From NCBI GenBank assembly GCA_937864005.1, contig CALMIL010000025.1, positions 2,162 through 66,161 on the forward strand: 64,000 nt of DNA. Reading direction: 5' to 3'. This document shows positions 1 through 64,000 of the stretch, piece by piece. Position numbers and translations under genes: made by a program. The number at the start of each line of letters is the position of its first letter. Position 1 is the stretch's first letter. The notes beneath the pieces were generated by a model. It was not told where the DNA came from and ran no database searches. It was given only the letters and a program-made list of their open reading frames with translations. This DNA comes from an uncultured Burkholderiales bacterium. GTDB taxonomy: Bacteria; Pseudomonadota; Gammaproteobacteria; Burkholderiales; Burkholderiaceae_C.

Positions 1-815
1 ACCTGCAGCGCGCGGCCCCAATCGCCGCCAAAGTATCTGACGTAGTAGCCGACGCCAGATATGAAGATCAGATAGGCCCCGGAAATCAGCAGTGCGGCCG
101 AATGAATGGCCGCACCCCTGGAAATGCGCAGTTGCGACAACCAGTCGCTGCGGCGGGTCGTCGAGATCACGATCAGCGGCGCCAGCAGCGCATGCACCGC
201 GCCGCGAATGCTGTATGCGTCCACGTCGACATGGCCGAAAACGACGGCCTGCGAGTACACATATACGTCGAAGCCGAAGGTTCCCACCAACGCGAGGCTG
301 ATCGGCTTTGCGTTCCACAGCGCGTCCTGCGACAGGTTGCGGATCAACTGCTCGACCAGAACCAGACCGAACACCGAAAGCAGCAACGACGCGAGCGAGG
401 CCACTCGTGTGTCGATCGGCAGCAGATCGAGATCCAGGGCGGTGAGCGTCTGCGCCGCCAGCGCGCCCCCGACGAGCACAACGCCGATGACCGCAAGCGC
501 GGCGAGGCCGCTCGGTGCCTTGTCAAGCCGTTTCGGACGCAAGAGCAGCAGCAGGAACGCAAACCACGAGCCGTAACGCGACAGATCCGCCAGGTTCGCA
601 AGCAGGTAGAACAACTCCTGACCCCAAACGGCGGCGGCTACGCTGAACCAACCCCACAGCGACGTGCATCCCACAGCGGCGAGCAGCGCCAAGCCTGGCC
701 AGTTGCGTGGCGGGCGCCAGTACCGCAGGCGGATCAGATGCAGCCCGATTGCCAGGTGGACGACGCCGACAAGGCCGAAGCTCCACACGGTCAGTGCAAC
801 GTGTTGATTGTCCAT
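1..815 (-). CDS. prsK: Multi-pass membrane protein, 5' part only (continues beyond window start). Probably the N-terminal membrane region of the PEP-CTERM-system histidine kinase PrsK.
   Basis: ATG at 815-813 opens a minus-strand frame that I checked by hand at both ends; I found no stop down to position 1. It is absent from the ORF track because no stop lies in the window. The translation starts MDNQHVALTVWSFGLVGVVHLAIGLHLIRLRYWRPP...LLAAVGCTSLWGWFSV...LSRYGSWFAFLLLLL and is a series of hydrophobic helices. It resembles what I remember of the PrsK N-terminus and sits next to PEP-CTERM locus genes. The kinase domain itself is outside the window, so the name is inference. Confidence 0.5.
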   Translation of the reverse strand, partial: MDNQHVALTVWSFGLVGVVHLAIGLHLIRLRYWRPPRNWPGLALLAAVGCTSLWGWFSVAAAVWGQELFYLLANLADLSRYGSWFAFLLLLLRPKRLDKAPSGLAALAVIGVVLVGGALAAQTLTALDLDLLPIDTRVASLASLLLSVFGLVLVEQLIRNLSQDALWNAKPISLALVGTFGFDVYVYSQAVVFGHVDVDAYSIRGAVHALLAPLIVISTTRRSDWLSQLRISRGAAIHSAALLISGAYLIFISGVGYYVRYFGGDWGRALQ

Positions 816-974
816 TGGAAAAAAAACGATTCGGGTGGCGTACGGGATGGTAGCCAGCGGCGGACACGTCAATGCGCAAGTGTGGGACCGAATTGACGGC
901 CGCTCTACTCGAGCCTGGTGACGGCGTGGGCAGTCCTCCCGCCAGATCGGACGCTTGGGTAGCTCATCCGGGCT

Positions 975-998
975 CGACGCGTTCCCTACAACGCGTCG
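975..998. repeat. Perfect inverted repeat CGACGCGTT-N6-AACGCGTCG in the divergent intergenic region
   Basis: Read directly: 975-983 is the exact reverse complement of 990-998. It lies between the divergent membrane-protein gene (start 815) and the priming transferase gene (start 1192). Confidence 0.6.
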
Positions 999-1090
999 TC
1001 CGAGTCAACTTCATCACGTCTCCCGTTCGCCAGCGACCCCGGCCCCTTGAACAGGGGGTTGGCAGATCGGTCTCCTCCAAGTAATTTCGG

Positions 1091-1109
1091 CTTACAGCCG
1101 CTTACAGCG
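1091..1109 (+). repeat. Tandem direct repeat CTTACAGC(C/G) x2 with 10-bp periodicity, upstream of the priming transferase
   Basis: Read directly: cttacagcc g cttacagcg at 1091-1109, about 85 nt upstream of the GTG at 1192. Confidence 0.6.
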
Positions 1110-1191
1110 ATTTGTTGTCGGCGGCGCTGTGGATCAGACGTTCAGCGCTTGCTTGATGACTGTGACGTATGAAGGGACGAAGGGGTCGGTC

Positions 1192-2592
1192 GTGAAAATC
1201 TTTCATCGGAGTGTTCTGCCTGGTTCTCTAGCCGGAATTGTGGTCGACCTCGTCTTGTGCTTTTCGGCGATGCTGCTTGCGGCGTCGACGCTCACCAGCA
1301 AGTACATGACGATTCCGCGCGCGGTGCCGGAGTTGCCACTCATCCTGTTCGGTGCTACCCAGTTTGCCCTGGTGACGGCGCTCATGTACGCCTTGGTTGG
1401 CCTGTACCGCCCGAACTCGATCTCGATGGTTGCCGCTGCGGTGCGCACCGCGGTAGCGCTTTGCATCGCCGGCTACGTGACGAGCCTGACTTTGCGGATC
1501 GTGGCCGACCGAGGTTACATCGAGCTTCTCATACCGACCGCGATTGCCTACCTCGGCGTAGGGCTCGTCCTGGCGCGCGTGGGCTTCGCCGTCATGCGAA
1601 GCACCGTGGCCTTGCCAAAGCTGCTGATCGTGGGTACCAGCCCCGAAGCCCGTGCGATCGCCGCGGACCTGCGCAAGCAAAAGCCACTCGCCCACGACGT
1701 GATCGGCTTTTATTCGGCCACTCGATCGCCGCAGAAGGCCGGTGCGACGATCGACGGGCTGCGCGTGTTTCCGAACGACACGAATCTGACCGAGTTGGCC
1801 TCGCGCTTGGACGTCCAGGAAATCATCGTCGCCGTCCGTGAGCAGCGGGGCGGCGGCCTGCCGATGGACCAGTTGTTGGAGTGCCGTATCCGTGGCGTGT
1901 CGGTGCTCGACCTCGCCGGGTTTTGTGAACGCACCAAAGGGGAAGTGCCCATCGACAGCTTGAAGGGCAGCTGGCTTGTTTACGGTCACGGCTTCGTCCA
2001 AGGCAACCTGCGCCGTTTCCTGAAGCGTCTGTTCGACATCGTCGGTTCCTTGGTGCTGTTGGTGCTGTCGGCACCGGTCATGATCCTTGCGATGCTCGCG
2101 ATCCGGCTCGATAGCCCCGGGCCCGTGATCTATCGTCAGGCACGCGTCGGCCTCGGCGGCCGGGTCTTCACATGCCCGAAGCTGCGCAGCATGTGCGTGA
2201 ACGCCGAGCAAGACGGCGTCGCAAAGTGGGCGTCCAAGGACGACCCGCGGATCACCCGGCTCGGCGCCTTCTTCCGCAAGACGCGGATCGACGAACTGCC
2301 GCAGCTCTTGAGCGTGCTCAAGGGCGATATGAGCCTGGTGGGACCCCGTCCGGAACGCCCCTCCTTCGTCGACGAACTCAAGGAAAGCATTCCGTTTTAT
2401 GAGTTGCGCCATTCGGTGAAGCCCGGAATCACCGGCTGGGCGCAGGTTCGTTTTCACTACGGTGCGTCGCTCGAGGATGCAAAGCGAAAGCACCAGTTCG
2501 ACTTGTACTACGTCAAGAACAATTCACTTGTTCTGGACATTCTCGTCCTGATCGAAACGGTCAGCGTGGTATTGTTTTACGAGGGCCATTGA
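1192..2592 (+). CDS. Polyprenyl-phosphate sugar phosphotransferase (bacterial sugar transferase family; EpsB/WbaP-like priming enzyme of the PEP-CTERM locus type)
   Basis: Several N-terminal TM helices are followed by the C-terminal catalytic domain: ...RITRLGAFFRKTRIDELPQLLSVLKGDMSLVGPRPERP...KPGITGWAQV...DLYYVKNNSLVLDILVLIETV. The track ORF starts at 1129 (GTG). I prefer the in-frame GTG at 1192 (VKIFHRS...), preceded by gaagggacgaagggg. Confidence 0.85.
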   Translation: MKIFHRSVLPGSLAGIVVDLVLCFSAMLLAASTLTSKYMTIPRAVPELPLILFGATQFALVTALMYALVGLYRPNSISMVAAAVRTAVALCIAGYVTSLTLRIVADRGYIELLIPTAIAYLGVGLVLARVGFAVMRSTVALPKLLIVGTSPEARAIAADLRKQKPLAHDVIGFYSATRSPQKAGATIDGLRVFPNDTNLTELASRLDVQEIIVAVREQRGGGLPMDQLLECRIRGVSVLDLAGFCERTKGEVPIDSLKGSWLVYGHGFVQGNLRRFLKRLFDIVGSLVLLVLSAPVMILAMLAIRLDSPGPVIYRQARVGLGGRVFTCPKLRSMCVNAEQDGVAKWASKDDPRITRLGAFFRKTRIDELPQLLSVLKGDMSLVGPRPERPSFVDELKESIPFYELRHSVKPGITGWAQVRFHYGASLEDAKRKHQFDLYYVKNNSLVLDILVLIETVSVVLFYEGH

Positions 2593-2721
2593 GTGCCTCG
2601 GATACCCCACAACACGACCGACATCTTGGAAGCACGCCCAGACTTCGAGCTGTTTCTGGCGGCCGGTTTGGTGGCCGCGGCTGCGCCGACCGTCGAATGG
2701 CAGGAATCGAAGGGATAGGCG

Positions 2722-3342
2722 ATGAACGACAACAGGCACGATGACGGGGAGCCTTCCGCAGCTGTGGACGATCGCGTGCCCATCTCGCCGCAACCTGACG
2801 CGCGCGCGCAGCGCGTCGCGTCGCGCCGCTACATGCTCCTCAAGGGCGCCACGAGGGGCGCGGCCATCCTGGCCGCAGCCACGCCAATCAAGACGCTTGC
2901 GTCCATCCCCTCGGTGACATCCAAAGTCGACGGATTGCTCTGCACGATTTCAGGTACCCATTCTGGCGTGATTTCAGCGAAGACGAGTTTGCCGATATGT
3001 GGCGGCAAGAGTCCGGGCTATTACAAGAAGCTTGAGAATTGGCCCAACTACCCTACAACTTCCTACGCACCGACTGGCTGCCCGTCTTTCAACCAGAACA
3101 CTACGTTTAATAGCCTGTTCGGCGCTTCCACATCGGTGGGCACAGGAGGGTTATGGCATATCATGAAAACGCCGCCGCACAACAATCCAGAGTTCCACTG
3201 GATTGTCGCGTTGCTCAACGCAATCGCTGCGACTCCCGGAGGGAACGTCTTCCCGTACGACCCAAGAGAAGTGCTTGATCTGTATGCCAGTTCGCAAAGT
3301 GCAGACGCGCTTGAGTTCTTCAAGAAGTTCATGGAGAGTTGA
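2722..3342 (+). CDS. Hypothetical secreted protein with a twin-arginine (Tat) signal peptide
   Basis: ATG preceded by aaggga. The N-terminus has SRRYMLLKGATRGAAILAAATPIKTLA/S, which fits S-R-R-x-F-L-K plus an h-region and AxA-like site. The mature part has 4 Cys and is visibly AT-richer than its neighbours (31/60 and 32/60 G+C in the lines at 3061 and 3001). I recognise no family. Confidence 0.6.
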   Translation: MNDNRHDDGEPSAAVDDRVPISPQPDARAQRVASRRYMLLKGATRGAAILAAATPIKTLASIPSVTSKVDGLLCTISGTHSGVISAKTSLPICGGKSPGYYKKLENWPNYPTTSYAPTGCPSFNQNTTFNSLFGASTSVGTGGLWHIMKTPPHNNPEFHWIVALLNAIAATPGGNVFPYDPREVLDLYASSQSADALEFFKKFMES

Positions 3343-3388
3343 TGGGTAGACCCTCGAGGGCCTCTCCTGGTGATCACTTGCGCCCTCG

Positions 3389-3664
3389 GTGTTGTTGCGC
3401 GTCCGTCCCGGCGTCCGCCTGAGTTGGCGTCATTGGGGCTGCGACTGGGTCGCCTTCGATGAGGCGTCGGGCGACACCCACGAGATGGGCGAGCTGACGG
3501 CCTGTGCACTGCTTTGCCTCGAGGAGGGCCCGCTGGACCTTGCGACGCTCGTCGCGGAAGTGGCGGCTGCTGCATCCCAGCCTGAAGAGGCGATTCGGGA
3601 TTCGCTGCAGGATGCGATTGCACAATTGACTCGGCTGGGGCTGGTGGATACCGTGCCGCAATGA
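3389..3664 (+). CDS. PqqD-family protein (RiPP-recognition-element-like peptide chaperone)
   Basis: 91 aa with a GTG start. The W..W..D.VAFDEASGDTHEMGELTA..L pattern and acidic C-terminal helices are typical of PqqD homologues. Its stop overlaps the next start (ATGA at 3661-3664). Confidence 0.7.
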   Translation: MLLRVRPGVRLSWRHWGCDWVAFDEASGDTHEMGELTACALLCLEEGPLDLATLVAEVAAAASQPEEAIRDSLQDAIAQLTRLGLVDTVPQ

Positions 3665-4578
3665 CGCCGTCGTCGTTGGGTCTTGACGAGATCGGCCGCA
3701 GGCTGCGCGGTGCCGGTTTCGCGATGAGGACCGGCCCGTTCAACTTTCGGATCCGTTCCTCGATTGCGTCGGTGGCGTCGGGCCTCGCCCTGCTCTACGA
3801 CGACTATCCGCTGGCCGGCGACGACGAATTCGTCGATTTCGAGGTGCATCTGGAGCGGGGCGCCGGGGTTCGACGCTGGATACGACCGCAAGTGCGCTTT
3901 CTCTACGACGGGAGGTCGCCGTTCGAGCCCTTGCCGATGGGCCACGCGGTGCCGTTGATGGAGTGGGCAATGAACTGGTGCATCTCTTCGCAGGCACACC
4001 AGTACCTGATACTGCACGCAGCCGTCACCGAGCGCGACGGGCTGGCGGCGATTCTTGCCGCGCCGCCCGGGTCCGGCAAGAGCACGCTGTGCGCAGGGCT
4101 GATAAGCCGAGGCTGGCGCCTCTTGTCCGACGAGCTCGCCCTGATCTCCCCGAAGGATGGTTCGATCGTGCCGCTGTGCCGACCCGTGAGCCTGAAGAAC
4201 CAGTCGTTGTCGGTGATGCGCGCGTTCGAGCCGAGTGCCGAATTCAGCGATGTCACGCATGACACGATCAAGGGGTCGGTCTGCCACATGAAGATTCCGA
4301 CACGCCATCTCGATCGAATCGAGGAGCGCGCGAGGCCGGGATGGGTCGTGTTTCCAAAGTACGTCAAGGATGCGCCGGCCCGTCTGACGCCGCGGTCGCG
4401 CGCCAACAGCATGCTCGAGCTGGGGCGCAATGCCTTCAACTACACATTGCTCGGCCGCACCGGTTTCGAGACGCTGGCCGACGTGATCACGGCAAGCGAA
4501 TGTCATGACTTCGAGTACGGCTCGCTGGACGAAGCGGTTCGCGTCTTCGATGCGCTCGTCGAGGCTCGACGCCAGTGA
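3661..4578 (+). CDS. HPr kinase/phosphorylase-related P-loop kinase (HprK-related kinase)
   Basis: 305 aa with the P-loop LAAPPGSGKSTLCAGLISRGWRLLSDEL, characteristic of the HPr-kinase C-terminal domain fold. It is translationally coupled on both sides (ATGA at 3661, GTGA at 4575). Confidence 0.75.
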   Translation: MTPSSLGLDEIGRRLRGAGFAMRTGPFNFRIRSSIASVASGLALLYDDYPLAGDDEFVDFEVHLERGAGVRRWIRPQVRFLYDGRSPFEPLPMGHAVPLMEWAMNWCISSQAHQYLILHAAVTERDGLAAILAAPPGSGKSTLCAGLISRGWRLLSDELALISPKDGSIVPLCRPVSLKNQSLSVMRAFEPSAEFSDVTHDTIKGSVCHMKIPTRHLDRIEERARPGWVVFPKYVKDAPARLTPRSRANSMLELGRNAFNYTLLGRTGFETLADVITASECHDFEYGSLDEAVRVFDALVEARRQ

Positions 4579-5663
4579 GGGACGTTCTGCTTGCGCGCCT
4601 GTGGGCGGACCCCTCGAAGTGGTGGGCCGCGCTGTCACCGCGGGCTTGGGAGACCTTGCTCAGCCAGGCGCGGCAAACGCGGCTGCAAGCGCGCCTGGCC
4701 TGGCACTTTCTTGATCGAGGGCAGATGGCGGAGGTGCCGAAAGGCCCGCGCCACCATCTGGAAAGCGCGTTGCGACTCGCCGAGCGCCAGCGCAATGAAG
4801 TACTTTGGGAGATCGAATGCATCCGGCGTGCGCTGGCGACGGTCGACACGAAGATCGTGCTGCTGAAGGGCGCCGCCTACCTTTCAGCCGCACTCCCCCC
4901 AGCGCCAGGGAGGTTGTTCTCCGACGTCGACATCATGGTCGATCGTCGGCAGATCGGCTCGGTCGAAGGCGCGCTGTTCGCCTCGGGGTGGCTCAGCCAG
5001 GAACGCGATTCGTACAACGACCGCTACTATCGCCGCTGGATGCATGAGTTGCCGCCGATGCGCCATGTTCGGCGCGGAACGACGATCGACGTCCATCACA
5101 CGATCACGCCGCCTACGTCGCGCTTCAAGGTCGATGGCGTCCGGCTGCTCGAAAGGCTGCGCCCGGCCGAGGGCGAGCCGGGCCTGTTCGTATTGGGGCC
5201 CGCCGACATGGTGCTCCACAGCGCGGCGCACCTGTTCCAGGAAGGCGAGTTCGGCCATGGCCTGCGCGACTTGCTCGACCTGAACGACTTGTTGTTGCAC
5301 TTCGGACGACAGGCCGGCTTCTGGAACGAACTGCTGGACCGAGCTCATGAACTGCGGCTGCAGGTTCCGCTCTCGCACGCCCTCACCCATGTCTCGCGCG
5401 TGTTCTCCACGTCAGCGCCACCCGCGCTTGCCGCGCGCGTGCGATCCCTTGACGGCAGGCGGTTCAGGGGCCTGCTGATGACGCAAATGCTGGGCATTGC
5501 GTTGCGCCCCGAGCACCCGAGTTGCGACGGGCCGCTTTCCGGGCCGGTCCGCTGGCTGCTCTATCTCAGATCGCACTGGCTGCGCATGCCGCCCCATCTG
5601 CTGGTCTACCATCTGGGCCGGAAGATGGTGATGCGGCTGAATTCGAACGCGACGAGTTCCTAG
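4575..5663 (+). CDS. Uncharacterised nucleotidyltransferase-family protein (NTP_transf_5-like)
   Basis: 362 aa. The signature VLLKGAAYLSAALPPAPGRLFSDVDIMVDR ... TIDVHHTITP matches the pattern I recall for the 'uncharacterised nucleotidyltransferase' family, often seen beside PqqD and HprK-like genes. The GTG start overlaps the upstream stop (GTGA). Confidence 0.6.
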   Translation: MRDVLLARLWADPSKWWAALSPRAWETLLSQARQTRLQARLAWHFLDRGQMAEVPKGPRHHLESALRLAERQRNEVLWEIECIRRALATVDTKIVLLKGAAYLSAALPPAPGRLFSDVDIMVDRRQIGSVEGALFASGWLSQERDSYNDRYYRRWMHELPPMRHVRRGTTIDVHHTITPPTSRFKVDGVRLLERLRPAEGEPGLFVLGPADMVLHSAAHLFQEGEFGHGLRDLLDLNDLLLHFGRQAGFWNELLDRAHELRLQVPLSHALTHVSRVFSTSAPPALAARVRSLDGRRFRGLLMTQMLGIALRPEHPSCDGPLSGPVRWLLYLRSHWLRMPPHLLVYHLGRKMVMRLNSNATSS

Positions 5664-5726
5664 CCCCTCGCGATGAAGAGGCGGGGTCATGCCGCGCAGT
5701 GGTCGCGCCCAGGCCGGGAGTCTGAA

Positions 5727-6527
5727 ATGTTCTTGACCGCTCCATGGTTTGGCCGGCGACTGCGATGGCTCGCACTGGCCGCAGCTTGCGCTGGTCACGC
5801 GCTATTCGCCGTCGCGGCCGACCGCTTGCCGGATGTGATCGAGCGCATCAAGCCGTCGGTGTTGGCGGTCGGATTCTTCAACGAGACGCAGAGCCCTCGC
5901 TTCGTCTTCCGGGGCACCGGCTTCGTTGTCGGAGACGGAAACCTTCTCGTCACGTGTTCCCATGTCGCGGATAGCGACACCCAGCCCGGCAAGACGGGGC
6001 GCCTGGTCGTCCTTTCGAGCAACGGCAGGGGCGCGGGTCAGATCCGCCAGGCCGACGTGCTGGAGGTCGACAAGGAGCACGACCTCACCGTGTTGCGCTT
6101 CGATGGCAAACCGCTACCGGCGCTCGACCTTCGCAAGGCAGCGCCGATTCGCGAAGGCGAGTCGGTGGCATTCATGGGCTTTCCATTGGGAGGCGCGCTT
6201 GGTTTTGCGCCGGTCACGCACCGCGGCATGGTCTCGTCCATCACATCCGTCGCGTTGCCGAGCCCGACAGCGCAACAGCTCGACTCCCGAGCGATCAGCC
6301 GCCTCAGAGAAGGCGCATTCGAGATGCTCCAGCTCGACGCGACCGCATACCCCGGCAACAGCGGAGGCCCGTTGTTCGACGCGGAAACGGGAGCGATCGT
6401 CGGCGTGGTCAACATGGTCACACTCAAGGGGACGCGTGAATCTGCCTTGACCCATCCTTCGGGCATCAGCTACGCGATCCCGGTGGAATTCGTCCTCCAA
6501 CTGGGGGCTCTGCGCGCAAACAAATGA
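5727..6527 (+). CDS. Secreted trypsin-like serine protease (S1 family, DegP-like catalytic domain, no PDZ)
   Basis: Signal peptide MFLTAPWFGRRLRWLALAAACAGHALFAVAA. Catalytic triad context: TCSHVA (His), HDLTVLRF (Asp), GNSGGPLF (Ser). I chose the ATG at 5727 because of the GGGAG RBS 6 nt upstream. The track ORF starts at 5673. Confidence 0.8.
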   Translation: MFLTAPWFGRRLRWLALAAACAGHALFAVAADRLPDVIERIKPSVLAVGFFNETQSPRFVFRGTGFVVGDGNLLVTCSHVADSDTQPGKTGRLVVLSSNGRGAGQIRQADVLEVDKEHDLTVLRFDGKPLPALDLRKAAPIREGESVAFMGFPLGGALGFAPVTHRGMVSSITSVALPSPTAQQLDSRAISRLREGAFEMLQLDATAYPGNSGGPLFDAETGAIVGVVNMVTLKGTRESALTHPSGISYAIPVEFVLQLGALRANK

Positions 6528-6569
6528 CGGGCACGCACGTCGGGGCCCGATACCGAAAGGCGAGCGCGC

Positions 6570-7934
6570 CTACTGGATCGACAAGCGGCGCATCAGATCG
6601 TAAAGCGTCGGGCGCGTCACACCGAGGATCTCGGAAGCCTTCACGATATTGCCGTTCGCGCGGGCGAGCGCGGCGACAACCGCACCGCGCTCCGCCTTCT
6701 CGCGTACCGCACGCAGATCGAGCAGGGGATCACCCTCGAGCTGCGCGTCGCTCGGCCTGGGCAGGCCGAGGTCTTCGCTGGTCACCCGATTGCCGTCGGC
6801 CATGATCGCGACCCGCTTGATCGTGTTCAGCAACTCCCGCACGTTTCCGGGCCAGGCATAGGCGTCGATCGCCGACAGCGCGTCTTCGCTGAAGCTCATC
6901 GAACTGCGGTTCTGCTCGCGTGCGAACCTGCGCAGGAAGGCCTGGGCGAGCAGCACGGCATCACCCTGCCGGCTTCGCAGCGGCGGGATGTCGATGACGA
7001 TCTCCGCCAGCCGGTAGTAGAGGTCCTGCCTGAAGCGGTTCGTCTTGATGAATTCGGCCAGATCCTGATGCGTTGCGCAGACCACCCGGACGTCGACCGC
7101 TATCACGTTGCGCCCGCCAAGACGTTCGATCGTGCGCTCCTGCAGAAAGCGCAGCAGCTTGGCCTGCAGCGACTGGGGAAGGTCGCCGATCTCGTCGAGC
7201 ATCAGCGTGCCGCCGTTGGCGGTCTCGATGCGTCCGATCGTGCTCTTGGAGGCGCCGGTGAACGCGCCCCTCTCGTAGCCGAACAGTTCGCTTTCGAGAA
7301 GGTTCTCGGGAATCGCCGCACAGTTGATCGCAACAAACTTGCCGCTCCGCTTCGACAAGTGGTGGAGCGCCTGCGCGAGTACCTCCTTGCCCGTTCCGCT
7401 TTCGCCGAGCAACAGCACCGAGGCATCGCTGGGCGCGATCTTCTCGATGGTGCGGCAGATCCGCAGCAGATCGGCGTCTCGCGTCACGAGCCCGGCGAGC
7501 GCGTCGGGCTGCTTCATTTCCCGCAGGCGCCGGTTCTCGCTTTGCAACTCGGACAGGCGAAACGCCCGATCGATGATGAGGCCCAGCAGGTCGGGATCGA
7601 AGGGCTTGGCAAGGAAATCGTAGGCGCCGAGGTCGATCGCACGCAATGCATTGCCCTGGTCGTTCTGGCCGGTCAGGACGATGACCTTCACCTCCGGGTC
7701 GAGTTCGAGCATCTGGACCAGCAGCCTGAAGCCCTCCTGCGCCGTGTCGGGGTCCGGCGCAAGCCCGAGGTCCATCGTCACCACGGCGGGCGAATGGCGG
7801 CGAAACTGGGCCAGCGCGCTTTCCCCGTCGTTCGCAGTGACCGACTCGAATCGATCGAGCGACCACTTGATCTGCTTTTGGAGCGCGAGGTCGTCCTCGA
7901 CGATCAGCAGCGGAGGCCTTTTTTCCGGATTCAT
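6570..7934 (-). CDS. prsR: Sigma-54-dependent response regulator (PEP-CTERM-box response regulator PrsR type)
   Basis: Receiver domain (PLLIVEDDLALQKQIKWSL, ...VTMDLGL). AAA+ domain with Walker A LLLGESGTGKE and the sigma-54 contact motif ERGAFTGA. C-terminal HTH ILGVTRPTLYDLMRRL. Located in an XrtA locus. Confidence 0.85.
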   Translation of the reverse strand: MNPEKRPPLLIVEDDLALQKQIKWSLDRFESVTANDGESALAQFRRHSPAVVTMDLGLAPDPDTAQEGFRLLVQMLELDPEVKVIVLTGQNDQGNALRAIDLGAYDFLAKPFDPDLLGLIIDRAFRLSELQSENRRLREMKQPDALAGLVTRDADLLRICRTIEKIAPSDASVLLLGESGTGKEVLAQALHHLSKRSGKFVAINCAAIPENLLESELFGYERGAFTGASKSTIGRIETANGGTLMLDEIGDLPQSLQAKLLRFLQERTIERLGGRNVIAVDVRVVCATHQDLAEFIKTNRFRQDLYYRLAEIVIDIPPLRSRQGDAVLLAQAFLRRFAREQNRSSMSFSEDALSAIDAYAWPGNVRELLNTIKRVAIMADGNRVTSEDLGLPRPSDAQLEGDPLLDLRAVREKAERGAVVAALARANGNIVKASEILGVTRPTLYDLMRRLSIQ

Positions 7935-8038
7935 GGCGTCTTCACGAAGGGGCTCGGGCTTGCGGAAACACGCGGCGTTCGCGGCGTCGATTGTCCCACC
8001 CGCTTGCCTGCTCGAATGCAGCGTGCCTTGGACTCGGC

Positions 8039-8054
8039 CTTGCGTAGATCGATG
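8039..8054 (+). promoter_or_regulatory. Candidate sigma-54 (-24/-12) promoter facing the eps export operon
   Basis: TGGactcggccTTGCg. The GG (8040-8041) and GC (8052-8053) have exactly the canonical 12-nt register of TGGCACG-N4-TTGCW. It sits in the 456-bp gap between prsR and the export gene. Sequence match only. Confidence 0.3.
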
Positions 8055-8346
8055 CTCGACATGGGGTCTCGAATCCGCGTTTCGGCCGCAGCGCGGGGCG
8101 CTCCGCGCCTCGCCGCGGAAATTTGACCTGAAGACCCACGGGCACGGAGCGCCATGCGGCGATCCGGGCGTGACTTTTGCACTGAACCTGCTTTGCGTCT
8201 GTCATCTTTGCCCACCATTGCGGCATTCTTACCGACGCCCCCAAGCTGACCATTGTCGGGGCGCCTTCGTGTGTGCCATCATCTCTACAGTAGTGAATTT
8301 CGAACCGAGCTTCGGCCCTGAGCCTGCGCAAGTGCAACCGGGTGCC

Positions 8347-8361
8347 GGCTTGGCTGTTGCA
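8347..8361 (+). promoter_or_regulatory. Second, weaker sigma-54-like -24/-12 match
   Basis: cGGCttggctgTTGCa with correct GG-N10-GC spacing, but only about 30 nt upstream of the ATG at 8391, so the leader would be very short. Confidence 0.15.
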
Positions 8362-8390
8362 CGCGTCGTCATCGCTGGATGAGGAAAAAC

Positions 8391-9026
8391 ATGGACAAAC
8401 TGCCTGATCTGCACCGTCGACTGATCCGAGCGGCACTGCTTGTGCTGTGCCTGGGTCTGCTGAGCGCCTGCGGGACCAATCTGCTCAGGTATCCTGCGGC
8501 GCCGCAGGCGGACCCGACGAACGACTACACCTACATCGTCGGCCCGGGTGACACCATCAACATCATCGTCTGGCGCAATCCCGAATTGTCGATGTCGGTC
8601 CCGGTGCGGCCCGACGGCAAATTCTCGACGCCGCTGATCGACGAACTGACGGCGCAGGGCAAGAATTCGCAGGAGATCGCACGCGACATAGAGACGCAGC
8701 TTGCCAAATATGTCCGCGACCCTGTCGTCACCGTCATCATCACGAGCTTCGTCGGTCCATACGATCAACAGATCCGCGTCGTCGGCGAGGCGGCAAAGCC
8801 GCAGGCGCTTCCCTACAAGAGCCACATGACTTTGCTCGACGTCATGATCGCCGTCGGCGGTCTGACGGACTTTGCGGACGGCAACGAAGCCACGATCCTG
8901 CGCTCCGTCGACGGAAACAAGCAGTATTCCGTTCGGCTCAGAGACCTGATCAGGCGTGGAGACATCTCGGCCAACGTCGAAGTGAAGCCGGGCGACATCC
9001 TGATCATTCCGCAGGGCTTCTTCTGA
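8391..9026 (+). CDS. Polysaccharide export lipoprotein (Wza/Poly_export family, PEP-CTERM-locus type)
   Basis: Lipoprotein signal ...LVLCLGLLSAC. Poly_export signature YIVGPGDTINIIVWRNPELS...VRPDGKFSTPLI. SLBB-like C-terminus ...VEVKPGDILIIP. The ATG at 8391 has an AGGAAA RBS. The track ORF starts at 8379. Confidence 0.85.
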   Translation: MDKLPDLHRRLIRAALLVLCLGLLSACGTNLLRYPAAPQADPTNDYTYIVGPGDTINIIVWRNPELSMSVPVRPDGKFSTPLIDELTAQGKNSQEIARDIETQLAKYVRDPVVTVIITSFVGPYDQQIRVVGEAAKPQALPYKSHMTLLDVMIAVGGLTDFADGNEATILRSVDGNKQYSVRLRDLIRRGDISANVEVKPGDILIIPQGFF

Positions 9027-9121
9027 TACTCCAATCCGTTCGCGACCTGGGCGCACTCCCTCGCGTCACCCACCCCGAAAGTCGCAGACGCCCAACCCGT
9101 TGACGGCGAACGCCATATCCG

Positions 9122-10708
9122 ATGGAAGAGTTATTTGCACAGTTGTCCGCCATTGCCAGAAGCATGTGGCGATTTCGGTGGCTGGCCGTGGCGATGGCGT
9201 GGGCCGTGGCAATCGTCGGCACGACGATCGTGTTCCGGATTCCCGACCAGTACGAGGCCAGCGCGCGCGTCTTCGTCGACACGCAATCGATCCTCAAGCC
9301 GCTGATGTCCGGCCTTGCAGTGCAACCCAACATCGAGCAGCAGGTCGTGATGTTGAGTCGCACGCTCGTCAGCCGGCCGAACGTCGAAAAGGTGGTGCGG
9401 ATGGCTGACCTCGACCTCAAGAGCCGTTCGCCGGCGGAACAGGAGGCGTTGGTGACCCGATTGATGACGGGGCTGGAAATCAAGTCCGCCGGCCGAGACA
9501 ATTTGTACACGCTCAGTTTCCGCGACTCGGACCCGGCGACGGCGCAGCGCGTCGTCCAGTCGGTCGTTTCCATCTTCGTCGAGTCCAGCCTCGGCGCGTC
9601 GCGCAAGGACACCGATACGGCGAAGGTCTTCATCAACGAGCAGATCAAAGCCTACGAGGCCAAATTGCGAGAGGCCGAAGCCCGGCTCCAGGCGTTCAGG
9701 CTTCGAAATATCGACATTCAGGCAGGCGAGGGAAAAGACTCGGCGTCGCGCTTGGCGGAACTCGGCGAACAGCTGAAAGATGCCCGCCTTGCGTTGCGCG
9801 AGGCCGAACAGTCGCGTGACGCAGCGCGCAAGCAACTCGAAAGTGCAGGAACAGGTTCCGGGAGCGCGGCCCCGTCGGCGGGGATGTCGTTGCTCGGCGG
9901 AGTGGGAAAGGATTCGGCAATGAGTTTCGCGACGCCCGAGATCGATGCGCGAATCGATGCGCAAAAGCGCAATCTCGACGCTTTGCTCCAGCGGTTCACC
10001 GAACAGCATCCCGACATCATCAGTGCCCGCAAATTGATCCGTGATCTCGAGGAGCAGAAGAAAAAGCAGGTCGAGGAGTTGCGCCAGGCCGCAGCTTCGG
10101 CGCCGGCCGCTGCCGGCCCGGCCTCCGATGGGCTGAACCAGATGCTCGCAACCTGGGAGGTCCAGGTCGCGGCGCTCAAGGCCCGCGTGGCGGAGTATTC
10201 GTCGCGCTACAGCCAGGCCCTCGAATCTGCGAAGGCCGCGCCGCGGCTCGAGGCGGAAGCGTCGCAGCTCAATCGCGACTACGAGATCAACAAGCAGAAC
10301 TATCAGGATCTGGTGAAACGGCGCGAGTCTGCAACGATGTCGGGAGATCTGGATCTGGCCGCCGGCGTCGTCGATTTCCGTCTCATCGATCCGCCCCGGG
10401 TCTCGCCCAAGCCGGTGTCGCCGAACCGGCTGGTACTGCTGCTGATGGCGATGGTCCTGGCGCTCGCCGCGGGCCTGTTCAGCGCCTTTGCGGCAAGCCA
10501 GTTGCGCCCGGTGTTCTACAGCGCAAGCGAGCTGCGTTCGAAATTCGCGCTCCCGATGCTCGGCATGGTCTCGCTGCTTACCAGCGACGCCGATGTTCGG
10601 CGCGAAAAGACCGATCTGATGCGGTTCCTGGTCGCGTCAGGCAGCCTCATCGGCATCTTCGTGGCGGCATTGATCACCATGTCGGTGATCGCGGCCAGAC
10701 AGGGTTGA
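9122..10708 (+). CDS. Polysaccharide chain-length determinant (PCP/Wzz-GumC family, PEP-CTERM-locus subtype)
   Basis: N-terminal TM (WLAVAMAWAVAIVGTTIVF), a long coiled-coil periplasmic region, the proline-rich motif IDPPRVSPKPVSPNR and a second TM near the C-terminus. Confidence 0.85.
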   Translation: MEELFAQLSAIARSMWRFRWLAVAMAWAVAIVGTTIVFRIPDQYEASARVFVDTQSILKPLMSGLAVQPNIEQQVVMLSRTLVSRPNVEKVVRMADLDLKSRSPAEQEALVTRLMTGLEIKSAGRDNLYTLSFRDSDPATAQRVVQSVVSIFVESSLGASRKDTDTAKVFINEQIKAYEAKLREAEARLQAFRLRNIDIQAGEGKDSASRLAELGEQLKDARLALREAEQSRDAARKQLESAGTGSGSAAPSAGMSLLGGVGKDSAMSFATPEIDARIDAQKRNLDALLQRFTEQHPDIISARKLIRDLEEQKKKQVEELRQAAASAPAAAGPASDGLNQMLATWEVQVAALKARVAEYSSRYSQALESAKAAPRLEAEASQLNRDYEINKQNYQDLVKRRESATMSGDLDLAAGVVDFRLIDPPRVSPKPVSPNRLVLLLMAMVLALAAGLFSAFAASQLRPVFYSASELRSKFALPMLGMVSLLTSDADVRREKTDLMRFLVASGSLIGIFVAALITMSVIAARQG

Positions 10709-10713
10709 ATGCG

Positions 10714-11646
10714 ATGAGCAGTCTGATCGAACAAGCAGCCCAGCGTCTGGATCAACTCCGTCGCACCGGTGTAGCAATTCCAGAGCCGACTTCGGTGGCG
10801 TCGCCGACAGTCGCCCCGGGGTCGGCGCGGGTCGAGATGACGCCCGCAGCAGCTCAAAGCGACCCACCACCGAAAGCGCCCACCGCGACGTCGCGGCAGG
10901 TCACACTGGACCTCGACGCGCTCAACGCCGCTGGCTTCGTGACTCCCGATTCGCCGCGCACGCACACTGCCGACCAGTACCGGGTGATCAAGCGGCCTCT
11001 GATCTTGAATGCGAAAGGCACGGGCCCGGCGGCGCTCAATCACGGCAACCTGATCATGGTGACCAGTTCGCTGGTCGGAGAAGGCAAGAGCTTCACGTCG
11101 ATCAACCTGGCGATGAGCATCGCGATGGAGGTCGACAGCACGGTGATGCTCGTCGACGCCGACGTCGCCAGACCCTCGGTACTGCGCATGCTGGGCTTGC
11201 CCGAAGGGCCGGGGTTGTTGGATCTGCTCGAAGGCGAGATGGAGATGTCGGACGTTCTGCTCAAGACCAACATCGACAAGTTGACGATCCTGCCCAGCGG
11301 GACACCGCATCCGCAAGCAACCGAACTGCTGGCCAGCAATTCGATGAAATTGCTGCTCGACGACATCGCGCACCGCTATTCGGATCGCATCATCATCTTC
11401 GATTCGCCCCCGCTGCTTCTGACGACCGAGGCGCGGGTCCTGGCGACGCAAATGGGGCAGGTTGTCATGGTCGTCCAGGCCGAAAAGACGCTACAGACCG
11501 ACGTCCAACACGCTCTCTCGACGATCAAGGCCTGCTCTCACATCAGTCTGATGCTCAACAAGGCGCGTGCGTCTGCCGACGGCGCCGGAACCAGCTACGG
11601 CTATGGCTATGGGTATGGCTACGGTGGCGAAAAGCGGATGGCGTGA
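10714..11646 (+). CDS. BY-kinase-type P-loop ATPase (chain-length determinant tyrosine kinase, EpsG-like)
   Basis: Walker A VTSSLVGEGKSFTSINLA, Walker A' VMLVDADV, Walker B RIIIFDSPP and a C-terminal Tyr cluster SYGYGYGYGYGG. The ATG at 10714 lies just after the upstream stop. The track start at 10705 is TTG. Confidence 0.8.
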   Translation: MSSLIEQAAQRLDQLRRTGVAIPEPTSVASPTVAPGSARVEMTPAAAQSDPPPKAPTATSRQVTLDLDALNAAGFVTPDSPRTHTADQYRVIKRPLILNAKGTGPAALNHGNLIMVTSSLVGEGKSFTSINLAMSIAMEVDSTVMLVDADVARPSVLRMLGLPEGPGLLDLLEGEMEMSDVLLKTNIDKLTILPSGTPHPQATELLASNSMKLLLDDIAHRYSDRIIIFDSPPLLLTTEARVLATQMGQVVMVVQAEKTLQTDVQHALSTIKACSHISLMLNKARASADGAGTSYGYGYGYGYGGEKRMA

Positions 11647-13277
11647 CCATCGCCATCCGGTCCAAGCGCCCCGCTCCTTCGACGATGTCCCGAATCCACG
11701 CCAAGCATGCCGGCCGGCCTCTGTGCGGGCTGCTCGCTCTGGCGGCAATGGGGGCGGCGGCCCAGGTGTTCGATGATCCGACTTCAGGCTACGGCACGCT
11801 GCCATCGCGAGCGCAGTCCACCAATGAGTCAACCGTCGGCAATGGCCGGGGTTTCTACTTCACCCCGAGCGTCGGCGTGCAGGCCACGCTCACCGACAAC
11901 GCGAACCTGAGTGCGACCGACAAGCAGTCGGACCTGATTGCCTCGATCACGCCGGCGATACAAATGGGTGGGCAATCCGGCCGCGTGAAGGGGTTCCTGG
12001 ATTACGCGCTCACCGCATCGGCGTCTGCCAACGGCACGCAAATCGACCACCTGCAGAACTCGCTCAACGCGCAGGTGAACGTGGAAGCGGTCCCCAACTG
12101 GCTGTATGTCGATGCGAGCGCGCAAATCTCGCAGCAGTACATCTCGCCGTTCGGCACGCAGTCGTCGGACCCGACGCTGGCCAACAGCAATCGCACCGAG
12201 ACGACGACGTGGAACGTCTCCCCCTACCTGAGCGGCCAGATTGCCGGCACAGTCAACTACCTCGCCCGTGTCGACTACAGCCAAACAAACAGCGGCACGA
12301 CCGAAGCGTCGAATTCATCGACCCTGCTTGGCAATGTGCACTTCGATGCGACGACTCGCTGGTCGAAGCTCGGCTGGCTCGTGGACCTTCTTCATCGGCA
12401 AGATAATTTCAGCCAGGGTCGGAACACAACCGACGACATTGTGCTGGGTCAACTGAGCTACGCCGTCACGCCGGAGTTTCGCGCCTCGCTGCGCGCGAAC
12501 ACAGAGTCGAACAACATCATCACGCTGGAGAGGAAGACCTACAACGGCTGGGGATGGGGGCTCGACTGGAATCCGAGTCCTCGCACCCATCTCTACCTGA
12601 CGCAGGACCAGCGCTTCTTCGGGAAATCACATAGCTACGGGCTCGACTATCGAACCCCGCAGAGCGTGTGGAGCATCAGCAGCACCCAAGGCCTGTCGAC
12701 CGGGCAGCAAAACAGCGGCCGGGGTTACCCCGGTTCGGCCTTCGACCTGTTGTTTGCGCAGTTCGCGGCGATCGAACCCGACCCGATCTTGCGGGCCCAG
12801 CTCGTCAACGCATTCCTGAAGGCCAACGGCATCGACCCGAACGCGGTGGTGACAAGCAACTATCTGCCGAACCAGATCCAGGAGGAGCGCCGTCAGAACG
12901 CCTCGGTCGCTCTGCTGGGCCGCAGGAGCACCGTCATCTTCAACGTCTACCAGACCTACTCACGCAACCTGGGTGTCTTGTCGAACCCGGGCAATGATTT
13001 CGCGAATGGAAACCTGACCCGCTGGCGTGGCTTCGGCGTCACCTGGTCGCACCGCCTGACGCCGCAATCGAACATCACCGTGAACGCGTCCGCAACCAAG
13101 ACGACGGGTGAATCGAGCACGGACGAAACCACCCTGTGGGCGCTCTACGGCACGTGGTCGTCCCAGGTGTCGAGGCGAGCCACGGCGGCGGTCAGCGTGC
13201 GGCATCAGAAATTCAGCAGCCCGACGTCGCCATATGACGAATCGGCGGTGATCGGCACCCTCAGTATGACATTCTGA
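11643..13277 (+). CDS. Outer-membrane beta-barrel protein associated with the PEP-CTERM/EPS export system
   Basis: Signal peptide ...GRPLCGLLALAAMGAAAQVF, then alternating amphipathic strands rich in Y/N/T/S/G, ending in ...IGTLSMTF (C-terminal Phe). The start is either GTG 11643 (GTGA overlap) or ATG 11685. Confidence 0.7.
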   Translation: MTIAIRSKRPAPSTMSRIHAKHAGRPLCGLLALAAMGAAAQVFDDPTSGYGTLPSRAQSTNESTVGNGRGFYFTPSVGVQATLTDNANLSATDKQSDLIASITPAIQMGGQSGRVKGFLDYALTASASANGTQIDHLQNSLNAQVNVEAVPNWLYVDASAQISQQYISPFGTQSSDPTLANSNRTETTTWNVSPYLSGQIAGTVNYLARVDYSQTNSGTTEASNSSTLLGNVHFDATTRWSKLGWLVDLLHRQDNFSQGRNTTDDIVLGQLSYAVTPEFRASLRANTESNNIITLERKTYNGWGWGLDWNPSPRTHLYLTQDQRFFGKSHSYGLDYRTPQSVWSISSTQGLSTGQQNSGRGYPGSAFDLLFAQFAAIEPDPILRAQLVNAFLKANGIDPNAVVTSNYLPNQIQEERRQNASVALLGRRSTVIFNVYQTYSRNLGVLSNPGNDFANGNLTRWRGFGVTWSHRLTPQSNITVNASATKTTGESSTDETTLWALYGTWSSQVSRRATAAVSVRHQKFSSPTSPYDESAVIGTLSMTF

Positions 13278-13279
13278 CC

Positions 13280-14377
13280 ATGTACGAAGCCTTCTACGGG
13301 TTGAGCAGCAAGCCGTTCCAGCTCAATCCAGACCCCAATTTCTACTACGGCAGCAAGCAGCACAGCCGGGCGCGGGCCTATCTCGAATACGGCGTGACGC
13401 GACACGAGGGGTTCGTCGTCATCACCGGCGAGATCGGTGCCGGCAAGACGATGATCCTGCGCGCACTGATCGAAGGCATGCACGGCAGCGACGTGGTGAT
13501 CGGCAATCTGGTCACGACGCAGCTCGGCGCCGAGGACACGCTGCGCATGGTCGGCGCAGCCTTCGGCTTTCACGTCAAGGACGCGCCCAAGTCCGAGTTG
13601 CTGATCACGCTCGAAGCCTTCCTGGTCAGCCAGACGAGCCAGGGCAAGCGCTGCCTGCTGATCGTCGACGAGGCGCAGAACCTGACGCCTCAGGCCGTCG
13701 AGGAACTGCGCATGCTGTCGAACTTCCAGTTCGGAAACCAGGCGCTGCTGCAGAGTTTCCTCGTCGGACAACCGGAGTTTCGCGAAATCCTTCAGCGCCC
13801 CGAGATGGAGCAGTTCAGGCAGCGCGTCGCAGCGACCTGCCATATCGGGCCGCTCGACGCCGAGGAGACGCAGCGCTACATCGAGCACCGGCTCAAGTGC
13901 GCCGGGTCGCAGGGCAAGCCCAGCTTCGAAGAAGAAGCCTTCGCGGTCATTCACAAGGCATCGCGTGGCATCCCGCGTCGCATCAATGCCCTTTGCGACC
14001 GGCTGCTGCTCCTCGGCTTCCTCGCCGAGAAGACCCACCTGACTGCAGCCGACGCCAACGAGGTGATCAGCGAAATGGTCGAGGAGTCGCGGGTTCCCGG
14101 CAAGCCGGCCGTTGCCGAGACAGCGAGTCTCGATACGCCGTCAACCCTTGCAGCGGACTTGTCGAACCTCGATCTGTCCAAGGCCACCTTGTCATCGCAA
14201 GCCGCCAACGGTCTGTCGCGCCAGATCGCCGGCCAACTCGTCGAGCAGCGTATCGACCAGATGCAGCGCCTGGAGCGCAGCGTTCTCCGGCTCGAGCGGC
14301 TGAACGTCCAGACGCTGGGCCTGCTGCAAAAGCTGGTCAGCGCGGTCAAGACAACATCGGACAACCACAGTCCATGA
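13280..14377 (+). CDS. ExeA-like AAA ATPase of the XrtA/PEP-CTERM system
   Basis: MYEAFYGLSSKPFQLNPDPNFYY..., Walker A VVITGEIGAGKT, Walker B CLLIVDEAQNL. This is the typical position after the OM barrel gene. Confidence 0.8.
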   Translation: MYEAFYGLSSKPFQLNPDPNFYYGSKQHSRARAYLEYGVTRHEGFVVITGEIGAGKTMILRALIEGMHGSDVVIGNLVTTQLGAEDTLRMVGAAFGFHVKDAPKSELLITLEAFLVSQTSQGKRCLLIVDEAQNLTPQAVEELRMLSNFQFGNQALLQSFLVGQPEFREILQRPEMEQFRQRVAATCHIGPLDAEETQRYIEHRLKCAGSQGKPSFEEEAFAVIHKASRGIPRRINALCDRLLLLGFLAEKTHLTAADANEVISEMVEESRVPGKPAVAETASLDTPSTLAADLSNLDLSKATLSSQAANGLSRQIAGQLVEQRIDQMQRLERSVLRLERLNVQTLGLLQKLVSAVKTTSDNHSP

Positions 14378-14393
14378 CCGATTCGGAGCTGCG

Positions 14394-15275
14394 ATGACCA
14401 CAACCGCCGCAAGCGCGGGGCATTCGGCGATCACGAACGCCCTGACGATCGACGTCGAGGACTATTTCCAGGTGTCGGCGTTCGCCCCCTACATCGCGCG
14501 CAGCGATTGGGACTCGCGCGAGTGCCGGGTCGAACGCAACGTCGATCGCATCCTCGCGATGCTCGACGAGCACGGCACGCACGCGACCTTCTTCACGCTC
14601 GGCTGGATCGCCGAACGCTACCCACGCCTGATCCAGCGCATCGCGGCCGAGGGCCACGAAGTCGCGAGCCACGGCTACGGCCACCAGCGTGCGAGCGATC
14701 TGAGCGAGGCCGCGTTCCATGCAGACGTGGGCAGCGCAAAGAAGATCCTCGAAGACCTGTGCGGCGCTGCGGTCAACGGCTATCGCGCGCCGAGCTTTTC
14801 GATCGGCCCCGCCAACCTGTGGGCTTTCGAGTGCCTCGCGCGCGCCGGCTACCGCTACAGCTCGAGCATCTATCCGATCCGTCACGACCACTACGGCATG
14901 CCCGACGCGCCGCGCTTCGCGCATCGTGTCCACGACGAACTGATCGAGCTGCCGATCACCACGCTGCGCCTGTTCAACCGCAACCTGCCCTCGAGCGGTG
15001 GCGGCTACTTCAGGCTGCTGCCGTACGCGATGTCGCGCTGGATGATCAATCGCGTCAACGCGCGCGAGCAGGAGCCGGCGATCTTCTACTGCCACCCGTG
15101 GGAGATCGACGTCGATCAGCCGCGCATCGCCGGGATCGACCGCAAGACGCGCTTTCGCCACTACGTCAACATCGATCGGATGGAGCCGCGCCTCGCCTGC
15201 CTGCTGCGCGACTTCCGCTGGGGCCGGATGGACCACATCTTCCTCGACCGCAACGTCTCGCCGGCCGTTACGTGA
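14394..15275 (+). CDS. Polysaccharide deacetylase (XrtA-system type)
   Basis: LTIDVEDYFQVSAF, FFTLGWIAERYP, GHEVASHGYGHQ: NodB-type deacetylase motifs. Confidence 0.85.
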   Translation: MTTTAASAGHSAITNALTIDVEDYFQVSAFAPYIARSDWDSRECRVERNVDRILAMLDEHGTHATFFTLGWIAERYPRLIQRIAAEGHEVASHGYGHQRASDLSEAAFHADVGSAKKILEDLCGAAVNGYRAPSFSIGPANLWAFECLARAGYRYSSSIYPIRHDHYGMPDAPRFAHRVHDELIELPITTLRLFNRNLPSSGGGYFRLLPYAMSRWMINRVNAREQEPAIFYCHPWEIDVDQPRIAGIDRKTRFRHYVNIDRMEPRLACLLRDFRWGRMDHIFLDRNVSPAVT

Positions 15276-16330
15276 GCCACGACGCGCGCCCGGTGCCGAG
15301 CATCCGGCGCCTGTCCCTGCAGGACGCCGCCACCGCGCGGCGTTGGGACGCGTTCGTCCTCGCCTGCAGCGGCGCGACCTTCTTCCACCGCGCCGGGTGG
15401 CAGAAGATCCTGAGCGAGATCTTCCGCCACGACACCTACTTCCTGTATGCCGAGACCGACGAACGCATCGAAGGCGTGCTGCCGCTCGCGCATGTGAAGT
15501 CGCTGCTGTTCGGCAACTCGCTCGTCAGCCTTCCGTTCGCCGTCTACGGCGGCGTTGCGGCGACCCACGCCGACGCCGCGATCGCGCTCGAGGCCGAGGC
15601 CCAGCGTCTGGCCCAGCGCCTCGGCGCCGACCACCTCGAGCTGCGCCATGTCGACGCACGCCACGAGAACTGGCCGCGGCAGGATCTCTACGTGACCTTT
15701 CGCAAGGCGATCCTGCCCGACGAAGAAGCCAACATGCTCGCCATCCCGCGCAAGCAACGGGCGATGGTGCGCAAGGGCATCAAGAACGGCCTGCGCAGCG
15801 AGATCGATCAGGGCATCGACCGCTTCTTCGCGCTTTACGCCGACAACGTTCACCGCCACGGCACGCCGGCGCTGGCGAAGCGCTACTTCCAGGCGCTGCG
15901 CGACGAGTTCGGCGCCGACTGCGACGTGCTCACCGTCAGCGCGCCCGACGGACGGCCGCTCAGCAGCGTGCTGAGCTTCTACTTCCGCGACGAGGTGCTG
16001 CCCTACTACGCCGGAGACGACGAAGCCGCGCGCGACCTGGCAGCGAACGACTTCAAGTACTGGGAGCTGATGCGCCGCGCCTGTGCACGCGGGCTCAAGG
16101 TATTCGACTACGGCCGCAGCAAGCAGGGCACCGGGCCCTATGCCTTCAAGAAGAACTGGGGCTTCGAGCCGACGCCGCTGCACTACGAATATTGCCTCTA
16201 CAAGCGCAGCGCCGTCCCGCAGAACAACCCGGCCAACGCGAAGTACCGGCTGCTGATCGAGACCTGGCGGCGCCTGCCGATAGGCATCGCCAACCGGCTC
16301 GGGCCGTTTGTCGTGCGCAGTCTGGGGTAG
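15272..16330 (+). CDS. FemAB-family acyl/aminoacyl-transferase-like protein (XrtA-system associated)
   Basis: In-frame GTG at 15272 overlaps the deacetylase stop (GTGA). From there the protein reads VSHDARPVPSIRRLSLQDAATARRWDAFVLACSGATFFHRAGW..., about 352 aa as expected. The 255 upstream codons of the 607-aa track ORF overlap the deacetylase out of frame. Confidence 0.7.
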   Translation: MSHDARPVPSIRRLSLQDAATARRWDAFVLACSGATFFHRAGWQKILSEIFRHDTYFLYAETDERIEGVLPLAHVKSLLFGNSLVSLPFAVYGGVAATHADAAIALEAEAQRLAQRLGADHLELRHVDARHENWPRQDLYVTFRKAILPDEEANMLAIPRKQRAMVRKGIKNGLRSEIDQGIDRFFALYADNVHRHGTPALAKRYFQALRDEFGADCDVLTVSAPDGRPLSSVLSFYFRDEVLPYYAGDDEAARDLAANDFKYWELMRRACARGLKVFDYGRSKQGTGPYAFKKNWGFEPTPLHYEYCLYKRSAVPQNNPANAKYRLLIETWRRLPIGIANRLGPFVVRSLG

Positions 16331-16332
16331 CC

Positions 16333-17553
16333 GTGGCCAAGCTGCTCTACCTGGTGCACCGCATGCCGTATCCGCCCGACAAGGGCGACAAGGTGCGCTC
16401 GTACCATCTTCTCAAGCACCTGGCGGCGAAGCACCGCGTGTTCGTCGGCAGCTTCATCGACGACCCGCAAGACGAAGCGCATGTCGAGACGTTGCGCTCA
16501 CTCTGTGCGGGTCTGCACCTGACGCGCCTGAATCCGGCGCGCGCGCGAATCGCCAGCCTGTCCGGCCTGCTCGAAGGCCAGGCCCTCACGCTGAGCTACT
16601 ACCGCGATGCGGCGCTGCAGCGCTGGGTACAGGAAACCGCGCGCCGCGAACGCGTCGACGCCGTCATCGTGTTCTCGTCGGCGATGGCGCAGTACGCACA
16701 AGGCCTGCGGCTGCCGACGCTCGTGGACTTCGTCGATCTCGATTCTGCCAAGTGGACGGAGTACGCCGCCCACCACCGCTGGCCGCTTTCGTGGCTGTAC
16801 CGGCGCGAGGGCGAGCAGTTGCTCAGCCACGAGCGCGCCGTCGCCGCACGCTCGGCACGCTCGTTCTTCTCCACCGAGAGGGAGACCGCGCTCTTCCGGA
16901 GCAAGGCGCCCGAAAGCGCACACACGTGCGAAGCGATGTGCAACGGTGTCGACGCCGACTACTTCGCACCCGACGCCTCGCGCGCCTCGCCCTTTGCCAG
17001 TGGCGAGCTACCCCTGGTTTTCACCGGCGCGATGGACTACTGGCCCAACATCGACGCCGTGACCTGGTTCGCCACCGAGATATTGCCCGGTCTGCGCGCC
17101 AAATGGCCTGCGTTGCGCTTTCACATCGTCGGTCGCAGCCCGACACCTGCCGTGCATGCGCTCGCCGGCGAAACCGTGAACGTGACGGGCACCGTGCCCG
17201 ACGTGCGCCCCTATCTGCAGCACGCCGCCGTGGTCGTCGCACCGTTGCGGCTGGCGCGCGGCATCCAGAACAAGATCCTCGAGGCGATGGCGATGGGCCG
17301 GCCGGTGGTGGCGTCGCGCGAATGCGCAGAGGCGATCGAGGCGCGGCGCGGCACCGAACTCGTCCACGCGCCCGACGCCGAAGCCTTCGCCCGCGAGGTC
17401 GATGCATTGCTGAGCAACCCCGCGCGCGCTGCCGCGCTCGGCGCGGCGGGCCGCCGCCGCGTCCAGCAGGACTACACCTGGGACGCCCACCTCGCGGCCA
17501 TCGACAGCCACCTGGCGTCGCTGCTGTGCGCGCGTCAGCCGCTGGCGGCCTAA
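16333..17553 (+). CDS. GT4-family glycosyltransferase (PEP-CTERM/EpsH1-associated sugar transferase 1 type)
   Basis: GTG at 16333 lies 2 nt after the upstream stop. N-terminus VAKLLYLVHRMPYPPDKGDKVRSYHLLKHLA; C-terminal GT-B motif ...NKILEAMAMGRPVVAS. Confidence 0.8.
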   Translation: MAKLLYLVHRMPYPPDKGDKVRSYHLLKHLAAKHRVFVGSFIDDPQDEAHVETLRSLCAGLHLTRLNPARARIASLSGLLEGQALTLSYYRDAALQRWVQETARRERVDAVIVFSSAMAQYAQGLRLPTLVDFVDLDSAKWTEYAAHHRWPLSWLYRREGEQLLSHERAVAARSARSFFSTERETALFRSKAPESAHTCEAMCNGVDADYFAPDASRASPFASGELPLVFTGAMDYWPNIDAVTWFATEILPGLRAKWPALRFHIVGRSPTPAVHALAGETVNVTGTVPDVRPYLQHAAVVVAPLRLARGIQNKILEAMAMGRPVVASRECAEAIEARRGTELVHAPDAEAFAREVDALLSNPARAAALGAAGRRRVQQDYTWDAHLAAIDSHLASLLCARQPLAA

Positions 17554-17819
17554 GAGGTTGAGAGGCAACCCAATGCACCCGCGTAAGCCCCCAGAACAGG
17601 CTCAAACAAGGCGCAAACCGGAGCTGGGTTCGGAACCCAGCGAGGATTTGAAACGCGGGGTGAGCCTGTTCTGGGGGCTTACCCGCAGGGCCAGGGTATC
17701 CAAGGGCCCTGCGCGACGTTGCATCGCTTGCCCGCACGCGAGTGCGGGCAGCGCGCTGCGCCTTGCTCAGGGCCCTTGGCCACCCCGGCGCGGGCGCATT
17801 GGGTTGCCCCTCAACCTCT
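17553..17819. repeat. 267-bp nested inverted-repeat element (MITE/REP-like or structured RNA) between the glycosyltransferase stop and xrtA
   Basis: The 31-bp terminal arms 17553-17583 and 17789-17819 are reverse complements at 29/31 positions. Inside is a perfect 21-bp pair (17584-17604 / 17661-17681) enclosing the hairpin CTGGGTT-cgg-AACCCAG. A perfect 12-bp pair (17700-17711 / 17768-17779) encloses the hairpin GCCCGCAC-gcga-GTGCGGGC. Confidence 0.8.
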
Positions 17820-17838
17820 GAGCGGACATGGAAGCAAC

Positions 17839-19422
17839 ATGAGCACCGTCGCTGCCGACCTGCGCACCGCCTCCGGATGGCGAGCCGCCTTGCCCGCGTT
17901 CATGGCGCTCGTGGCGGCGATCCTTCTGCTCTATCGCGAAACCGCGATGGCGATGGTCGGCATCTGGTGGCGCTCGGAGACCTTCACCCATGCCTTCCTC
18001 GTCGTGCCGATCGCCTTGTGGCTGGTCTGGCGCAAGCGCGAACAACTCGCCGCCCTCACGCCACGCGCGCAGCCCTGGGTGTTGCTGCCGCTGCTCGCGG
18101 CGGCGGTGGTCTGGTTCGTGTCGGATCTGGTCGTCGTCAACGCCGCGTCGCAGTTCGCGTTCGTGGCGATGCTCGTTCTGGCCGTGCCGGCGGTGCTGGG
18201 CCTCGAAGTGGCGCTCACGATCCTCTTCCCGTTGCTGTTCCTGTTCTTCGCCGTGCCGTTCGGCGAGTTCGTCGTGCCCGTCTTGATGGAGTGGACGGCC
18301 GATTTCACCGTCACTGCGCTTCGAGCGACCGGCGTGCCGGTCTTTCGCGAGGGACAGCACTTCATCATTCCATCGGGCAGTTGGTCGGTGATCGACGAAT
18401 GCAGCGGCGTGCGCTACCTGATGGCGTCGTTCATGGTCGGAACGCTCTTTGCGTACCTCAACTACAGCTCGTACCTGCGGCGCGCGGTCTTCATGCTGCT
18501 CTCGATCCTGGTGCCGATCGTCGCCAACTGGCTGCGCGCCTACATGATCGTGATGCTCGCTCACCTGTCGGACAACACGATCGCCACCGGCGTCGATCAC
18601 ATCCTGTACGGCTGGGTCTTCTTCGGCGCGATCATCTTCATCCTCTACATCGTCGGCGCCCGCTGGTCGCAGCCCGACGCGGCGCCGGCAAGCGCGGGCA
18701 CGCCCGGCAGGATGCGCGGCTTCGGCGGCACCGGATCCGCGTCGACCCGCGTGATGCTCGCCACCGCGCTCGGCGCTGCCGTCATCGTCACCCTGCCCCC
18801 GCTCGCCGTCGGCGGCCTGCAGCGCGCCGAAGGCACCGCCGCCGCGGCCACCGTCGATCTGCCGATGCACCTGGCCGGCGGCTGGTCCGCCGAAGGTGCC
18901 CAAATCGCCTCATGGACGCCGATGTTCGGCGACCCCTCCGCCGCCGCGAACCAGGTCTATGCAGGCCCGGCAGGCACGGTAGGCGTCCACCTTGCCTACT
19001 ACCGCGGCCAGGGCGAGGGCCGCAAGGTGGTCAGCTCGCAGAACATGCTCGTCGGCATGCGCGATCGCGAGTGGAGCCTGCCGGTCGTCGGCGATGACCG
19101 CACCGTCGCGATGGGGCCGCAGGCCGTCACGGTGCGCACAGCCGAGATCCTCGGCCAACCGCAGGCCGGCTCCGAGCACCGGCCGCACCTCGTCGTCTGG
19201 CGCTTCTACTGGATCGACGGCCGCTTCATCGCAGGCGATGCCGCAGCCAAGATTGCCGGCGTGCTGGCGCGGCTGCGGGGCCACGGCGACGAGGGCGCGG
19301 CGATCGTTCTCTACGCCGACGGCAAGACGGTGGCGGCGTCGAACGCCGCGCTCGAAGCCTTCATGCAGGCCAATCTGGGCAGCTTCGAGACGCTGTTGCG
19401 GCGCACGCGCGACGCGCGCTGA
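17839..19422 (+). CDS. xrtA: Exosortase A (XrtA) fused to an EpsI-family domain
   Basis: The ATG at 17839 gives MSTVAADLRTASGW...YRETAMAMVGIWWRSETFTHAFLVVPIALWLVW. There are about 8 TM helices with exosortase catalytic contexts VIDECSGVRYL (Cys), VANWLRAY (Arg) and VDHILYGWVFF (His). The C-terminal ~200 aa (...WTPMFGDPSAAANQVYAG...VHLAYYRGQGEGRKVVSSQN...) look like EpsI. The upstream 40 codons of the track ORF lie inside the palindromic element. Confidence 0.85.
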   Translation: MSTVAADLRTASGWRAALPAFMALVAAILLLYRETAMAMVGIWWRSETFTHAFLVVPIALWLVWRKREQLAALTPRAQPWVLLPLLAAAVVWFVSDLVVVNAASQFAFVAMLVLAVPAVLGLEVALTILFPLLFLFFAVPFGEFVVPVLMEWTADFTVTALRATGVPVFREGQHFIIPSGSWSVIDECSGVRYLMASFMVGTLFAYLNYSSYLRRAVFMLLSILVPIVANWLRAYMIVMLAHLSDNTIATGVDHILYGWVFFGAIIFILYIVGARWSQPDAAPASAGTPGRMRGFGGTGSASTRVMLATALGAAVIVTLPPLAVGGLQRAEGTAAAATVDLPMHLAGGWSAEGAQIASWTPMFGDPSAAANQVYAGPAGTVGVHLAYYRGQGEGRKVVSSQNMLVGMRDREWSLPVVGDDRTVAMGPQAVTVRTAEILGQPQAGSEHRPHLVVWRFYWIDGRFIAGDAAAKIAGVLARLRGHGDEGAAIVLYADGKTVAASNAALEAFMQANLGSFETLLRRTRDAR

Positions 19423-19448
19423 CAAACGGCGTGCAGCTTGATCACGGC

Positions 19449-20615
19449 ATGACCGCCGCCGGCCGAGAGGACGCCAGGCCGCTCGTGCTCCACCTCGTCT
19501 ACCGTTTCGACACCGGCGGCTTGGAGAACGGCGTCGTCAACCTGATCAATCACATGCCGGCATCTGCTTACCGGCACGCCGTGGTGGCGCTGACCGAAGT
19601 CGAACCCGCCTTCGCGCGCCGCATCGAGCGCGACGACGTCACCTTCGTCTCGCTGCACAAGCCGCCCGGTCACGCAGCGAAGTTGTACCCACGGCTGGCT
19701 GCCCTGTTTCGCGAACTGCGGCCCGCGATCGTCCACACCCGCAACCTCGCCGCGCTGGAGTGCCAGGTTCCCGCAGCGTGGGCCCGCGTGCCCGGGCGCA
19801 TCCACGGCGAGCATGGCCGCGACGTCGACGACCTCGACGGTACGCGCGTGCGCTACCAGTGGCTGCGCCGCGCGTACCGGCCCTTCGTCCATCGCTACGT
19901 GGCACTCTCGCGCGATCTGGCCGGCTATCTCGAACACAAGGTCGGCGTGCCGGCGCAACGCATCGCGCAGATCTACAACGGCGTCGATGTCGAGCGCTTC
20001 ATTGCGCGGCCGCGGCGGCGCCCGCAAATCGCGGGCTGCCCGTTCGTGGACCCTGAATTGATCGTTGTCGGCACGGTCGGCCGCATGCAGACGGTCAAGG
20101 CGCAAACCTTTCTCGCTCGCGCTTTCATCCGTGCGCTCGAACTCCAGCCCGCGTTGCACGAACGGCTGCGGCTGGTGATGGTCGGCGAGGGCCCGCTGCG
20201 GGCCGAGGCGCAGGAGATGCTCGACGCCGCCGGTGTCGGCCACCTGGCGTGGCTGCCCGGCGAGCGCGCCGACGTGCCCGATGTGATGCGCGGGCTCGAC
20301 TGCTTCGTGCTGCCGTCGCTCGCCGAAGGCGTCTCGAACACGATTCTGGAAGCGATGGCGAGCGGCCTTCCCGTGATCGCGACGAACGTGGGCGGCAACG
20401 CCGAACTGGTCGTGCCCAGAGAAACGGGGGAGATCGTTCCAGCCACCGACTCGGAAGCGCTCGCGGCCAGCCTGATCCGCCTGGCTGCCGATCCGGCGCG
20501 AGCCGCCGCGATGGGCCTTGCAGGTCTGGCTGTTGCCAGGCAGCGCTTCAGTCTGCCGGCGATGGTCGCCGCCTACCAAGGCTTGTACGACCGGCTGCTG
20601 AAGGGCTCGACGTGA
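19449..20615 (+). CDS. GT4-family glycosyltransferase (PEP-CTERM/EpsH1-associated sugar transferase 2 type)
   Basis: LVLHLVYRFDTGGLENGVVNLINHM N-terminus; E-x7-E region LAEGVSNTILEAMASGLPVIATNVGGNAELV. Confidence 0.8.
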   Translation: MTAAGREDARPLVLHLVYRFDTGGLENGVVNLINHMPASAYRHAVVALTEVEPAFARRIERDDVTFVSLHKPPGHAAKLYPRLAALFRELRPAIVHTRNLAALECQVPAAWARVPGRIHGEHGRDVDDLDGTRVRYQWLRRAYRPFVHRYVALSRDLAGYLEHKVGVPAQRIAQIYNGVDVERFIARPRRRPQIAGCPFVDPELIVVGTVGRMQTVKAQTFLARAFIRALELQPALHERLRLVMVGEGPLRAEAQEMLDAAGVGHLAWLPGERADVPDVMRGLDCFVLPSLAEGVSNTILEAMASGLPVIATNVGGNAELVVPRETGEIVPATDSEALAASLIRLAADPARAAAMGLAGLAVARQRFSLPAMVAAYQGLYDRLLKGST

Positions 20616-20833
20616 ATCCTCGTCGGCCTCGCAAATCGGCCGCACGCAGCGGCCGCGACCGTGCGGATGTCATGCACACCCAATACTGTTGCCTCGGTTT
20701 GCGCCCGGTTGTAAGCATTTCCAATACCATTCCGCCAAGGCCGCTCGGCGCGCGCTCTTGACGCTCGCAGTCCGGGCGCTACGCCTCTTCCTGCCCCCGC
20801 TGACCACGCAAGACCATCCCCCCACTGACCACC

Positions 20834-22774
20834 ATGTGCGGCATCACCGGCATCTTCGACACTCGCGGCGAGCGTGCGATCGACCGCGGCGCGCTGCAGC
20901 GCATGAACGACTCGCAGTTCCACCGCGGCCCGGACGAAGGCAGCGTGCATGTCGAGCCCGGCCTCGGCTTCGGCCACCGGCGCCTGTCGATCATCGACAT
21001 CGCCACCGGCCAGCAGCCGCTGTTCAACGAAGACGGCTCCGTCATCGTCGTCTTCAACGGCGAGATCTACAACTTCCAGGAACTGATTCCCGAACTGCAG
21101 GCCGCCGGCCATCGCTTCCACACCAGGAGCGACACCGAGGTCATCGTCCACGCGTGGGAGCAATGGGGCGAGGCGTGCGTAGAGCGTTTTCGCGGCATGT
21201 TCGCCTTCGCACTGTGGGACCGCAACCGGCAGACGCTCTTCATGGCGCGCGACCGGCTGGGCGTGAAGCCCCTGTACTACGCGCTGCTGGACGACGGCAG
21301 GCTGCTGTTCGGCTCCGAACTCAAGGCGCTGCTCGCGCACGGCGGCCTGAGGCGCGACATCGACCCGCTGGCGGTGGAGGAGTATTTCGCGCTCGGCTAC
21401 GTGGCCGAGCCGCGCACGATCTTCCGCCAGGCGAAGAAGCTGCCGCCGGCGCATTCGCTGGTGATTCGCCGCGGCGAGCCGATGGGTGAGCCCAGGCCGT
21501 ACTGGGACGTGCGCTTCACGCTCGGCAGCCCGATCAGCGCCGAAGACGCCTGCGCCGAGTTGGTTCATCGCCTGCAGGAATCGGTCAGGCTGCGCATGAT
21601 CGCGGAGGTACCACTGGGCGCCTTCCTGTCGGGCGGCGTCGATTCCAGCGCCGTGGTGGCGACGATGGCGGGCCTGTCGGACGGCCCCGTGAACACCTGC
21701 TCGATCGCCTTCGACGACCCCAAGTTCAACGAGAGCGCGTTCGCGCAAATGGTGGCCGACCGCTACCGTACCGACCACCGCGTGGAGACCGTCAAGAGCG
21801 ACGACTTCGACCTCATCGATACGCTGGCCCGCCTGTACGACGAGCCCTATGCCGACAGCTCGGCGATCCCCACCTACCGCGTCTGCCAACTCGCGCGCAA
21901 GCACGTGACGGTCGCGCTCTCGGGCGACGGCGGCGACGAGACCTTCGGCGGCTACCGCCGCTACCGCCTGCACCTGATGGAAGAGCGCATGCGCTCTGCA
22001 CTGCCCGCCGGCATCCGCCAGCCGCTCTTCGGGCTGCTCGGCCGCGCCTACCCCAAGGCCGACTGGGCGCCGCGCGTGTTGCGCGCCAAGACCACGTTCG
22101 AAGGCATGGCGCGCACTTCGGTGGAGGCGTACTTCCACTCGGTGTCGATCCTGCGCGGCCCGATGCGCGCGCGACTCTTCAGCGATGCGCTCGAGCATGA
22201 GCTGTCCGGCTACAGCGCGCAAGAGGTGTTCGACTTGCACGCCGGCCGCGCCGGCACCGACGACCCGCTGGCACTGATCCAGTACCTCGACATGAAGACC
22301 TATCTGGTGGGCGACATCAACACCAAGGTCGACCGCGCCAGCATGGCGCATTCGCTCGAGGTGCGCGAGCCGCTGATGGACCACAAGCTCATCGAATGGC
22401 TGGCGACCTTGCCGTCATCCCTGAAGGTGCGCGGGCAGGAAGGCAAGTTCCTTCTCAAGAAGGCGATGGAGCCGCAACTGCCGAACGACGTGCTGTACCG
22501 GCCGAAGATGGGCTTCAGCGTCCCGCTGGCGCGCTGGTTCCGCGGGCCGCTGAAGCAGCGCGTGCGCAGCGCCGTGCTCGGCGAGCGGCTCGCGTCGACC
22601 GGCTGGTTCAACCGCGGCTACCTGCAGCACCTTGTCGATGCCCACCAGAGCGGCGCCAGCGACTACAGCTCGCCGCTGTGGACGCTGCTGATGTTCGAGG
22701 CGTTCCTGCGCAACGTGGTCGACGGCGCCACCGCAGCGCCGGCCGTTGCGCATGACGCGCAAGCCCTGGCATGA
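20834..22774 (+). CDS. Glutamine-hydrolysing asparagine synthase family amidotransferase (XrtA-system amidotransferase type)
   Basis: N-terminal nucleophile MCGITGIF, HRGPDE, and the PP-loop AFLSGGVDSSAVV. 646 aa. Confidence 0.9.
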   Translation: MCGITGIFDTRGERAIDRGALQRMNDSQFHRGPDEGSVHVEPGLGFGHRRLSIIDIATGQQPLFNEDGSVIVVFNGEIYNFQELIPELQAAGHRFHTRSDTEVIVHAWEQWGEACVERFRGMFAFALWDRNRQTLFMARDRLGVKPLYYALLDDGRLLFGSELKALLAHGGLRRDIDPLAVEEYFALGYVAEPRTIFRQAKKLPPAHSLVIRRGEPMGEPRPYWDVRFTLGSPISAEDACAELVHRLQESVRLRMIAEVPLGAFLSGGVDSSAVVATMAGLSDGPVNTCSIAFDDPKFNESAFAQMVADRYRTDHRVETVKSDDFDLIDTLARLYDEPYADSSAIPTYRVCQLARKHVTVALSGDGGDETFGGYRRYRLHLMEERMRSALPAGIRQPLFGLLGRAYPKADWAPRVLRAKTTFEGMARTSVEAYFHSVSILRGPMRARLFSDALEHELSGYSAQEVFDLHAGRAGTDDPLALIQYLDMKTYLVGDINTKVDRASMAHSLEVREPLMDHKLIEWLATLPSSLKVRGQEGKFLLKKAMEPQLPNDVLYRPKMGFSVPLARWFRGPLKQRVRSAVLGERLASTGWFNRGYLQHLVDAHQSGASDYSSPLWTLLMFEAFLRNVVDGATAAPAVAHDAQALA

Positions 22775-23991
22775 CCCTGCGAATCCTGCACGTGCTCGAT
22801 CACTCCCTGCCGCTTCACAGCGGCTACACGTTTCGCACGCTCGCGATCCTGCGTGAGCAGCGCAAGCTGGGCTGGGAGACATTCCACCTCACGAGCCCGA
22901 AGCACACCGCCACCGAGGCGCTGGAAGAGACCGTCGACGGCTGGCACTTCTACCGCACCCCGGCGGCGGCGCACGCCTCGATGTTCCCCGGGCTCGACGA
23001 GATGGCGCTGATGCGCAAGACCGAACGGCGCCTGGCGCAGGTGGCCGAGGCTGTGGCGCCGCACATCCTGCACGCGCATTCGCCGGTGCTCAACGCCATC
23101 CCTGCGCTGCGCGTGGGCAAGCGCCTGGGCATCCCGGTGGTCTATGAAGTGCGCGCCTTCTGGGAAGACGCCGCCGTCGACCACGGCACCACCGCCGAAG
23201 GCAGCCTGCGCTACGGCCTGACGCGACGCCTGGAGACGCACGCTCTGCGCCGCGCCGCGCACGTGTTCACGATCTGCGAGGGGTTGCGCAATGACATTGC
23301 CGGGCGCGGCATCCCGGCCGACAAGGTCAGCGTGATCCCCAACGCCGTCGACATCCGATCGTTCGAACCCGGCGGTACCCCGGACGAAGCGCTGAAGGCG
23401 CGACTCGGCCTGGCGGGCACGACGGTGGTCGGCTTCATCGGCAGCTTCTACGCCTACGAAGGGCTGGACCTGCTGCTGGCCGCGCTGCCCGCGCTGTTGC
23501 AGCGCCGTCCGGACGTGCGCGTGCTGCTCGTCGGCGGCGGCCCGCAGGAGGCCGCGCTGAAGGCGCAGGCGCAGGCGCTCGGCGTGGCCGACAAGGTCGC
23601 CTTCACCGGCCGCGTGCCGCACGCCGAAGTGCAGCGCTACTACGACCTGGTCGACGTGCTCGCCTACCCGCGCCACAGCATGCGCCTCACGGAACTCGTC
23701 ACGCCGCTGAAACCGCTGGAAGCCATGGCCCAGGGCCGGCTGCTCGTGGCAAGCGACGTGGGCGGGCACAGGGAACTGATCCGCGACGGGCAGACCGGCG
23801 TGCTGTTCCGGGCGGGGAGTGCCGATGCGTTGGCAACGGCCGTACTCGGGCTGCTCGAGCGGCGTGGCGATTGGCCGGCGCTTCGTGCGGCCGGGCGGCG
23901 CTTCGTCGAGACCGAGCGCAACTGGGCGCGCAGCGTGGCGAACTATCGCCGGCCCTACGAGGCCCTCGTCGAGCGGGCCGAAGCGGCGTGA
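22771..23991 (+). CDS. GT4-family glycosyltransferase (exosortase-A-associated type)
   Basis: The ATG overlaps the upstream stop (ATGA). LRILHVLDHSLPLHSGYTFRT N-terminus; PLKPLEAMAQGRLLVASDVGGHRELI C-terminal motif. Confidence 0.8.
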   Translation: MTLRILHVLDHSLPLHSGYTFRTLAILREQRKLGWETFHLTSPKHTATEALEETVDGWHFYRTPAAAHASMFPGLDEMALMRKTERRLAQVAEAVAPHILHAHSPVLNAIPALRVGKRLGIPVVYEVRAFWEDAAVDHGTTAEGSLRYGLTRRLETHALRRAAHVFTICEGLRNDIAGRGIPADKVSVIPNAVDIRSFEPGGTPDEALKARLGLAGTTVVGFIGSFYAYEGLDLLLAALPALLQRRPDVRVLLVGGGPQEAALKAQAQALGVADKVAFTGRVPHAEVQRYYDLVDVLAYPRHSMRLTELVTPLKPLEAMAQGRLLVASDVGGHRELIRDGQTGVLFRAGSADALATAVLGLLERRGDWPALRAAGRRFVETERNWARSVANYRRPYEALVERAEAA

Positions 23992-23996
23992 CGGCA

Positions 23997-25073
23997 ATGG
24001 CTGGCATGCGCATCGGGCTCGTCGGCCCTTTGCCGCCGCCGGCAGGCGGCATGGCGATGCAGACGCAGCAACTCGTCGAGCTGTTGCGGGGCGAACGCGC
24101 CGACGTGCTGCTCGTGCCCACCAATCTGCCGTACCGCCCGGCCTGGGTCGAACGCCTGCATGGCGTGCGCGCCCTGTTTCGGATGTTCCCGTTCCTGGTC
24201 GCGCTGTGGCGTGCCGCCGGGCGCAGCGATGTCATGCACGTGATGGCCAACTCCGGCTGGTCGTGGCATCTCTTCGCAGCGCCGGCGATCTGGGTCGCTT
24301 CGCTGCGGCGCGTACCCGTGATCGTCAACTACCGCGGCGGCGAGGCCGCGACATTTCTTCAGCGGTCGGCGGGACTGGTGCGCGCGACGATGCGTCGCGC
24401 TTCGCGGCTGGTCGTTCCTTCGAGTTTCCTGCAGGAAGTATTCGCCCGCCACCAGATGGCTGCCGACGTGGTACCGAACATCATCGATCTGGCGCGGTTT
24501 CACCCCGCAGAGCCGTGCGCGACAGTGCAACTGATCGTCGCGCGCAACCTGGAGCCGATCTACGACAACGCCACGGCGCTGCGTGCGTTCGCGCAGGTGC
24601 TTACAGAGTACCGCGACGCGCGCCTCGTCGTGGCCGGCACCGGCCCCGAGGAACCTGCACTGCGGCGCCTCGCAGCCGAGTTGGGAATTGCCGAGCGGGT
24701 GCATTTCGCCGGTCGCCTGGAACGCGAAGCGATGGCCCGGCTGTTGCGCGAGAGCCGCGTCGCGCTCAACCCGAGCCTGGCAGACAACATGCCGAACTCG
24801 GTGCTCGAGGCACTTGCCAGCGGCGTGCCCGTCGTCAGCACGAACGTCGGCGGGGTGCCCCATATCGTGGCGGACGAAGAGTCGGCGCTATTGGTGCCGC
24901 CCGCCGATCCCACGGCGATGGCCGGTGCCGTCTTGCGATTGCTGCATGAGCCCGCGCTGGCAGAGCGACTGCGGGCCGCAGGGCTGCGCAGCGTGGCCGC
25001 GTATACGTGGGAGCAAGTGGGCCCGCGTTGGGGCGCGGCGTACCGATGTGCGTTGACGCAGGGGCGGCAATGA
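23997..25073 (+). CDS. GT4-family glycosyltransferase
   Basis: The ATG at 23997 lies 5 nt after the upstream stop (MAGMRIGLVGPLPPPAGGMA...). Motif DNMPNSVLEALASGVPVVSTNVGGVPHIV. The first 42 codons of the track ORF overlap the previous gene. Confidence 0.75.
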   Translation: MAGMRIGLVGPLPPPAGGMAMQTQQLVELLRGERADVLLVPTNLPYRPAWVERLHGVRALFRMFPFLVALWRAAGRSDVMHVMANSGWSWHLFAAPAIWVASLRRVPVIVNYRGGEAATFLQRSAGLVRATMRRASRLVVPSSFLQEVFARHQMAADVVPNIIDLARFHPAEPCATVQLIVARNLEPIYDNATALRAFAQVLTEYRDARLVVAGTGPEEPALRRLAAELGIAERVHFAGRLEREAMARLLRESRVALNPSLADNMPNSVLEALASGVPVVSTNVGGVPHIVADEESALLVPPADPTAMAGAVLRLLHEPALAERLRAAGLRSVAAYTWEQVGPRWGAAYRCALTQGRQ

Positions 25074-25130
25074 AGCCGCGCGGGTTGATAAAGGTCGACC
25101 AAGCAGCGCACGCCGGCGCCAGAGGCAGCC

Positions 25131-26441
25131 ATGCGTGACCTTCTCATTGCCTTCATCGTCTTCGGGTCCCTGCCCTTCATCCTGAAGCGGCCCTTCTGGG
25201 GCATCCTGATGCTGGCCTGGCTGGGTTACATGAACCCGCACCGCCTGTGCTACGGCTTCATGCTCGACATGCCCGTCGTGCAGATCGTGGCGATCACGAC
25301 GTTGATCGCCATGTTGGCTTCGCACGAAGTCAAACGCATGGTCTGGAGCCGTGAAATCGTGGTGCTCTTGATATTCATCGCCTGGATGGGCGTGACGACC
25401 ACCCAGGCCCTGTTCTTCGATCTGGCCATGGATCAGTACGTGAAGGTGATCAAGATCCAGATCCTGACCTTCATGACCCTGCTGATGCTCACGTCGCGCG
25501 AGCGGGTGCACCTCTTCGTCTGGGCCATCGTTCTCTCGATCGGCTTCTACGGCATCAAGGGCGGCATATTTACCGTGCTGAACGGAGGGGTCTACCGGGT
25601 GCAAGGCCCCGTCGGCACCTTCATCGAGGGAAACAACGAACTCGCGCTCGCGCTGATCATGACGATTCCGCTCATTCGCTACCTGCAACTGCAGGAGAAG
25701 AGCAAGCTCGTCAGGCTCGGCTTGGCGATCGGCATGACCTTGACGGCGTTGGCGGCGGTGGGCAGCCAGTCGCGCGGCGCCCTCGTGGGCATGGCGGCGA
25801 TGGGGACGATGTTCTGGCTCAAGAGCCGCAACAAGTTTGCGACCGCTTTCCTCATCATCGTTGCCGCTGTGGTCGTGACTCAGGTCATGCCCGAAGAGTG
25901 GTACGAGCGCATGAACACCATCGAGACCTACGACGAAGATGCTTCTGCTCGAGGGCGCATCAACATGTGGTGGATGGCATGGAACCTGGCCAACGACCGG
26001 ATCTTCGGGGGCGGCTTCGAGTTCTGGCGCGTCCTGTTGTTCAGCAGTTACGCGCCAGACCCGACCAACATCCGGGCCGCGCACAGCATCTACTTCCAGG
26101 TCTTGGGCGACCACGGTTGGGTCGGCCTTGTCTTGTTCCTGGCGCTGCTGTGGCTGACGTGGCGCAAGTGCAGCGCGGTAATCCGTCTGGCGAAGCAGCA
26201 AGCCGACGCCACCTGGGCGCGCGACCTCGCAGCCATGCTGCAAGTCAGCATCGTGGCGTACATGTCGGCGGGCGCCTTCCTGGGGCTGGCCTACTTCGAC
26301 TACATCTACCACCTCATCGCCGTCGCTGTCGTCGTCCATGCCCTGCTGACCAGACCGCAGTTGGTGGCAACCGATCCCGTCAAGAGTGGGACCGAGATGT
26401 CCTCACCCGTTGCGTCGGTGAACGCACCCGCCCGGCGCTGA
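25131..26441 (+). CDS. O-antigen ligase/polymerase-family membrane protein (exosortase-A-associated putative O-glycosylation ligase type)
   Basis: About 10-12 TM helices. N-terminus MRDLLIAFIVFGSLPFILKRPFWGILMLAWLGYMNPHRL. Wzy_C-like loop AAVGSQSRGALVGMA. Confidence 0.8.
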   Translation: MRDLLIAFIVFGSLPFILKRPFWGILMLAWLGYMNPHRLCYGFMLDMPVVQIVAITTLIAMLASHEVKRMVWSREIVVLLIFIAWMGVTTTQALFFDLAMDQYVKVIKIQILTFMTLLMLTSRERVHLFVWAIVLSIGFYGIKGGIFTVLNGGVYRVQGPVGTFIEGNNELALALIMTIPLIRYLQLQEKSKLVRLGLAIGMTLTALAAVGSQSRGALVGMAAMGTMFWLKSRNKFATAFLIIVAAVVVTQVMPEEWYERMNTIETYDEDASARGRINMWWMAWNLANDRIFGGGFEFWRVLLFSSYAPDPTNIRAAHSIYFQVLGDHGWVGLVLFLALLWLTWRKCSAVIRLAKQQADATWARDLAAMLQVSIVAYMSAGAFLGLAYFDYIYHLIAVAVVVHALLTRPQLVATDPVKSGTEMSSPVASVNAPARR

Positions 26442-26538
26442 ACGCTGGGAAAGGCAAAGTGTGCCGTTCGACTGCATGAATCGTCGGCTCGATCAACAGT
26501 CGTTCGCGTAGCTCGACTTCCACGAAAACTCAAAGCGA

Positions 26539-27924
26539 ATGATGCTTCGGTCTCGAATTGCCGGCGGTTTGATCTACCCGCTGCAGGAGCGCGTGTTTCG
26601 TCGCCCCACATTTGCCTACCTCGCTGAACTCGAGAAGAGCCAATGGCTGACGCGCAGCGCCGTCGAGGCATTGCAACTCGAGAAGCTGCGCGCGCTGTTG
26701 AATGTCGCGCGCGCTCATTCGCCCTGGCATCGAGCGCGCATGCAGGAGGCCGGACTCGAGCCCGACGCGACCACCAGCGTGGCGGACTTGCGCAAGCTGC
26801 CGCGAATGAACAAGCACGACGCCGCCGCCCATCGCGACGAGATCGTCTGGCAGGGCGTACCCGGTGGCGCGTTCAAGTACAACACCGGCGGCTCCAGCGG
26901 GCAGCCGCTGGTCTTTCACTTCGGGCGCTGGCGGCAGGCGTCCGACGCCGCCGGGCGCATGCGTGCACGGCGCTGGTGGGGGGTGGAACCCGGCGCGCCG
27001 GAGGTATACCTGTGGGGCGCCCCGGTCGAGCTGAACAAGACGGATTGGGTCAAGACGGTTCGCGACCGCCTCATCAACCAGCTTGTGCTCAATGCCTTTG
27101 CCATGTCGCCTGTGCACATGGACCGCTATCTCGATGCGATGGAGGCCTTCGGGCCGCACTGCGTTTACGGCTATGCCAGTTCGCTGGCGCTGTTGGCCGC
27201 GCACGCCAGGGCGCGCGGACGCAAGCCTCGCATGGCGCGGCTGAAGGTCGTTTGCGCTACGGGCGAGCCGCTGTACGACCACCAGCGCGCGCTGATCGGC
27301 GAGGTGTTCGGGGCGCCGGTGGCCAACGAATACGGCAGTCGCGACATCGGCTTCACCGCCCATGAAGCGCCGCAGGGCCAGCTGCTGCTGACGAGCGAGA
27401 GCATCATCCTCGAAGTGCTCGATGAGGCCGGCCAACCCGTCGCGCCGGGTGAGCTGGGCGAGGCGGTGATGACGGGGCTTTGCTCCGATGCGCAGCCGTT
27501 CATCCGCTACCGCACCGGCGACATGGTCCGCATGAATGCCACGCCAGACCCAGCCGGGCGGGGCCTGCACGTCATCGCCGAAGTCATCGGGCGGCAGACC
27601 GATTTCCTGGTCGGCGCCGACGGCACGATCATGCATGCCCTGGCCGGCATCTACGTCTTGCGCGCCACCGAGGGCGTGGCCGAGTTCAAGCTCATCCAGC
27701 ACGACCTGCGCGACATCGAGGTGCTGCTGGTGCCGGATGCGGGCTGGTCGCCCGCCGGTGCGGGCGCGATCGACGCCGGGCTGCGCCAACGTCTGGGGCA
27801 AGACGTGCGGGTTACCGTGCGTTTGGTTGACCAGATTGCACCCGAGGCGTCCGGCAAGCACCGCTACGTGGTGAGCCATGTGCCGCTCGGCGGTGAACTC
27901 GCACGCGCGACATCCACACACTGA
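26539..27924 (+). CDS. Adenylate-forming enzyme of the phenylacetate-CoA ligase / CapK / F390-synthetase family
   Basis: N-terminal helical region (...LEKSQWLTRSAVEALQLEKLRALL...), AMP-binding P-loop-like YNTGGSSGQPL, and YGSRDIG / RYRTGD motifs. Confidence 0.75.
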   Translation: MMLRSRIAGGLIYPLQERVFRRPTFAYLAELEKSQWLTRSAVEALQLEKLRALLNVARAHSPWHRARMQEAGLEPDATTSVADLRKLPRMNKHDAAAHRDEIVWQGVPGGAFKYNTGGSSGQPLVFHFGRWRQASDAAGRMRARRWWGVEPGAPEVYLWGAPVELNKTDWVKTVRDRLINQLVLNAFAMSPVHMDRYLDAMEAFGPHCVYGYASSLALLAAHARARGRKPRMARLKVVCATGEPLYDHQRALIGEVFGAPVANEYGSRDIGFTAHEAPQGQLLLTSESIILEVLDEAGQPVAPGELGEAVMTGLCSDAQPFIRYRTGDMVRMNATPDPAGRGLHVIAEVIGRQTDFLVGADGTIMHALAGIYVLRATEGVAEFKLIQHDLRDIEVLLVPDAGWSPAGAGAIDAGLRQRLGQDVRVTVRLVDQIAPEASGKHRYVVSHVPLGGELARATSTH

Positions 27925-27942
27925 TATTCGAACTCTCAGCGC

Positions 27943-29157
27943 ATGAACCTCACCGATCTGGTCCGGCTGCCCATCCGCTACAAACCCTGGCGACCTCGTC
28001 ATGTCGGCCTGGTGTGGGGCGACGTGCTCGGCAAGACGGGCGCACCGCAGCCTCACGAAGTGCATCTCCGCGCGGCCATCGACTGGCTGTGCCGGGCGCA
28101 GGACGTGCGCGATGGGCAGGCCGATGCAGGGGGCGTCTCGGCGGGCTGGAGTTTTGAAGACGGCTGGCTTCCGAGCTACCCGGAAACGACCGGCTACATC
28201 ATCGAGACCCTGCTTGCCGCGGCCAAGGTCCTGCAACGCCCCGAACTGGTGGCGCGGGCGCAGCGGATGATCGACTGGGAGCTCTCGATCCAGTTGCCCG
28301 ACGGTGCCTTCCCCGGCCATTTCGGCGAGGCAGGCAGCCGGCCGGTGATCTTCAATACGGGGCAGATCATGCATGGCATGGTCGCCGGCCACACCCAACT
28401 GCAACGGCCCGAGTGTCTGCCCGCCGCCGTGCGCGCCGGGCACTGGCTGGCGGACCAGCAAGACGACGACGGCTGCTGGCGCAAGTTCGAGCACAACGAC
28501 ACACCTCACGTCTACAACACGCGCGCCGCGTGGCCCTTGCTCGCGACCGGGCTGCTCGCCGGCGACAAGCGCCTGGTGCATGCGGCGCGGCGCAATCTCG
28601 ACTGGGCGCTCACTCAACAGACCGCTTGCGGCTGGTTTGCGACCAATGCCTTCGTTCCCGGTCGCGCACCGTTCACGCACACCATCGCCTACGCCATTCG
28701 CGGCTTCCTCGAGTCGGGTGTGCTGCTCGGCGACGCGCGCTATCTGGACGCAGCGCTCGAGGCCGCACGCGGCGTCGCGGCGGTACAGCGCGCCGACGGC
28801 TGGCTGGCCGGAACCTACCGGGACGGCTGGGTGCCCGCCGCCCGCTATGCCTGCCTGACCGGCGTGGCGCAGATGAGCCTGAACTGGACCCGCCTGGCGC
28901 AGGCCGCGGGGGCCGAAGCACTGCGCGCCCACGCCCGCACCGCGCTGAGCTATCTGAAGACGAACCACGCGCTGACCCACGCCGACCCGGCGGTGCGCGG
29001 CGGCATCGCTGGCTCCGCGCCCATCTGGGGCGGCTACTCGCGCTTCGAGTATCCCAACTGGGCGGCCAAGTTCTTCGCCGACGCGCTGATGATGGATCTG
29101 CAGGACATCGCCATCCCGCCCGTGCCCGACATCGCGCCTCGAGTCCATCATGGCTGA
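27943..29157 (+). CDS. Hypothetical alpha/alpha-toroid protein with prenyltransferase/squalene-cyclase-like repeats
   Basis: Four spaced Q-x-x-DG-x-(W/F) style repeats: SIQLPDGAFPG, DQQDDDGCWRKF, QQTACGWFATN, VQRADGWLAGTY. No signal peptide seen. The family call is tentative. Confidence 0.5.
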   Translation: MNLTDLVRLPIRYKPWRPRHVGLVWGDVLGKTGAPQPHEVHLRAAIDWLCRAQDVRDGQADAGGVSAGWSFEDGWLPSYPETTGYIIETLLAAAKVLQRPELVARAQRMIDWELSIQLPDGAFPGHFGEAGSRPVIFNTGQIMHGMVAGHTQLQRPECLPAAVRAGHWLADQQDDDGCWRKFEHNDTPHVYNTRAAWPLLATGLLAGDKRLVHAARRNLDWALTQQTACGWFATNAFVPGRAPFTHTIAYAIRGFLESGVLLGDARYLDAALEAARGVAAVQRADGWLAGTYRDGWVPAARYACLTGVAQMSLNWTRLAQAAGAEALRAHARTALSYLKTNHALTHADPAVRGGIAGSAPIWGGYSRFEYPNWAAKFFADALMMDLQDIAIPPVPDIAPRVHHG

Positions 29158-29992
29158 GGGCACGAAGACATTGCGGGTGCTGGTGCTGTGCGGGCGCAGC
29201 CCGCGACATCTGTACGTCGCCAACACGCTGTGCCAGGCCGCCGAAGTGCTTGCAATCGTGCAGGAATCAGGTTCGGAGTTCTCGTGGAAGAAGCTCGCCC
29301 GGACCCTGCGCCCCGACAACTTCTCACGCAAGGCCTGGCGCTGGCTGCGCGACCGGCGCCGCTATACCGGCAACCGCGAGGAGCGGTTCTTCTTTGGCGA
29401 ACGCCGTGCACAACTCGACCACCCCGGCCTGGTGAGGGAAGTGCCGCACATCAACCACCCGGACGTGGTGGCCTTGGCACGCGAGCTCGAGCCCGACGTC
29501 ATCGCCGTCTTCGGCACGTCGCTGATCCGCGGTGACCTGCTGGGAATGGGCCGGCTCGGCATGGCCAACCTGCATGGCGGGCTTTCGCCGCAATACCGCG
29601 GTGCAGACTGTACCTTCTGGGCGCTCTACAACGGCGAGCCGCAAAGCATCGGCTGCACGCTGCACTGGATCGACGCCGGCATCGACACCGGCGGACTGAT
29701 CGCCCATGTCAGCCCGAAGATCCTGCCCGACGACGACGAACTGAGCCTCTTCTGGCGCAGTGTGCAGACCAGCGCCGGCGTCTACGCCGAGCTGTTGCGG
29801 CGACTGGCGGCCGGCGAGCGCTTCGGTCAGACCCAGCCCGGCAAGGGCCGGCTGTATCAGGTGAAGCAGCGTGGATTGCGCGAGGAGCAGGTCGTTGCGC
29901 GACGGTTGCAGGAAGGCCTGCTGCAGGGCCTGGATCTCGACGCGCGAGTCAACTGGTACCCGTCGTCGCCGGCGTCCTCGGCGCCGGCTTGA
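29150..29992 (+). CDS. Formyltransferase-family protein (Fmt/PurN-like N-terminal domain)
   Basis: DVIAVFGTSLIRGDLL..., NLHGGLSPQYRGADCTFWAL, HWIDAGIDTGGLIA: the Asn/His/Asp formyl-transfer motif context. Confidence 0.75.
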   Translation: MAEGTKTLRVLVLCGRSPRHLYVANTLCQAAEVLAIVQESGSEFSWKKLARTLRPDNFSRKAWRWLRDRRRYTGNREERFFFGERRAQLDHPGLVREVPHINHPDVVALARELEPDVIAVFGTSLIRGDLLGMGRLGMANLHGGLSPQYRGADCTFWALYNGEPQSIGCTLHWIDAGIDTGGLIAHVSPKILPDDDELSLFWRSVQTSAGVYAELLRRLAAGERFGQTQPGKGRLYQVKQRGLREEQVVARRLQEGLLQGLDLDARVNWYPSSPASSAPA

Positions 29993-30003
29993 GGCCCCCT
30001 CGG

Positions 30004-31242
30004 ATGTGGAGCGCTGCCCCCTACGCCTGGTGGTTGCTGCCGGCCTGGGTGCTGGGCAATGCCCTCTTGCTCACCGTCTATCGCCGTGACCTGCTTCGCC
30101 TCTGGCGCGAGCCGGTGTTCCGGCACCCGGTCCTGATCATCGAGAGCGACGATTGGGGTGCGGGCCCGCTGTCTCAAGCCTCGGCGCTGCGAGACATCGC
30201 AAACGTCCTGGCGCGTCATCGGGACGCGGCGGGGCGTGCACCCGTATTGAACCTTGCGCTGGTGCTGGCCGTGCCGGACGGACCGGCCATCCAGGCCGGT
30301 GCGGGCTACCACCGAGTCTGCCTGGACGCCCCCGTATTCAGCGCTGTCATGGCAGCCCTGAAGGACGGGCAGGCGAGCGGCGTGTTCGCCTTGCAGTTGC
30401 ACGGTCTCGAGCACTATTGGCCTGCTGCCCTGATGGCCAGCAACGACGCCGATGTGCACGCGTGGCTGCGCCAGCCCGTACCCGCCACGACCGAGCATCT
30501 GCCTTCACCGTTGCAAAGCCGGTGGATCGACGCGGCCAGCTTGCCCTCCAATCCGCACACCTCGGCAGCCATCTGCGCGGCCGTGGCGGAAGAGGTGCAA
30601 GCCTACACGCGGGTCTTCGGCGCCCCGCCCAAGGTCGTCGTGCCGCCCACTTTCGTCTGGACCCGTGAAGTGGAGTCGGCTTGGGCAGCGCAGGGGATCG
30701 AGTGCATCGTGACGCCCGGCTGGCGCTACACCGGCCGCAACGCCCACGGCATGCCGGACGGCGACGAAGGCCCGATCGTCAATGGGGATCGGTCAGGCAA
30801 CGTCACCTACCTGGCGCGCACGGACTACTTCGAACCCCGGCGGGGCCGCGACGCCGCCTACGCCTTGCGCGCTCTGGCTCGAGCCGTGGTTGAAGGCCGG
30901 GTCTGCCTGCTCGAAAACCACCGCGACAATTTCATTGCCGAGCCCGAACAACATCGGCAAAGCCTGGCCGAACTGGACAAGCTCTATCGCGAAGCGTTGA
31001 CGCGACATGCCGATCTGCGCTTCCTCTCGTCTTCGGAGTTGGGTACCGTGCTGCGTACCCGCGATCCGCAGTGGCTTGTTCTCGCAACCCGCGAGCGCCT
31101 GCCGTTCATCTGGCAGCGGTTGCATCGTGCGGGTCGCTTGTGGAAGCTCATGTCGCTGACGGGCTTGGCAGCCTTGGGCGCGATGATCGTGTGGGCGTTC
31201 GGCGCCGGGTCAGCCGAGAGGGCACGCCGCCACCGTTCATGA
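30004..31242 (+). CDS. Hypothetical protein (possible deacetylase/glycoside-hydrolase-like barrel), with an N-terminal TM helix and a hydrophobic segment near the C-terminus
   Basis: MWSAAPYAWWLLPAWVLGNALLL (TM), then PVLIIESDDWGAG, LQLHGLEHYW, LLENHRDNF, and the hydrophobic segment LMSLTGLAALGAMIVWAF near the C-terminus. The function is not recognisable with confidence. The alternative TTG start at 29989 overlaps the upstream stop. Confidence 0.45.
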   Translation: MWSAAPYAWWLLPAWVLGNALLLTVYRRDLLRLWREPVFRHPVLIIESDDWGAGPLSQASALRDIANVLARHRDAAGRAPVLNLALVLAVPDGPAIQAGAGYHRVCLDAPVFSAVMAALKDGQASGVFALQLHGLEHYWPAALMASNDADVHAWLRQPVPATTEHLPSPLQSRWIDAASLPSNPHTSAAICAAVAEEVQAYTRVFGAPPKVVVPPTFVWTREVESAWAAQGIECIVTPGWRYTGRNAHGMPDGDEGPIVNGDRSGNVTYLARTDYFEPRRGRDAAYALRALARAVVEGRVCLLENHRDNFIAEPEQHRQSLAELDKLYREALTRHADLRFLSSSELGTVLRTRDPQWLVLATRERLPFIWQRLHRAGRLWKLMSLTGLAALGAMIVWAFGAGSAERARRHRS

Positions 31243-33570
31243 GGTGATCACCCGCCTGATGAGCGCGACCCTGCGCTGCGGCGTGAACCCGTCGAGGATG
31301 CGTTGGCGACCGGCCTCACCCAGACGCTTCGACTCCTGCGCATCCAGCAGCAGTCGCGCAATGCCTGCTTCCACCGCCTCGACCTTGTCGCCGTCGACAC
31401 GCAGGCCATTGAGCCCATCTTCCACCGCGGACCCGGTGCCGCCTGTGCACCCGGCGATGGCGGGCTTGGCGCAGGCGTTCGCCTCCAGGTAGACGATGCC
31501 AAAACCCTCGGTATCACCCTCGATGTCGCGGTTCGGCATCGCAAACAGGTCGCACGCGCTGTACCAGCGCGGCAGGTCTGCAGGCTCGACATGGCCCAGC
31601 AGGTGCAGACGATCGCTCACGCCGAGTTTGCTGGCGATCTCTGTCAGATAGTCCCAGTCGTCCCCGATGCCGGCGATCGCGTAGTGCACATCGATGCCGC
31701 GCGCCACCAGCCCTGGCAGCGAACGGACCACGTTGTCGAAGCCCTTGCGGCGCTGCAACCGGCCGACCGACAGCACCAGGCGCTGCGCTGGCGCAAGACC
31801 GATGGACGCGCGAAGGTCTTCAAACGGCAGGCCGGGATGAAAGCGGTCCGCATCGACAGTCGGGTAGGCGATCACGATCTGCTCGCGGCGCACGCCGATG
31901 AGCGAGATCAGCGTGTCCAGCGTGAAGTCGCTGTTCGCCAGGACCTTGTCGGCACGGCGCAAGGCGAAGCACATGGTCTTGAACTTCCAGCCCCTTCCCC
32001 AACCCGTGAGCTCCTCGCCGTGCGCATAAATCACGACCTTGCACCCGCGCAAACGCCCGACGGCCCAGGCGACGAGGCCTTCAGGCAGTGCCCGGCCCGC
32101 GAGCGCAGCGACGAAACGGTTGGCAAACGACAGCCGAAGCGACTTCGCGAGCAGCCGCAGGTACATGAACAGCGACTCCGGCTTGACCCACGGGCTGCGT
32201 TCGAGCGGCAGGCGGTGAACGGTGTTGGGATGGCCAACATCGACCTCGGCATCGCCCCGCACGGCGGCGGTGACGATATGCACCGATCGTCCGCCCAGGC
32301 GCCGACAGTCGTCCTCGAACATCACTGCGGTGCCGCCTTTGGTGGGCAGGAACAACTCGGTGATCATGAGCAAGGGCAAATCTCCGGCCCGCCCGCCCGG
32401 CAGCAGTTGCCGGTACAGGGCCTCGTACTGGTCCGCGATGACGCGGATCGAATAGCGCTCCACTGCGTGGCGCCTGGTCTTGTCGCGCATGCCGGCGGCA
32501 GCAGGCGAAAGGCAGCGCTGCACCGCAGCGCCCAAGCCCGCGCTGTCATCCGGCGCGTAGGTGAAGCCGGTCTCGCCTTCGACGATCAATTCGCGGCTGC
32601 CGCTCGCCCGTGCGGCCACACAGGGCAGGCTGCAGGCCATCGCCTCCAGCACCACGTTGGGCATGCCTTCCTTGTACGACGGCAGCACCAGCAGGTCGAC
32701 GCACTGGTAGTAGGGCACCACGTCGGCGTTGAAGTCGTGCAGCACGAATTGCTGCGGGTGGGCGCGGGCCAGTTCGGCCAGGCTGGCATGCAACACGCCT
32801 TGCGGGTCATCACGGCTTTGTGGCCCGACGGCGACGAGCAGCGCGCCCGTGCCGAAAGCATCATGCGCCACCCATTGCTCAGCCAGCCACAGGATGTTCT
32901 TGCGCGCGTCGAGCACGCCCACATAGAGCACGATCGGCCGGCCGACCGGCAACCCGAGGTTGGCCCGAAGCACGGGCACGCGCTCGGCGTCCGCGCGGCG
33001 AAAGCGGGCCGTGTCCACCCCGTTGGGCACGGGGTGGATCTTCCCCGGGCTCACACCACCGGCGAGGAACTCCTCCACCAAGTCCTTGCTGATGCCCACA
33101 CAGACGTCGCTTCTGCGCAGCATGAAGCGGTGCAGCCGGCCGACGAGCGGGCGCGACAGACCCAGCAGGTCATCACGCGCAAGGCTCGCCTTGACGAGTG
33201 ACCTGAGGCCGAGCAGGCGTGCCAGCGGCCCGATGAAGGCATTGGCGAAATAGGCCCCATGGCTGTGCAGGATGTCGAAGTCGCGCCGGCGCGCCCACAC
33301 ATACCTGGCCATGTTGAACCAGAGCCGGAATTCACGGTGCTTGCGCAGGCGGCCGGGCTCCAGGCGCTGCACGGGAAAACCGTCGACCACCGCGGTCTCG
33401 CCCAGGCCCGGCCAGCGGTTGGTGATGAACTCGACATGGTGACCACGCAGCCGCAGTTCGCGCGCCAAGGTAAGGGCCTGCAACGCGGCACCGCTGTACT
33501 CGGGGGTCAGGTACGCGGTGTACATCAGCACACGCGCAGGGCGCTCGATCGGCTTGCCAGGGCTTTGCAT
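31237..33570 (-). CDS. Bifunctional glycosyltransferase with two GT4 modules
   Basis: 777 aa with two complete GT-B halves. Each has an E-x7-E type motif: KEGMPNVVLEAMACSLPCVAARASGSRELI and TEGFGIVYLEANACAKPAIAGCTGGTGSAV. Confidence 0.8.
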   Translation of the reverse strand: MQSPGKPIERPARVLMYTAYLTPEYSGAALQALTLARELRLRGHHVEFITNRWPGLGETAVVDGFPVQRLEPGRLRKHREFRLWFNMARYVWARRRDFDILHSHGAYFANAFIGPLARLLGLRSLVKASLARDDLLGLSRPLVGRLHRFMLRRSDVCVGISKDLVEEFLAGGVSPGKIHPVPNGVDTARFRRADAERVPVLRANLGLPVGRPIVLYVGVLDARKNILWLAEQWVAHDAFGTGALLVAVGPQSRDDPQGVLHASLAELARAHPQQFVLHDFNADVVPYYQCVDLLVLPSYKEGMPNVVLEAMACSLPCVAARASGSRELIVEGETGFTYAPDDSAGLGAAVQRCLSPAAAGMRDKTRRHAVERYSIRVIADQYEALYRQLLPGGRAGDLPLLMITELFLPTKGGTAVMFEDDCRRLGGRSVHIVTAAVRGDAEVDVGHPNTVHRLPLERSPWVKPESLFMYLRLLAKSLRLSFANRFVAALAGRALPEGLVAWAVGRLRGCKVVIYAHGEELTGWGRGWKFKTMCFALRRADKVLANSDFTLDTLISLIGVRREQIVIAYPTVDADRFHPGLPFEDLRASIGLAPAQRLVLSVGRLQRRKGFDNVVRSLPGLVARGIDVHYAIAGIGDDWDYLTEIASKLGVSDRLHLLGHVEPADLPRWYSACDLFAMPNRDIEGDTEGFGIVYLEANACAKPAIAGCTGGTGSAVEDGLNGLRVDGDKVEAVEAGIARLLLDAQESKRLGEAGRQRILDGFTPQRRVALIRRVITS

Positions 33571-33585
33571 GTCGGGTCGTCGCGC

Positions 33586-35331
33586 TCAGGTCAGTTCATC
33601 GTGTTTTTCGAGCCAGGCCCCCAGCACCACCAGCGCCCAAACGCGAAACATCAGCCGCCGGTCACCCGCCATGTACTGCCGCCCGTAGCGCCGAACCACA
33701 TCGGCGCGCAGCAACTGCGTATCGAGCCAGCGGCCATGGTTCACATAGCGCTGCACGAGTGCGAAGTCGTCACCCGCCAGGAACTCGTGCAGCGGGAAGT
33801 CGAAACCGTGCTTGGGCACGTCCCAGATCTCCCGCGGGACGTAGCGTGCCAGAAGCGCGCGCAGGATTCGCTTGGGTTGGCCGGGCAAGTAGCGCCAGTC
33901 AGTGCGAAGTTGCCGGATGAAGGCGTCGGTATCACGCTCGCTGAACGGGCAGCGCACTCTCACGCCGCTGATGAGCGCGGCTTGCGTCAAGCGCTCGATG
34001 GGCATCGCGTTCAGCAACGCGCTGTAGCGCTCGTAGTGCGCGTGGCGCGGAAAGCGCGCGAAGGTCCGGTAGAACTGCGTGTGCCCGAAAGACACCGGCT
34101 CGCCGCAGAGCTCCTCGATTTCCGTGCGGGTGAACCCTTTCCAGCGGATCATGGTGTCGGCCGGGTGCTCGAAGTCGAGGATGGGCGTGTAGCCGGCAAG
34201 ACCGGGCACTGCCGACATGGCGCGTACGAGTGCGCGCCGCAGCCCGGCAGGCAGCAGGCTCGCGTAGCCGACGGCCAGGCGCACGTGACGTGGTGGCATG
34301 GCCCCGACTGCTTCATCGGCGCCCGTACCGTCGAGCACGCCGTCGAAATGCTCCCGACAGTGGTCGAAGGCGAGCACCGTCGCCATCGTGGCCGGGTCTG
34401 CCATCGGTTGGTCCATCCGGCCGCTCAATCGCTCGAACGCGCTCAGGTAGTCCTGGCGGCCGAAGCGAAGCACCTGGTGCGCCGCCCCAATGCTCGCAGC
34501 GACCTTCTGCGCAATCGGCGCCTCATCGAATCGCGCGCCGTCGAAGCCGACCGTCAACATCGTCAGGTCGGGCCGCTGACGTGCAGCCATCGCACAGATC
34601 AACGACGAGTCAATCCCGCCGCTAAGGAATGCCGCAGGTCGCGCCACATCCCGCAACTGCATCGCGACGGCCCTCGAGAGCTCGAGGTCGAGTCGACTCA
34701 CGGCTTCGGCGAAATCGGGCGGCTCGGGCTCACCCGTCGCAGAAGGCGGCACAAGCCACTTGGCGATTGCGCGCGGCGAGCAATGCACGACCTGCCCGGG
34801 TTCGACGGCATGCGCATCACCACGCATCGTGTTGGGCGCGGAAATATCCAGGAAGCGCAAGTATTCGTGGAGCGACTGGCGGGCCCACCTGGGGCGATCG
34901 GCGCCATCGCTCGGCAGTTGCGCCAATTCGGTCGCGAACGCCACGCGGCCACCGGGCAGCCCGGCGTAGAAGAGTCCCTGCAAGCCAGAGGGGTCGCGAT
35001 AGAGAAAGAGTTCGTTTGCGTTACGGACCGTGAGCGCAAAGCCCCCATTCAGCTTGGCGAACGAGTCGATCGACCAGCGTTGCCATGCTGCCAGCAGCAC
35101 CGCCTGGAGCGATTCGTCTGGCCGCAGACCCAATTCGCTCCTCAACTCGTCCGCATTGGAAACTTCACCCCGGAGCAGAACCTGCGCGTCAGCGGACGTG
35201 CAAACAGTGCATGCGACCGGTGTCACAAGCGGATCGGCGTGTAGGGGCACCTCTGGCGCGTGCAATGCGTAGAGCTTTTCAGGATGGTTACATCCGCAGA
35301 AGTCGCTGCAATCTCCAGTGCAAGCCAGCAC
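33586..35331 (-). CDS. Asparagine-synthase-family protein lacking the N-terminal Cys nucleophile
   Basis: PP-loop AFLSGGIDSSLICAMA, and C-terminal KHGFDFPL ... WALVVLGAWLE. The N-terminus (MLACTGDCSDF...) has no MCG start and the glutaminase region is short. The exact start is uncertain because the first 44 nt overlap the upstream methyltransferase ORF. Confidence 0.7.
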   Translation of the reverse strand: MLACTGDCSDFCGCNHPEKLYALHAPEVPLHADPLVTPVACTVCTSADAQVLLRGEVSNADELRSELGLRPDESLQAVLLAAWQRWSIDSFAKLNGGFALTVRNANELFLYRDPSGLQGLFYAGLPGGRVAFATELAQLPSDGADRPRWARQSLHEYLRFLDISAPNTMRGDAHAVEPGQVVHCSPRAIAKWLVPPSATGEPEPPDFAEAVSRLDLELSRAVAMQLRDVARPAAFLSGGIDSSLICAMAARQRPDLTMLTVGFDGARFDEAPIAQKVAASIGAAHQVLRFGRQDYLSAFERLSGRMDQPMADPATMATVLAFDHCREHFDGVLDGTGADEAVGAMPPRHVRLAVGYASLLPAGLRRALVRAMSAVPGLAGYTPILDFEHPADTMIRWKGFTRTEIEELCGEPVSFGHTQFYRTFARFPRHAHYERYSALLNAMPIERLTQAALISGVRVRCPFSERDTDAFIRQLRTDWRYLPGQPKRILRALLARYVPREIWDVPKHGFDFPLHEFLAGDDFALVQRYVNHGRWLDTQLLRADVVRRYGRQYMAGDRRLMFRVWALVVLGAWLEKHDELT

Positions 35332-36085
35332 GAACTCTTCTATGAGCTTGCAACTTCAGCGCGGCCCAGGCAGTACAAAGGGGAACCTTTCTGAAATCTA
35401 TATTCCTGGGGTCCGCCTCGGCAAGGTACCGATTTGGATGAACTATATTGAGCGGGAACTGATTGCAAATTTCAGCCTCGCGCAATAATATATCATGGGA
35501 CTCCAAATATTTATTCTCAACAAATAGAACGATGTTTTGTTTATACCATGTATTGACCCTATCGTTGTTCCAAACCCGTCTTCTGATGCAATCGATCACT
35601 TCGTACCCACGCCGTCGGAAGTGATCGCTCCAGTAGGTCGGCCACTGCTCGTTGACGTGGCCCACGCCACCTTGGAACGGGATCGCTCCAGAAAATAGCA
35701 CAACGGGAGCCAAGCCAACCAATGAATCAACAAAAGTTTCCGCATGATGCTCCGGGATATGCTCCGCCACCTCCAATGATATTGCCAGATCAAAAGTGCG
35801 ATCAAGAATGATCGGCTGCCTAAGATCGCGCGCCATAAACTTCTGTCTTGGGATTTTCAATTTTTCTGGATCCACGTAGTCACCATCTACCCCAAGTATG
35901 TCGACAACTCCTAGTGCGTTACATGTCGATAGCCACGCACCACCTCCACATCCAATATCAACCACACTCTTCGGTTTGACAATATCGAACACGTATGGCA
36001 ACACCTCCATCGCGGACTCTATCGCCTGCTCGAAGTATTCTCCTGCGTTTTGCTCAAACGCCTTCAAATATATATTGTCGTTCAT
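35288..36085 (-). CDS. Class I SAM-dependent methyltransferase (in the low-GC islet)
   Basis: SAM motif I KSVVDIGCGGGAWL, motif II FDLAISLEVAEHI. The region is strongly AT-rich compared with the flanks. Confidence 0.8.
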   Translation of the reverse strand: MNDNIYLKAFEQNAGEYFEQAIESAMEVLPYVFDIVKPKSVVDIGCGGGAWLSTCNALGVVDILGVDGDYVDPEKLKIPRQKFMARDLRQPIILDRTFDLAISLEVAEHIPEHHAETFVDSLVGLAPVVLFSGAIPFQGGVGHVNEQWPTYWSDHFRRRGYEVIDCIRRRVWNNDRVNTWYKQNIVLFVENKYLESHDILLREAEICNQFPLNIVHPNRYLAEADPRNIDFRKVPLCTAWAALKLQAHRRVRAGLHWRLQRLLRM

Positions 36086-36171
36086 TATTGAGGCGCATCA
36101 GTTCATCTATACGGATCGTTGTAGCGGCCAGATGTCAACGATGGGAGAAGCATTTACTGCGGGTGCAGAAG

Positions 36172-36567
36172 TCAAAGCATCTTGAGCATTGCCACGGCCA
36201 GATCCTGCTGCGCCTTAATTTGCGATAGCCCGTTTGCGTTTGGAGCAGAGTGCTTGAGAACGTAGCCAAATTCACCAATCGCGCTTTCAAGATTGAAGCG
36301 CTTTTCGATCTTGTCCGTCGAAAATCTGGCCCTATTCATGAAATTGAGGCCCCAGCAGTAGTGATTTGGACCTACAAGCCCTGGCAACAGTTGTTCATAG
36401 TATGCCTTCTTGGCTGGGTCGCCTCCCAGGATTCCCTGGCACTCCTCGGGCAGCGCGAGCATCTCCTGGGCTGTCGGCCCGAATGGCAGCTTCGGCTGCG
36501 CCAATGCGACGCTGTAAAATGCCAGATAAACGCAAACCGCAGCAGCAAAAGTTGCAGTTCTGATCAT
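36172..36567 (-). CDS. Small hypothetical secreted protein (in the low-GC islet)
   Basis: Signal peptide MIRTATFAAAVCVYLAFYSVALA/QP. A strong consensus SD (AAGGAGGTGA, complement of 36575-36584) lies upstream of ATG 36567 / GTG 36570. No family recognised. Confidence 0.55.
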   Translation of the reverse strand: MIRTATFAAAVCVYLAFYSVALAQPKLPFGPTAQEMLALPEECQGILGGDPAKKAYYEQLLPGLVGPNHYCWGLNFMNRARFSTDKIEKRFNLESAIGEFGYVLKHSAPNANGLSQIKAQQDLAVAMLKML

Positions 36568-36681
36568 CACATGTCACCTCCTTCATAAGTTTTGATTAGA
36601 GCATGAATTAGTATGCGGGTGGCGAGCAGACGCCGTTGCGTGACAGGCTCTGGTGGAGCGCAATTGCTGTGGATGAGCGTT

Positions 36682-37590
36682 CTACTCGAGCGCCCGATTG
36701 AGGAGGATATCTCTGAGCAGGCCCAACCCGAGCCTGCCCTGACCCACCGGCGAGAGGGTCAGCATGTTCGCCACCTCCCCAATGGCAGCCCAGCGCTGGC
36801 CTTCGCGGTAGCGCCACTTGGCGAAGTCACTATGCACGGCGGCCATGCACTTTCGCCAGTACGCGCCCTGCATTCCCTCAGGCAGCAGATGTCGGTTTTT
36901 ACTCATCACCTGCGCGCTGGCACGCTTCATGACTTCCAGATTGCGGCTCAGGCTCCCCGGGCGCTTAAGAATCACGACCAAGGACTCGTCGATACATTCA
37001 TAACCCGCAACGGCGGCCAACCGCATCCACATGTCGACGTCTTCCAAGGCGCGAAGAGACTCATCGAAGACGCCGACCAAATCGAATAACCGCCGTCGCA
37101 CCATCACTGCCGACGCACTACCGGCCACATCGCCGTTCGCGCCGAAGAGGTGGTGCAGGAGCGGCCCGGTGCATGCCGTGCATGCCCACAGGTTGAGCAG
37201 ATGTCCTTCGGTGTCTTCCACCCTTGCCGCAGCGGAAACGAAACCCACATCCGGTCTCGCACGCAGCAAGGCAACCTGGCGCGAAATCTTGGCGGGCAAC
37301 CACCAGTCATCGGCATCGAGAAACGCGACGAACTCGCCACGCGACTCGCGAATGCCCGAGTTGCGTGCGTTCGACAGTCCGCCGTTGAGTTGGGGGACCA
37401 CGCGAATGGCATTGCCATAAAGAGCCAGGACAGCAGCCGTGTCGTCGGTGCTGCCGTCATCTACCACCAGCAGCTCGAAGTCCCGAAAGTCCTGAGCCAG
37501 GACGCTGTCGATCGCCTTGCGCACACACCACGCCGCGTTGAAAGCGGGAATGACCACGCTGACCGCGGGCGCCTCAATCTTGGGTGTCAT
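36682..37590 (-). CDS. GT2-family glycosyltransferase
   Basis: VSVVIPAFNAAWCVRKAIDSVLAQDFRDFELLVVDDGSTDDT and the DxD motif AFLDADDWW. Confidence 0.85.
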   Translation of the reverse strand: MTPKIEAPAVSVVIPAFNAAWCVRKAIDSVLAQDFRDFELLVVDDGSTDDTAAVLALYGNAIRVVPQLNGGLSNARNSGIRESRGEFVAFLDADDWWLPAKISRQVALLRARPDVGFVSAAARVEDTEGHLLNLWACTACTGPLLHHLFGANGDVAGSASAVMVRRRLFDLVGVFDESLRALEDVDMWMRLAAVAGYECIDESLVVILKRPGSLSRNLEVMKRASAQVMSKNRHLLPEGMQGAYWRKCMAAVHSDFAKWRYREGQRWAAIGEVANMLTLSPVGQGRLGLGLLRDILLNRALE

Positions 37591-38542
37591 AGCCCATCTC
37601 GCGCATCAACGGCGCAATCATTGGCAGGACTCGCTCGACGGCCTGCGGGTTGTGTTCCTTCCACTTCTGCTTCTTGGGCGTGCCGCTCACCACGCTCGTG
37701 GGCTGCAGGTTCGCGCAGCGCGCCTGCAGGTCGGTCGTGAAAGGAACACGCAGTTGTGCAAAGACCGCGCGGAACATTTCCACCGGCCGTTCGAAGATGT
37801 CCTCGTAACGCAAGTGCACCCACTGTGCCGCCGGGATGGCCTTCTTCGCCTCCAAGGCCATCCGGTTGGCGCTGATCCACTGAAAGGCGCAAACCTCCTC
37901 CAGGCTGGCGTGGTTGTACTGGCGCCAGCCCGGCGCGAGGAAGAAGGACCATTCCTTGAACTCGCCGTTGTTGATCGCCACCGGCTCGGGAAAGAGCCCG
38001 AAGAACTGGGACAGCTCGAAGCGGCCATCGCTGCGCCCCACGCGCCAGCCGTCCATCATCGAGCTGATGTTGTCGCGGCCGTCGCGCTGGATGAAGACGA
38101 ACCTGGCCTGCGGAAAGAGCCGGTGCAGGTACGGAATGCGCATCACGTTGATGCAGGTCTTGTCCAGTACCCAACCGGCACCCAGGCGCTGGTAGAAATA
38201 CCGCAGCGCAGCGGTGCGGTGCTCGGGCGCCGCGGCGTCGGCGCCCGCCGCTTCCGAATGCCAGCCATTGTTCAGCGGCCCGTGCAGGCTGTTCCAGAAC
38301 TGCGGAATCTCCCAGCCGAAGCTCAGGAAGGACGAGGAGGCAGCAAGCGTCTCGTAGGTGACGGTGGTCCCCGAGCGCGAGCAGCCAACGACGAAAACCG
38401 GATCGGGCACGCGCGGACGGGTGAGGTCCCACCGCAGGCCACGAACTGCCCAGTTCAGCGCGCGCAGATTCTTCGCTCGAATCTCGCGGTCGAGCAGCTT
38501 GTGCAGGTTGCGCAACTGCGGCATTGGCGAGACTACCGACAC
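37574..38542 (-). CDS. PAPS-dependent sulfotransferase-family protein
   Basis: 5'-phosphosulfate-binding loop VFVVGCSRSGTTVTYE and 3'-phosphate-binding region RFVFIQRDGRDNISS. An alternative ATG at 38524 (MPQLRNL...) would remove the 10-nt overlap with the upstream GT2. Confidence 0.85.
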   Translation of the reverse strand: MSVVSPMPQLRNLHKLLDREIRAKNLRALNWAVRGLRWDLTRPRVPDPVFVVGCSRSGTTVTYETLAASSSFLSFGWEIPQFWNSLHGPLNNGWHSEAAGADAAAPEHRTAALRYFYQRLGAGWVLDKTCINVMRIPYLHRLFPQARFVFIQRDGRDNISSMMDGWRVGRSDGRFELSQFFGLFPEPVAINNGEFKEWSFFLAPGWRQYNHASLEEVCAFQWISANRMALEAKKAIPAAQWVHLRYEDIFERPVEMFRAVFAQLRVPFTTDLQARCANLQPTSVVSGTPKKQKWKEHNPQAVERVLPMIAPLMREMGYDTQD

Positions 38543-39504
38543 GCAGGCTTGGAGCCCGGTTCCTGCAGCACACTTCTGCGCAACTGCCAGTGGCCGGCGA
38601 ATTCACCCAAGGTGGCTGCCGCGCGCACCAGATAGAAGCGCCGACGCGACTTGCCAATGGCCGTGCAAGCCTTGATGCCGTACCCCGCGATCTTGCGATA
38701 CAGATATCGCGGCACACAACTGCCGGCATTGTGCGGTTCGAACCGTACCGTCGAGGCCGTGCGCTTGTAGGCCTTCTTCATCAGGTAGCCCAGCGTCAGA
38801 CGGCTGGCGTCCACGTAGTGGTACTGCACCATGTCGGGCACATAGCGCAGGTGCGCGCCCAGGCGCAGCGCGCGCAGCACCCAGTCCAAATCCTCGGCAC
38901 CGCCCAGGTCGTGGCCGGTGGGCCCCATGTCGGTAGCGAACGGACCAATCTTCGCGGACCACCCGGTACGCACAAACAGGTTGCCACCACCCGGCACGGC
39001 CACGTCCGGCGTCAACTCGCGGGCAATGCTGCCCTGGTCGAAGCGCGGAACCGGAAGTGGGTAAATGCGGTAGGGCCCGGTGTCATGCACCCAGGCAGGC
39101 TCGCTGCCGTCCCAGTCAGGCAGGATGCGGCCGCAAAACAGGTCGGCCTCGGGGTAGGACGCGGCAGCGCGGCACACGGCTTGGATATAGTCGGCGTCCA
39201 CGCGATGGTCGTCGTCGACGAAGGCCACGATGTCACTGTCAACGCGCGGCAACGCGGTATTCAGCGCGTTCGACTTCCCTGGCGCCGGCTCGGCGAGCCA
39301 GGCCAGCGGCAGATCGCCCCGCATGGCGAAATGATCCCGATACTCGTCCAGCAACGCATGGGTGTTGTCGCCGCAGGCATTGGCCGCGACCAGGATGTCC
39401 ACCTCCCAGTCCGGCGGGCGCGTGGCCGCGTTCAGCGAGGCCAGGGCCTTCGCGAGCAGGTCGCCGCGGTTGTGAGTGCAAATCAGGACGGTGAGCCGCG
39501 GCAT
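38533..39504 (-). CDS. GT2-family glycosyltransferase
   Basis: MPRLTVLICTHNRGDLLAKALASL and DIVAFVDDDHRV (DxD). Confidence 0.8.
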   Translation of the reverse strand: MPRLTVLICTHNRGDLLAKALASLNAATRPPDWEVDILVAANACGDNTHALLDEYRDHFAMRGDLPLAWLAEPAPGKSNALNTALPRVDSDIVAFVDDDHRVDADYIQAVCRAAASYPEADLFCGRILPDWDGSEPAWVHDTGPYRIYPLPVPRFDQGSIARELTPDVAVPGGGNLFVRTGWSAKIGPFATDMGPTGHDLGGAEDLDWVLRALRLGAHLRYVPDMVQYHYVDASRLTLGYLMKKAYKRTASTVRFEPHNAGSCVPRYLYRKIAGYGIKACTAIGKSRRRFYLVRAAATLGEFAGHWQLRRSVLQEPGSKPACR

Positions 39505-39505
39505 G

Positions 39506-40429
39506 TCACTCCGCCCCGGGCACTGGCCCGAAGGCCCACCCGCGAATCTGCCCCAAAAAATATGAAACGTTCATCTCCTTGCGCACGGTGGCGTCGCGCC
39601 CTTCCTGCCTGCGCTGGGCTCGCACCGCCGCCATGGCGCGCAGAAGCTGGCCGAACAGATAGCGCGGAGGAATCCGCGACCCGGTACCCCGCTTGCGTAT
39701 GGCCTCCATGCGCCCCATCCGATAGTGCAGGTCGAAGAAGTAGCTGCGCTCCAGCTTGGATGTCTGAATGCGGTGGTGGATCACCGCCTCGGGTGTCCAC
39801 CAGACCTTGAAGCCTGCGTCGAGCAGGCGGCGGTAGAAGTCGACCTCCTCCCCGCCAGTGTTGTCGGCGCCTTTGCGGCCAAGCATCGAGTCGAAACCGC
39901 CGACGCGTTCGCACACCAGCCGCCGGAAGCCGAAGTTGCCGCCGTAGAACGGCGTGTCGGGGCCCGTCAGCGGCGCGATGTGGTCATACCGGTTCAGCTC
40001 GCCGAGGAAGCCAAGCAGTTCATCACGCAGCCAGGGCGGCCGGGCATCTTCGAACAGCACGATCTGCCTGCCGCCGAAGGCGTCAGGGTCATGAACGTCA
40101 ATCAGGCGTTCGTAGGCGCACAGCCAATCGGGGTCGGCCGTTTCGTCGTCGTCCAAGAAGATCACGTAGTCGCCTCGCGCGTCGGCAATCGCGCGGTTTC
40201 GGGCATTGGACAGGCCCAGCCTTTCCTCGCGGACCACCCGCACCTGCCAGCCGGACGGCCAGGCGTGGCGGGCCAGCAGTTCCGGCGTGCCGTCGCGGCA
40301 GCCGTTGTCGACGATCAGGAACTCCCAGGGCTGTCGCGGTGGATTCAACCGCGCCAAGTCCACCAATGTGCGCGCCAGGCGGTCGGCGTGGTTGTGCGTG
40401 CAAAGCGCGACGGTGTAGCTGACGCTCAT
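39506..40429 (-). CDS. GT2-family glycosyltransferase
   Basis: YTVALCTHNHADRLARTLVDL and DYVIFLDDDETA (DxD). Its stop lies 1 nt from the next start. Confidence 0.8.
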   Translation of the reverse strand: MSVSYTVALCTHNHADRLARTLVDLARLNPPRQPWEFLIVDNGCRDGTPELLARHAWPSGWQVRVVREERLGLSNARNRAIADARGDYVIFLDDDETADPDWLCAYERLIDVHDPDAFGGRQIVLFEDARPPWLRDELLGFLGELNRYDHIAPLTGPDTPFYGGNFGFRRLVCERVGGFDSMLGRKGADNTGGEEVDFYRRLLDAGFKVWWTPEAVIHHRIQTSKLERSYFFDLHYRMGRMEAIRKRGTGSRIPPRYLFGQLLRAMAAVRAQRRQEGRDATVRKEMNVSYFLGQIRGWAFGPVPGAE

Positions 40430-41280
40430 GCGTGCGCACCGGCCAGGCGGGTCTTCAAGCGACCTGCGTAGTAAGCCGCGGCATGCGCGAGGCTGCCATC
40501 GTTGCTGCCCAGGTGGGTCTTGCGCAGCAGCATCGCCGGCGTGTCGGTGCCGTAGACGTCGATACGACGAATGCGCAGAGGGTTCACGTCACGGCGGTTG
40601 AAGCCCGACTGCGTGGAGAACGCCGCGCGGTAGCCGGCAGCATGCGTTGCCGCCTCGACGCGTTCGTCCAGATGCCCGAACGGGTATGCAAGGTACGGCA
40701 CGTCGTGCCCCAGCAGTTGCGACAACTGCGCCCGCGAGCCGGCCAGTTGATCGGCCAATGCCGCATCGTCCAGCGCCGGCAGGCTGGCATGACTGCGGGT
40801 ATGGGAATGGAAGCTCACGCCGCGCCGCTGCATGTCCAGAATCTCGTCGGCATCGAGTAGCGGATAGGTCACGCCGGCGGGGTTCTGGGCTCGCGTCCAG
40901 GCGTCATCCTGGCCGATGAGGTCGCTGACCAGGAACACCGTGAACGGCCAGCCCAGTTGTTCGAGCACCGGCAGCGCGTGGTCGCGCACACCGCGGAACC
41001 CGTCGTCGAAGGTGATCAGGAAAGCGCCCGCGGGCAGCGCCGAGCCCCCTTCGAGCCACGCCACGAGGGCATCGATCGGGAATGCCCTGAAGCCCTTGCG
41101 CTGCAGCGCCTGCATGTGTGCGGCAAACGCTTTGGGCGAGATCGCGTATCGGGCCTCCCACTTGTTGCGGGCCTCGCCTACGCGGTGATACATCAGCACG
41201 GGCACCCGCGCGGCAGCGTTGTTCTGCGTGCCGTCGCGGTGCGCGGGGAGGAGCGCGGTTTGGGGCATGGGGCGGCTCAA
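40426..41280 (-). CDS. Polysaccharide deacetylase (NodB-homology domain)
   Basis: VPVLMYHRVG, FLITFDDGFRGV, SFHSHTRSH. Confidence 0.85.
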   Translation of the reverse strand: MSRPMPQTALLPAHRDGTQNNAAARVPVLMYHRVGEARNKWEARYAISPKAFAAHMQALQRKGFRAFPIDALVAWLEGGSALPAGAFLITFDDGFRGVRDHALPVLEQLGWPFTVFLVSDLIGQDDAWTRAQNPAGVTYPLLDADEILDMQRRGVSFHSHTRSHASLPALDDAALADQLAGSRAQLSQLLGHDVPYLAYPFGHLDERVEAATHAAGYRAAFSTQSGFNRRDVNPLRIRRIDVYGTDTPAMLLRKTHLGSNDGSLAHAAAYYAGRLKTRLAGAHA

Positions 41281-42251
41281 ATCGCCTGCAGATGCGGGCG
41301 CAGTCGTTCATCGAGGATGTCCAAGGCACGCGCATCGACGCGGCTGTCCAGCTTCAGGGCAAACGGCGCCGTACTCTGCACAACCTCCGGAATCTCGTCG
41401 GCGGTGATGACTGCACAGCTTGCGGCGTGCTGTACGTTGCGGGGCCATCGGATGAAACGCTGCACGTCGTTGGCGATGCTCAGGTGCGCGGCGCTGGCGA
41501 GGACTGAGGAGAAGAAGGTTTCGTCGGGGACAAGACTGCTTCGCATATAGGCCGTCCAACCCGGGTTCTCGTCGACGAAGCGGAGCAGGAAACGTAGGGC
41601 TCTTGTGTCGAGATTCACGAACTGACGCCCGCCCTGCAGCCTGAATCGATCGCCATACGGGAGCCATAGGCGACGGACTCCCAATTTCGTTGGTAGCCCG
41701 CGAGGATGCGCAATGATGCGAATCAGCGGTTGATGCGCATTCACCCAAACCCGGCAGCGCTGCAGGCCATGACGCAGCGAGGCAGGCACGCGGTGCCAGT
41801 ATCTGAACTTCGGCAACCTGAAGTAGCGGAAGTGGAAGCGGGTTTCGGCGGTGCCTGGGGGCCAGTGGTCGGGGTCGTACGCGTCGAAGTGGTAGACAAA
41901 ACCGTCGTTGCCGCTGGTGGACAGCATCGTCTCGAAGCCGCTCAACGGATGGATCGGGTAGGTCAAACCGGTCAGCGTGACCACCCAGTCGAATTCCAGA
42001 TGGTGAATGCTCCAACGGAAGGCATGCAGGTACTGCTCCACTAGCGAGAAGCCACCCCACTCGCCTCGGATCGGTTCGGGTACCAGGTGCACACGCCAGT
42101 CGTCACGCAACAGGTTCTTGTCGAACCGGGCAAGCTGGGGGTCGTGGTGGATCGCGATCTCGGCACCCGGGCTGAGCCGACGGATGATCGCCGCCAGGCG
42201 CGCCACCTGCGGTTGGTGGTCGTGCGAAAAGATGAGATACAGAACCTTCAT
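41277..42251 (-). CDS. GT14 (core-2/I-branching enzyme)-like glycosyltransferase
   Basis: MKVLYLIFSHDHQPQVARLAAIIRRL...IAIHHD and IRGEWGGFSLVEQYLHAFRWSI...DWVVTLTGLTYPI match the Branch-family pattern as I recall it. Confidence 0.65.
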   Translation of the reverse strand: MKVLYLIFSHDHQPQVARLAAIIRRLSPGAEIAIHHDPQLARFDKNLLRDDWRVHLVPEPIRGEWGGFSLVEQYLHAFRWSIHHLEFDWVVTLTGLTYPIHPLSGFETMLSTSGNDGFVYHFDAYDPDHWPPGTAETRFHFRYFRLPKFRYWHRVPASLRHGLQRCRVWVNAHQPLIRIIAHPRGLPTKLGVRRLWLPYGDRFRLQGGRQFVNLDTRALRFLLRFVDENPGWTAYMRSSLVPDETFFSSVLASAAHLSIANDVQRFIRWPRNVQHAASCAVITADEIPEVVQSTAPFALKLDSRVDARALDILDERLRPHLQAI

Positions 42252-43240
42252 CAGTGGGGCGTATCGGTCACGCTCGACTCGTTGCTGTCGCGCAGCGCGA
42301 TCAACCGGGCGTACAAGGAACTGGGCAGGCAGGCGGATGCCACATGCGGGATATCACGCCACTTGAAGCTGCGAGCGCGCGCGACATGCCGGAAAAGATG
42401 CTGCGACGACGTGAGATCGCGCTTCCAGACGGCGCGGTAGGCCTGGCGCAGCACCTGACCCTCGGTCAGATCCTGCAGCCGCTCGCGCGACAGGTGGGCG
42501 ACGAGGTCGGGATGGTCGCGGATGAACCCGCGCTGGGCATCGAGCGCGTCAAGCACCTGGCGCCACCTGACCGCCGAGACCTGCCCTTCCCCGTGCCAGC
42601 GGTAGTAGGCGAGTACCTCGGGCACACGCACCATGCGGCGCGTGACGGCCAGCGCACGCAGCCAGAAGTCGTAGTCCATCGACGCGAAGCAGCGCTCGGA
42701 AAAGCCACCCAGGCGATCGACCACGCTGCGCCGCACGAGCGCGGCATGGATCGGCCACGGGCAACTGCGCAGAAAGTGCGCAACCGGGTCATCTGCTTCG
42801 TAGGCGGGCGGCACATAGGGCGCCGAGCGGATGCCCTGGCCGACGTTCTGCCAGCCACAGTAGGCGATGTCGGCCTGCGCTGCGGCAATGGCGGCGTACA
42901 ACTCTTGAAGCGCAGTCGCGTCCCACCAGTCATCAGCATCCAGAAATGCAACCAACTCACCGCGTACCAGGCGCAGCGCCTGATTGCGCGCAGGGTATGG
43001 GCCGATCCGGTTGCAGTGCGCGAGTACCAGGCGGCCCGGGTGATCCGCAGACAACCGGGCGGCAACATCCGCCGAGCCGTCCGTGGATCCGTCATCCACG
43101 AGCACGACCTCGACATTGCCGTAGGTCTGGTTGAGAGCAGAGCCGACCGCGTCTGCCAGATAGGGCGCCGCGTTGTAGCAGGGCATGACCACCGAGACGA
43201 GCGGCCGGTTGTCGTGCGCTGCATCCAACCCTGGGTTCAC
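42251..43240 (-). CDS. GT2-family glycosyltransferase
   Basis: LVSVVMPCYNAAPYLADAVGSALNQTYGNVEVVLVDDGSTDGS and AFLDADDWW. I chose the GTG at 43240 because it overlaps the upstream stop (GTGA). The track ORF extends 27 codons further into the upstream gene. Confidence 0.85.
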   Translation of the reverse strand: MNPGLDAAHDNRPLVSVVMPCYNAAPYLADAVGSALNQTYGNVEVVLVDDGSTDGSADVAARLSADHPGRLVLAHCNRIGPYPARNQALRLVRGELVAFLDADDWWDATALQELYAAIAAAQADIAYCGWQNVGQGIRSAPYVPPAYEADDPVAHFLRSCPWPIHAALVRRSVVDRLGGFSERCFASMDYDFWLRALAVTRRMVRVPEVLAYYRWHGEGQVSAVRWRQVLDALDAQRGFIRDHPDLVAHLSRERLQDLTEGQVLRQAYRAVWKRDLTSSQHLFRHVARARSFKWRDIPHVASACLPSSLYARLIALRDSNESSVTDTPH

Positions 43241-44313
43241 GGCTGCAACTCCTCGCGGATCACCTCCAGCCACGCCCTGCCCCACTTCTGGTCTGGCTCG
43301 ACGTGGTTGCCTTCCGCCCATTCGTTCCAGGCCTTGAGAAAGACGATCCGATCTTCCACCGGGTGATCGGCGACGCGGGCAATCGCCGCGCTCAACAGGC
43401 CGCGGAACTTCTCGGGCGTGGCGTCATGAAAGACCAAACCGCGCATGCCGCTGCGCGGTGTGTTGTCCCAGTTGGGCAACACAAGAGGATAGTCACGCCA
43501 TTGCGGCCGGTTCGAACGAAGGAGGATGGGCAGTATTTCCTCATAGTCCCAGATGGTCAGTTCGTGCTTGTTGCCCTGCAGGGCCAGCTTCAACTTGGTC
43601 GACAGATACCGTCGAGGAATTCGTCCATCGCGCTTCGGCAGCGCCTGCATGGTGGAGGCGTCCAGACCACGAACCCGGGGATCCCACGTCTCGTTGCGGT
43701 CGCAGACACCGATGAGGTGCAGACCAGGCAACCCGGCCTTCAGGGCGCGCTCGCGCCAGAAGTCGGTGACCTTGCGCACGTCAGGTATGTGGTCCGGCTT
43801 GTAGATGACGAAGATCGGCTTGTCGTCCACCTTCATGTAACGCCTGTCCGTGAAGGCTTGCAGCAGCCAGTCGAAGTGGGCAGCATGATCGTCCCAGCCT
43901 GGATAGACCTGCTCGATCAGCATGTTGTTGGTGCCTTGCCATACGGTATTCCAGCTGTGATTGGCCCAGCACAGGCAGAACGGAAAATCGGGCTCCGACG
44001 AGAGCAGTATCTCGTCGACCGGCCGCTCCAGAATGCGCCGGCCGCCGAACCAGTAGTGGTAATAGCAGAATCCACCAATGCCGTATTCCTGCGCCAGTTC
44101 CGCCTGGGCTTTGCGCGCCTCGGGCAGACGCAGGTCGTAAAAGCCCAGGTCAGCCGGTACATGGGGCTGGTAGTGCCCCGGAAATAGCGGTTTGGCCTTG
44201 GCGACGTTCGTCCATTCGGTGAAGCCCTTGCCCCACCACACATCGTTTTCAAGGGTAGGGTGGAACTGCGGCAGATGGAAAGCGATCAGGCGTGCACGTT
44301 GGGTCATGGTCAA
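43237..44313 (-). CDS. WbsX-like glycosyltransferase / GH99-like domain protein
   Basis: ARLIAFHLPQFHPTLENDVWWGKGFTEWTNVAKAKPLFPGHYQPHVPADLGFYDLRLPE is the characteristic N-terminal signature of this family. Confidence 0.75.
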   Translation of the reverse strand: MTMTQRARLIAFHLPQFHPTLENDVWWGKGFTEWTNVAKAKPLFPGHYQPHVPADLGFYDLRLPEARKAQAELAQEYGIGGFCYYHYWFGGRRILERPVDEILLSSEPDFPFCLCWANHSWNTVWQGTNNMLIEQVYPGWDDHAAHFDWLLQAFTDRRYMKVDDKPIFVIYKPDHIPDVRKVTDFWRERALKAGLPGLHLIGVCDRNETWDPRVRGLDASTMQALPKRDGRIPRRYLSTKLKLALQGNKHELTIWDYEEILPILLRSNRPQWRDYPLVLPNWDNTPRSGMRGLVFHDATPEKFRGLLSAAIARVADHPVEDRIVFLKAWNEWAEGNHVEPDQKWGRAWLEVIREELQP

Positions 44314-44329
44314 GAAATGCCGGTCGTGA

Positions 44330-45430
44330 TCAGCGAGCGAGCAAGCGGTTCAAATGCCAGCGGGCCGGTAGTTCGATCCGGCGATAGGTGAAGTATGAAA
44401 GTGCGAAGGTCAGCGCTACCAACAAGAACACCTTGAGCGCATAGACCTTGATGGGACTGTAGGAGCCCGCCAAGCCGGAGAACACGTATCCACCATACAT
44501 CCAGTAGAGCCTGTAGAAAATCCAGTGAGTCATGTAGAGCGAGTACGAGAGCGTGCCCAACAACAGCAAAGGCGGTGACATCAGGACGCGCGCCACGGGT
44601 CCTCGGTCATCGGCCGTCGACAGAATCAATAGTGCCAAGGCGAAAAGTATTACCGCCTGACTCCAGCCGAGGTGCAGCGCTGCAATCGCGACGGCCATCG
44701 CGGCGACCTGCAGCAAGGTAGCAACCGATGCCACCCGCGCGCGTCGCTGGCGCCAAAGGCGATGCAGCAGCATGCCTGCGATGAAGCCCGCCATGCATCG
44801 GGCGAGAGGCTGCTGGTCGCCAATGTCGCTGAAGTTCGCAAACGTGTGCACGTAAATCGTCATGGCCGCGATGGGCAGTAGCGCACGCACTGCCCATCTG
44901 CCGTGGTCAGAGAGCAGCAGCAACAGCGGAAAGGCAAGGTATGCGAACGCTTCCGTGCTGATTGACCAGGACGGCACGTTCCATTCGAGGCGATCCATCG
45001 TCAACCAGGCATGGGTCAGCGTCAGATGCTGAAGAATCGATCCCCAACTCTTGCGATCGCTGGCAAAGGCGTCGGCGATCTCGGGGCGCAGCACATAGGC
45101 CGAAAGTTCCACCGCGATCATTGCCAGCAGGGTGGCAAAGTGCAGCGGGTAGATTCGCGCGAAGCGCGCGAGATAGAAGCGCCGCGTGGCATGCACCTTC
45201 ACCCCCTTGGCCGACATGGCTGCGCCATACACATGCGACAGGATGAAACCACTGAGTATGAAGAAAAAGTCCACCCAGATGCGCCCGTCGGAGAAGAACA
45301 CCGTGTGCGAATCGATCGCTTGGCCCACCGACGGCGTGACGTCCCGAAAGTGGTACAGCAGTACCAAGACTGCCGCGACACCGCGCAGGGCATGGTGCGA
45401 CCTGATCACGTCGGCACCGGGCGAATTCAT
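44330..45430 (-). CDS. Acyltransferase family 3 membrane protein (probable O-acetyltransferase)
   Basis: LRGVAAVLVLLYHF, IWVDFFFILSGFILSHVY and about 10 TM helices. Confidence 0.85.
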   Translation of the reverse strand: MNSPGADVIRSHHALRGVAAVLVLLYHFRDVTPSVGQAIDSHTVFFSDGRIWVDFFFILSGFILSHVYGAAMSAKGVKVHATRRFYLARFARIYPLHFATLLAMIAVELSAYVLRPEIADAFASDRKSWGSILQHLTLTHAWLTMDRLEWNVPSWSISTEAFAYLAFPLLLLLSDHGRWAVRALLPIAAMTIYVHTFANFSDIGDQQPLARCMAGFIAGMLLHRLWRQRRARVASVATLLQVAAMAVAIAALHLGWSQAVILFALALLILSTADDRGPVARVLMSPPLLLLGTLSYSLYMTHWIFYRLYWMYGGYVFSGLAGSYSPIKVYALKVFLLVALTFALSYFTYRRIELPARWHLNRLLAR

Positions 45431-47523
45431 GCCCGTGCCACTCGTGTGCCGACGCCGTGCAACGATGTTCGCGCCGGCATCTTGGGGGAGTCAGCGGCGC
45501 TCCAAGCGGCGAGAGCCGAGGGCGCTTGCGCTTGCCAGATCACTTCGACCGCGGGAGGCGTTTCCCACTCCAGGTCGATCGCCTGGTCGGTCGGGTTGAC
45601 GATCAGCCACTCTATCGCCTCGCCACGGCTGAGGTTCGCGACTCTCAGCCGGGGGTCGACCGGGTTCGGACAAGGGCACTGCTGAGCGGGTGTCACGGCT
45701 TCGGCGTTCGAGCCGAGCAGCGAGGGCGGCAATCCGAGACCGTTGTCCTCCAGGTCCAGAATGGCTTGCGCCAGCCATGCACGATAGCGTTGATCCGGCT
45801 TGGCAAGGGCAAGGTGGTAGAGCGCCTCGGCCCAGAAGCCGAGGGCATCATCCTCCTTGCCCTTCAACTCTTTCCAGCGTGCCGTGATGCCGCACTCGTG
45901 GGTGAAGGCAAAGCTCTCGGCCAAGAGCAAGTCCATTGCGGCGTCGTCGAACTGGCGTCTCGTTCGAATCAAGTCCATCAAGTTCACGGGCTGATAGCGA
46001 ACCGAAGATGCCCGCATCGTGAGATCCCGCTCGATGTATCCCCCCGGCATCACCAGGCGCGGTAACCGGCTCTTGATTCGCGGCAGCCAGGGAACGAGGT
46101 GCTTCCAGGCCACGCGCTTCAGAGCCCGCAGGGGCAGCGGCAGTGCTCTTGCCCGTTCCGTCGGTAGAAAAGTCAGACCGATCACTCGGAACAGCGGGCG
46201 ATAAAGCCAATCCGCAGGACGAAGAGCGAGCACGGCGCGAGTGGTGGCGCAGGCCGAAGCAATGAGCTCCGCGTGTCGGCCGTCTCCGCTGACGTCGCGA
46301 TGGCGGGCCATCGCAATGTTGGTATCCAGGTGGGTGTTGAGCACCAACAGATTGCTCTTTGCCTTGCCCAGAGCACGGCTGTGCACGTAGCGGAATGGAT
46401 AGCGTTGCATTGCCTCGGTGCTGAGCTCCAGCGAGTCATGGAGATACCAGGCCCCTGATTCCAAACGGTCTGTCTTGGTCGCGGCGAACGCCGCGGCTCT
46501 CGCCAGTGCAGCGCCTACGGCTGCATCCCGCGTCTCCTCGAAATGGGCGGCGAGCAGGTGCATCGCCGCACTATGGAGCCGGAAGTGCGACTCCATCTCG
46601 TCGGTCCATTCGCCGTGATACCAACCGCCGTCGGCAGCCTGCCGGTCGACCACGGCGAACACCACCTGGATCCTGAGGAGCTCATAGAGCTTCTTGCCCG
46701 TTGCTCGCAGCAGCCCGGTCAGGGTCACATACAGCGCATAGGCATCGAGCTCCGAGCACACACGCCAGTACTTCGGCCACACCTCGTGGTTTTCGTAGAC
46801 GTGGCCGTGCACCCAGTGCAGATAGAGATCGGCCGGCCGCGCGTAGGCGGTGTGCGAGCTCCAGAGAAAGTAGCGTTGCCGTTCGAGTGACGTGAGGTCC
46901 TGGAGCGATCGCAGCAGATCGACCTCATCGGCCGGGAGCCGCCAGATCACGACGTCGAGCACGTGACCGGCGGGATGCTCCAGATGCGCGGCAAGGCCGG
47001 CCGCTGAAACACCGAACCCGGCAAAGCCCGCCGGCCGTTGAGACAGGATATGACCATGTTCGTCCAGTCGGCGCAGCATGGGGGGACGCGGGATCCAGTA
47101 GGCGTCCAGCCCGTCCGTCATCGGCGTCAGCAACCAGCCGCCGGCCGCGACCGACAGCAACTGATGGCCGCCCGTGACACCCAGCGTCAACCGCTGGCCA
47201 TCGCCGACGGGGAAGCGGACCGCTGCACATTCGACGGCAGACGGCCCCAGGCGATCCATCACCAGCTCAGCCGCGCCCCGCAGCCGAAACCTGGCAAACC
47301 CTTCACCACGCAATGACTCGGCCGTGTCGGCCATGACCGCCACTGCCGCGCCGAAGAGAGATTTCAAGTCGACTGCATGCGGCGACGCGCCTGGCGCGCC
47401 GCTGCCCGATCCGCTGGACGGGGCTGTGGCATCAGGCCGCGAGCCCTTCGCCGGGACACTGGCGCGCTCGGCAACACCGTGCGGCGATGTTCCGGGGGGT
47501 TCGAAGAGTGCGGCGGTATCCAC
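45427..47523 (-). CDS. Large hypothetical protein (698 aa), family not recognised; possible alpha/alpha-toroid polysaccharide-modifying enzyme
   Basis: The long ORF has high third-position GC and 4-nt overlaps on both sides within the operon. Segments such as ADGGWYHGEWTDEMESHFRLHSAAMHLL, ESGAWYLHDS and NLLVLNTHLDTNIAMA vaguely recall glucuronyl C5-epimerase / heparinase-type toroid domains. That is a weak impression only. Confidence 0.5.
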   Translation of the reverse strand: MDTAALFEPPGTSPHGVAERASVPAKGSRPDATAPSSGSGSGAPGASPHAVDLKSLFGAAVAVMADTAESLRGEGFARFRLRGAAELVMDRLGPSAVECAAVRFPVGDGQRLTLGVTGGHQLLSVAAGGWLLTPMTDGLDAYWIPRPPMLRRLDEHGHILSQRPAGFAGFGVSAAGLAAHLEHPAGHVLDVVIWRLPADEVDLLRSLQDLTSLERQRYFLWSSHTAYARPADLYLHWVHGHVYENHEVWPKYWRVCSELDAYALYVTLTGLLRATGKKLYELLRIQVVFAVVDRQAADGGWYHGEWTDEMESHFRLHSAAMHLLAAHFEETRDAAVGAALARAAAFAATKTDRLESGAWYLHDSLELSTEAMQRYPFRYVHSRALGKAKSNLLVLNTHLDTNIAMARHRDVSGDGRHAELIASACATTRAVLALRPADWLYRPLFRVIGLTFLPTERARALPLPLRALKRVAWKHLVPWLPRIKSRLPRLVMPGGYIERDLTMRASSVRYQPVNLMDLIRTRRQFDDAAMDLLLAESFAFTHECGITARWKELKGKEDDALGFWAEALYHLALAKPDQRYRAWLAQAILDLEDNGLGLPPSLLGSNAEAVTPAQQCPCPNPVDPRLRVANLSRGEAIEWLIVNPTDQAIDLEWETPPAVEVIWQAQAPSALAAWSAADSPKMPARTSLHGVGTRVARA

Positions 47524-47525
47524 AC

Positions 47526-48989
47526 CTATGCGCGCTGCAGCCGCAGGGCTTGGAGCCAGCGTGCGCGCTCACCTGCGATTGAGCTGATCGGAAGCGTCAG
47601 AAAGGCGGCAGCGTAGGCAATACCGCCGGCCAGTGAACCCAGAGCCAGCTCGAGGAGTGGCGACTCCCAAGGCAGATGTTCGAACACCAAGTACTTCATG
47701 AAGACAAGAGCGATCAACATGGACAGGCAAAGGACCGCGCTCGACCGCAGCGTTGCAAGCACCTCCAGGGCCGTCATTGGCAGCCGAGTCGCGACCAGCC
47801 AAGTGATATGGAGCGCCGCCCCTGCTCGTGCGAGCACGATGCCCGCGGCGATCCCGGCGACACCCCAGTGCATCCCGAGCAAAATGCCTGCCACGGTAGT
47901 ACCGAGGAACGTGACCTGCACCACGAGCTCGCGTCCGAGCATGTTTTGGGCTGCCAGCACCGCCCCCGCCGGGTGGCCGATGCAGGTGAAGACACCCGAC
48001 AGGGCCAGGATCGACAAGGGCGTGATTGCCTCGGTCCACTTCGACCCGTAGACGCCCAGGATAAAGGGCTCGGCCAGCCAGGCCATGCCGAGGTAGAGCG
48101 GAAGCGTGTAGACCGCCAGCATCTCGATGCTGCGCAGGTACAGCCGCTTCGACTCCGCGAGGTCGCCTTGCACGGTCGACAGTCCGCGAAACAGGGCCTC
48201 ATAGAGCGAGCCGCTGATCGTCCCGAACGGAATGTTGACCAGGCTGTCAGCCTTGTTATAGGTGCCCACGACGGCGGGCCCCATCTCGCGGCTCATCACG
48301 AGATTCGCGGATTGAGATCGGGCGTAGCCGACGATGTCATTGAGGGAAAACTTCAGGCCGAAGGCGGCGAAACGCCGTGCTCGCCGCAGGCTGAGCAAGG
48401 GCTGCGGCGCGTATCGCGCAACCCACATCAACGCAGCAATGGTGGCGACGGAACCAACGTACCCGGAGATCACCAGGCTCCAGACGCCCCATCCGTACCA
48501 GGCGAGCGCGATGCCGACAAGCCCGGTCAGCAAGCCTGATGCGACATTGACAAGCGACGTCTCCTTGAAGCGCATCTGGCGCCTGAGGATCACCGAGGGG
48601 ATATTGATGAGTGGCCTCAGCAAGAAGGCAAAAGTCGAAATGCGCACGAGATCGGTGTAAATGGGATCACCGAAGGCCTTGGCAATGAGCGGCGCCGTGA
48701 CGAAGAAAACGGCGTAGATGAGCAAGCCGATCAGGAATTGCGCGACAAACACGGCGTGAAAGTCGAGACGCTCGACGTCCTTCTCGCGGATCAGCGCTTG
48801 ACCCATGCCTCCACCGGCGATAAGGCCGGCCAGACCAGTGAAGATCTGGACGGTGACAATGAGGCCGAAATCTGCCGGCGTGAGCAAACGAGCAAGGACA
48901 ATTCCGATCGCGAACTGGACGATCTGACTACCCAACGAGCCGAAGAGCAGCCACTTGGCGCCGGATCGGATGGACTCACCTATGCTCAT
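47526..48989 (-). CDS. Wzx-type polysaccharide flippase (MOP superfamily)
   Basis: MSIGESIRSGAKWLLFGSLGSQIVQFAIGIVLARLLTPADFGL... and about 12-14 TM helices. I chose the ATG at 48989 to avoid overlap with the upstream AsnB-like gene. The track ORF starts at 49091. Confidence 0.8.
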   Translation of the reverse strand: MSIGESIRSGAKWLLFGSLGSQIVQFAIGIVLARLLTPADFGLIVTVQIFTGLAGLIAGGGMGQALIREKDVERLDFHAVFVAQFLIGLLIYAVFFVTAPLIAKAFGDPIYTDLVRISTFAFLLRPLINIPSVILRRQMRFKETSLVNVASGLLTGLVGIALAWYGWGVWSLVISGYVGSVATIAALMWVARYAPQPLLSLRRARRFAAFGLKFSLNDIVGYARSQSANLVMSREMGPAVVGTYNKADSLVNIPFGTISGSLYEALFRGLSTVQGDLAESKRLYLRSIEMLAVYTLPLYLGMAWLAEPFILGVYGSKWTEAITPLSILALSGVFTCIGHPAGAVLAAQNMLGRELVVQVTFLGTTVAGILLGMHWGVAGIAAGIVLARAGAALHITWLVATRLPMTALEVLATLRSSAVLCLSMLIALVFMKYLVFEHLPWESPLLELALGSLAGGIAYAAAFLTLPISSIAGERARWLQALRLQRA

Positions 48990-49068
48990 TGCGTGGGGGG
49001 CAGTCTCTTGAGATTTCTGCGAAAGGCCACTCGGGCACAGGGTTTCGTCAAGTCCGGGCCGGCTCGCT

Positions 49069-50775
49069 TCAAGCGATTGCCCCGCGGTCATGCCGCAGCC
49101 ACTGCTCCAGCATCATCAGGATCCACACCATCTCGCCGTAGTACCCTGGGTGCGCGGGCAGGTGCTCCTTCAGCAGCGTGTCGATGAACGCCGGCTGCAC
49201 GATGCCGCGCCCCGCCAGCGACTGCAGCGAATCGCTGGCGAAGCGCCTGAGCGCATCGTGCCGGTTCGCCCACACCCCGAACGGCAACCCGAACCCCTGC
49301 TTCTTCTTCGCCAGGATCTCGTCCGGCAGGAAGCCCCGCAGCGCCTCCTTGAAGAACCAGCGCAGCTTCAATCCCTTGAGCTTGTAGTCGCTCGGCAGCT
49401 CGAGCGAGAAGTCCACCAGCGCCCGGTCGAGGAACGGGAAGCTGACCGCGACGCCGGCCAGGCTCGCGCTGCCGCAGACCTTGGGCAGGTCGGCCTCGGC
49501 CAGGGTGTAGCGCCAGTCGTAGGCCAGCATGCGGTTCAGCGCGCTGGCCGGGGCCGGCACCTGCTGCCACACGCCTTGCTGCTGGCGCAGCGGGTCGGCT
49601 TCGTCCATCCGGGCCAGGAAGTCGGCGGTGAACACCTGCCGCGGATCGAGCCGCAGCAGCAGGTTGTACATCTGCATGCGGTCCGGCAGCGGCACCTTGG
49701 CCTGCTCGACGTAGCTGCGCCCCTTGCGCGCGAGCGGCAGCGCGCCGAGCGGCGTCTTCTGCAGCAGCGGCTCGAGCACGCCGCCGCGCAGCGCGCCGGG
49801 CACGTGGCCGTACCAGCCGAAGACACGCTGCTTCGCGTAGCGCACGTTGCCGCCGAAGAGCTCATCCCCGCCGTCGCCGGCCAGCAGCAGGGTCACGCCG
49901 TCTTCGCGCGCCATCCTGGCGCAGTAGTACGCCGGCAGCACCGATGAGTTGCCGAAAGGCTGGTCGTAGTGCGCGGCCACCGCCGGGATGCTCTTGACCA
50001 GGTCGCCCGGCGTCACGTAGTACTCGTGGTGCTCGGTGCCGAAGCGCTTGGCGGCAATGCGCGCGAAGCGCATCTCGTCGTAGCCCTCGGCCTCGAAGCC
50101 GATCGAATACGTGGCCGCCGGCCGGCCGGCCACCTTGCCGATCATGCCGGCCACGGTGGAGCTGTCGGTGCCGCCGCTCAGGAAGCACGCCGGCTTGCTG
50201 CCGTCCAGCCGCGCCGCCACCGCATCCTGCACGAGCTGGCGGAACTCGGCCGCCAGCGCGGAGAAGTCCGACCGCGCGGGCTCTTCGAAGCGCGGCACCC
50301 AGTACGGCGCGACGTCAAGTCGCCCGCCTTCGAACCACGCGCAATGCGCGGGCGGCAGCCGGTACACGCCCTTGAAGATCGTGCGCGGCGACGGGATGAC
50401 GTGGAAGTAGACGTAGTCGAAGATCGCCTGCGGGTCGATCTCGGCGCGCGGTGCGAGCGCTGCCAGCTCGTCGGCCCGCGCCGCGAAATGAAGCCGCCCT
50501 TCGATGACGCGATAGCACAGGGTGCGGATGGCGAAGCGGTCCACCGCGAGGAAGCAGCGCCCCGCCGCGTCGATGAGCCCGACCGCAAAGTCGCCTTCGG
50601 CGCTGTTGGCTGCCGCCGCAGCGCCTTGGGCCAGGGCCGCCTGCCACGCCGCCGCATCGCCCTGCGTGCGCGCCAGGCCGGCAAGCCGGCTGTCGCTGAA
50701 GCGGGGGGAGCCCAGCGTCAACGTGGGCGTGGCACGGCGGGAAGGGGCGAAGACGGCTTCGTTCATGCGGTGCAC
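49069..50775 (-). CDS. Asparagine-synthase-family protein without an N-terminal Cys nucleophile
   Basis: PP-loop CFLSGGTDSSTVAGM, LLAGDGGDELFGG, KQGFGLPFGVW. The N-terminus (MHRMNEAVFAPSRR...) lacks MCG. Confidence 0.8.
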   Translation of the reverse strand: MHRMNEAVFAPSRRATPTLTLGSPRFSDSRLAGLARTQGDAAAWQAALAQGAAAAANSAEGDFAVGLIDAAGRCFLAVDRFAIRTLCYRVIEGRLHFAARADELAALAPRAEIDPQAIFDYVYFHVIPSPRTIFKGVYRLPPAHCAWFEGGRLDVAPYWVPRFEEPARSDFSALAAEFRQLVQDAVAARLDGSKPACFLSGGTDSSTVAGMIGKVAGRPAATYSIGFEAEGYDEMRFARIAAKRFGTEHHEYYVTPGDLVKSIPAVAAHYDQPFGNSSVLPAYYCARMAREDGVTLLLAGDGGDELFGGNVRYAKQRVFGWYGHVPGALRGGVLEPLLQKTPLGALPLARKGRSYVEQAKVPLPDRMQMYNLLLRLDPRQVFTADFLARMDEADPLRQQQGVWQQVPAPASALNRMLAYDWRYTLAEADLPKVCGSASLAGVAVSFPFLDRALVDFSLELPSDYKLKGLKLRWFFKEALRGFLPDEILAKKKQGFGLPFGVWANRHDALRRFASDSLQSLAGRGIVQPAFIDTLLKEHLPAHPGYYGEMVWILMMLEQWLRHDRGAIA

Positions 50776-51074
50776 AGGCTTGCGCGCAGGGGGCCGACTG
50801 TCTTGGCCGCCCTGGTTTCGCCGGTTCGCGCGATGGTTGTTGGCATCCCGGATTCTGCGATGAATTCATCGCATCGAGCCTGCTCCCGATCGGCCGCCGC
50901 GCACTTCCGTGACTTTCTGACTCACATTCCGACATAGGTCGCAGCACCTCGGCCGGCCCGAGAGCGGCCAAGCCCCGTGGCACGCGGTCCCCCGCAAACA
51001 TGGTCACCCGTAAACCCCTGTCAACGCTAGACTGTCAACCCCAAGCCAGCATCCCGCCCACACCCGTCGTGCCG

Positions 51075-52067
51075 ATGCGCCCAGTGTCCGATCGCCCCCA
51101 TCGCCTTGTGCAGCACGGCGCCTGGCTGCTGGCGCTGCTCTGCGGCGCGGCCTGCGCGCAAGTGCCGACGCTTTCGCTCGAATCGCTGCCCAGGCCGTCG
51201 ACCCCGCCGCCCGAGATCGGGCCCGTCGTGCCGGTGCAGGTTCAGCGCTGGCGCGGAGAAGCCCTGGCCTACGAGCATGGCGACGGTGTGCCACGCGACC
51301 CCGTCCTCGCGGCGCAGTTGTATTGCCGCGCTGCGCGCTACGGCGATGCCGAGGCGCAGTTCAACCTGGCATGGATGCTGACCAACGCGCGCGGCATCGA
51401 GCGCGACGATGCACAGGCGGCGCATTTGTTCGCTGCCGCCGCCGAGCAGGGCATGGTGCAGGCCAAGAACATGCTTTCCGCGCTCGGCACGCCGCGCGGC
51501 CCGGTGCCGGCGTGCCTGCGCCCGCCGGAGGCCGACGCCGCTGCACCCGCTGCGGCGGTTGCGCGGCAGAACGCGCCGGTGGCGGTACCGCCCGCCCCTG
51601 CCAACGCACCGGAGCCGATCGTCAGGTTCGTCAAGCTCGTCGCACCCGAGTACCGCCTCGCGCCGCACCTGGTTCTGGCGGTGATGGCAACCGAATCGAA
51701 CTTCGATCCATGGGCGGTTTCGCCGAAGAACGCGCAGGGCCTGATGCAACTGACGCCCGACACGGCAGCGCGCTTCAAGGTCCGCCGCATCACCGACCCG
51801 GTGCAGAACATTCGCGGCGGCATGGCTTACCTGCGCTGGTTGATGGCGTATTTCGAAGGCGACCTCACGCTCGTGCTGGCTGCGTACAACGCCGGCGAGA
51901 AGGCCGTCGAGCGCTATCACGGCGTGCCGCCCTACGCCGAGACGCGCGAGTACGTGCGGCGCATCCTCGGCGCCGTCGGCGGGCAGCGTTCGTACCCGTT
52001 CGACCCTGCGGTGACGCCGCCATCGGATCTGCTGGCACTGCTGCGCGAACCGCCGCGCAAGCGCTGA
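51075..52067 (+). CDS. Sel1-repeat / soluble lytic transglycosylase (SLT domain) fusion protein, secreted
   Basis: Signal peptide ...GAWLLALLCGAACAQ. Sel1 repeats (ALAYEHGDGVPRDPVLAAQLYCRAARYGDAEAQFNLAWML...). SLT catalytic motifs MATESNFDPWAVSPKNAQGLMQL and AAYNAGEKAV. I chose the ATG at 51075; the track ORF starts at 51000. Confidence 0.8.
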   Translation: MRPVSDRPHRLVQHGAWLLALLCGAACAQVPTLSLESLPRPSTPPPEIGPVVPVQVQRWRGEALAYEHGDGVPRDPVLAAQLYCRAARYGDAEAQFNLAWMLTNARGIERDDAQAAHLFAAAAEQGMVQAKNMLSALGTPRGPVPACLRPPEADAAAPAAAVARQNAPVAVPPAPANAPEPIVRFVKLVAPEYRLAPHLVLAVMATESNFDPWAVSPKNAQGLMQLTPDTAARFKVRRITDPVQNIRGGMAYLRWLMAYFEGDLTLVLAAYNAGEKAVERYHGVPPYAETREYVRRILGAVGGQRSYPFDPAVTPPSDLLALLREPPRKR

Positions 52068-52146
52068 AGCGCCGCAGGCATCACCCGGGCGCGCGGGTGT
52101 CGGCCGGGCTGCAGCGGCCGATCGGCGGGTGCGTCGCGGCGACGTA

Positions 52147-53216
52147 TCAGCGGGGCGAAAGCGCGGCGATGTCGATCCGCCGATTGCCGCCGCCGTCCCA
52201 GCCGGCGGCAAGTCAAGTTCCCCCGGGCCGACGAAGCGGTTGTCGGCGATGCGCACCGGGGTCTCTCCTGCCAGACGCTCGGCCCACACATGAACGAAGC
52301 GCGCCTGCGGGCCGGCGGCATTGACCAAGGTGTTGTCCGTCAGCACCAGGCTGCCGCGCATGCCGTCGCGCGCCTCGGCGCCCATGCTGACCAGGTCGGG
52401 GTTCTGCGTTTTCGCGCTCTGGGCGATCAGGTTGCCCACGACCACGTTGTCGCCACCGTTCGGAAACTCGATCTCGTACGAGGCTTCGCCCGCCGGCCTG
52501 TCGTCGAGGTGGTTGTAGAGCACACGACTGCGCAGCGCCCTCGACTTCAGCAGGTGGCCGCGCCAACCCCCGCTGAAGCGGCTGCCGCGGATGCTGAATT
52601 CGCCGATCGCGCCGACGTACAGCAGGTGATGCAGCGCTCCCTCGTGGCGCGGCGCGGCGCCGAACTCGCAGCCGGCCACGTCGAGCTCCATGTCGGCGTC
52701 GTTGGCGGTCAGGATGCCCATCTCGTTGTCGAAGAAGCGGCAGCGCCGCACGGCGAGCCGGCCCCGCTCGAAGCGGATGCCGGCCCCGTTGCCAGCGGGC
52801 ACGCGGGCACCGCGGAACTCGAGGTTCTCGACCACGACATCCCCGCGCACGACCAGAATGCCCTTGCCTTCGGCATCCCGCCCGTCAGCGTGGAACACGG
52901 CGCCAGCGCCGAGACCGCGGATCGTCAGCCGCGGCAACGCCACGACCGCCGCGTCGCCGTGGTACTCGCCAGGCTGGACCTCGACGACGTCGCCGCTGGC
53001 GGCTGCATGCATCGCGGCATGCAGCGTGCGGAAGCGCTCGTTGGGGCCGACACCGAGCGTCCGACGCATGCCGCTTTGTGCACGTACCAGCAGCGGCGCG
53101 GCCAAGGCCAGAGCCAACGCCCGCCGAGCGCGCCCAACCCGAGAGAGCCCATCGTTCACTCGGGGCGACGCAGCGAGCGCAAGAGGTTGTTGATCGGAAT
53201 GTGTGCCGCCCGCCAT
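52147..53216 (-). CDS. Secreted right-handed parallel beta-helix repeat protein; 3' end uncertain (possible frameshift)
   Basis: The N-terminal ~340 aa of the 729-aa track ORF (51027-53216) carry a signal-like region (RRALALALAAPLLVRAQS) and beta-helix repeats (VVENLEFRGARVPAGNGAGIRF, CRFFDNEMGILTAN...). Downstream of ~52190 that frame is the codon-aligned antisense of the SLT gene. A neighbouring frame ends at TGA 52149-52147. The coordinates cover the domain-supported part only. Confidence 0.5.
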
Positions 53217-53293
53217 TCGGACTCGTCAGGCTGTCTCCCGGGCCGGGTGCCAAGCCGATCGTCTCCGTGTCTCTGAAGTGGGCCTACCGCCCG

Positions 53294-56200
53294 TCAAGCT
53301 GGGTGCAGCGCGTATTCGTGCGCCACTCGCGGTTCACGGCGGCCAAACATGAAGCCGATCACTGCCAGGCTCAGGTAAAGCTGACTGAAGCGCGGTGAAT
53401 CGACGACGCTGTCGATCAGGCCCACGCCCTGAAACGCCAGCAACGCAATCGCGACGGCGAAGAAGTACGGGCGCCCGGCCGAGGCCGCACGCCACGCGCC
53501 GAGGACGCCGGCCAGCAACAGGCCCAACTGGGCAACCACACCGACCGCACCTTGCTCGAAGAACACCTGCAGCCACAGGTTTTTCATGTGCCAGGTCAGA
53601 TGACTGTCAGACGAATAGAGCCAGTGCGCCGCCCCCTCGTCGAAGCTGCCGTTGCGCAGGCGCTGGTGGCCTTGCGCATCAGTGACAGCCAGATCATCGA
53701 CATCCACCACGCCGCCCCCACTCGAGTACAGCGTGAAGCGGATCGGCCTCGGCGGCCAGCCGGCCTGGGGGTTTACTGGCAAAGTGATCGGTGCCGACAC
53801 AGTGTGCCATTGCCCATCCGGCAGCGCCCGCAACGTGGCGCCACCGCATTGGCGACTCTGAATCAGGTCCTTTTCACAGAGAAGTGCCTGGATCCCGCCT
53901 CCCTCAGTGGCGCGCAGACGTGCGCTGATCGTCAGCCGCTCGCCATACGCAGCGTCGACACGCTGATCCAGGTAGGACAGCGAACCGGGGTGCGAACGCA
54001 GCCAGGTGTTGTCAGCCTCGCGGTGCAGCGCGAAGATGCCGGGCCTGGCCTTCGGGTCACTTTGCAGGTAAGACGCGCGGCCGAAGCTGCCCAGCCCATT
54101 GCCGAAGAGTTGGGCTGCCGCACCGTGGCGCCCGAACGTGAGGCTCTCCTTCCAGTGACTGATTCGAATCCGGGCATCCGCAGCCAACTGTTGGAAGCGC
54201 CCGGAGGCATACGGCGCGTCCAGGATCCTGCCAGCGATGATCGCGACTGCGATCGCCAGCAACCCGGCCTTCGCCCACAGCGGGAAACGCCCGACGGGAC
54301 CTGGGCGCATCACGCGGCGGGTTGCCAGCAACACGATGCTGGCGCCGACCGCAAAGAGGAAGACCACCTGACCCCCCCGCGAATAGGTCACCATCGTTGC
54401 ATAGGCTGCAGCCAGAACCAGCAATGCGCTGGCCCAGCGTGCCATCCGCCACTCTTCATGCATCGCAGCCACGACTGCAAAGGGCACTGCTGCCGCAAGG
54501 AAGCACTCGATATAGGCGCCGCCGAGCGCGATGGCACTGAACGGCCCGGGCGCGCGGTAGTCAGACGAGAAATCGAATGGTCCAACGAAGGAAAGGCGCT
54601 CGCTGACAGTGAGGAACACCACACCGGCCAGCGCGACGACCATGCCGCGCCCGAACATCAGCGCGGCCGGCGCGGCGTCGAGGTTCAGGCGTTGCACAAA
54701 GATGGCGAGCACGAGAGCCCACAGCAGGCCCTTGGCCTGCATGGCGCCGAACGCCGAACCCAGGGGCGTGAGCAGCGCGCCGGGGTCGAAGGCATCGAAT
54801 CCGCCGAAGCCGATCACCGCCCCGGGGATCAGGCCGAGCAGCAACCACGCACCAAGGGGCCAGGAGCGCGGCCCATTGCCGGGGCGGCGAACGTTCGGAT
54901 GAACGAACGCCAGAACAGCCGTCGCCAGCATCAGCAGGTCCAGCGTGTCAAACCAACGTATCCCCGTGTACGGCGCATCGTCTGCCAACGCAATGGCCAC
55001 GGGTATGAGGAGCAAAGCCAGATGAGGCGCACTCCAGATGCAATAGGTGTATGTCGCCACCGCCAGCGCCATGGCCAGCGCATTGCCGGGCGCTGCATGG
55101 GCGGTGCCGACGATTGCAGCGGTGCCAAGCACCGCCAACAGGCCGACGCCGCCCTCGCCACGCGCCGGCCCGATAGCGGCGGCCGTTGAGGAGGAAACTG
55201 GCCGGGCGAGAGTCGCCGCGGGAACACCGGCTGCGGCCGCAGCCCACCGCAGCTTGTACGTCACCAGATGGGCGACCCATGCTGCGGAGGCAGCGATGAG
55301 CACGTTGGTCGGATCGGGATGACGGCCGACGAGGACGAGTTGCGAGGCCTCGACGAACAAGGCCGTCAGGCCCGCCAGCGCCGCGACGAAACGGGGCCGT
55401 GGAGTTGCCCAGAGCAACCCGCCGGCGACGCCGACCCACATGTAGCTGGCGACGCATCGAAGCAGGCTCGTCAGCGCACTCGATTCGCTGGTGAAGTAGT
55501 GGTAGTAGAAAGGCAGGTAGTTGAGCTTCGCCGCGCGCTCGAACCATCCCGCCACGGCGACCTGGCTATGGCCCCAGCCTGCCAGAAACGCAAGCACGAG
55601 CAGCCAAGGTCCGGCGGCGGCGGCCACAATCAGGCGCAAGCGGTCGGCCGTCATCTTCGCTTGGAGCATGCCGGCGCGCGGGGCCAGCCAGGCACCCACG
55701 GCAAACCCGACGCCCCGGGAGAGCACGGACGCGCCCTGCGACGTCGCAGCGAGCAGGAACAACTGGGCGATCTCGATGACAGCGCCGAAACCGATGCCGA
55801 GCATGGCGGCTTTGGGCCAACGCATGCGTCGCGAGCCCCTGCCGAGCGCAAATCCGAATGGGACCGTGAGCAGCACCTCCACCAGGACTTGCAACACGCT
55901 CCGAGGGAGGTGCACCGCATTGATCGGGGCAACCCACCATCCCGCACCCCCGGTGGCGAGCTTTTGCTCGAACACCGCGGCGGCGGTGGTGAAATCGAAC
56001 GGGAAGAAGCTCAGGCCGAGGTAGGCAAGCAGGTACAGCCACAGCAGCGCCGCCCCCGGCTGGGCATCGTTGGATTTGGCTCGCGCGAGAAGGCGCATGA
56101 ACGCGCGGCCGAACAGGAGGGCCAAGGCACAGCCGATCGCGGTTCCGCCGATCTCGGCGACAACGTCGTTGAGAGAAACGGTACGCGGCGGGAAGTAGAT

Positions 56201-56545
56201 CTGTGTGAACTCGATCGCCGCGGCGAGGACAGATCCCGCGACGAGAACGGCCAAGGCCGCCCCGGCGGCATGCAAGCTGCGGGTCGGCTTGCCGCGACCC
56301 GGATCGATCATGATTGCGCAGGTTCCGATGAACCCCACGGGGATGTAGAGCAAGGCGTTGGCCAGCCAGTCCAGGCGCCCGCCCAGATCGATGTTCAGCC
56401 ACGGCAGATGCGCGAAAAGAGCCGCCGCCCGATCCCACGGCACCCAGCGCAGGTCAAACGGCAACAGGCTGCCATAAATCACGAACGCGCACCACGCGAT
56501 CCAGGCTCGAGCGAGGATTCGGCGCATCTCGCGTGAGTTGGGCAT
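53294..56545 (-). CDS. Giant polytopic membrane protein: VanZ-like N-terminal repeats, an O-antigen-ligase/polymerase-like domain and an extracytoplasmic beta-rich insert
   Basis: The ATG at 56545 is in frame with the 1538-aa track ORF and gives MPNSREMRRILARAWIAWCAFVIYGSLLPFD... VanZ-like motif AAIEFTQIYFPPRTVSLNDVVAEIGG. Wzy_C-like motif MVTYSRGGQVVF. The soluble insert contains NGSFDEGAAHWL. The protein has more than 20 TM helices. The upstream 455 codons of the track ORF overlap the epimerase gene in another frame. Confidence 0.7.
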   Translation of the reverse strand: MPNSREMRRILARAWIAWCAFVIYGSLLPFDLRWVPWDRAAALFAHLPWLNIDLGGRLDWLANALLYIPVGFIGTCAIMIDPGRGKPTRSLHAAGAALAVLVAGSVLAAAIEFTQIYFPPRTVSLNDVVAEIGGTAIGCALALLFGRAFMRLLARAKSNDAQPGAALLWLYLLAYLGLSFFPFDFTTAAAVFEQKLATGGAGWWVAPINAVHLPRSVLQVLVEVLLTVPFGFALGRGSRRMRWPKAAMLGIGFGAVIEIAQLFLLAATSQGASVLSRGVGFAVGAWLAPRAGMLQAKMTADRLRLIVAAAAGPWLLVLAFLAGWGHSQVAVAGWFERAAKLNYLPFYYHYFTSESSALTSLLRCVASYMWVGVAGGLLWATPRPRFVAALAGLTALFVEASQLVLVGRHPDPTNVLIAASAAWVAHLVTYKLRWAAAAAGVPAATLARPVSSSTAAAIGPARGEGGVGLLAVLGTAAIVGTAHAAPGNALAMALAVATYTYCIWSAPHLALLLIPVAIALADDAPYTGIRWFDTLDLLMLATAVLAFVHPNVRRPGNGPRSWPLGAWLLLGLIPGAVIGFGGFDAFDPGALLTPLGSAFGAMQAKGLLWALVLAIFVQRLNLDAAPAALMFGRGMVVALAGVVFLTVSERLSFVGPFDFSSDYRAPGPFSAIALGGAYIECFLAAAVPFAVVAAMHEEWRMARWASALLVLAAAYATMVTYSRGGQVVFLFAVGASIVLLATRRVMRPGPVGRFPLWAKAGLLAIAVAIIAGRILDAPYASGRFQQLAADARIRISHWKESLTFGRHGAAAQLFGNGLGSFGRASYLQSDPKARPGIFALHREADNTWLRSHPGSLSYLDQRVDAAYGERLTISARLRATEGGGIQALLCEKDLIQSRQCGGATLRALPDGQWHTVSAPITLPVNPQAGWPPRPIRFTLYSSGGGVVDVDDLAVTDAQGHQRLRNGSFDEGAAHWLYSSDSHLTWHMKNLWLQVFFEQGAVGVVAQLGLLLAGVLGAWRAASAGRPYFFAVAIALLAFQGVGLIDSVVDSPRFSQLYLSLAVIGFMFGRREPRVAHEYALHPA

Positions 56546-56760
56546 GCAGATCAATCGGCTCGTCGTCGCCCAGTGGCCTTGGATTGCCGCAGGATTGTGC
56601 CGTTCAATTGCTCTTGGCGCGCTGTATATCGCCGCTCGGGTTCCCGACCGCTTGTGGATCGCCTCGCCGCGACGCAGGCGCCATCCGCAACGTCTCCCCA
56701 TGCGGCCAGTCTCGCTTGTGCATGCGCAAGCCCGATCGTGGGCGCGGCCCCGGTAGAAAC

Positions 56761-57747
56761 TCAGGCCGCCTGCGCCCGCCTCCGGCCCTCGAACCACTGC
56801 ACGAACCTCGCGAGCCCCTCGCGCAGCGGCGTCGCCGGCTCGAATCCCACCCGCGCGCGCAGCTTGTCGACATTCGCACAAGTGGCCCGCACGTCGCCCG
56901 GCTGCATCGGCAGGAAATCGAGCTTCGGCGTCACGCCGAGCAGGGCCGAAAGCGTCTGGATGAATTCGAGCACCGTCACCGGCGCGTGGTTGCCGATGTT
57001 GAAGATCTCGTACGCCGGGTCGCCGCCGCGGCGCTGAGAGAGTGCCAGGCGGACCACGCCTTCGGTGATGTCGCCGATGTACGTGAAGTCGCGTTGCAAC
57101 GTGCCGTCCGCGAACACCGGCAGCGCTTCGCCCGCCACCAGGCGCTGGGCGAAGCTGAAGTACGCCATGTCCGGCCTGCCCCAGGGCCCGTACACGGTGA
57201 AGAAGCGCAGCCCCGTGCAGCGCATGCCGTGGACGTGGCTGTAGGCGTGCGCCATTGCCTCGTTGGCCTTCTTGGTCGCGGCGTACAGCGACACCGGGGC
57301 GTCGGTGCGCTGCGACTCCTCGAACGGCGTCTGCACGGAGTCGCCGTAGACGCTGCTCGAGCTGGCGTACACCAGGTGCTCGACATTGCCGAGCCGGGCC
57401 GCCTCGAGCACGTTGGCGAAGCCGACGAGGTTCGCGCTGACGTACGCCTGCGGGTGGCTGATCGAGTAGCGCACGCCAGCCTGCGCCGCCAGATGCACCA
57501 CACGCGCCGGGCGATGGCGTTCGAACAGCGCGCCAAGTGCCGCCGGGTCCGCGACGTCGACCGCCTCGCATTGCACGCCAAGCGGGGTGAGCAGCGCTGC
57601 GACCCGTGCGTGCTTGAGCGCCGGGTCGTAGTAGTCGTTGAAGTTGTCGCAGCCGACGACGCCGTGACCGAGTGCGCGCAGGCGCGCCGCGACATAGGCG
57701 CCGATGAACCCGGCGGCGCCGGTGACGAGGATGGGTGAGGTCGACAT
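56761..57747 (-). CDS. NAD-dependent sugar-nucleotide epimerase (UDP-glucuronate 4-epimerase-like, SDR family)
   Basis: MSTSPILVTGAAGFIGAYVAARL (Rossmann GxxGxxG) and the catalytic SLYAATKKANE (YxxxK). The ATG at 57747 lies within the 374-aa track ORF. Confidence 0.9.
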   Translation of the reverse strand: MSTSPILVTGAAGFIGAYVAARLRALGHGVVGCDNFNDYYDPALKHARVAALLTPLGVQCEAVDVADPAALGALFERHRPARVVHLAAQAGVRYSISHPQAYVSANLVGFANVLEAARLGNVEHLVYASSSSVYGDSVQTPFEESQRTDAPVSLYAATKKANEAMAHAYSHVHGMRCTGLRFFTVYGPWGRPDMAYFSFAQRLVAGEALPVFADGTLQRDFTYIGDITEGVVRLALSQRRGGDPAYEIFNIGNHAPVTVLEFIQTLSALLGVTPKLDFLPMQPGDVRATCANVDKLRARVGFEPATPLREGLARFVQWFEGRRRAQAA

Positions 57748-57899
57748 GGAGGGGTTCGTGATGAATTGCCGGCGGCGCCCGGTGGCCGGATTGTCGATGA
57801 TCGACGCGCCCTTCCCGGCCCGGCCGGCTGCGTGACAATCGGCCGGGCGCGGCCATGCCGGCACTGCCCGGCAAAGGGAATACAAGGAATGCCTGCCCG

Positions 57900-59243
57900 A
57901 TGAAGATCACTGTCAGCGGCTCCGGCTACGTCGGTCTGGTGACGGGCGCCTGCCTGTCCGAAATGGGCAACCACGTCGTCTGCCTCGACGTGGACGAAGA
58001 CAAGATCGCCGTCCTCCAGGGCGGGGCCCTGCCGATCCACGAGCCCGGACTGCTGGAGATGGTGACGCGCAACGCCCTGGCCGGGCGCCTTCAGTTCACC
58101 ACTGACGTCGACCACGCGGTGGCGCACGGCACGGTCCAGTTCATCGCCGTCGGCACCCCACCCGGCGAGGACGGCTCGGCCGATCTGCAGCACGTGCTGC
58201 GGGCGGCACGCGCGATCGGCGAACGCATGACCGACTACAAAGTGATCGTCGACAAGAGCACGGTGCCGGTCGGCACCGGCGACGCCGTCGAGTCCGCGGT
58301 CAGCGCGGCGCTCGCGGCCCGCGGCGTGCCGCTCGCGTTCTCGGTCGTCTCGAACCCAGAGTTCCTGAAGGAAGGCGCGGCAGTCGAAGACTTCATGCGG
58401 CCCGACCGCGTGATCATCGGCGCCGACGACGAGCGGGCCGTCCTCCTCATGCGCTCGGTGTACAGCCCCTTCGTTCGCAACCGCGACCGCCTGCTGGTGA
58501 TGGACCGGCGCAGCGCCGAGCTCACCAAATACGCGGCGAACGCGATGCTCGCCACCCGCATCAGCTTCATGAACGAGCTCGCGAACCTGGCGGAACGCCT
58601 GGGTGCGGACATCGAGCTCGTGCGCCTGGGCATCGGCAGCGATCCGCGCATCGGCACCCAGTTTCTGTACGCCGGTTGCGGCTACGGCGGTTCGTGCTTT
58701 CCGAAGGACGTGAAGGCGCTCGTGCACACTGGCGCTGCTGCCGGCATGGACCTGCAGGTGCTCAGAGCCGTCGAGGCCGTGAACGAGGCGCAGAAGCAGA
58801 CCCTGGTCGACAAGGTGATCGCGCGCTTCGGCAGCGAGCTCGCCGGCCACCGGTTTGCGTTGTGGGGCCTTGCCTTCAAGCCGGGCACCGACGACATGCG
58901 CGAGGCGCCGAGCCTCGTCGTCGTGCAGGGCCTCACCGAGCGCGGCGCGGTCGTCGTCGCCTACGACCCGGTGGCGACGAGCGAGGGGCAGCGCCGGATG
59001 AAGGGCTGGCCGGGCATCGAGTTCGCGCCCAGCGCCGCCGAAGCCGCGGAGGGCGCCGACGCGCTCGTCATCGTCACCGAGTGGAAGGAGTTTCGAAGCC
59101 CGGACTTCGAGCACCTCAGGCGCACGCTGCGCCATCCGGTGGTCTTCGATGGCCGCAATCTGTTCGAGCCCGACCGGATGCGCTCCGAGGGGCTCGAGTA
59201 CCACTGCGTCGGGCGTGCTTCGCCGCTGCCCGCCGAGCAATAG
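57900..59243 (+). CDS. ugd: UDP-glucose 6-dehydrogenase
   Basis: [36 protein letters not shown], and catalytic Cys context [13 protein letters not shown]. 447 aa, with an AAGGAA RBS upstream of the ATG at 57900. Confidence 0.95.
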
Positions 59244-59293
59244 CCGACACGCGCACGACATTCGCGGCGCGGCTCGTCGCCGGGCTCGCATTC

Positions 59294-61351
59294 ATGGCGG
59301 GCGCAGGCCTCGCCTGGCATCACCCGGTGGCGCCCGGGCCCGCGCTCATCGCGTTCGTGCTTGCCTGCGCGGCCGTCGCGTGGCGCCCGGGCATCTGGCT
59401 GTTCGTCGTGCCGGCAACGCTGCCGGTGCTGAACTTCGCGCCGTGGACCGGCTGGGTGGTGTTCGAGGAATTCGACCTGCTGCTGCTCGCCGTGGCTGCC
59501 GGTGCCTATGCCCGGCTGGCGCTGGCGAAGACGGCAGCTTGCGGCGACCAGGCTCGGCCATCGCGCGACATGACGGTCTTCATCGCGCTGGCCGCCGTGT
59601 TCGGCGCGCTCAGCGTGGCGGCCTGGGTCAGCGGCATCTCGACGGCAGGCGCGGTCGCCTTCGGATGGTTCCAGGGCTATACCGACCCGTTGAACAGTTG
59701 GCGCATCTTCAAGAGCGTGCTGTTCGCAGCGCTGCTGTGGTTGCCGCTGCGTCAGGAGGTCCGGGCGGGAGCTGACCTGGCGGTGCACCGCCTGACTTCG
59801 GGCATGCTGGTGGGGCTGGCGATCGTCGCGCTGGCCGTCGTCTGGGAGCGCACGGCCTACACGGGTCTGTGGGACTTTTCTGCCCCCTACCGCACGACGG
59901 CGCTGTTCTGGGAGATGCATGTCGGGGGCGCGGCGATCGACGCCTACCTGGCGCTCGCCACGCCCTTCGTCGCCTGGGCGCTGTGGACGTCGCGCACGCC
60001 GCTGCGCTGGGCTGTTGCGGCCGTGCTGGCGCTGCTGACGGGCTATGCGTGCCTCACGACTTTCTCGCGCGGCGTCTACCTCGGCGTCGCCGTCTCGCTG
60101 GCATTGCTCGGCCTGCTCCTCGCCCGGCAGCACGCCGATGGCGACGTGCGTATCTCGGCGCTGCGCGCAGTGAGAATCACCGCGCTGCTGCTCGTCACGG
60201 CCACCTGCCTGGTGCTGGCGTTCGATGCCGGGGGCTTCGCCGGCGCCAGCGCGGTGCTGGCGGCCATCGCGCTGGCGCTTGTCGCGCTGCGGCGGCGGCT
60301 GTCGCTTCGCCACTGGCGCAAGGCGGCGAGCCTGGCACTGGCGCTGGCGCTGGCGCTCGAGGTGGCGGCAGTGCTGGAGCTGGGAACCTACATGCGCGAT
60401 CGCTTCGCGGCGATCGACCTCGACCGAGGGCACCGCATCGAGCACTGGCAAAACGGCCTCGGCCTGATGCACGGCGCCGCCGACTGGCTGCAGGGCATCG
60501 GTCTGGGCCGCCTGCCTGCCGCTTATGCGCGGGGCGTTCCCGGCGAGGGGTTTCCAGGCGAAGTGCAGTTCGTTCGAGCCGCCGCCGGCGACCCATCAGG
60601 CTCGGTCATCGTGCGCGGGCCGAAAGCGCCTTCGGACACGCGCGGCCTGCTGGCGCTGACCCAGCGCGTCGCGCTGCGCCCGGCGGCGCGCTACCAGGCA
60701 GCATTCGATGTGCGCGCCCGTACGCAGGCCGACGTCCTGGTCCAGCTCTGCGAGATGCACCTTCTCTATCCGCGCAACTGCCAGGGCGCGTTCGTCAGGC
60801 TGGCGCCGGGCGGCGCGCAATGGCGCCACATCGCCGTGCAATTGCGCGGGCCCGCGCTCGACCCCGGCCGCGCATGGGCGCCGCGCCTCGGCGTCTTTTC
60901 GGTCGCCGTCGTCAACCCCGGCGGCGCGGCCGAATTCGGCACGCTGAGCCTCATCGGGCCGGATCGCCGCGAGGTGCTCGTCAACCGCGACTTCTCCGAA
61001 GGCATGGCACGCTGGCTCCCGGCGGCGCAGGGTGACTACGTGGCGTGGCACATCGACAACCTCTACCTCGAGCTGCTGATCGAGCGCGGTTTTCCGGCGT
61101 GCCTGGCGTTCGTGCTGTGCATGGCCCTCGTGCTGCGGCGGCTCGTCGGCGCCGCCGGACGCGAAGTGGCCATCGCGCCGTTCCTCGCCGCGTCGCTGTG
61201 CGGCGGGCTCATCGTCGGCCTCGTCAGCAGCGTGATGGACGTGCCCAGGGTCGCGTTCCTGCTGTTCCTGCTTACGATCTTCGCGGTCGAGATCACCGGC
61301 AGCGGCCGTCCCGCCGGGTGTCGAGCGGCCGGCTCAGAGCGTGCGCCGTGA
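59294..61351 (+). CDS. Large O-antigen-ligase/polymerase-like polytopic membrane protein with an extracytoplasmic beta-rich insert (paralogue of 53294-56545)
   Basis: The first in-frame start after the ugd stop is the ATG at 59294; I checked every codon between. Wzy_C-like motif LTTFSRGVYLGV. The insert contains NRDFSEGMARWL. It aligns by eye with the other giant protein (RIEHWQNGLGL vs RISHWKESLTF; WHIDNLYLELLIERG vs WHMKNLWLQVFFEQG). Confidence 0.7.
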   Translation: MAGAGLAWHHPVAPGPALIAFVLACAAVAWRPGIWLFVVPATLPVLNFAPWTGWVVFEEFDLLLLAVAAGAYARLALAKTAACGDQARPSRDMTVFIALAAVFGALSVAAWVSGISTAGAVAFGWFQGYTDPLNSWRIFKSVLFAALLWLPLRQEVRAGADLAVHRLTSGMLVGLAIVALAVVWERTAYTGLWDFSAPYRTTALFWEMHVGGAAIDAYLALATPFVAWALWTSRTPLRWAVAAVLALLTGYACLTTFSRGVYLGVAVSLALLGLLLARQHADGDVRISALRAVRITALLLVTATCLVLAFDAGGFAGASAVLAAIALALVALRRRLSLRHWRKAASLALALALALEVAAVLELGTYMRDRFAAIDLDRGHRIEHWQNGLGLMHGAADWLQGIGLGRLPAAYARGVPGEGFPGEVQFVRAAAGDPSGSVIVRGPKAPSDTRGLLALTQRVALRPAARYQAAFDVRARTQADVLVQLCEMHLLYPRNCQGAFVRLAPGGAQWRHIAVQLRGPALDPGRAWAPRLGVFSVAVVNPGGAAEFGTLSLIGPDRREVLVNRDFSEGMARWLPAAQGDYVAWHIDNLYLELLIERGFPACLAFVLCMALVLRRLVGAAGREVAIAPFLAASLCGGLIVGLVSSVMDVPRVAFLLFLLTIFAVEITGSGRPAGCRAAGSERAP

Positions 61352-62248
61352 CTTGGATGTGCGGCGCATTCCCGGGCGGACCGGCACCGCCTCATTGGGC
61401 GAGCGCACGCGGCGCGGCGAGCCTTCGGTGGCAGTGGGCGTGACGTGACGGCGGCCGCGGGCGGGGTCGAGGGATTTGCCCCTTCGCATTCCCGCGCGCC
61501 GACGGCTCCGGCGCCGCTGCGCGTACGCGCGGTAGCGCACGACCCCTGCCGCCGCGCTGCCGAACACCGCCAGCAGTACCACCAACCAGGTGAACGGATG
61601 ACCCGCGATCGTCTTGACGAGTTCGATCGCCTCCTGGACCAGATTGAGCTTGCCGACCGGTCGGCCCGCCGCTGTGAACTGCGGCGATGTCGTCCCGACC
61701 TCAGGTTCCACGATCAACGGCGACACGGGCGCGGGCTGGACCCTTGCCGGGTTCGGCGCCGAGGCGGCGGCTGATTCTGCCGCGAGCCCATCCTGCTGTG
61801 CCGGCAACACGGCATCTCTTGCCTCATGCGCCCATTGGAGCGCGGCCTTGGCGGCTTCCTGCAGGTCGGTGTCGATCCCGGCGTCGGGCTCGCCGCCGGC
61901 AGATGCCGCCTGCAGTGCGGGCCTGGCTCGCGCGGCCGCCGGCTTCGCGGCGGGGCGCGCCTCGCTCGGGCGTTGCGGGTGGGTGACTTGCGCGCCTGAC
62001 GCAGAGGCCGGCTGCTGCTGTCCGGCGGGCGCCCCGTCGGCCCGCGAAGCATCGGAGGCAGGCGCCTCGGCAGGCAGCGGCGCGCCAAGGCCCGGACCGT
62101 CGTCAGCAGCCGGATCGATCCGCAGCTTCAGCGGCTTCGCCGACAAGCCCGCATCGTCCTGCACGACGGGGCCGGCGGCCGCCTGCAGCGCAACAAAGCA
62201 CGCTTGCAGGAGCAGCGCCGATACGAGGGTACGTGATCGGAACTGCAT
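61334..62248 (-). CDS. Hypothetical secreted Ala/Pro-rich low-complexity protein with a C-terminal TM helix and a long Arg-rich tail
   Basis: The ATG at 62248 lies 2 nt after the upstream stop. Signal peptide MQFRSRTLVSALLLQACFVALQAAAG. A long A/P/Q/S-rich region is followed by the TM FTWLVVLLAVFGSAAAGVV and then RYRAYAQRRRSRRRAGMRRGK... The upstream 106 codons of the track ORF overlap the OM protein gene. Confidence 0.5.
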   Translation of the reverse strand: MQFRSRTLVSALLLQACFVALQAAAGPVVQDDAGLSAKPLKLRIDPAADDGPGLGAPLPAEAPASDASRADGAPAGQQQPASASGAQVTHPQRPSEARPAAKPAAARARPALQAASAGGEPDAGIDTDLQEAAKAALQWAHEARDAVLPAQQDGLAAESAAASAPNPARVQPAPVSPLIVEPEVGTTSPQFTAAGRPVGKLNLVQEAIELVKTIAGHPFTWLVVLLAVFGSAAAGVVRYRAYAQRRRSRRRAGMRRGKSLDPARGRRHVTPTATEGSPRRVRSPNEAVPVRPGMRRTSKSRRTL

Positions 62249-62250
62249 TT

Positions 62251-63519
62251 TCAAAGATAGACACGAAGCACGACCTGCAGTGTTTGCTGTTGCGGCACGC
62301 TGTAGTACACCGACCCGGGCCGCCCGCTGAAGACCTGCCACTGCAGCGCCAGTTCGGCGCGCTCCCACGCATAGCGGCCCTCGAGCCAACCGGCGCGGCT
62401 GCTCGTCTCCATGTCGTGGCGCAGGAAGCCCGACACGTCGAGCCGGCGCACGAACACGTCCTTCCAGATGGCATAGAAGAACCATTGGCGCCGCGTCGGC
62501 AAGTCCTGCAACGCCTGCGCGGTGGCAAGCACCTGCTGTTGGGCGTTGCCGGGCAGCGCGCGCCACTGCGCATCGTCAGGCGCGGCGCTGCTGTACTCGG
62601 CTTCGGCGGTGAGGCTGAGGTTGAACGCGGTGGTGTAGGTCAACCCGACCGAGGCGCGCTGCTGGTCGGTCCGCGCCTCGGGCAAGGCGAGCGCCTGCGC
62701 GACGAGCGAGATGCCCTTGCCTGCCGAGACTTCGCCATACACCACCGCCGCGTCGCCGATCAGCGCCGAGAGGTTCAGGCCCGCCTGCGCCGGTATGTCG
62801 TCGCCGCCATAGGCCAGCAGTTGCGGGCTGAACTTGTCGCTCACCTTGACGCTGCCGGCCAGCAGCCAGCGGTTGCTCGGGTTGGTGGCGCCGGCATTCA
62901 GCGCGAAAGTGGCGCTGTCGGCCGAGCGCGCGAGCCGGGGCGAGAAAGCCGCCGTCACGGCCCCTTTGCTCCACAACTGCTGCGCCTGCACGACGACCGT
63001 GCCCTGGCGGTTCTCGCGCAGCACGGCGGGATCCGGGTTGACGATCGCGCGCAACGCGTTGGCCTTGAACCAGTCGGTCGGATTGAACCCCATCGCGGCG
63101 CCGTTGCGGATGTTGACGCGGCCGAGGTCGAAGATCTGGTCTTCCGTGCGGGCCCAGCTCAGATACGCCTCGCGCAGCGTGTTGACGTTCTCGCCGGGCG
63201 GAACGCCTTCGCTGTGGACGAGGTCGAGACGGTCGGAGAACACAACGCGCAGACCCTTCGTCAGCGTCGTGTCGAACCTGAGGTCCGCCGACCCGCGCGC
63301 GATGCCGAAATGCGAGCCGGTGTCGCGCAGTTGGCCCTCGCCGCCGGCGCCTTCGACGAAGATGCGCCACTGCTGCGCCTGCTGCGCCGGCGCAGCGGGC
63401 GCCTTGTCGGCGAGCGTCAGCGCGTCGAGGTCGTCGGGCGGCGCGTCGGGTGCATCGGCGGCGCGCGCCGGCAACATGGCGGCGAGCGCCAGGCACAGTG
63501 TGATGGCGGCGGGGCGCAT
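62251..63519 (-). CDS. Putative outer-membrane beta-barrel protein
   Basis: The ATG at 63519 gives the signal peptide MRPAAITLCLALAAMLPARAADA. It is followed by about 400 aa of alternating amphipathic strands (e.g. ASVGLTYTTAFNLSLTAEAEYS, AELALQWQVFSG) ending ...QVVLRVYL. No specific family recognised. Confidence 0.55.
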   Translation of the reverse strand: MRPAAITLCLALAAMLPARAADAPDAPPDDLDALTLADKAPAAPAQQAQQWRIFVEGAGGEGQLRDTGSHFGIARGSADLRFDTTLTKGLRVVFSDRLDLVHSEGVPPGENVNTLREAYLSWARTEDQIFDLGRVNIRNGAAMGFNPTDWFKANALRAIVNPDPAVLRENRQGTVVVQAQQLWSKGAVTAAFSPRLARSADSATFALNAGATNPSNRWLLAGSVKVSDKFSPQLLAYGGDDIPAQAGLNLSALIGDAAVVYGEVSAGKGISLVAQALALPEARTDQQRASVGLTYTTAFNLSLTAEAEYSSAAPDDAQWRALPGNAQQQVLATAQALQDLPTRRQWFFYAIWKDVFVRRLDVSGFLRHDMETSSRAGWLEGRYAWERAELALQWQVFSGRPGSVYYSVPQQQTLQVVLRVYL

Positions 63520-63521
63520 CG

Positions 63522-64000
63522 TCACTCCGGCTTGAAGCGCGGCAGGTAGTCGCGCTGGAACCAGGCGTCGGGCACCTCGCGCCACGCGTAGTCGCTGTAG
63601 CGCAGCACGGTGACCCAGGCGGGATCGAGCCCGTCGATGATGACGACCTCGGTCGGCCGCTCGCGGCCCAGTTGCGGCTGGTACTTGCGGTAGTACGCGG
63701 TCTTGAGCAGGTGCCCGCTCTCGGCAAAGAAGCGCGCCTTGATCGGCCGCGACGAAGCGGCATCGACCCACATCTCGACCCGGTGGTAGGTGACGTCGGG
63801 CGACACCGCGGCGAGGCCGAGCTTGTAGCTGCGGCGCGTTACGCGCTCGCCGTCGGCGACGTCTTCCTCGCCGAGCAACTCGGCCTTGTAATCCTTGGCC
63901 AGGTTGACGGTCACGACGTCGCCGTTCGACGCCTGCCCGAGCAGCCGCTGCTGCGGCGACAGGCGGATGCTCGCCTGGCTGGACGGGTCGTAGAACCACA
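63522..64000 (-). CDS. LolA-like outer-membrane lipoprotein-sorting-family protein, 3' part only (5' end beyond the window)
   Basis: The frame is open to the window edge: ...WFYDPSSQASIRLSPQQRLLGQASNGDVVTVNLAKDYKAELLGEE...VEMWVDAASSRPIKARFFAESGHLLKTAYYRKY... This pattern matches LolA-like 'lipoprotein-sorting' proteins as I recall them. The track M at 63914 is an internal GTG. Confidence 0.5.
   Translation of the reverse strand, partial: WFYDPSSQASIRLSPQQRLLGQASNGDVVTVNLAKDYKAELLGEEDVADGERVTRRSYKLGLAAVSPDVTYHRVEMWVDAASSRPIKARFFAESGHLLKTAYYRKYQPQLGRERPTEVVIIDGLDPAWVTVLRYSDYAWREVPDAWFQRDYLPRFKPE

Follow-up and report, generated by a model that had tools for sequence, protein, structure and literature searches.

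A four-gene module encoding a Tat-signal protein, a PqqD-family protein, an HprK-related kinase and a nucleotidyltransferase in a Burkholderiales exopolysaccharide locus

Organization of the locus

Which genes make up the cassette that lies between a priming glycosyltransferase gene and prsR in an uncultured Burkholderiales bacterium, and on what might its enzymes act? The window, a stretch of 64,000 nucleotides (contig CALMIL010000025.1 of assembly GCA_937864005.1), contains an XrtA/PEP-CTERM exopolysaccharide (EPS) locus in which the cassette is embedded. A first-pass annotation had grouped five same-strand open reading frames (ORFs) here, and had named the two flanking genes. All five ORFs are present between these flanks (Table 1), and profile searches against Pfam and NCBIfam verified the proposed families. 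Both overlapping junctions are also real: the stop codon of the PqqD gene overlaps the kinase start (ATGA, 3661-3664), and the GTG start of the nucleotidyltransferase (NTase) overlaps the kinase stop (GTGA, 4575-4578). No promoter-like or terminator-like site was seen between the stop of the glycosyltransferase gene and the gene of the Tat-signal protein. The protease ORF has alternative starts at 5673 and 5727, the latter ATG being supported by a Shine-Dalgarno sequence, GGGAG, that is located 7 nt upstream of it.

Table 1. Features of the cassette and its surroundings in the window
Feature	Position	Strand	Evidence
XrtA/PEP-CTERM priming glycosyltransferase (EpsB_2)	1129..2592	+	TIGR03013, 453.6 bits vs 393
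Tat-signal protein, 206 aa	2722..3342	+	ORF; candidate substrate of the cassette
Twin-arginine signal peptide, residues 34-60	2821..2901	+	S-R-R-Y-M-L-L-K, P55, T-L-A before predicted signal-peptidase cut
Conserved hydroxyl block, residues 74-95	2941..3006	+	C74-[ST]75-x-S77-G78-x2-S81-x3-S85 ... C93-x-G95
PqqD-family small protein, 91 aa	3389..3664	+	TIGR04353, 49.7 bits vs cut-off 35
HprK-related kinase A, 305 aa	3661..4578	+	TIGR04352, 391.8 bits vs 200
NTP_transf_5 nucleotidyltransferase, 362 aa	4575..5663	+	PF14907, 179.5 bits vs 31.2, E = 1.2e-52
Secreted trypsin-like (S1, Trypsin_2) serine protease	5727..6527	+	PF13365, 103 bits vs 27.6
PrsR, PEP-CTERM-box sigma-54 response regulator	6570..7934	-	TIGR02915, 708.9 bits vs 502.6
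XrtA	17719-19422		

The conserved four-gene unit

Analysis of 80 loci from named genomes revealed that the conserved unit comprises four genes, neither three nor five, which encode the Tat-signal protein, PqqD, HprK-related kinase A and the NTP_transf_5 NTase. In 76/80 loci, the genes of PqqD and the kinase are directly preceded by that of a Tat-signal protein homologue, the ORF of which ends less than 600 nt before the kinase, with a median gap of 328 nt that is occupied by the PqqD gene. Conversely, the enzymes are present in all nine loci that were retrieved via the Tat-signal protein (two sets, 3/3 and 6/6). Practically all of the 80 loci have the kinase and NTase genes directly next to each other, and the gene arrangement is far beyond chance. 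Unbiased ORF clustering of the same loci found no further gene in more than 27 of them, and PqqD is the sole conserved short ORF of the cassettes (67 loci).

The region in the window is one copy of this self-contained module, the composition of which is unchanged in non-EPS contexts. On a Vibrio plasmid and a Sphingomonas replicon, where kinase identity is 39% and 33%, respectively, a Tat-signal protein is still encoded upstream. The unit is widespread, and its enzyme triad belongs to the catalogued but uncharacterised 'HPr-rel-A' set, as the first-pass annotation had stated; this is borne out by the TIGR04352/TIGR04353 matches and by the PGAP names on orthologous loci. A literature search found no experimental, biochemical or genetic paper on the HPr-rel-A system, which now has a concrete substrate candidate.

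Features of the Tat-signal protein

The Tat-signal protein is taken here as the founder of a family that the catalogues lack: it has no family match in Pfam, NCBIfam or PHROGs, and neither a sequence nor a fold relative in the PDB. The family consists of 180 representative clusters, all of about 200 residues, and the orthologues carry the annotation 'hypothetical protein'. In the AlphaFold2 model, residues 1-87 are disordered, whereas residues 88-206 (pLDDT ~90) are confidently predicted to fold into a helical domain, in which W107-P108, A163, N166 and P178-Y179 are near-invariant.

After the twin-arginine motif SRRYMLLK come a moderately hydrophobic h-region (mean Kyte-Doolittle hydropathy of 0.44 over residues 41-57) and a predicted signal-peptidase site, TLA|S. 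Among 106-137 family members, R36 is invariant, and conservation reaches 90% or more at R35, L39, G46, P55 and A60, so that conservation of the signal region extends past the arginine pair to G46 and P55. C-terminal to the signal is the hydroxyl block, which we propose as the site of recognition and modification. In 137 representatives, S77, S81 and S85 are conserved in 100%, 99% and 96%, respectively, and an independent set derived from the loci gave 76/78, 75/78 and 71/78. The pLDDT is below 50 at residues 76-84, right beside the well-folded domain. The upstream protein of Vibrio, otherwise different, keeps this block as T/S/S.

Features of the PqqD-family protein, the kinase and the nucleotidyltransferase

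The PqqD-family protein is presumed to be a peptide-binding chaperone of the RRE type, in line with the NCBIfam name of TIGR04353, 'HPr-rel-A system PqqD family peptide chaperone'. The kinase, a P-loop enzyme, belongs to the HPr kinase superfamily, to a family with more than 6,800 clusters and, by precomputed Pfam assignment, to PF27840 'ScmC'. Its Walker A motif PPGSGKST and the subsequent LLSDE are invariant, and align to the P-loop and the catalytic ADD of HprK/P (PDB 1jb1). The NTase combines a core of the Pol-beta type with a C-terminal domain made of helices (AlphaFold2 pLDDT of 89.5), and has the invariant residues K98-G99, D117-x-D119, H157-E158, D172 and H174-H175. Its nearest folds are ANT(2'')-Ia, LnuA and TM1012; these matches are weak, with TM-scores on the target of 0.5-0.63 and a best E of 7e-3.

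A proposed mechanism and its alternatives

Of the suggestions made by the first-pass annotation, that of the neighbouring Tat-signal protein as a possible substrate gains most from the two-way linkage. Our best reading, with a probability of roughly 45%, is that the enzymes modify this protein in the cytoplasm before Tat export. [quoted passage not shown] The kinase might then phosphorylate one or more of the invariant serines, and the Pol-beta-type NTase might extend the phosphoserine to a phosphodiester, with a nucleotidyl or, as in pseudomycoidin, a hexosyl group. The folded, decorated protein would finally be exported through Tat, which can transport proteins already completed in the cytoplasm. 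Trimming or turnover of the product after export may be the task of the secreted S1 protease that is encoded next to the module in this window. The invariant G...DxD motif of the NTase and a fold closest to O-nucleotidylyltransferases acting on hydroxyls are consistent with such chemistry. There are also observations against it: the upstream Tat-signal protein of Sphingomonas is without the serine block, C74 is replaced by Ala in 9/78 locus-derived sequences, the Pfam PqqD model scores 19.5 bits, under its gathering score of 23.4, and the enzymes weakly matched by the NTase fold act on small molecules.

The last point would suit a different assignment, in which the Tat-signal protein is not a substrate and instead a co-functioning periplasmic partner, either a binding protein or an enzyme, while the cytoplasmic trio acts elsewhere: on a sugar, on a lipid- or nucleotide-linked EPS precursor, or on a protein encoded outside the cassette, for instance one of the PEP-CTERM type. 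ANT(2'') and LnuA, which are structurally closest to the NTase, modify hydroxyls of small molecules, half of the loci belong to EPS clusters with much sugar chemistry, one locus (L081) has a PEP-CTERM gene directly beside the cassette, and the well-folded domain of the Tat-signal protein has near-invariant residues of its own. We nevertheless regard this assignment as doubtful. PqqD-family domains are peptide-binding modules, the module is intact where no EPS genes are found within 6-10 kb, and no other gene is conserved alongside it; moreover, the most conserved part of the Tat-signal protein is its disordered Ser-rich block, as is typical of an enzyme recognition site.

Linkage to the EPS locus bears on the unit as first described, a five-gene cassette dedicated to XrtA/EPS biology with the S1 protease processing the modified product. 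The five genes are indeed contiguous between epsB2 and prsR in the window as well as in the loci most closely related to it (L001, L003-L005), and both the protease and the Tat-signal protein are predicted to reach the periplasm. The gene-neighbourhood comparison upheld the place of the Tat-signal protein in this set and not that of the protease or of the EPS genes. The protease is present in 26/80 loci and absent from 54/80; where present, it lies less than 1.6 kb from the cassette in 23 of the 26 and less than 600 nt away, immediately adjacent, in 10, on either side and on either strand, including three loci without EPS markers. With so limited an occurrence, it is a facultative accessory neighbour rather than a core processing enzyme. 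XrtA-locus markers occur within 10 kb in 26/52 fully flanked loci and are absent from the other 26, so EPS linkage of the four-gene unit is frequent but facultative, and stand-alone cassettes adjoin such unrelated neighbours as restriction-modification genes and a prophage, leuS-lptE, and pst and phn genes. A dedicated five-gene EPS cassette is therefore unlikely.

The conservation of the signal peptide beyond what Tat targeting needs (G46, P55 and T/S58-L59-A60) would fit a further possibility, namely that PqqD serves as a Tat proofreading chaperone comparable to NapD, TorD and DmsD, while the kinase and the NTase assemble or attach a prosthetic group, derived from a nucleotide, on which the activity of the exported protein depends. 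The serines would then be a cofactor attachment site rather than carriers of a simple phosphate. Proteins exported by Tat typically contain cofactors that were inserted before they left the cytoplasm, and the signal is the sole region that the distant upstream proteins of Sphingomonas, Vibrio and betaproteobacteria have in common. However, PqqD is matched by PqqD-type models only, with no detectable relation to known Tat chaperone families, and no cofactor-biosynthesis genes are conserved alongside the cassette, which makes this version improbable; it refines the substrate reading rather than contradicting it.

A cryptic RiPP cluster, lasso-like or other, with a small unannotated peptide as its true precursor, is very improbable: the combination of PqqD, an HPr-kinase-like protein and a nucleotidyltransferase is otherwise known from lasso-peptide clusters, but no short ORF besides PqqD is conserved from -2 to +3 kb in the 80 loci, which rules out the small ORF once offered as an alternative substrate, the intergenic gaps are ~35-130 nt, no transglutaminase-type B2 protease was seen to accompany the cassette, and the only Asn-synthase-like gene, 16 kb away, encodes the XrtA amidotransferase (1097 bits on its own model; 265 bits on the lasso-cyclase model, with a cut-off of 525), in agreement with the absence of a lasso cyclase, B2 protease and small precursor noted earlier.

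Comparison with known systems

The NCBIfam 'HPr-rel-A system' (TIGR04352 and TIGR04353) is the same system, as the window proteins exceed both cut-offs and the NTP_transf_5 neighbour is present too. The catalogue names two proteins only, and the Tat-signal protein is matched by no model of either NCBIfam or Pfam; nor was any description of the system's substrate or function found.

At the superfamily level, the cassette resembles the lasso tailoring pair, the paeninodin kinase and PsmN of pseudomycoidin, which comes with a PqqD domain as well. There, HPr-kinase homologues phosphorylate a Ser of the lasso precursor, and the phosphate is subsequently decorated with hexoses by the nucleotidyltransferase (PMC8498205). 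Here, by contrast, cyclase, B2 protease and short precursor are all absent, and the candidate substrate is a Tat-exported protein of 206 residues. The rule for lasso kinases, which need a C-terminal Ser as acceptor, fails for the Tat-protein family, in which no C-terminal Ser is conserved; the acceptor must differ, and the lasso precedent is thus an analogy only.

The kinase shares with HPr kinase/phosphorylase (HprK/P) the P-loop domain with its Walker A and subsequent acidic motifs, yet scores only 17.5 bits on TIGR00679 (cut-off 240), has a different N-terminal domain and different partners, and stands in no HPr/PTS context. SynChlorMet ScmC (TIGR04249; PF27840) shows weak similarity around the P-loop; the kinase was rejected as its equivalog (33.6 bits vs a cut-off of 125), and radical-SAM partners are lacking here.

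NapD, TorD and DmsD are small cytoplasmic chaperones of Tat signal peptides that are encoded beside their Tat substrate. By likeness to them, the small protein of the cassette could hold the N-terminus of its substrate until maturation ends; however, PqqD/RRE belongs to a different fold family, and its partners are a kinase and an NTase instead of a cofactor-insertion machinery.

Finally, the solved structures closest in fold to the catalytic core of NTP_transf_5 are ANT(2'')-Ia and LnuA, which have the G...DxD metal site in common with it and transfer NMP to a hydroxyl; the match is of low significance (E = 0.04-0.3, ~10-15% identity), and NTP_transf_5 differs from both by a large extra helical domain of ~150 residues.

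Organization of the module within the XrtA locus

All five same-strand ORFs reported by the first-pass annotation are present at the coordinates it gave, and profile searches bear out the families to which it had assigned their products (see table). The three middle genes are translationally coupled as it described, with the PqqD stop and the kinase start overlapping in ATGA, and the kinase stop and the GTG start of the nucleotidyltransferase (NTase) in GTGA (4575-4578). Of the two possible protease starts, its choice of the ATG at 5727 is favoured because GGGAG lies 7 nt upstream. The cassette is flanked by a TIGR03013 priming glycosyltransferase and the PEP-CTERM-box regulator PrsR, both identified by profile search. 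Elsewhere the window carries a canonical XrtA locus, comprising an export protein, an associated ATPase, a deacetylase, a FemAB-like protein, the stp1/2/3 glycosyltransferases, an XrtA-EpsI fusion, an amidotransferase and an O-ligase. Neither a sigma-70-like site nor a terminator was seen between epsB2 and the Tat gene, and no sigma-54 -24/-12 site was found for the cassette, window-wide matches being at chance level.

Several further features of the window were recorded. A weak terminator-like hairpin (5-bp stem followed by AAATGTTCTT) occupies part of the gap that separates the NTase and protease genes, overlapping the protease Shine-Dalgarno region; such sites occur in the region at chance level. 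The signal peptide of the protease (MFLTAPWFGRRLRWLALAAACAGHALFAVAADR) has an RR pair ahead of its hydrophobic stretch, and judged by this motif the enzyme might be Tat- rather than Sec-targeted. The XrtA-EpsI fusion is a single 567-aa ORF, in which TIGR03109 covers residues 61-317 and TIGR02914 residues 386-555. Beyond the O-ligase, an AMP-dependent ligase-like gene (best match the DVU_1553 family, 104.7 bits versus a cut-off of 300), the formyltransferase-like gene that follows it and two ORFs with no NCBIfam match may constitute an acyl- or formyl-modification sub-cluster.

Features of the window and of homologous cassette loci from other genomes (L handles)
Feature	Sequence	Positions	Strand	Basis
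Tat-signal protein	window	2722-3342	same as the other four ORFs	ORF call
C-terminus of the Tat protein, ending ...FMES	window	3323-3342		
PqqD-like protein	window	3389-3664	same	TIGR04353 "HPr-rel-A system PqqD family peptide chaperone", 49.7 vs 35 bits
Kinase	window	3661-4578	same	TIGR04352 "HprK-related kinase A", 391.8 vs 200 bits, model 2-280 of 280
Nucleotidyltransferase (NTase)	window	4575-5663	same	PF14907 NTP_transf_5, E = 1.2e-52
Weak terminator-like hairpin	window	5710-5724		
Protease	window	5673 or 5727 to 6527	same	PF13365 Trypsin_2, 103 bits
Protease N-terminus	window	5727-5830		
XrtA-EpsI fusion	window	17719-19422		TIGR03109, TIGR02914
XrtA amidotransferase	window	20834-22774		TIGR03108
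Possible modification sub-cluster	window	26539-31242		
ORF, no NCBIfam match	window	27943-29157		
Formyltransferase-like gene	window	29150-29992		
ORF, no NCBIfam match	window	29989-31242		
~106-aa ORF	L044	12056-12376		
Region of the module and adjacent prophage	L082	12206-20582		
Region of the module, Vibrio alfacsensis plasmid	L088	10993-18381		
Region of the module, Sphingomonas parapaucimobilis replicon	L089	938-6774		

Recurrence of the four genes across genomes

The kinase belongs to a family of more than 6,800 sequence clusters, and relatives are encoded in at least 483 species-representative genomes, mostly of Burkholderiales, Nitrosomonadales and their relatives, with a few Alpha- and Gammaproteobacteria and one Nitrospirota MAG. 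With the kinase as query, the 80 best-scoring loci of species-representative genomes, dominated by Betaproteobacteria, were analyzed. The kinase and NTase are neighbours in 76-78 of 80 loci; tblastn mapping of the window proteins placed them side by side essentially everywhere, with PqqD immediately 5' of the kinase wherever it is detectable. An ORF of ~190-260 aa, usually with an RR motif, ends just 5' of PqqD in nearly every locus. A family profile HMM detected this Tat-family ORF less than 600 nt from the kinase in 76/80 loci. Its stop lies a median of 328 nt from the start of the kinase gene, a space that PqqD fills exactly.

Unbiased clustering of all ORFs of at least 100 aa in the 80 loci recovered the kinase in 80, the NTase in 76 and the Tat family in 71 (split over two BLAST clusters), followed by the sigma-54 regulator (27), the S1 protease (26), the export and chain-length proteins (20 each), PrsT (18) and EpsB2 (17). 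Among ORFs of 25-110 aa, clustering recovered PqqD alone (67 loci); all other short ORFs that recurred were shadow frames of the three large genes. Taken together, the long and short ORFs therefore define a module of four genes without a hidden precursor, and the proposal of the first-pass annotation that a small ORF could be the substrate falls away.

The linkage also holds in the converse direction. Downstream of each of three distant Tat-family members (E down to ~5e-7) come a small ORF and a PF27840 kinase, and NTP_transf_5 as well where the contig is long enough. Retrieval of metagenome loci via the Tat protein, which used a narrower alignment and yielded seven loci in total, gave PqqD plus kinase in 6/6 of those with enough downstream sequence. 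The four genes very probably form one functional unit. New here is an uncatalogued Tat-protein family as its obligate fourth component, bearing an invariant serine block.

Genomic context and the EPS linkage

Among the 52 loci with at least 8 kb on each side, XrtA-locus markers lie within 10 kb of the cassette in 26, so that consistent location in XrtA loci is not observed, though the window module is inside one. The Rhodoferax ferrireducens module has prsK-prsR-prsT before it and a PEP-CTERM gene after it. One complete stand-alone module (L082) has a type I restriction-modification system on one side and a filamentous (Inovirus-like) prophage on the other, another adjoins PS decarboxylase and exbBD-tonB, and a third adjoins leuS-lptE-holA. 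On the Vibrio alfacsensis plasmid (L088) a complete module stands beside the phosphonate-utilisation genes phnR, a 2-aminoethylphosphonate ABC transporter and phnW, and on the Sphingomonas parapaucimobilis replicon (L089) beside pstSCAB-phoU-phoB.

The S1 protease occurs in 26/80 loci; in 10 of these it lies within 600 nt of the cassette and in 23 within 1.6 kb, with no fixed side or strand, and it behaves as a facultative accessory. Of the three associations that the first-pass annotation asked about, that of the triad with the Tat protein held nearly throughout, and those with xrtA/prsR and with the protease are facultative. Its overall picture of five EPS-dedicated genes with a product processed by the protease fits the arrangement in the window and its nearest relatives; in view of the stand-alone modules and the irregular protease, we consider it improbable.

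Other observations concern individual lineages. The L082 cassette also neighbours hrcA and a resolvase, and the adjacent prophage encodes Zot, REP_ORF2-G2P and Phage_Coat_B. An anti-phage defence role was considered and set aside, as PADLOC returned no match for the four core proteins of the window. The two most distant annotated cassettes, L088 and L089, both adjoin phosphorus-acquisition genes, which could be coincidence or could point to a (phospho-)protein tied to phosphate physiology outside the EPS context. Fourteen loci of Thiobacillus/Hydrogenophilales type (L044 and, among others, L059, L063, L065, L071 and L076) share a conserved ~106-aa ORF directly 3' of the NTase; next, on the opposite strand, comes a divergent sigma-54 regulator with 36-37% identity to PrsR. 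In 11 loci of this type the Tat gene is also preceded by a conserved 287-aa ORF, and both ORFs could be lineage-specific additions to the module.

A conserved serine block in the Tat-signal protein

The Tat-signal protein, the gene of which is publicly annotated as "hypothetical protein" upstream of PqqD, matched no Pfam, NCBIfam or PHROGs family, either singly or over 106 members; profile searches found no sequence relative in the PDB, and Foldseek no fold match (best E = 2.1). An exhaustive HMMER search of 1.84 billion representatives returned only 180 clusters, all of ~200 aa. The family evolves fast, sharing 26-44% identity where the kinases share 51-70%. Its signal peptide appears to be of the twin-arginine type with an A-x-A-type cleavage site: R35-R36, L39-L40, G46, P55 and L59-A60 are invariant or nearly so (R36 invariant, R35 96%), and the window protein combines the motif SRRYMLLK with a moderately hydrophobic h-region and T-L-A ahead of the predicted cleavage site. 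The Pfam TAT_signal HMM fires in just 2/106 members.

After the signal peptide, 137 family members share the block C74, [ST]75, S77 (100%), G78, S81 (99%) and S85 (96%), followed by C93 and G95. An independent set of 77 locus-derived sequences gave S77 in 76/78, S81 in 75/78 and S85 in 71/78. The C-terminal part conserves W107-P108, W160, A163, N166 and P178-Y179. AlphaFold2, run on the 106-sequence alignment, predicts a confident helical domain for residues 88-206 (pLDDT ~90) and disorder for residues 1-87, with pLDDT < 50 across the serine block (76-84). The upstream protein of the Vibrio cassette is larger (271 aa) and Cys-rich, keeps SRRRFI and has a block that aligns as C-S-I-T-S-C-M-S-G-N-A-S, giving T/S/S at positions 77/81/85; that of the Sphingomonas cassette retains the Tat signal alone. 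A site at which an enzyme docks or acts would be expected to look like this: nearly invariant, and set in a predicted disordered stretch beside a signal peptide. On balance the Tat protein is somewhat favoured as the substrate, and the serine block is tentatively put forward as the site of modification.

A C-terminal serine acceptor, as used by lasso kinases, was rejected, just 18/137 family members ending in Ser. Many members share a near-C-terminal FF-K-x-[YF]-M-E-[TS] motif (YME[TS]) followed by 0-5 variable residues, and the window protein ends exactly there. From this pattern, the conserved hydroxyl could be a second modification site.

Enzymes and a proposed maturation pathway

PqqD scores 19.5 bits against Pfam PF05402, below the gathering score of 23.4, over model positions 2-67 of 67, and passes the dedicated subfamily model TIGR04353 despite this. 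The kinase has an invariant Walker A motif, PPGSGKST, and after it an equally invariant LLSDE; the two align with the P-loop and the catalytic acidic pair of Lactobacillus casei HprK/P (PDB 1jb1), the P-loop region alone being aligned (E = 0.013). The AF2 model of the NTase (pLDDT 89.5, pTM 0.89) has a core resembling the Pol-beta-type O-nucleotidylyltransferases ANT(2'')-Ia, LnuA and TM1012, with TM-scores on the target of 0.5-0.63; its top PDB neighbours are all Pol-beta-type NTases, the best at E = 7e-3 and none at E <= 1e-3. Across 59-65 orthologues K98-G99, D117-x-D119, H157-E158, D172 and H174-H175 are invariant, among them the residues of the hG[GS] ... DxD metal-binding motif. As read from their sequences, the kinase, PqqD and NTase have no signal peptide and must therefore act in the cytoplasm.

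We propose a four-step mechanism, transposed from lasso-peptide tailoring, to which we assign a probability of roughly 0.45. PqqD would bind the N-terminal region of the Tat protein, the kinase would phosphorylate S77, S81 and/or S85, the NTase would elaborate the phosphate, and Tat would export the folded, finished product. Both chemistry and biology are read here from synteny, motifs and predicted structure. More tentatively still, the module might represent a new class of RRE-guided protein maturation. Tat signal and serine block would together serve as the "leader"; in the cytoplasm the full-length protein would be phosphorylated on its Ser triad and then made into a phosphodiester, of nucleotidyl or glycosyl type, and Tat would be its dedicated export route. 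The product would be an extracellular or periplasmic poly-anionic phosphoprotein, working in many Betaproteobacteria with the PEP-CTERM/EPS floc matrix.

It is unlikely, and yet the most plausible alternative, that the Tat protein is not the substrate but a partner of the enzymes, which would act on another protein, on an EPS precursor or on a small molecule; the serine block speaks against this. A narrower possibility, which refines the four-step mechanism and to which we give little weight, is that PqqD acts as a Tat proofreading chaperone and a cofactor is attached at the serines. A cryptic small-peptide RiPP is scarcely credible with PqqD as the only conserved short ORF.

With the Tat protein recognized as the fourth conserved member, a cassette whose function was unknown yields an enzyme-substrate hypothesis open to direct test, involving three enzymes, a single protein and three candidate serines. 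If the maturation pathway is correct, RiPP-type recognition and tailoring chemistry would reach exported full-length proteins, covalent decoration in the cytoplasm would be a further reason for Tat dependence, and the XrtA/PEP-CTERM floc-formation loci, which matter in activated sludge, would gain a missing protein component.

Comparison with known systems

As the first-pass annotation had stated, the triad belongs to the catalogued HPr-rel-A set of NCBIfam: the kinase matches TIGR04352, the adjacent PqqD matches TIGR04353, and NTP_transf_5 is the neighbour. The literature searched describes neither function nor substrate; queries on the HPr-rel-A family names, PF14907, RRE with twin-arginine, and HPr kinase with exosortase retrieved nothing relevant, and the cassette genes go unmentioned in both the Haft 2006 PEP-CTERM paper and the Aquincola floc paper. 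The kinase fails TIGR00679 (17.5 versus 240 bits) and is not a true HPr kinase/phosphorylase. Compared to lasso clusters, the cassette lacks a short precursor gene (with a C-terminal Ser in kinase-tailored lassos), no transglutaminase-type leader protease (B2) was matched among the cassette proteins and their neighbours, and the lasso cyclase is absent, in agreement with the earlier reading. The only Asn-synthase homologue is the XrtA amidotransferase (TIGR03108, 1097 versus 817 bits), which reaches 265 versus 525 bits on the lasso-cyclase model NF033535. Because these defining features are lacking, the module is neither a lasso cluster nor an HprK/P system.

Lasso tailoring, the NTase of which likely belongs to PF14907, is the only experimentally grounded precedent found. 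There, a serine in the linear precursor receives a phosphate from an HPr-kinase homologue, and in the case of pseudomycoidin this phosphate is extended with one or two hexoses by a nucleotidyltransferase (PMC8498205; PMC7533575). The leader/core organization of RiPP precursors is mirrored by the conserved N-terminus and divergent body of the Tat family. Altogether, the module apparently represents RRE-associated kinase/NTase tailoring redirected to a Tat-exported protein.

What the first reader, a model, noticed from the sequence alone, without database searches (positions are those of the whole stretch)
17553..17819. 267-bp nested-palindrome element inserted exactly between a glycosyltransferase stop codon and xrtA
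The only large non-coding gap inside the core operon is filled by a highly structured element.
- 31-bp terminal inverted repeats match at 29/31 positions. The left arm begins on the last base of the TAA stop.
- These arms flank two long sub-hairpins. One has a perfect 21-bp stem (17584-17604 / 17661-17681). The other has a perfect 12-bp stem (17700-17711 / 17768-17779).
- Each sub-hairpin carries a further small perfect hairpin.

This looks like a MITE/REP-type mobile repeat or a structured RNA (a three-way-junction-like fold) in the operon mRNA, 20 nt upstream of the xrtA ATG. It could act as a processing or stability determinant, a transcriptional attenuator, or a translational insulator that sets XrtA stoichiometry. 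I saw no target-site duplication.
Basis: seen in the sequence. Interest (0 to 1): 0.65.

Follow-up and report, generated by a model that had tools for sequence, protein, structure and literature searches.

The report
MITE inserted in stp1 stop codon
The structured 265-bp spacer before xrtA is a small non-coding mobile element (a MITE of an undescribed family) that landed in the stop codon of the upstream gene and rebuilt that stop, so it is most likely a tolerated passenger and not a purpose-built RNA switch.

Summary
The nested palindrome is real (fold z = -14 on both strands). It is a 265-bp miniature inverted-repeat transposable element, window 17554-17818. Its 13-bp termini (GAGGTTGAGAGGC) are identical in all 24 copies found with a two-terminus pattern.

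In 80 related xrtA loci the stp1-xrtA spacer is about -30 to +40 nt in most (18-19 nt in the four closest) and none carries the element. The window is that junction plus 268 bp, with the ancestral TGA and 17-nt spacer intact at the right edge.

About 40 complete copies occur in roughly ten Rubrivivax, Ideonella and Rhizobacter MAGs, at C|TNA|G targets. In 21 of 39 scored copies, one copy of the duplicated triplet is a gene's stop codon.

The TNA duplication and GAG ends point to an IS5-family (IS1031-like) transposase acting in trans. No parent IS was found.

Base pairing covaries strongly (39 of 108 pairs) but equally on both strands. Rfam, terminator and promoter scans and coding tests are negative, so a dedicated regulatory RNA is not supported.

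One feature is unexplained: insertion is polar (TGA 34, TCA 3).

Verdict: a new member of a known kind, of moderate interest.

The parts
16333..17553 (+). stp1, the PEP-CTERM/XrtA-system glycosyltransferase. Its present stop codon is the left copy of the duplicated triplet.
   Evidence: TIGR03087, 555.9 bits against a cutoff of 316.65. The public gene call in the identical contig puts it at 16333-17553.
17551..17553 (+). Left copy of the 3-bp target duplication (TAA). It now serves as the stp1 stop codon and is probably TGA mutated to TAA.
   Evidence: Relatives end stp1 with ...CTGGCGGCC TGA. Family copies are flanked TNA...TNA.
17554..17566 (+). Left terminus GAGGTTGAGAGGC, the inferred transposase recognition and cleavage end. 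The paired arm extends to 17583.
   Evidence: All positions but position 10 are invariant in the 24 aligned copies. Those 24 were selected with a pattern that fixes the termini, and copies found with an interior pattern show some variation.
17584..17681 (+). Sub-hairpin A: a 21-bp perfect stem with an apical small hairpin. This module is independently deleted in ~170-bp variants and enlarged in 337-346-bp variants elsewhere.
   Evidence: helices 2-4; 19 pairs change on both sides.
17690..17789 (+). Sub-hairpin B, with a 12-bp perfect core and an apical 9-bp hairpin.
   Evidence: helices 6-8; 10 pairs change on both sides.
17806..17818 (-). Right terminus. On the - strand it reads GAGGTTGAGGGGC, one mismatch to the left terminus. 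The paired arm begins at 17789.
17819..17821 (+). Right copy of the duplicated triplet (TGA). This is the ancestral stp1 stop codon, displaced 268 bp downstream.
   Evidence: Junction comparison with L001, L006, L002 and L009.
17822..17838 (+). Ancestral 17-nt stp1-xrtA spacer with the SD-like GGAAG of xrtA. It is untouched by the insertion.
   Evidence: The closest relatives have an 18-19-nt spacer of similar sequence. It lies outside the predicted fold.
17839..19422 (+). xrtA (exosortase A fused to an EpsI domain).
   Evidence: TIGR03109, 338.8 bits against a cutoff of 208; TIGR02914 EpsI; public gene call.

Best explanation
The element is a non-autonomous transposon (MITE) of a family that appears undescribed.

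**Shown**
- It is a discrete 265-bp unit with conserved 13-bp inverted termini.
- It is flanked by a duplicated TNA triplet at a C|TNA|G target.
- It is present in many unrelated sites in Sphaerotilaceae genomes.
- It is absent from the stp1-xrtA junction of every relative examined.

**Inferred**
- A DDE transposase of the IS5 family (IS1031-like subgroup), encoded elsewhere, binds the two termini. It makes 3-nt staggered cuts at TNA and pastes the element in, and repair of the gaps duplicates the triplet.
- Here the target was the TGA stop codon of stp1. The duplication rebuilt a stop for stp1 (later TGA to TAA) and left the original TGA, the 17-nt spacer and the xrtA ribosome-binding site intact on the far side. 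Neither gene was damaged, so the insertion survived.
- This also explains why about half of all copies sit exactly on stop codons. In GC-rich, gene-dense genomes, stop codons are a large share of the harmless TNA sites.
- The nested hairpins are a property of the element's DNA, kept palindromic in both strands. Possible causes are use of a folded form in transposition or template-switch correction of quasipalindromes.
- In the operon the element is probably transcribed through. Any effect on xrtA would be a by-product of the insertion, for example cleavage of the long double-stranded stems.
For: **Empty site**
- Of the 80 related loci, 69 have stp1 immediately upstream of xrtA. Their spacers are mostly -30 to +40 nt, with a few up to 133 nt.
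- The spacer is 18-19 nt in the four closest loci. The window has 285 nt.
- Relatives read GGCGGCC TGA <18 nt> ATG. The window reads GGCGGCC TAA [element] TGA <17 nt> ATG.
- The family profile finds no copy in L001-L080.

**Family**
- 23 copies of 265-267 bp have both termini intact in GTDB representative genomes, up to 7 per MAG. They are 74-92% identical to the window copy and share its internal order.
- More copies and size variants turned up with an interior pattern plus the profile.
- Copies within one MAG differ by only 2-6 nt, which indicates recent activity.

**Duplication and target**
- Left flank: TGA in 32, TAA in 2. Right flank: TGA in 33, TCA in 3, TAA in 2.
- C precedes the triplet in 33 of 39 copies, and G follows it in 30 of 37.

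**Stop codons**
- One triplet is the stop of a convincing gene in 21 of 39 copies.
- Two further genes end at the TGA inside the terminus.
- Rough expectation from site availability is about 45%.

**Classification**
- The IS1031 subgroup of IS5 prefers TNA (PMC1676026).
- C|TNA|G with a 3-bp duplication is documented in the IS5/PIF-Harbinger superfamily (PMC4482050).

**Non-coding**
- GC by codon position is flat, pN/pS is 0.92, and stop-creating substitutions are not depleted.
- No gene is called there in public annotation.

**Tolerated in operons**
- At least 10 copies lie between co-directional genes with the next start codon no more than 55 nt away.
- No terminator or promoter is found on the operon strand.
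Against: - No autonomous IS with these termini was found, so the transposase family is inferred from the duplication and end sequence only.
- Copy number in the window's own genome is unknown. There is one copy in 64 kb, and the window's own arm variant has no other real match in GTDB representatives or JGI metagenomes.
- Insertion is strongly polar relative to the central base of the triplet (34 TGA: 3 TCA). A symmetric DDE complex does not predict this.
- Pairing is conserved by compensatory change well beyond shuffled and slid controls. That could reflect a selected folded form, which a purely passenger view does not require.
Confidence: 0.82

Rival explanations
1. The insertion has been co-opted. 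The long double-stranded stems in the polycistronic mRNA are cut by RNase III or slow the polymerase. This uncouples stp1 and xrtA expression and sets XrtA dosage. The origin is still a MITE, but with a maintained function here.
For: - The fold is very stable and immediately precedes the intact xrtA ribosome-binding site.
- Relatives keep the two genes tightly adjacent or overlapping, so the insertion must have changed their coupling.
- The left triplet mutated to another stop (TAA) and not to a sense codon.
- Neisserial MITE transcripts are reported RNase III substrates that affect neighbouring mRNAs (review PMC2229807).
Against: - There are no expression data.
- The only assemblies with this xrtA are identical, so conservation of the insert over time cannot be judged.
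- There is no strand asymmetry of the kind expected for an RNA under selection.
- The same element sits in many unrelated junctions.
Confidence: 0.15
2. The element moves by a non-DDE, strand-specific route. Candidates are an IS200/IS605-like single-strand transposase inserting 3' of TGA with the right-hand TGA belonging to the element, or a recombinase needing homology in a 3-nt core. In that case the 'duplication' is not a staggered-cut repair product.
For: - Orientation relative to the triplet is nearly fixed (34:3), as in IS200/IS605 insertion.
- The element has large subterminal hairpins.
- The filled and empty sites cannot show which TGA came from the target.
- Non-TGA flanks cluster in two MAGs.
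Against: - The element has perfect 13-bp inverted termini that pair with each other. IS200/IS605 ends lack this.
- Both flanks change together (TAA/TAA in L088, TCA/TCA in L101), as expected for a true duplication of the target.
- Only 5 bp of the target are conserved, too little for guide-directed recombinases.
- Copies sharing a flank type are not clearly each other's nearest relatives.
Confidence: 0.08
3. It is a dedicated cis-regulatory RNA of the XrtA operon (riboswitch-like element, attenuator or three-way-junction sensor) and not mobile DNA.
For: It has a stable three-helix architecture with compensatory changes in every helix, and it lies just upstream of xrtA.
Against: - It is absent from all 80 related xrtA loci.
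- It is found next to unrelated genes, with a target duplication.
- The only Rfam matches are generic long-hairpin miRNA models far below their gathering scores.
- There is no U-tract terminator.
- The fold is equally good on the antisense strand.
Confidence: 0.03
4. It is a neutral single-copy palindromic spacer with no relatives.
For: There is a single copy in the 64-kb window, and no exact match to the window's own arm variant elsewhere.
Against: Dozens of homologous copies exist in related genomes.
Confidence: 0.01

Closest known systems
IS5 family, IS1031 subgroup, and MITEs derived from such insertion sequences
   Same: Both show a 3-bp duplication with TNA preference (PMC1676026). Both have inverted termini beginning GAG; the GAG end as a subgroup trait is my recollection of the ISfinder tables and was not verified here. 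The element's small size fits a deletion derivative.
   Different: No IS1031-type element with these termini was found. The element is almost wholly palindromic inside, which is not expected from a simple internal deletion of an IS. It also inserts with a strong polarity.
PIF/Harbinger-IS5 ('PHIS') superfamily elements and their MITEs (Tourist/mPing; NuwaII group)
   Same: NuwaII elements use the same C|TNA|G target with a 3-bp duplication (PMC4482050). Tourist-type MITEs are likewise mobilised in trans.
   Different: Those are eukaryotic elements. There is no sequence similarity, and no polarity is reported for them in what I read.
Correia elements / NEMIS of Neisseria
   Same: Both are short non-coding MITEs with inverted termini. 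They are often co-transcribed with neighbouring genes and fold into long hairpins that RNase III can cut (PMC2229807).
   Different: Correia elements are 107-155 bp and A+T-rich, with a TA duplication and IHF or promoter motifs. There is no homology, and RNase III cleavage is untested for the present element.
ERIC/IRU, YPAL/RU-2, RUP and other bacterial MITE-like repeats
   Same: All are dispersed, imperfectly palindromic repeats in intergenic DNA, some lying inside operons (PMC2229807).
   Different: They differ in termini, duplication length and hosts. None is reported with a TGA/TNA target or with a three-helix nested architecture of 265 bp.
REP/BIME elements (RAYT-mobilised) and IS200/IS605-derived palindromic elements
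   Same: Both are GC-rich extragenic palindromes near gene ends. IS200/IS605-type insertion is orientation-specific.
   Different: REPs are 20-40 nt units without inverted termini or duplications. IS200/IS605 ends are not inverted repeats and make no duplication.

Membership tests
MITE (non-autonomous TIR transposon) | Terminal inverted repeats conserved among copies | tested here: met
   The 13-nt termini are identical in 24 of 24 aligned copies except position 10, and the arms pair for about 30 nt. Those 24 copies were found with a pattern that fixes the termini.
MITE (non-autonomous TIR transposon) | Target-site duplication of fixed length flanking each copy | tested here: met
   3-bp TNA on both sides. 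Left flank TGA in 32 of 39, right flank TGA in 33 of 38. TAA/TAA and TCA/TCA pairs are also seen.
MITE (non-autonomous TIR transposon) | Empty site in related genomes | tested here: met
   The relatives' stp1-xrtA junction equals the window junction minus 268 bp. The profile finds no hit in L001-L080.
MITE (non-autonomous TIR transposon) | Small size and no coding capacity | tested here: met
   265 bp. The open frame shows flat GC by codon position, pN/pS 0.92 and no depletion of stop-creating changes. No gene is called there.
MITE (non-autonomous TIR transposon) | Multiple dispersed copies within a genome | tested here: inconclusive
   Met in related MAGs, with up to 7 complete copies plus fragments per MAG. 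In the window's own genome only 64 kb could be read, and it holds one copy.
MITE (non-autonomous TIR transposon) | Termini shared with an autonomous IS that supplies the transposase | tested here: inconclusive
   No IS-sized element with GAG... termini and a TNA duplication occurs in ~1.9 Mb of held DNA. Stray termini are a mini-derivative and a chance hit. Whole genomes could not be searched.
IS5 family / IS1031 subgroup derivative | 3-bp duplication at TNA | tested here: met
   The criterion is from PMC1676026.
IS5 family / IS1031 subgroup derivative | Mobilised by a DDE transposase of that subgroup | not testable with these tools
   This needs the cognate transposase gene and a mobilisation assay.
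REP/BIME (RAYT-associated) | Short (20-40 nt) palindromic units without terminal inverted repeats or duplication | tested here: not met
   The unit is 265 bp, with inverted termini and a duplication.
IS200/IS605-derived palindromic element | No inverted termini, no duplication, insertion 3' of a fixed short motif in one orientation | tested here: not met
   The orientation bias is present (34:3). However, the termini are perfect inverted repeats and the flanks covary as a duplication.
Curated structured RNA family (Rfam) | Match at or above a family's gathering score | tested here: not met
   The best matches are 30-33 bits to eukaryotic miRNA hairpin models whose gathering score is 90.
Intrinsic terminator / attenuator | GC-rich hairpin followed by a U-tract on the transcribed strand | tested here: not met
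   No site on the + strand in 17000-18400. The sequence after the element is TGAGCGGACATGG.

The most novel reading that the evidence does not exclude
The family may be a stop-codon-seeking element with intrinsically polar insertion. It enters C|TGA|G almost always with the same internal orientation relative to the G (34:3), even where no gene end is involved. This would mean its transposition complex reads the central, asymmetric base of the target, or needs complementarity between a donor flank and the target. That mechanism has not been described for TIR-bearing bacterial MITEs or IS5-type elements, as far as my limited literature search found. If so, the evolutionarily maintained three-helix fold could be part of that mechanism, for example as a folded single strand that defines left and right ends.
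Probability: 0.12. Interest if true: 0.7.

Novelty: new member of a known kind. Interest (0 to 1): 0.38.

Why it matters
For the exosortase locus, the finding removes a tempting false lead. The structured spacer is not a conserved regulatory device of XrtA systems. It is a lineage-specific insertion, so it should not be carried into models of PEP-CTERM operon control without expression data.

For mobile-DNA biology, it adds a well-delimited MITE family from Sphaerotilaceae (Rubrivivax, Ideonella, Rhizobacter).
- Its target and duplication are clear.
- There is recent activity in some genomes.
- It comes in several size variants.
- It shows how a TNA-duplicating element can sit on stop codons inside operons without harming either gene.

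The strong insertion polarity and the symmetric but well-maintained pairing are small puzzles that a transposition assay could settle.

In practical terms, such elements break short-read assemblies. Many copies here lie at contig ends. They can also mislead gene callers and RNA-motif screens in GC-rich genomes.

Tried and rejected
1. **Known RNA family.** Rfam at a permissive threshold gave only generic hairpin miRNA models far below their gathering scores.
2. **Strand-specific RNA.** A first count on the top-strand prediction suggested more G.U than A.C pairs. A fair test used pairs predicted on both strands and gave 24 against 32, with MFE -210.2 against -208.6. The asymmetry was an artefact of the prediction.
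3. **Small protein or selected open frame.** An SD-like GAGAGG lies 7 nt before a near-invariant ATG, and the frame ends at the right TGA. It is intact in 19 of 31 copies. It was rejected because GC by codon position is flat, pN/pS is 0.92 and within the range of control frames, and stop-creating changes are 3 of 29 against 2 of 23 in a control frame.
4. **Special targeting of stop codons.** It is not needed. Availability of CTGAG sites outside genes predicts roughly 45% at stops after correcting my under-calling of genes (raw 14%), against 54% observed. This estimate is rough.
5. **Parent IS.** Stray termini in L093 and L095 are a chance hit and a 62-bp derivative. L184, L113 and L125 are truncated or long-variant fragments. 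A structural search for IS-sized GAG...TNA elements found none.
6. **Sibling copies of the window's arm variant.** There are none in GTDB representatives. The one metagenome hit lies inside a coding sequence and is chance. The subfamily-specific interior block gave one more full copy (L228), one defective copy running into poly-G (L226) and one chance hit (L227).
7. **Plasmids.** No similarity.
8. **Viral contigs.** The matches are an unrelated phage coding region.
9. **Hairpin A as an independent nested module.** Rejected, because the ~170-bp variants have different deletion endpoints, which fits repeated palindrome deletion.
10. **Heritable flanking triplet.** Not supported.
11. **Presence/absence polymorphism.** The assemblies that carry the identical XrtA are identical over 13.6 kb, so they are uninformative.
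12. **Literature.** Two IS reviews could not be read, and one table search found nothing.
Full report

Yes.
- Outer arms: 17550-17583 / 17789-17822, 34 nt, 91% complementary.
- Sub-hairpin A: a 21-bp perfect stem, 17584-17604 / 17661-17681.
- Sub-hairpin B: a 12-bp perfect core, 17700-17711 / 17768-17779.
- Each sub-hairpin has a small apical hairpin.

The fold is far beyond chance. MFE is -204.8 kcal/mol against -127.9 +/- 5.4 for shuffles, z = -14.3. The reverse strand folds equally well, z = -15.0. That was the first sign of a palindrome in the DNA, as opposed to a strand-specific RNA.

The 23-nt arm occurs only at its own two positions in the window, with 0 expected. Nothing else in the 64 kb has comparable nested symmetry.

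The flanking genes are as stated.
- stp1 matches TIGR03087 at 556 bits.
- xrtA matches TIGR03109 at 339 bits and carries an EpsI domain.
- stp2 and the XrtA-system deacetylase lie nearby.
- Public gene calls on the identical contig agree and call nothing inside the spacer.

**2. It is an insertion.**

I fetched 80 related xrtA loci from GTDB representative genomes. All are Burkholderiales, mostly the Rubrivivax group, and the best XrtA identity is 78-86%.

In 69 of the 80 loci, stp1 lies immediately upstream of xrtA. Their spacers are mostly -30 to +40 nt, with a few up to 133 nt. In the four closest loci the spacer is 18-19 nt. The window has 285 nt.

Base by base:
- Relatives read ...CTGGCGGCC TGA <18 nt> ATG.
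- The window reads ...CTGGCGGCC TAA [GAGGTTGAG...CTCAACCTC] TGA GCGGACATGGAAGCAAC ATG.

So the ancestral TGA, the 17-nt spacer and the SD-like GGAAG of xrtA all sit intact at the right edge. A second stop triplet closes stp1 at the left edge. The element proper is 17554-17818 (265 bp), flanked by TAA and TGA. A profile of the family finds no copy in any of the 80 related xrtA loci.

**3. It belongs to a dispersed family.**

The exact 23-nt arm has no match in GTDB representatives. A pattern requiring only the two 13-nt termini 215-245 nt apart found 23 copies of 265-267 bp. They come from eight MAGs labelled Rubrivivax, Ideonella or Burkholderiales, with up to seven copies in one MAG.

These copies are 74-92% identical to the window copy and always have the same internal order. 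Because that pattern fixes the termini, their invariance in this set is partly by construction.

A scan with a conserved interior block, followed by a profile search, added more complete copies and many fragments at contig ends. It also showed size variants:
- A 62-bp mini-derivative.
- ~170-bp forms that have lost sub-hairpin A. Each has different deletion endpoints.
- 337-346-bp forms with extra small hairpins at the apex of A.

Some subfamilies have changed both termini in concert (GAGGCTGAG...CTCAGCCTC and GAGTGTGAG...CTCACACTC). In one MAG the copies differ by only 2-6 nt, which indicates recent multiplication.

The family was not found in plasmids or viral contigs. Its terminal sequence does not appear in any bacterial context in the searchable literature.

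**4. Target and duplication.**

Across 39 scored copies:
- The left flank is TGA in 32 and TAA in 2.
- The right flank is TGA in 33, TCA in 3 and TAA in 2.
- Matched pairs TAA/TAA and TCA/TCA occur.
- The base before the triplet is C in 33 of 39. The base after is G in 30 of 37.

In the window copy the two triplets differ by one base (TAA against TGA). Since all relatives end stp1 with TGA, the left copy most likely mutated to the other stop codon.

**5. Why exactly on a stop codon?**

In 21 of 39 copies, one copy of the triplet is the stop codon of a convincing gene. In 18 the gene reads into the left end. In 3 a gene on the other strand uses the right-hand TCA. In two more copies the upstream gene ends at the TGA inside the terminus itself.

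The duplication regenerates a stop, so such insertions damage nothing. I counted CTGAG sites in the same DNA. After correcting for my crude gene caller (58% called coding), roughly 45% of harmless sites should be stop codons, against 54% observed. This estimate is rough, but no special stop-codon homing is needed.

At least ten copies lie between co-directional genes with the next start no more than 55 nt away, as in the window. The family is therefore repeatedly tolerated inside probable operons.

**6. What moves it?**

A TNA preference is the stated hallmark of the IS1031 subgroup of the IS5 family (PMC1676026). C|TNA|G with a 3-bp duplication is documented in the wider IS5/PIF-Harbinger superfamily (PMC4482050). 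I also recall that IS1031-type ends begin GAG, but I could not verify that in a held paper.

The most likely engine is therefore an IS5-family DDE transposase acting in trans. This step is inferred. I found no autonomous element with these termini, and whole genomes could not be searched.

**7. What about the structure?**

Pairing is conserved by compensatory change in every helix. Of 108 pairs, 39 have changes on both sides. Shuffles give 20.2 +/- 2.1, and none of 500 reaches the observed value. Sliding the partners gives 2-8. In all, 97.4% of cells are paired.

A first look suggested an excess of G.U over A.C pairs, which would point to one functional strand. That was an artefact of predicting the structure on one strand. 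With pairs predicted on both strands the counts are 24 G.U against 32 A.C, and the mean MFE is -210.2 against -208.6.

The constraint is therefore symmetric. Two readings fit, both inference.
- A folded form of either DNA strand is used in transposition.
- The arms are kept alike by template-switch correction of quasipalindromes. This is a known mutational process in bacteria (my own knowledge, not checked here).

The repeated independent loss of hairpin A fits the usual instability of long palindromes.

Other tests of a functional RNA or peptide were negative.
- Nothing in Rfam reaches threshold.
- There is no terminator-like or promoter-like site on the operon strand.
- An open frame runs from an SD-like GAGAGG plus ATG at element position 20 to the right-hand TGA. 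It is intact in 19 of 31 copies. It shows no coding signature and no depletion of stop-creating substitutions.

**8. Consequence for the operon (inferred).**

The insertion moved stp1 and xrtA 268 bp apart, so any translational coupling is lost. The xrtA ribosome-binding site is intact and lies outside the fold. No intrinsic terminator was added.

The long perfect stems are plausible RNase III substrates by analogy with neisserial MITE transcripts (PMC2229807). Whether this changes XrtA dosage is unknown.

All eight contigs that carry this exact XrtA appear to share the same arrangement. The two I could read are identical to the window over 13.6 kb, so there is no population-level evidence either way.

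**9. An unexplained feature.**

Read in the element's own orientation, the central base of the triplet is G in 34 copies, C in 3, A in 2 and T in none. The binomial test for G against C gives p of about 1e-7. In the exhaustive perfect-terminus set it is 19:3, p = 0.0009.

The bias also holds in all 18 copies that are not on stop codons, where co-orientation with neighbouring genes is only about 7:3. Selection through the upstream gene therefore does not explain it. A symmetric transposase complex on identical ends would not predict it either.

I tested three explanations and none is supported:
- A strand-specific fold.
- A required stop for the internal frame.
- A flank that travels with the element.

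An IS200/IS605-like single-strand mechanism would give polarity. It is contradicted by the perfect inverted termini and by flanks that change together.

**10. Verdict.**

The dedicated regulatory-RNA half is not supported. The element is a new member of a known kind, of moderate interest. The insertion polarity is the one point worth an experiment.

Noticed in passing
family-wide (L081-L103, L133-L207, L228; window 17551-17821): Insertion is strongly polar. In the element's own orientation the duplicated triplet is TGA in 34 copies, TAA in 2, TCA in 3 and TTA in 0. The bias also holds in copies that are not on stop codons.
   Followed up: partly
L095:2050-2111; L107:1140-1310; L135:2167-2335; L141:3692-3856; L194:2901-3072; L137:4044-4380; L152:2260-2605: There are size variants of the element. 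One is a 62-bp form with little more than the termini. The ~170-bp forms have lost sub-hairpin A, each with different deletion endpoints. The 337-346-bp forms carry extra small hairpins at the apex of A.
   Followed up: partly
L133, L140, L228 (GAGTGTGAG...CTCACACTC); L136, L191 (GAGGCTGAG...CTCAGCCTC): Some subfamilies have changed both 13-nt termini in concert, so even the presumed transposase-binding ends covary.
   Followed up: no
L082 and L084, left junctions: The upstream gene's reading frame runs 8 nt into the element and stops at the TGA inside the terminus (element positions 6-8). The insertion therefore replaced the last codons of the gene and supplied a new stop.
   Followed up: partly
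element positions 7-22 and 266-268 (window 17560-17575 and 17819-17821): An SD-like GAGAGG lies 7 nt before a near-invariant ATG. The frame stays open across the whole element and ends at the right-hand TGA in 19 of 31 copies. Tests found no coding signature and no selection for openness.
   Followed up: yes
L003:1800-1839; L011:5892-6000; L010:5925-6000: In other lineages the same stp1-xrtA junction is lengthened by short tandem repeats, for example CCTCCCGA x3 in L003 and GGCRTGAGC-like units in L011. This junction appears to tolerate insertions generally.
   Followed up: no
L088, L096, L082, L092 (MAG CAXTHW...): Copies within this one MAG differ by only 2-6 nt in 265, which indicates a recent burst. 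An active transposase should therefore be encoded in that genome.
   Followed up: no
window 7758-7785 / 7937-7964, and 24379-24401 / 24524-24546: Two other moderate inverted repeats are present in the window (28 nt at 79% and 23 nt at 83%). The second lies inside a glycosyltransferase gene.
   Followed up: no
L226:7244-7400: A defective copy of the element runs straight into a long poly-G tract in a long-read MAG contig. This is probably an assembly artefact.
   Followed up: no
L212:8088-8110; L227:594-614: A 23-mer of the window's arm and a 21-mer of hairpin A each occur once inside unrelated coding sequences. The family profile finds nothing around them, so they are treated as chance matches.
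   Followed up: partly
many loci (e.g. L091, L105, L106, L113-L117, L123, L125, L143, L144, L149, L151, L156, L175, L178, L182): A large share of the family's copies lie at contig ends in short-read MAGs. The element breaks assemblies, so copy numbers from MAGs are underestimates.
   Followed up: no

Follow-up and report, generated by a model that had tools for sequence, protein, structure and literature searches.

A point of reference for sulfation in bacterial exopolysaccharide (EPS) clusters is synechan (xss) of the cyanobacterium Synechocystis PCC 6803, a Wzx/Wzy-type EPS cluster in which the sulfotransferase genes XssA and XssE lie among many glycosyltransferase genes (PMC8205485). Synechan, the sulfation of which is chemically proven, drives cell aggregation (bloom or floc), and its repeat unit was proposed to receive sulfate on the cytoplasmic side, while still lipid-linked and not yet flipped; according to the same 2021 study, no sulfotransferase genes had been found in other bacterial EPS clusters (PMC8205485). 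Putative carbohydrate sulfotransferases are also found in two marine Proteobacteria, Vibrio sp. KMM 8419 and Cobetia, inside their clusters for sulfated capsular polysaccharides (PMC11641403, PMC11766843); these clusters combine ABC-transporter (kps) export with second copies of cysDNC for PAPS, and linkage of PAPS genes has been proposed as a hallmark of sulfated-polysaccharide clusters (PMC11641403). Chemical analysis, meanwhile, has revealed sulfated glycosaminoglycan (GAG)-like polymers in granular sludge of both the aerobic and the anaerobic kind, where queries with known sulfotransferases retrieved few candidate genes and where the pathways are, according to the authors, unknown (PMC10483923).

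The gene of concern here – a sulfotransferase gene (ST) within a 64,000-nucleotide stretch of proteobacterial DNA (the window) – shares with synechan its setting: it is embedded among glycosyltransferases with a Wzx flippase, and PCP and OPX export genes are present as well. The likeness is one of gene context. Whereas synechan is encoded on a megaplasmid under XssQ/R/S control, the window holds a chromosomal XrtA/PEP-CTERM locus with a PrsR regulator, and the sulfation of its polymer is a prediction. Unlike the Vibrio and Cobetia clusters, the cassette is of Wzx type and has no linked PAPS genes in 85 loci. We consider it likely that ST encodes a PAPS-dependent cytoplasmic enzyme of a Wzx-dependent XrtA EPS operon, that this enzyme places sulfate on one of the sugars in the lipid-linked repeat unit, and that the resulting floc or biofilm polymer is sulfated.

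The sulfotransferase and its ortholog family

The open reading frame named in the original prediction, 37574..38542 on the minus strand, is present and encodes 322 aa from a GTG. The true start is probably ATG 38524, giving 316 aa, because all homologs are 314-320 aa long and begin at the position of this internal ATG. A Pfam assignment had been proposed as a check and gave Sulfotransfer_3 (PF13469, E 4.8e-25), a match that, at 89.5 bits against a cut-off of 27, is far above chance. Both PAPS-binding signatures that the prediction had cited are read in the 322-aa translation: GCSRSGTT at residues 53-60 and RFVFIQRDGRDNISS at residues 147-161. No NCBIfam model matches ST at E <=1e-3, which marks it as an accessory gene and not as a member of a defined XrtA-system family. 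A hydropathy scan – a simple method rather than a dedicated predictor – revealed neither a TM-like segment nor a signal-like N-terminus, consistent with a soluble, cytoplasmic protein.

Among families with solved structures, TPST1 and TPST2 come nearest in sequence (PDB 3AP1, 5WRI; phmmer E 1.3e-5, profile E 3.5e-25). With them ST shares two motifs, RSGTT (5'-PSB) and RDGR...S (3'-PB), together with the Glu base, the Lys and, towards the C-terminus, a conserved KW...GY segment. The profile alignment sets the Arg of the 5'-PSB, the Glu base, the Lys, and the Arg and Ser of the 3'-PB against their TPST counterparts, so that ST carries the TPST-like catalytic set R50/E72/K122/R147/S155. Here E72 and K122 align with the Glu of TPST 'CGEET' and the Lys of 'NKDP', E99 and K158 in TPST2 numbering. 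Across a 60-sequence alignment, conservation is complete or at least 90% at R50, S51, G52, R147 and S155, and at least 90% at E72 and K122. The AF2 model (pLDDT 92.5, pTM 0.90) points the same way: the top 50 Foldseek PDB matches are all PAPS sulfotransferases (probability 1.0, TM 0.36-0.58). By sequence and predicted fold, ST is a genuine sulfotransferase: its catalytic set is intact, and PAPS-dependent sulfuryl transfer is its predicted activity.

That the catalytic constellation equals that of TPST residue for residue raises the question of whether ST sulfates protein – as a (tyrosine) sulfotransferase of the TPST or RaxST kind with a secreted target, for example an XrtA-sorted PEP-CTERM protein. 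RaxST is cytoplasmic too, and the TPR or Asp/Asn-hydroxylase domains to which farther relatives of ST are fused suggest protein-directed chemistry in parts of the superfamily. We nonetheless regard a protein target as very doubtful. Identity to TPST1/2 is only 17-20%, at TM 0.53-0.58 and Foldseek E ~1e-8, a likeness at the level of the superfamily only; moreover, ST has neither the membrane anchor of animal TPST with its lumenal topology nor the accompanying peptide-substrate and exporter genes of the rax type, its partners being glycosyltransferases in nearly all loci. No RaxA/RaxB-like exporter adjoins it, the window contains no PEP-CTERM gene and no gene for a candidate peptide (ORFs with a PEP-CTERM tail were scanned for, and two chance matches in non-coding frames were all that came up), and the nearest outgroup of the family is a GT2::ST fusion. 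The nearest solved relatives – TPSTs, the CurM ST and mycobacterial Stf enzymes – are not carbohydrate sulfotransferases, and the acceptor site is not inferable from structure because all Foldseek matches are remote (TM ~0.55, 13-20% identity).

Of 80 reference species drawn from the Beta-, Gamma- and Alphaproteobacteria, 77 carry an ortholog that is 63-88% identical to ST; the next relatives reach at most 40% identity. Carriers include Thauera, Aromatoleum, Methyloversatilis, Azonexus, Rubrivivax, Thiobacillus, Competibacteraceae and Chromatiales. On these comparisons ST defines a tight ortholog family that is unusually well conserved: when 20 orthologs spanning three classes are compared, 43% of positions show no variation, a sign that purifying selection acts on an enzyme.

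Gene order around the sulfotransferase

The original prediction placed ST between family-2 glycosyltransferase genes with overlapping or near-abutting reading frames, and so it stands, both neighbours being GT2 by Pfam (Table 1). GT2c ends 8 nt before ATG 38524 (with the GTG start the two would overlap by 10 nt), and GT2d overlaps ST by 17 nt, its ATG sitting within the last ST codons. The same 17-nt overlap is read in three genera, among them Thiocystis and Thauera, and marks ST and GT2d as translationally coupled. A GT2d ortholog follows ST directly in 67 of 74 loci, and 59 of 80 have a GT2c ortholog (at least 50% identity, same strand) no more than 3 kb away. In P0127, the nearest outgroup, one polypeptide unites a GT2c-like domain (38% identity over 307 aa) and an ST-like domain (38% over 297 aa), which stand in the order of the genes. 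GT2c-ST-GT2d forms a conserved three-gene module with ST at its centre, and the coupling of ST to glycosyltransferases – at least 80 species and a GT2::ST fusion – is, on comparative grounds, much stronger than the reading of a single window could show.

Table 1. Features of the window, in order of position
Feature	Position	Strand	Evidence and remarks
Core XrtA/PEP-CTERM EPS locus	1129..31242	+	eleven TIGRFAM XrtA-system models above cut-offs
Deacetylase	14394-15275		
Exosortase A (XrtA-EpsI)	17719..19422	+	TIGR03109, 338.5 bits against cut-off 208; defines locus type
Double GT4 glycosyltransferase, 777 aa	31237..33570	-	two GT4 stretches; last gene of the operon
AsnB-like amidotransferase	33586..35331	-	
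Methyltransf_23	35288-36085		Pfam
GT2d, family-2 glycosyltransferase	36682..37590	-	Pfam Glycos_transf_2 1.6e-30; overlaps ST
ST, sulfotransferase	37574..38524	-	316 aa; mechanical ORF reaches GTG 38542; Sulfotransfer_3, AF2 model, Foldseek, TPST1 profile match
GT2c, HpsE-like family-2 glycosyltransferase	38533..39504	-	Pfam and NCBIfam matches; directly upstream of ST
GT2b, family-2 glycosyltransferase	39506..40429	-	NCBIfam HpsE/EpsD-like
Polysaccharide N-deacetylase, PF01522 type	40426..41280	-	PgaB/IcaB-like matches
Branch/GT14-like protein	41277..42251	-	Pfam Branch 1.4e-6; found in only 2 of 81 loci
GT2a, family-2 glycosyltransferase	42251..43321	-	NCBIfam matches
WbsX-family protein	43237..44313	-	Pfam Glyco_tran_WbsX 1.2e-138
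Acyl_transf_3 membrane O-acyltransferase	44330..45430	-	Pfam 3.7e-29
Conserved soluble protein, no assigned family	45427..47523	-	no Pfam or NCBIfam match
Wzx/MOP-family flippase	47526..49091	-	NCBIfam MOP flippase 7.7e-52; 11 TM-like segments
AsnB-like amidotransferase	49069..50775	-	first gene of the operon; TIGR03108/TIGR01536 matches under cut-off
UDP-GlcA 4-epimerase-like SDR	56761-57885	-	PDB relatives include UDP-GlcA 4-epimerases MoeE5, BcUGAepi
ugd-family (UDP-glucose/GDP-mannose dehydrogenase) gene	57855-59243	+	

The module belongs to a Wzx-type operon of 19.5 kb (31237-50775) with at least six glycosyltransferase genes and a Wzx flippase. Scans of 31.1-51 kb for sigma-70 promoters, terminators and sigma-54 -24/-12 elements gave chance levels only, and the operon structure is read from gene overlaps; ST is probably co-transcribed with the polymer-building genes. 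The whole cassette is syntenic in the gammaproteobacterium Thiocystis, where WbsX, the cassette member with the highest conservation, is 86% identical, followed by ST (78%), GT2b (68%), the deacetylase (66%), and GT2a and GT2d (65% each). Of the 52 loci with at least 5 kb of sequence available on each side of ST, 43 have a homolog of the deacetylase no more than 10 kb away. The conserved soluble protein lacking an assigned family is found in 11 loci at a median identity of 54%, and is 41-47% identical to its counterparts in Thauera/Aromatoleum loci (L050, L052, L029); in Thauera aminoaromatica a 661-aa gene without a Pfam match sits at the same position, that of tmz1t_3245.

The ST operon is attached to a canonical and complete XrtA/PEP-CTERM locus, the XrtA type of which, foreseen in the original prediction, is established by the TIGR03109 match of exosortase A. 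Also above cut-off in the window are TIGR03088, TIGR03108, TIGR04063, TIGR03097, TIGR03013, TIGR02915, TIGR03027, TIGR03007, TIGR03018, TIGR03016 and TIGR03015. The core locus contains a priming glycosyltransferase, PrsR (minus strand), OPX, PCP and Tyr-kinase genes (these three at 8.4-11.6 kb of the window), an OMP, an ATPase, stp2, stp3, an amidotransferase and an O-ligase-like gene. Across related loci, XrtA-associated genes lie within 10 kb of ST in 37 of 81. The ugd gene, UDP-glucuronate-epimerase-like SDR, deacetylases, O-acetyltransferase and methyltransferase said to be encoded in the same locus were all found; the SDR and the ugd-family gene form a divergent pair (56761..59243) some 19 kb from ST, outside its operon. 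It is possible that this pair supplies UDP-GalA, and it may serve the ST operon.

Flocculation and biofilm clusters with the same cassette

The cassette recurs, in the same order, in two clusters with known phenotypes: tmz1t_3244-3253 of Thauera aminoaromatica MZ1T, which controls flocculation (PMC4784049), and psc1 of Rubrivivax gelatinosus S1, a biofilm cluster (PMC3684757). The ST ortholog is 67-68% identical to ours in MZ1T (tmz1t_3251) and 76% identical in R. gelatinosus (RGS1_10426); in both papers the gene is listed as hypothetical or of unknown function and was never mutated (PMC4784049, PMC3684757). Thauera departs from the window in its GT2c, which carries a fused PF00884 sulfatase-like domain and comes after GT2d. 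The idea that the 'Sulfatase (wbbL)' entry of both published gene tables is a mislabelled ST is ruled out, since gene order and Pfam identify that entry as the GT2c::PF00884 fusion and ST as the adjoining 'hypothetical' gene.

In Thauera tmz1t_3249 is needed for flocculation, and mutation of the deacetylase beside ST alters the extracted EPS and abolishes flocculation (PMC4784049). The window N-deacetylase, in which a hydropathy scan found no signal peptide or TM segment, is probably the ortholog of tmz1t_3249, judging by position (gene order was matched in the T. aminoaromatica locus and in the S2 locus L054) and by 57-60% identity in other Thauera loci. The EPS of MZ1T consists of Rha, GalA, GlcNAc and FucNAc with unidentified ester substituents (PMC4784049), and because the orthologous cluster belongs to this EPS, a polymer of amino sugars and uronic acid is plausible for the window locus by analogy. 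Sulfate has been reported in the EPS of no ST-carrying organism; the published MZ1T analyses give only sugars and N-acetyl.

Here a different acceptor deserves consideration. GT2s, a cytoplasmic NodB-type deacetylase and ST in one cassette resemble the logic of Nod-factor synthesis; two of the enzymes nearest to ST in structure, Stf9 and Stf1, come from sulfolipid/glycolipid families of mycobacteria, and WbsX and RgpF-type annotations are LPS-like (PMC3684757). ST might accordingly act on a glycoconjugate other than the exported EPS – a glycolipid, a glycan of the LPS or O-antigen-like kind, or a short chito-oligosaccharide-like signal made by GT2 and deacetylase in the NodC/NodB/NodH style. 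We hold this to be quite unlikely: the operon has its own Wzx flippase and is found within or next to XrtA EPS loci, the ST loci have no linked genes resembling nodA or nodPQ, and it is the EPS and flocculation that change when the Thauera deacetylase is mutated (PMC4784049).

PAPS supply, acceptor and significance

A six-frame search for PAPS-supply genes in the window and 85 related loci, using an APS-kinase probe (tblastn) and P-loop/CysN motifs, found no APS kinase, ATP sulfurylase or CysN-like sequence. The proposed hallmark of cysDNC within the cluster is accordingly absent from all of these loci; it is not a universal criterion, however, as the synechan cluster is not described as having cysDNC either. 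A literature search for Thauera and cysC returned nothing relevant. An APS kinase has been characterised in Thiobacillus denitrificans, to go by the title of reference 51 in PMC11641403, and Thiobacillus includes ST carriers (loci L025, L030, L049).

It might be argued that ST, though conserved, is no working PAPS-dependent sulfotransferase in this host, either because PAPS is lacking or because the protein has a structural or scaffolding role for its GT2 partners. Many Betaproteobacteria assimilate sulfate via APS reductase, a route for which PAPS is not needed, and this, together with the lack of linked PAPS-synthesis genes in 85 loci and of reported sulfate in Thauera EPS, counts in favour of such a view. 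Set against it are the retention of all PAPS-binding and catalytic residues across the family, the purifying selection indicated by the invariant positions, and the Thiobacillus denitrificans APS kinase; we consider a non-working ST exceedingly improbable.

How, then, might a working ST act? On the reading we favour, the repeat unit would be assembled on undecaprenyl-PP at the inner face of the membrane, and ST, with PAPS as donor, would sulfate one sugar within this lipid-linked oligosaccharide. The sulfated residue is probably the one added by GT2c, modified before or around extension by the coupled GT2d. Wzx would then flip the unit, and polymerisation and export through the XrtA locus's own PCP/OPX machinery would follow, yielding an acidic heteropolysaccharide that bears sulfate and adds to the cohesion of flocs and biofilms.

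A more specific proposal concerns the N-deacetylase. As in NodH/NodB/NodC and in NDST, the cassette brings together an N-deacetylase and a sulfotransferase – and, as in the Nod system, a GT2 – that could act on the same hexosamine-containing glycan. Deacetylase and ST might then be a two-enzyme bacterial counterpart of NDST, with a hexosamine of the lipid-linked unit first de-N-acetylated and then N-sulfated; the resulting sulfated polymer of amino sugars and uronic acid, displayed with or on PEP-CTERM proteins, would give a proteoglycan-like matrix, and the two genes would be the genetic source of the mainly N-sulfated GAG-like material in granular-sludge EPS (PMC10483923). This proposal we judge unlikely. 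The window deacetylase and ST are both predicted to be cytoplasmic, and a deacetylase homolog accompanies ST in most loci; the two are separate genes, however, and NDST is a single bifunctional Golgi protein; the NDST match to the ST model is remote (8ccy, NDST1, rank 29 in Foldseek); and the Nod system differs from the window in its NodA and NodPQ. 'Glycosaminoglycan-like' likewise stays a prediction for the polymer of the ST locus, because no sulfate is reported, TPSTs are the closest solved relatives by sequence and no PAPS gene is linked in 85 loci.

The significance of the favoured reading – a sulfotransferase for lipid-linked EPS repeat units – lies in the distribution of the family, which is spread through key floc and biofilm formers, in clusters genetically shown to control flocculation. 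On sequence evidence, ST is a strong candidate for the sulfating enzyme behind the slime polymers that wastewater-sludge bacteria make, and a concrete one, since two of its carriers, Thauera MZ1T and R. gelatinosus S1, are in culture and open to genetic work. Should the reading be correct, sulfation by ST would account in part for the charge and the cohesion of EPS in sludge; the gene would serve as a metagenomic marker of the potential for sulfated EPS, and its product would be an added enzyme for making sulfated polysaccharides.

Enzyme class of the sulfotransferase

The original prediction held that a sulfotransferase (ST), encoded among the exopolysaccharide (EPS) glycosyltransferases of an XrtA locus, leads to a sulfated, uronic-acid-containing polymer. 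As to the enzyme itself, a mechanical ORF call gives a product of 322 aa with a GTG start (37574-38542, minus strand), and the translation does carry both predicted PAPS motifs, GCSRSGTT at residues 53-60 and RFVFIQRDGRDNISS at residues 147-161. Because homologs are 314-320 aa long and all begin at an internal Met position, we place the start at ATG 38524, which gives 316 aa, and count ST residues from there. Its GC3 of 0.85 is typical of coding sequence in this window (GC 65%), and an assembly artefact can be discounted, as 11 contigs of several samples, MAG GCA_035324965.1 among them, encode the identical protein.

Pfam places ST in Sulfotransfer_3 (E 4.8e-25; 89.5 bits against a cut-off of 27); Sulfotransfer_1 and Sulfotransfer_4 match it weakly, below threshold. 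Every testable defining feature of the Sulfotransfer_3 superfamily is present. The best Foldseek PDB matches of an AlphaFold2 model built from a 60-sequence alignment (pLDDT 92.5, pTM 0.90) are PAPS-dependent sulfotransferases throughout – in rank order mycobacterial Stf9, tick and human protein-tyrosine sulfotransferases (TPSTs), the CurM sulfotransferase domain and Stf1, with heparan-sulfate 3-O-sulfotransferases and cytosolic SULTs at lower ranks – and all are remote (TM 0.36-0.58, identity 10-20%). The ST family profile matches TPST1 at E 3.5e-25 and the CurM sulfotransferase at 6.5e-24. In the TPST alignment the RSGTT loop pairs with 'PRSGTT', the Glu 22 residues after the loop with 'CGEET', the Lys of 'DKT' with 'NKDP', and the Arg and Ser of 'RDGRDNISS' with 'RDGRASVHS'; we take the TPST2 counterparts to be R78, E99, K158, R183 and S191. 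The corresponding ST residues (R50, E72, K122, R147, S155) are invariant or at least 90% conserved in close and distant relatives, and given that they are kept and align with TPST, ST looks catalytically competent; that it is an idle protein is, with every catalytic residue retained, most improbable. No transmembrane segment or signal-like N-terminus was found in ST, whose first 35 residues form a predicted basic helix kept within the family.

The ST operon within an XrtA locus

The window is a textbook XrtA/PEP-CTERM exopolysaccharide locus: all of its listed marker genes between 1.1 and 31.2 kb score above the curated NCBIfam cut-offs (Table). ST itself belongs to none of the curated XrtA-system families of NCBIfam; its operon converges on the plus-strand XrtA block. 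The close packing of ST between family-2 glycosyltransferases (GT2s) is as predicted: a gap of 8 nt separates the end of GT2c from the ST start and one of 1 nt separates GT2b from GT2c, and the GT2d ATG lies 17 nt inside the ST end. Since scanning the operon for promoters, terminators and sigma-54 elements gave nothing over chance level, we infer co-transcription from the gene packing. The ugd-family gene and the UDP-GlcA-4-epimerase-like SDR, which the prediction placed at the same locus, do exist, but they lie 19 kb away and outside the operon.

Table. Coordinates of features in the window and, where a locus is named, in related loci from other genomes
Feature	Position	Strand	Match or remark
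Priming transferase	within 1.1-31.2 kb	+	TIGR03013
HprK-related kinase A, NTP_transf_5 nucleotidyltransferase, DegP/MarP-like serine protease	3661-6527		kinase: TIGR04352, 392 bits
PrsR regulator	6570-7934	-	TIGR02915, 709 bits
OPX export protein, chain-length determinant, tyrosine autokinase	within 1.1-31.2 kb	+	NCBIfam
Outer-membrane protein; ATPase	within 1.1-31.2 kb	+	TIGR03016; TIGR03015
Exosortase A	17719-19422	+	338.5 bits, cut-off 208
stp2, stp3	within 1.1-31.2 kb	+	NCBIfam
Amidotransferase; O-ligase-like protein	within 1.1-31.2 kb	+	TIGR03108; TIGR03097
ST operon	50775 to 31237	-	in order: AsnB-like, Wzx flippase, 698-aa unknown protein, Acyl_transf_3, WbsX, GT2a, Branch-like protein, polysaccharide deacetylase, GT2b, GT2c, ST, GT2d, low-GC stretch (small ORF, methyltransferase), second AsnB-like, double GT4
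Asparagine-synthase-like genes (two of three)	33586-35331; 49069-50775
Low-GC island	35288-36570
Methyltransf_23 gene	35288-36085		GC3 0.52
132-aa ORF	36172-36570		GC3 0.61
GT2d	36682-37590	-
ST	37574-38524	-	Sulfotransfer_3
GT2c	38533-39504	-
Conserved soluble protein	45427-47523
Lytic transglycosylase	51000-52067	+
1538-aa ORF	53294-57910	-	weak VanZ and Wzy_C matches inside
Heptose-type genes, Thiocystis violascens (L001)	428-2759
GT2c::PF00884 fusion (L054)	about 5400-8593
GT2c::PF00884 fusion (L088)	11846-15043
GT2c-like::ST-like fusion and second Sulfotransfer_3 gene (L089)	468-6382

Within the operon, the methyltransferase and the small ORF (which has a hydrophobic N-terminus) form a low-GC island among neighbours with GC3 of 0.75-0.93. 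This island is probably a recent insertion, since a methyltransferase homolog occurs in only one of 81 related loci. In two of the three asparagine-synthase-like genes the TIGR03108 alignment starts no earlier than about model position 69-96 and the score falls far short of the cut-off; both may lack the N-terminal glutamine-amidotransferase nucleophile. The conserved soluble protein (~650-700 aa), matched by neither Pfam nor NCBIfam, travels with the cassette (11 loci), resembles a 661-aa gene at the tmz1t_3245 position in Thauera, and is a candidate EPS-modifying function of an uncharacterised type. No PrsK histidine kinase accompanies PrsR in the window, the PrsR neighbours being a trypsin-like serine protease and an export gene. 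Between the priming transferase and PrsR sits the kinase–nucleotidyltransferase–protease trio, with orthologs that the Rubrivivax psc1 table lists under 'Hpr(Ser) kinase/phosphatase'. The region 51000-64000 is very GC-rich (up to 72%), with long ORFs overlapping on both strands, and the only assignments made there are the lytic transglycosylase, the weak VanZ and Wzy_C matches inside the 1538-aa ORF, the SDR and ugd.

Spread of ST and its glycosyltransferase partners

A search of 5.8 billion proteins returned 796 matches to ST at E <1e-5, the best 120 of which are 74-100% identical; named sources among the matches are Azonexus, Thiocystis violascens, Rubrivivax gelatinosus S1, Anderseniella and Burkholderiales MAGs. 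Clustering at 50% leaves one full-length representative, 72% identical to ST; beyond it, full-length relatives reach at most 40%. Among GTDB species representatives the gene occurs in at least 80 species, 77 of them at 63-88% identity and the three most distant loci at 53-56%. Carriers, several of them cultured strains, are Burkholderiales (Rubrivivax, Aquabacterium, Azohydromonas), Rhodocyclales (Thauera, Aromatoleum, Methyloversatilis), Thiobacillus/Hydrogenophilales, Gallionellaceae, Chromatiales, Competibacteraceae, Sedimenticola, Halioglobus, Lysobacteraceae and one alphaproteobacterium. An alignment of 20 orthologs drawn from three classes has 43% invariant positions, and median identity over 81 loci is 70% for ST against 55-58% for the neighbouring glycosyltransferases. 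That orthologs of different classes share 74-81% identity speaks for strong constraint combined with horizontal spread of the cassette.

A GT2d ortholog lies directly downstream of ST in 67 of the 74 loci with room for one, and a GT2c ortholog (at least 50% identity, same strand) within 3 kb in 59 of 80, either just upstream of ST, as in the window, or just after GT2d (Thauera, Aromatoleum). The 17-nt ST/GT2d overlap recurs in Thiocystis and Thauera. The gammaproteobacterium Thiocystis violascens shares the larger cassette in synteny with this betaproteobacterial window (WbsX 86% identical, GT2a 65%, deacetylase 66%, GT2b 68%, GT2c 41%, ST 78%, GT2d 65%), and genes typical of XrtA loci occur within 10 kb of ST in 37 of 81 loci, many others being bounded by contig ends. 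Outside the ortholog group ST is closest to P0127, a 617-aa protein encoded on a metagenomic contig of 46% GC: the N-terminal half of this single chain is nearest GT2c (38%, 307 aa), its C-terminal half nearest ST (38%, 297 aa), and its domain order is that of the two genes in the window. We count this natural fusion as independent evidence that the two activities act together. A TPST/RaxST-like protein sulfotransferase would agree with the sequence neighbours of ST, but is very unlikely in view of the genomic partners, the fusion and the absence of a substrate or exporter gene; the context expected of a tyrosine sulfotransferase was not found.

In Thauera aminoaromatica S2 (L054) ST is identical to ACR01846.1 of the MZ1T chromosome, and the surrounding order (Wzx, 661-aa unknown, WbsX, AsnB, GT2, deacetylase, GT2, ST, GT2, GT2::PF00884 fusion) matches exactly the published map of tmz1t_3244-3253, in which the ST position, tmz1t_3251, is entered as 'hypothetical protein' (PMC4784049). 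In that study flocculation was lost through a nonsense mutation in tmz1t_3249, the deacetylase gene lying two genes from ST, and the mutation was complemented; the MZ1T EPS sugars named there are rhamnose, galacturonic acid, GlcNAc and FucNAc, along with 'possible nonsugar substitutes esterified' (PMC4784049). The cassette is also found in the psc1 biofilm cluster of Rubrivivax gelatinosus S1.

Related clusters show further variation. The T. aminoaromatica GT2c ortholog (1065 aa) has a membrane region and a C-terminal PF00884 'Sulfatase' domain (alkaline-phosphatase superfamily) fused to it, directly after ST-GT2d, which accounts for the published label 'sulfatase [wbbL]' of tmz1t_3253; the fused protein may serve the same glycan either as a true sulfatase or as a phospho-substituent transferase. 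In Thiocystis violascens GHMP kinase, SIS and nucleotidyltransferase genes of heptose-nucleotide pathway type precede the cassette and a pyruvyl transferase follows it, while GDP-heptose genes also appear in the Rubrivivax psc1 table; on these grounds the polymer backbone probably varies by host around a retained GT2c-ST-GT2d core. At L089, a 46% GC metagenomic contig, a second Sulfotransfer_3 gene lies 3 kb upstream of a 617-aa GT2c-like::ST-like fusion, and the glycan of that unrelated organism may thus be sulfated twice.

The acceptor and its implications

Since the nearest characterised relatives of ST are protein- or polyketide-directed enzymes, similarity gives a sugar acceptor no backing. 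From the gene context we infer that ST, working in close coordination with GT2c and GT2d, would sulfate a repeat-unit sugar on the cytoplasmic side, while the unit is still linked to undecaprenyl-PP, and that the sulfated unit would then be flipped, polymerised and exported via the XrtA-locus machinery. This model, favoured by the Wzx of the operon, the cytoplasmic location of PAPS and a soluble ST, is the best supported and probably correct. The same logic, sulfation of a lipid-linked repeat unit before flipping, was proposed for synechan in Synechocystis (PMC8205485); ST would work in the manner of the synechan-cluster sulfotransferases and of the sulfotransferases putatively assigned to the capsules of marine Vibrio and Cobetia. 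It weakens the model that PAPS-synthesis genes were linked to the ST cassette in none of 85 loci; a recent Vibrio study treats such linkage as a hallmark of sulfated-polysaccharide clusters. A title in its reference list (ref 51) records an APS kinase characterised from Thiobacillus denitrificans, whose genus includes ST carriers (PMC11641403), and so hints indirectly at PAPS synthesis in carriers.

The operon deacetylase is also predicted to be cytoplasmic, and a homolog lies within 10 kb of ST in 43 of the 52 loci whose sequence extends 5 kb or more on each side of it. A split bacterial analogue of the heparan-sulfate N-deacetylase/N-sulfotransferase, in which N-sulfation follows de-N-acetylation, is conceivable though unlikely; it would fit the reported, mostly N-linked sulfated GAG-like signal of granular-sludge EPS (PMC10483923). 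Sulfation of another glycoconjugate – an LPS-like glycan, a glycolipid or a Nod-factor-like oligosaccharide – we regard as rather improbable given the Wzx/XrtA context and the Thauera deacetylase phenotype, which was seen on extracted EPS.

The bare annotation is not new, as NCBI already labels ST orthologs 'sulfotransferase family protein'. Full-text literature searches yielded no paper that links a sulfotransferase to PEP-CTERM/exosortase systems; apart from one paper with an incidental mention they matched only the synechan paper, which has no 'exosortase' in its main text (PMC8205485). What is new is that ST orthologs are recognised as a tight, widely distributed group, that this group has two GT2 enzymes as fixed partners, natural fusion included, and that it is placed in XrtA-associated flocculation clusters in which it had gone unnoticed under the label 'hypothetical'. 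The question of which genes make the sulfated polymers of sludge EPS thereby becomes directly testable in tractable strains.
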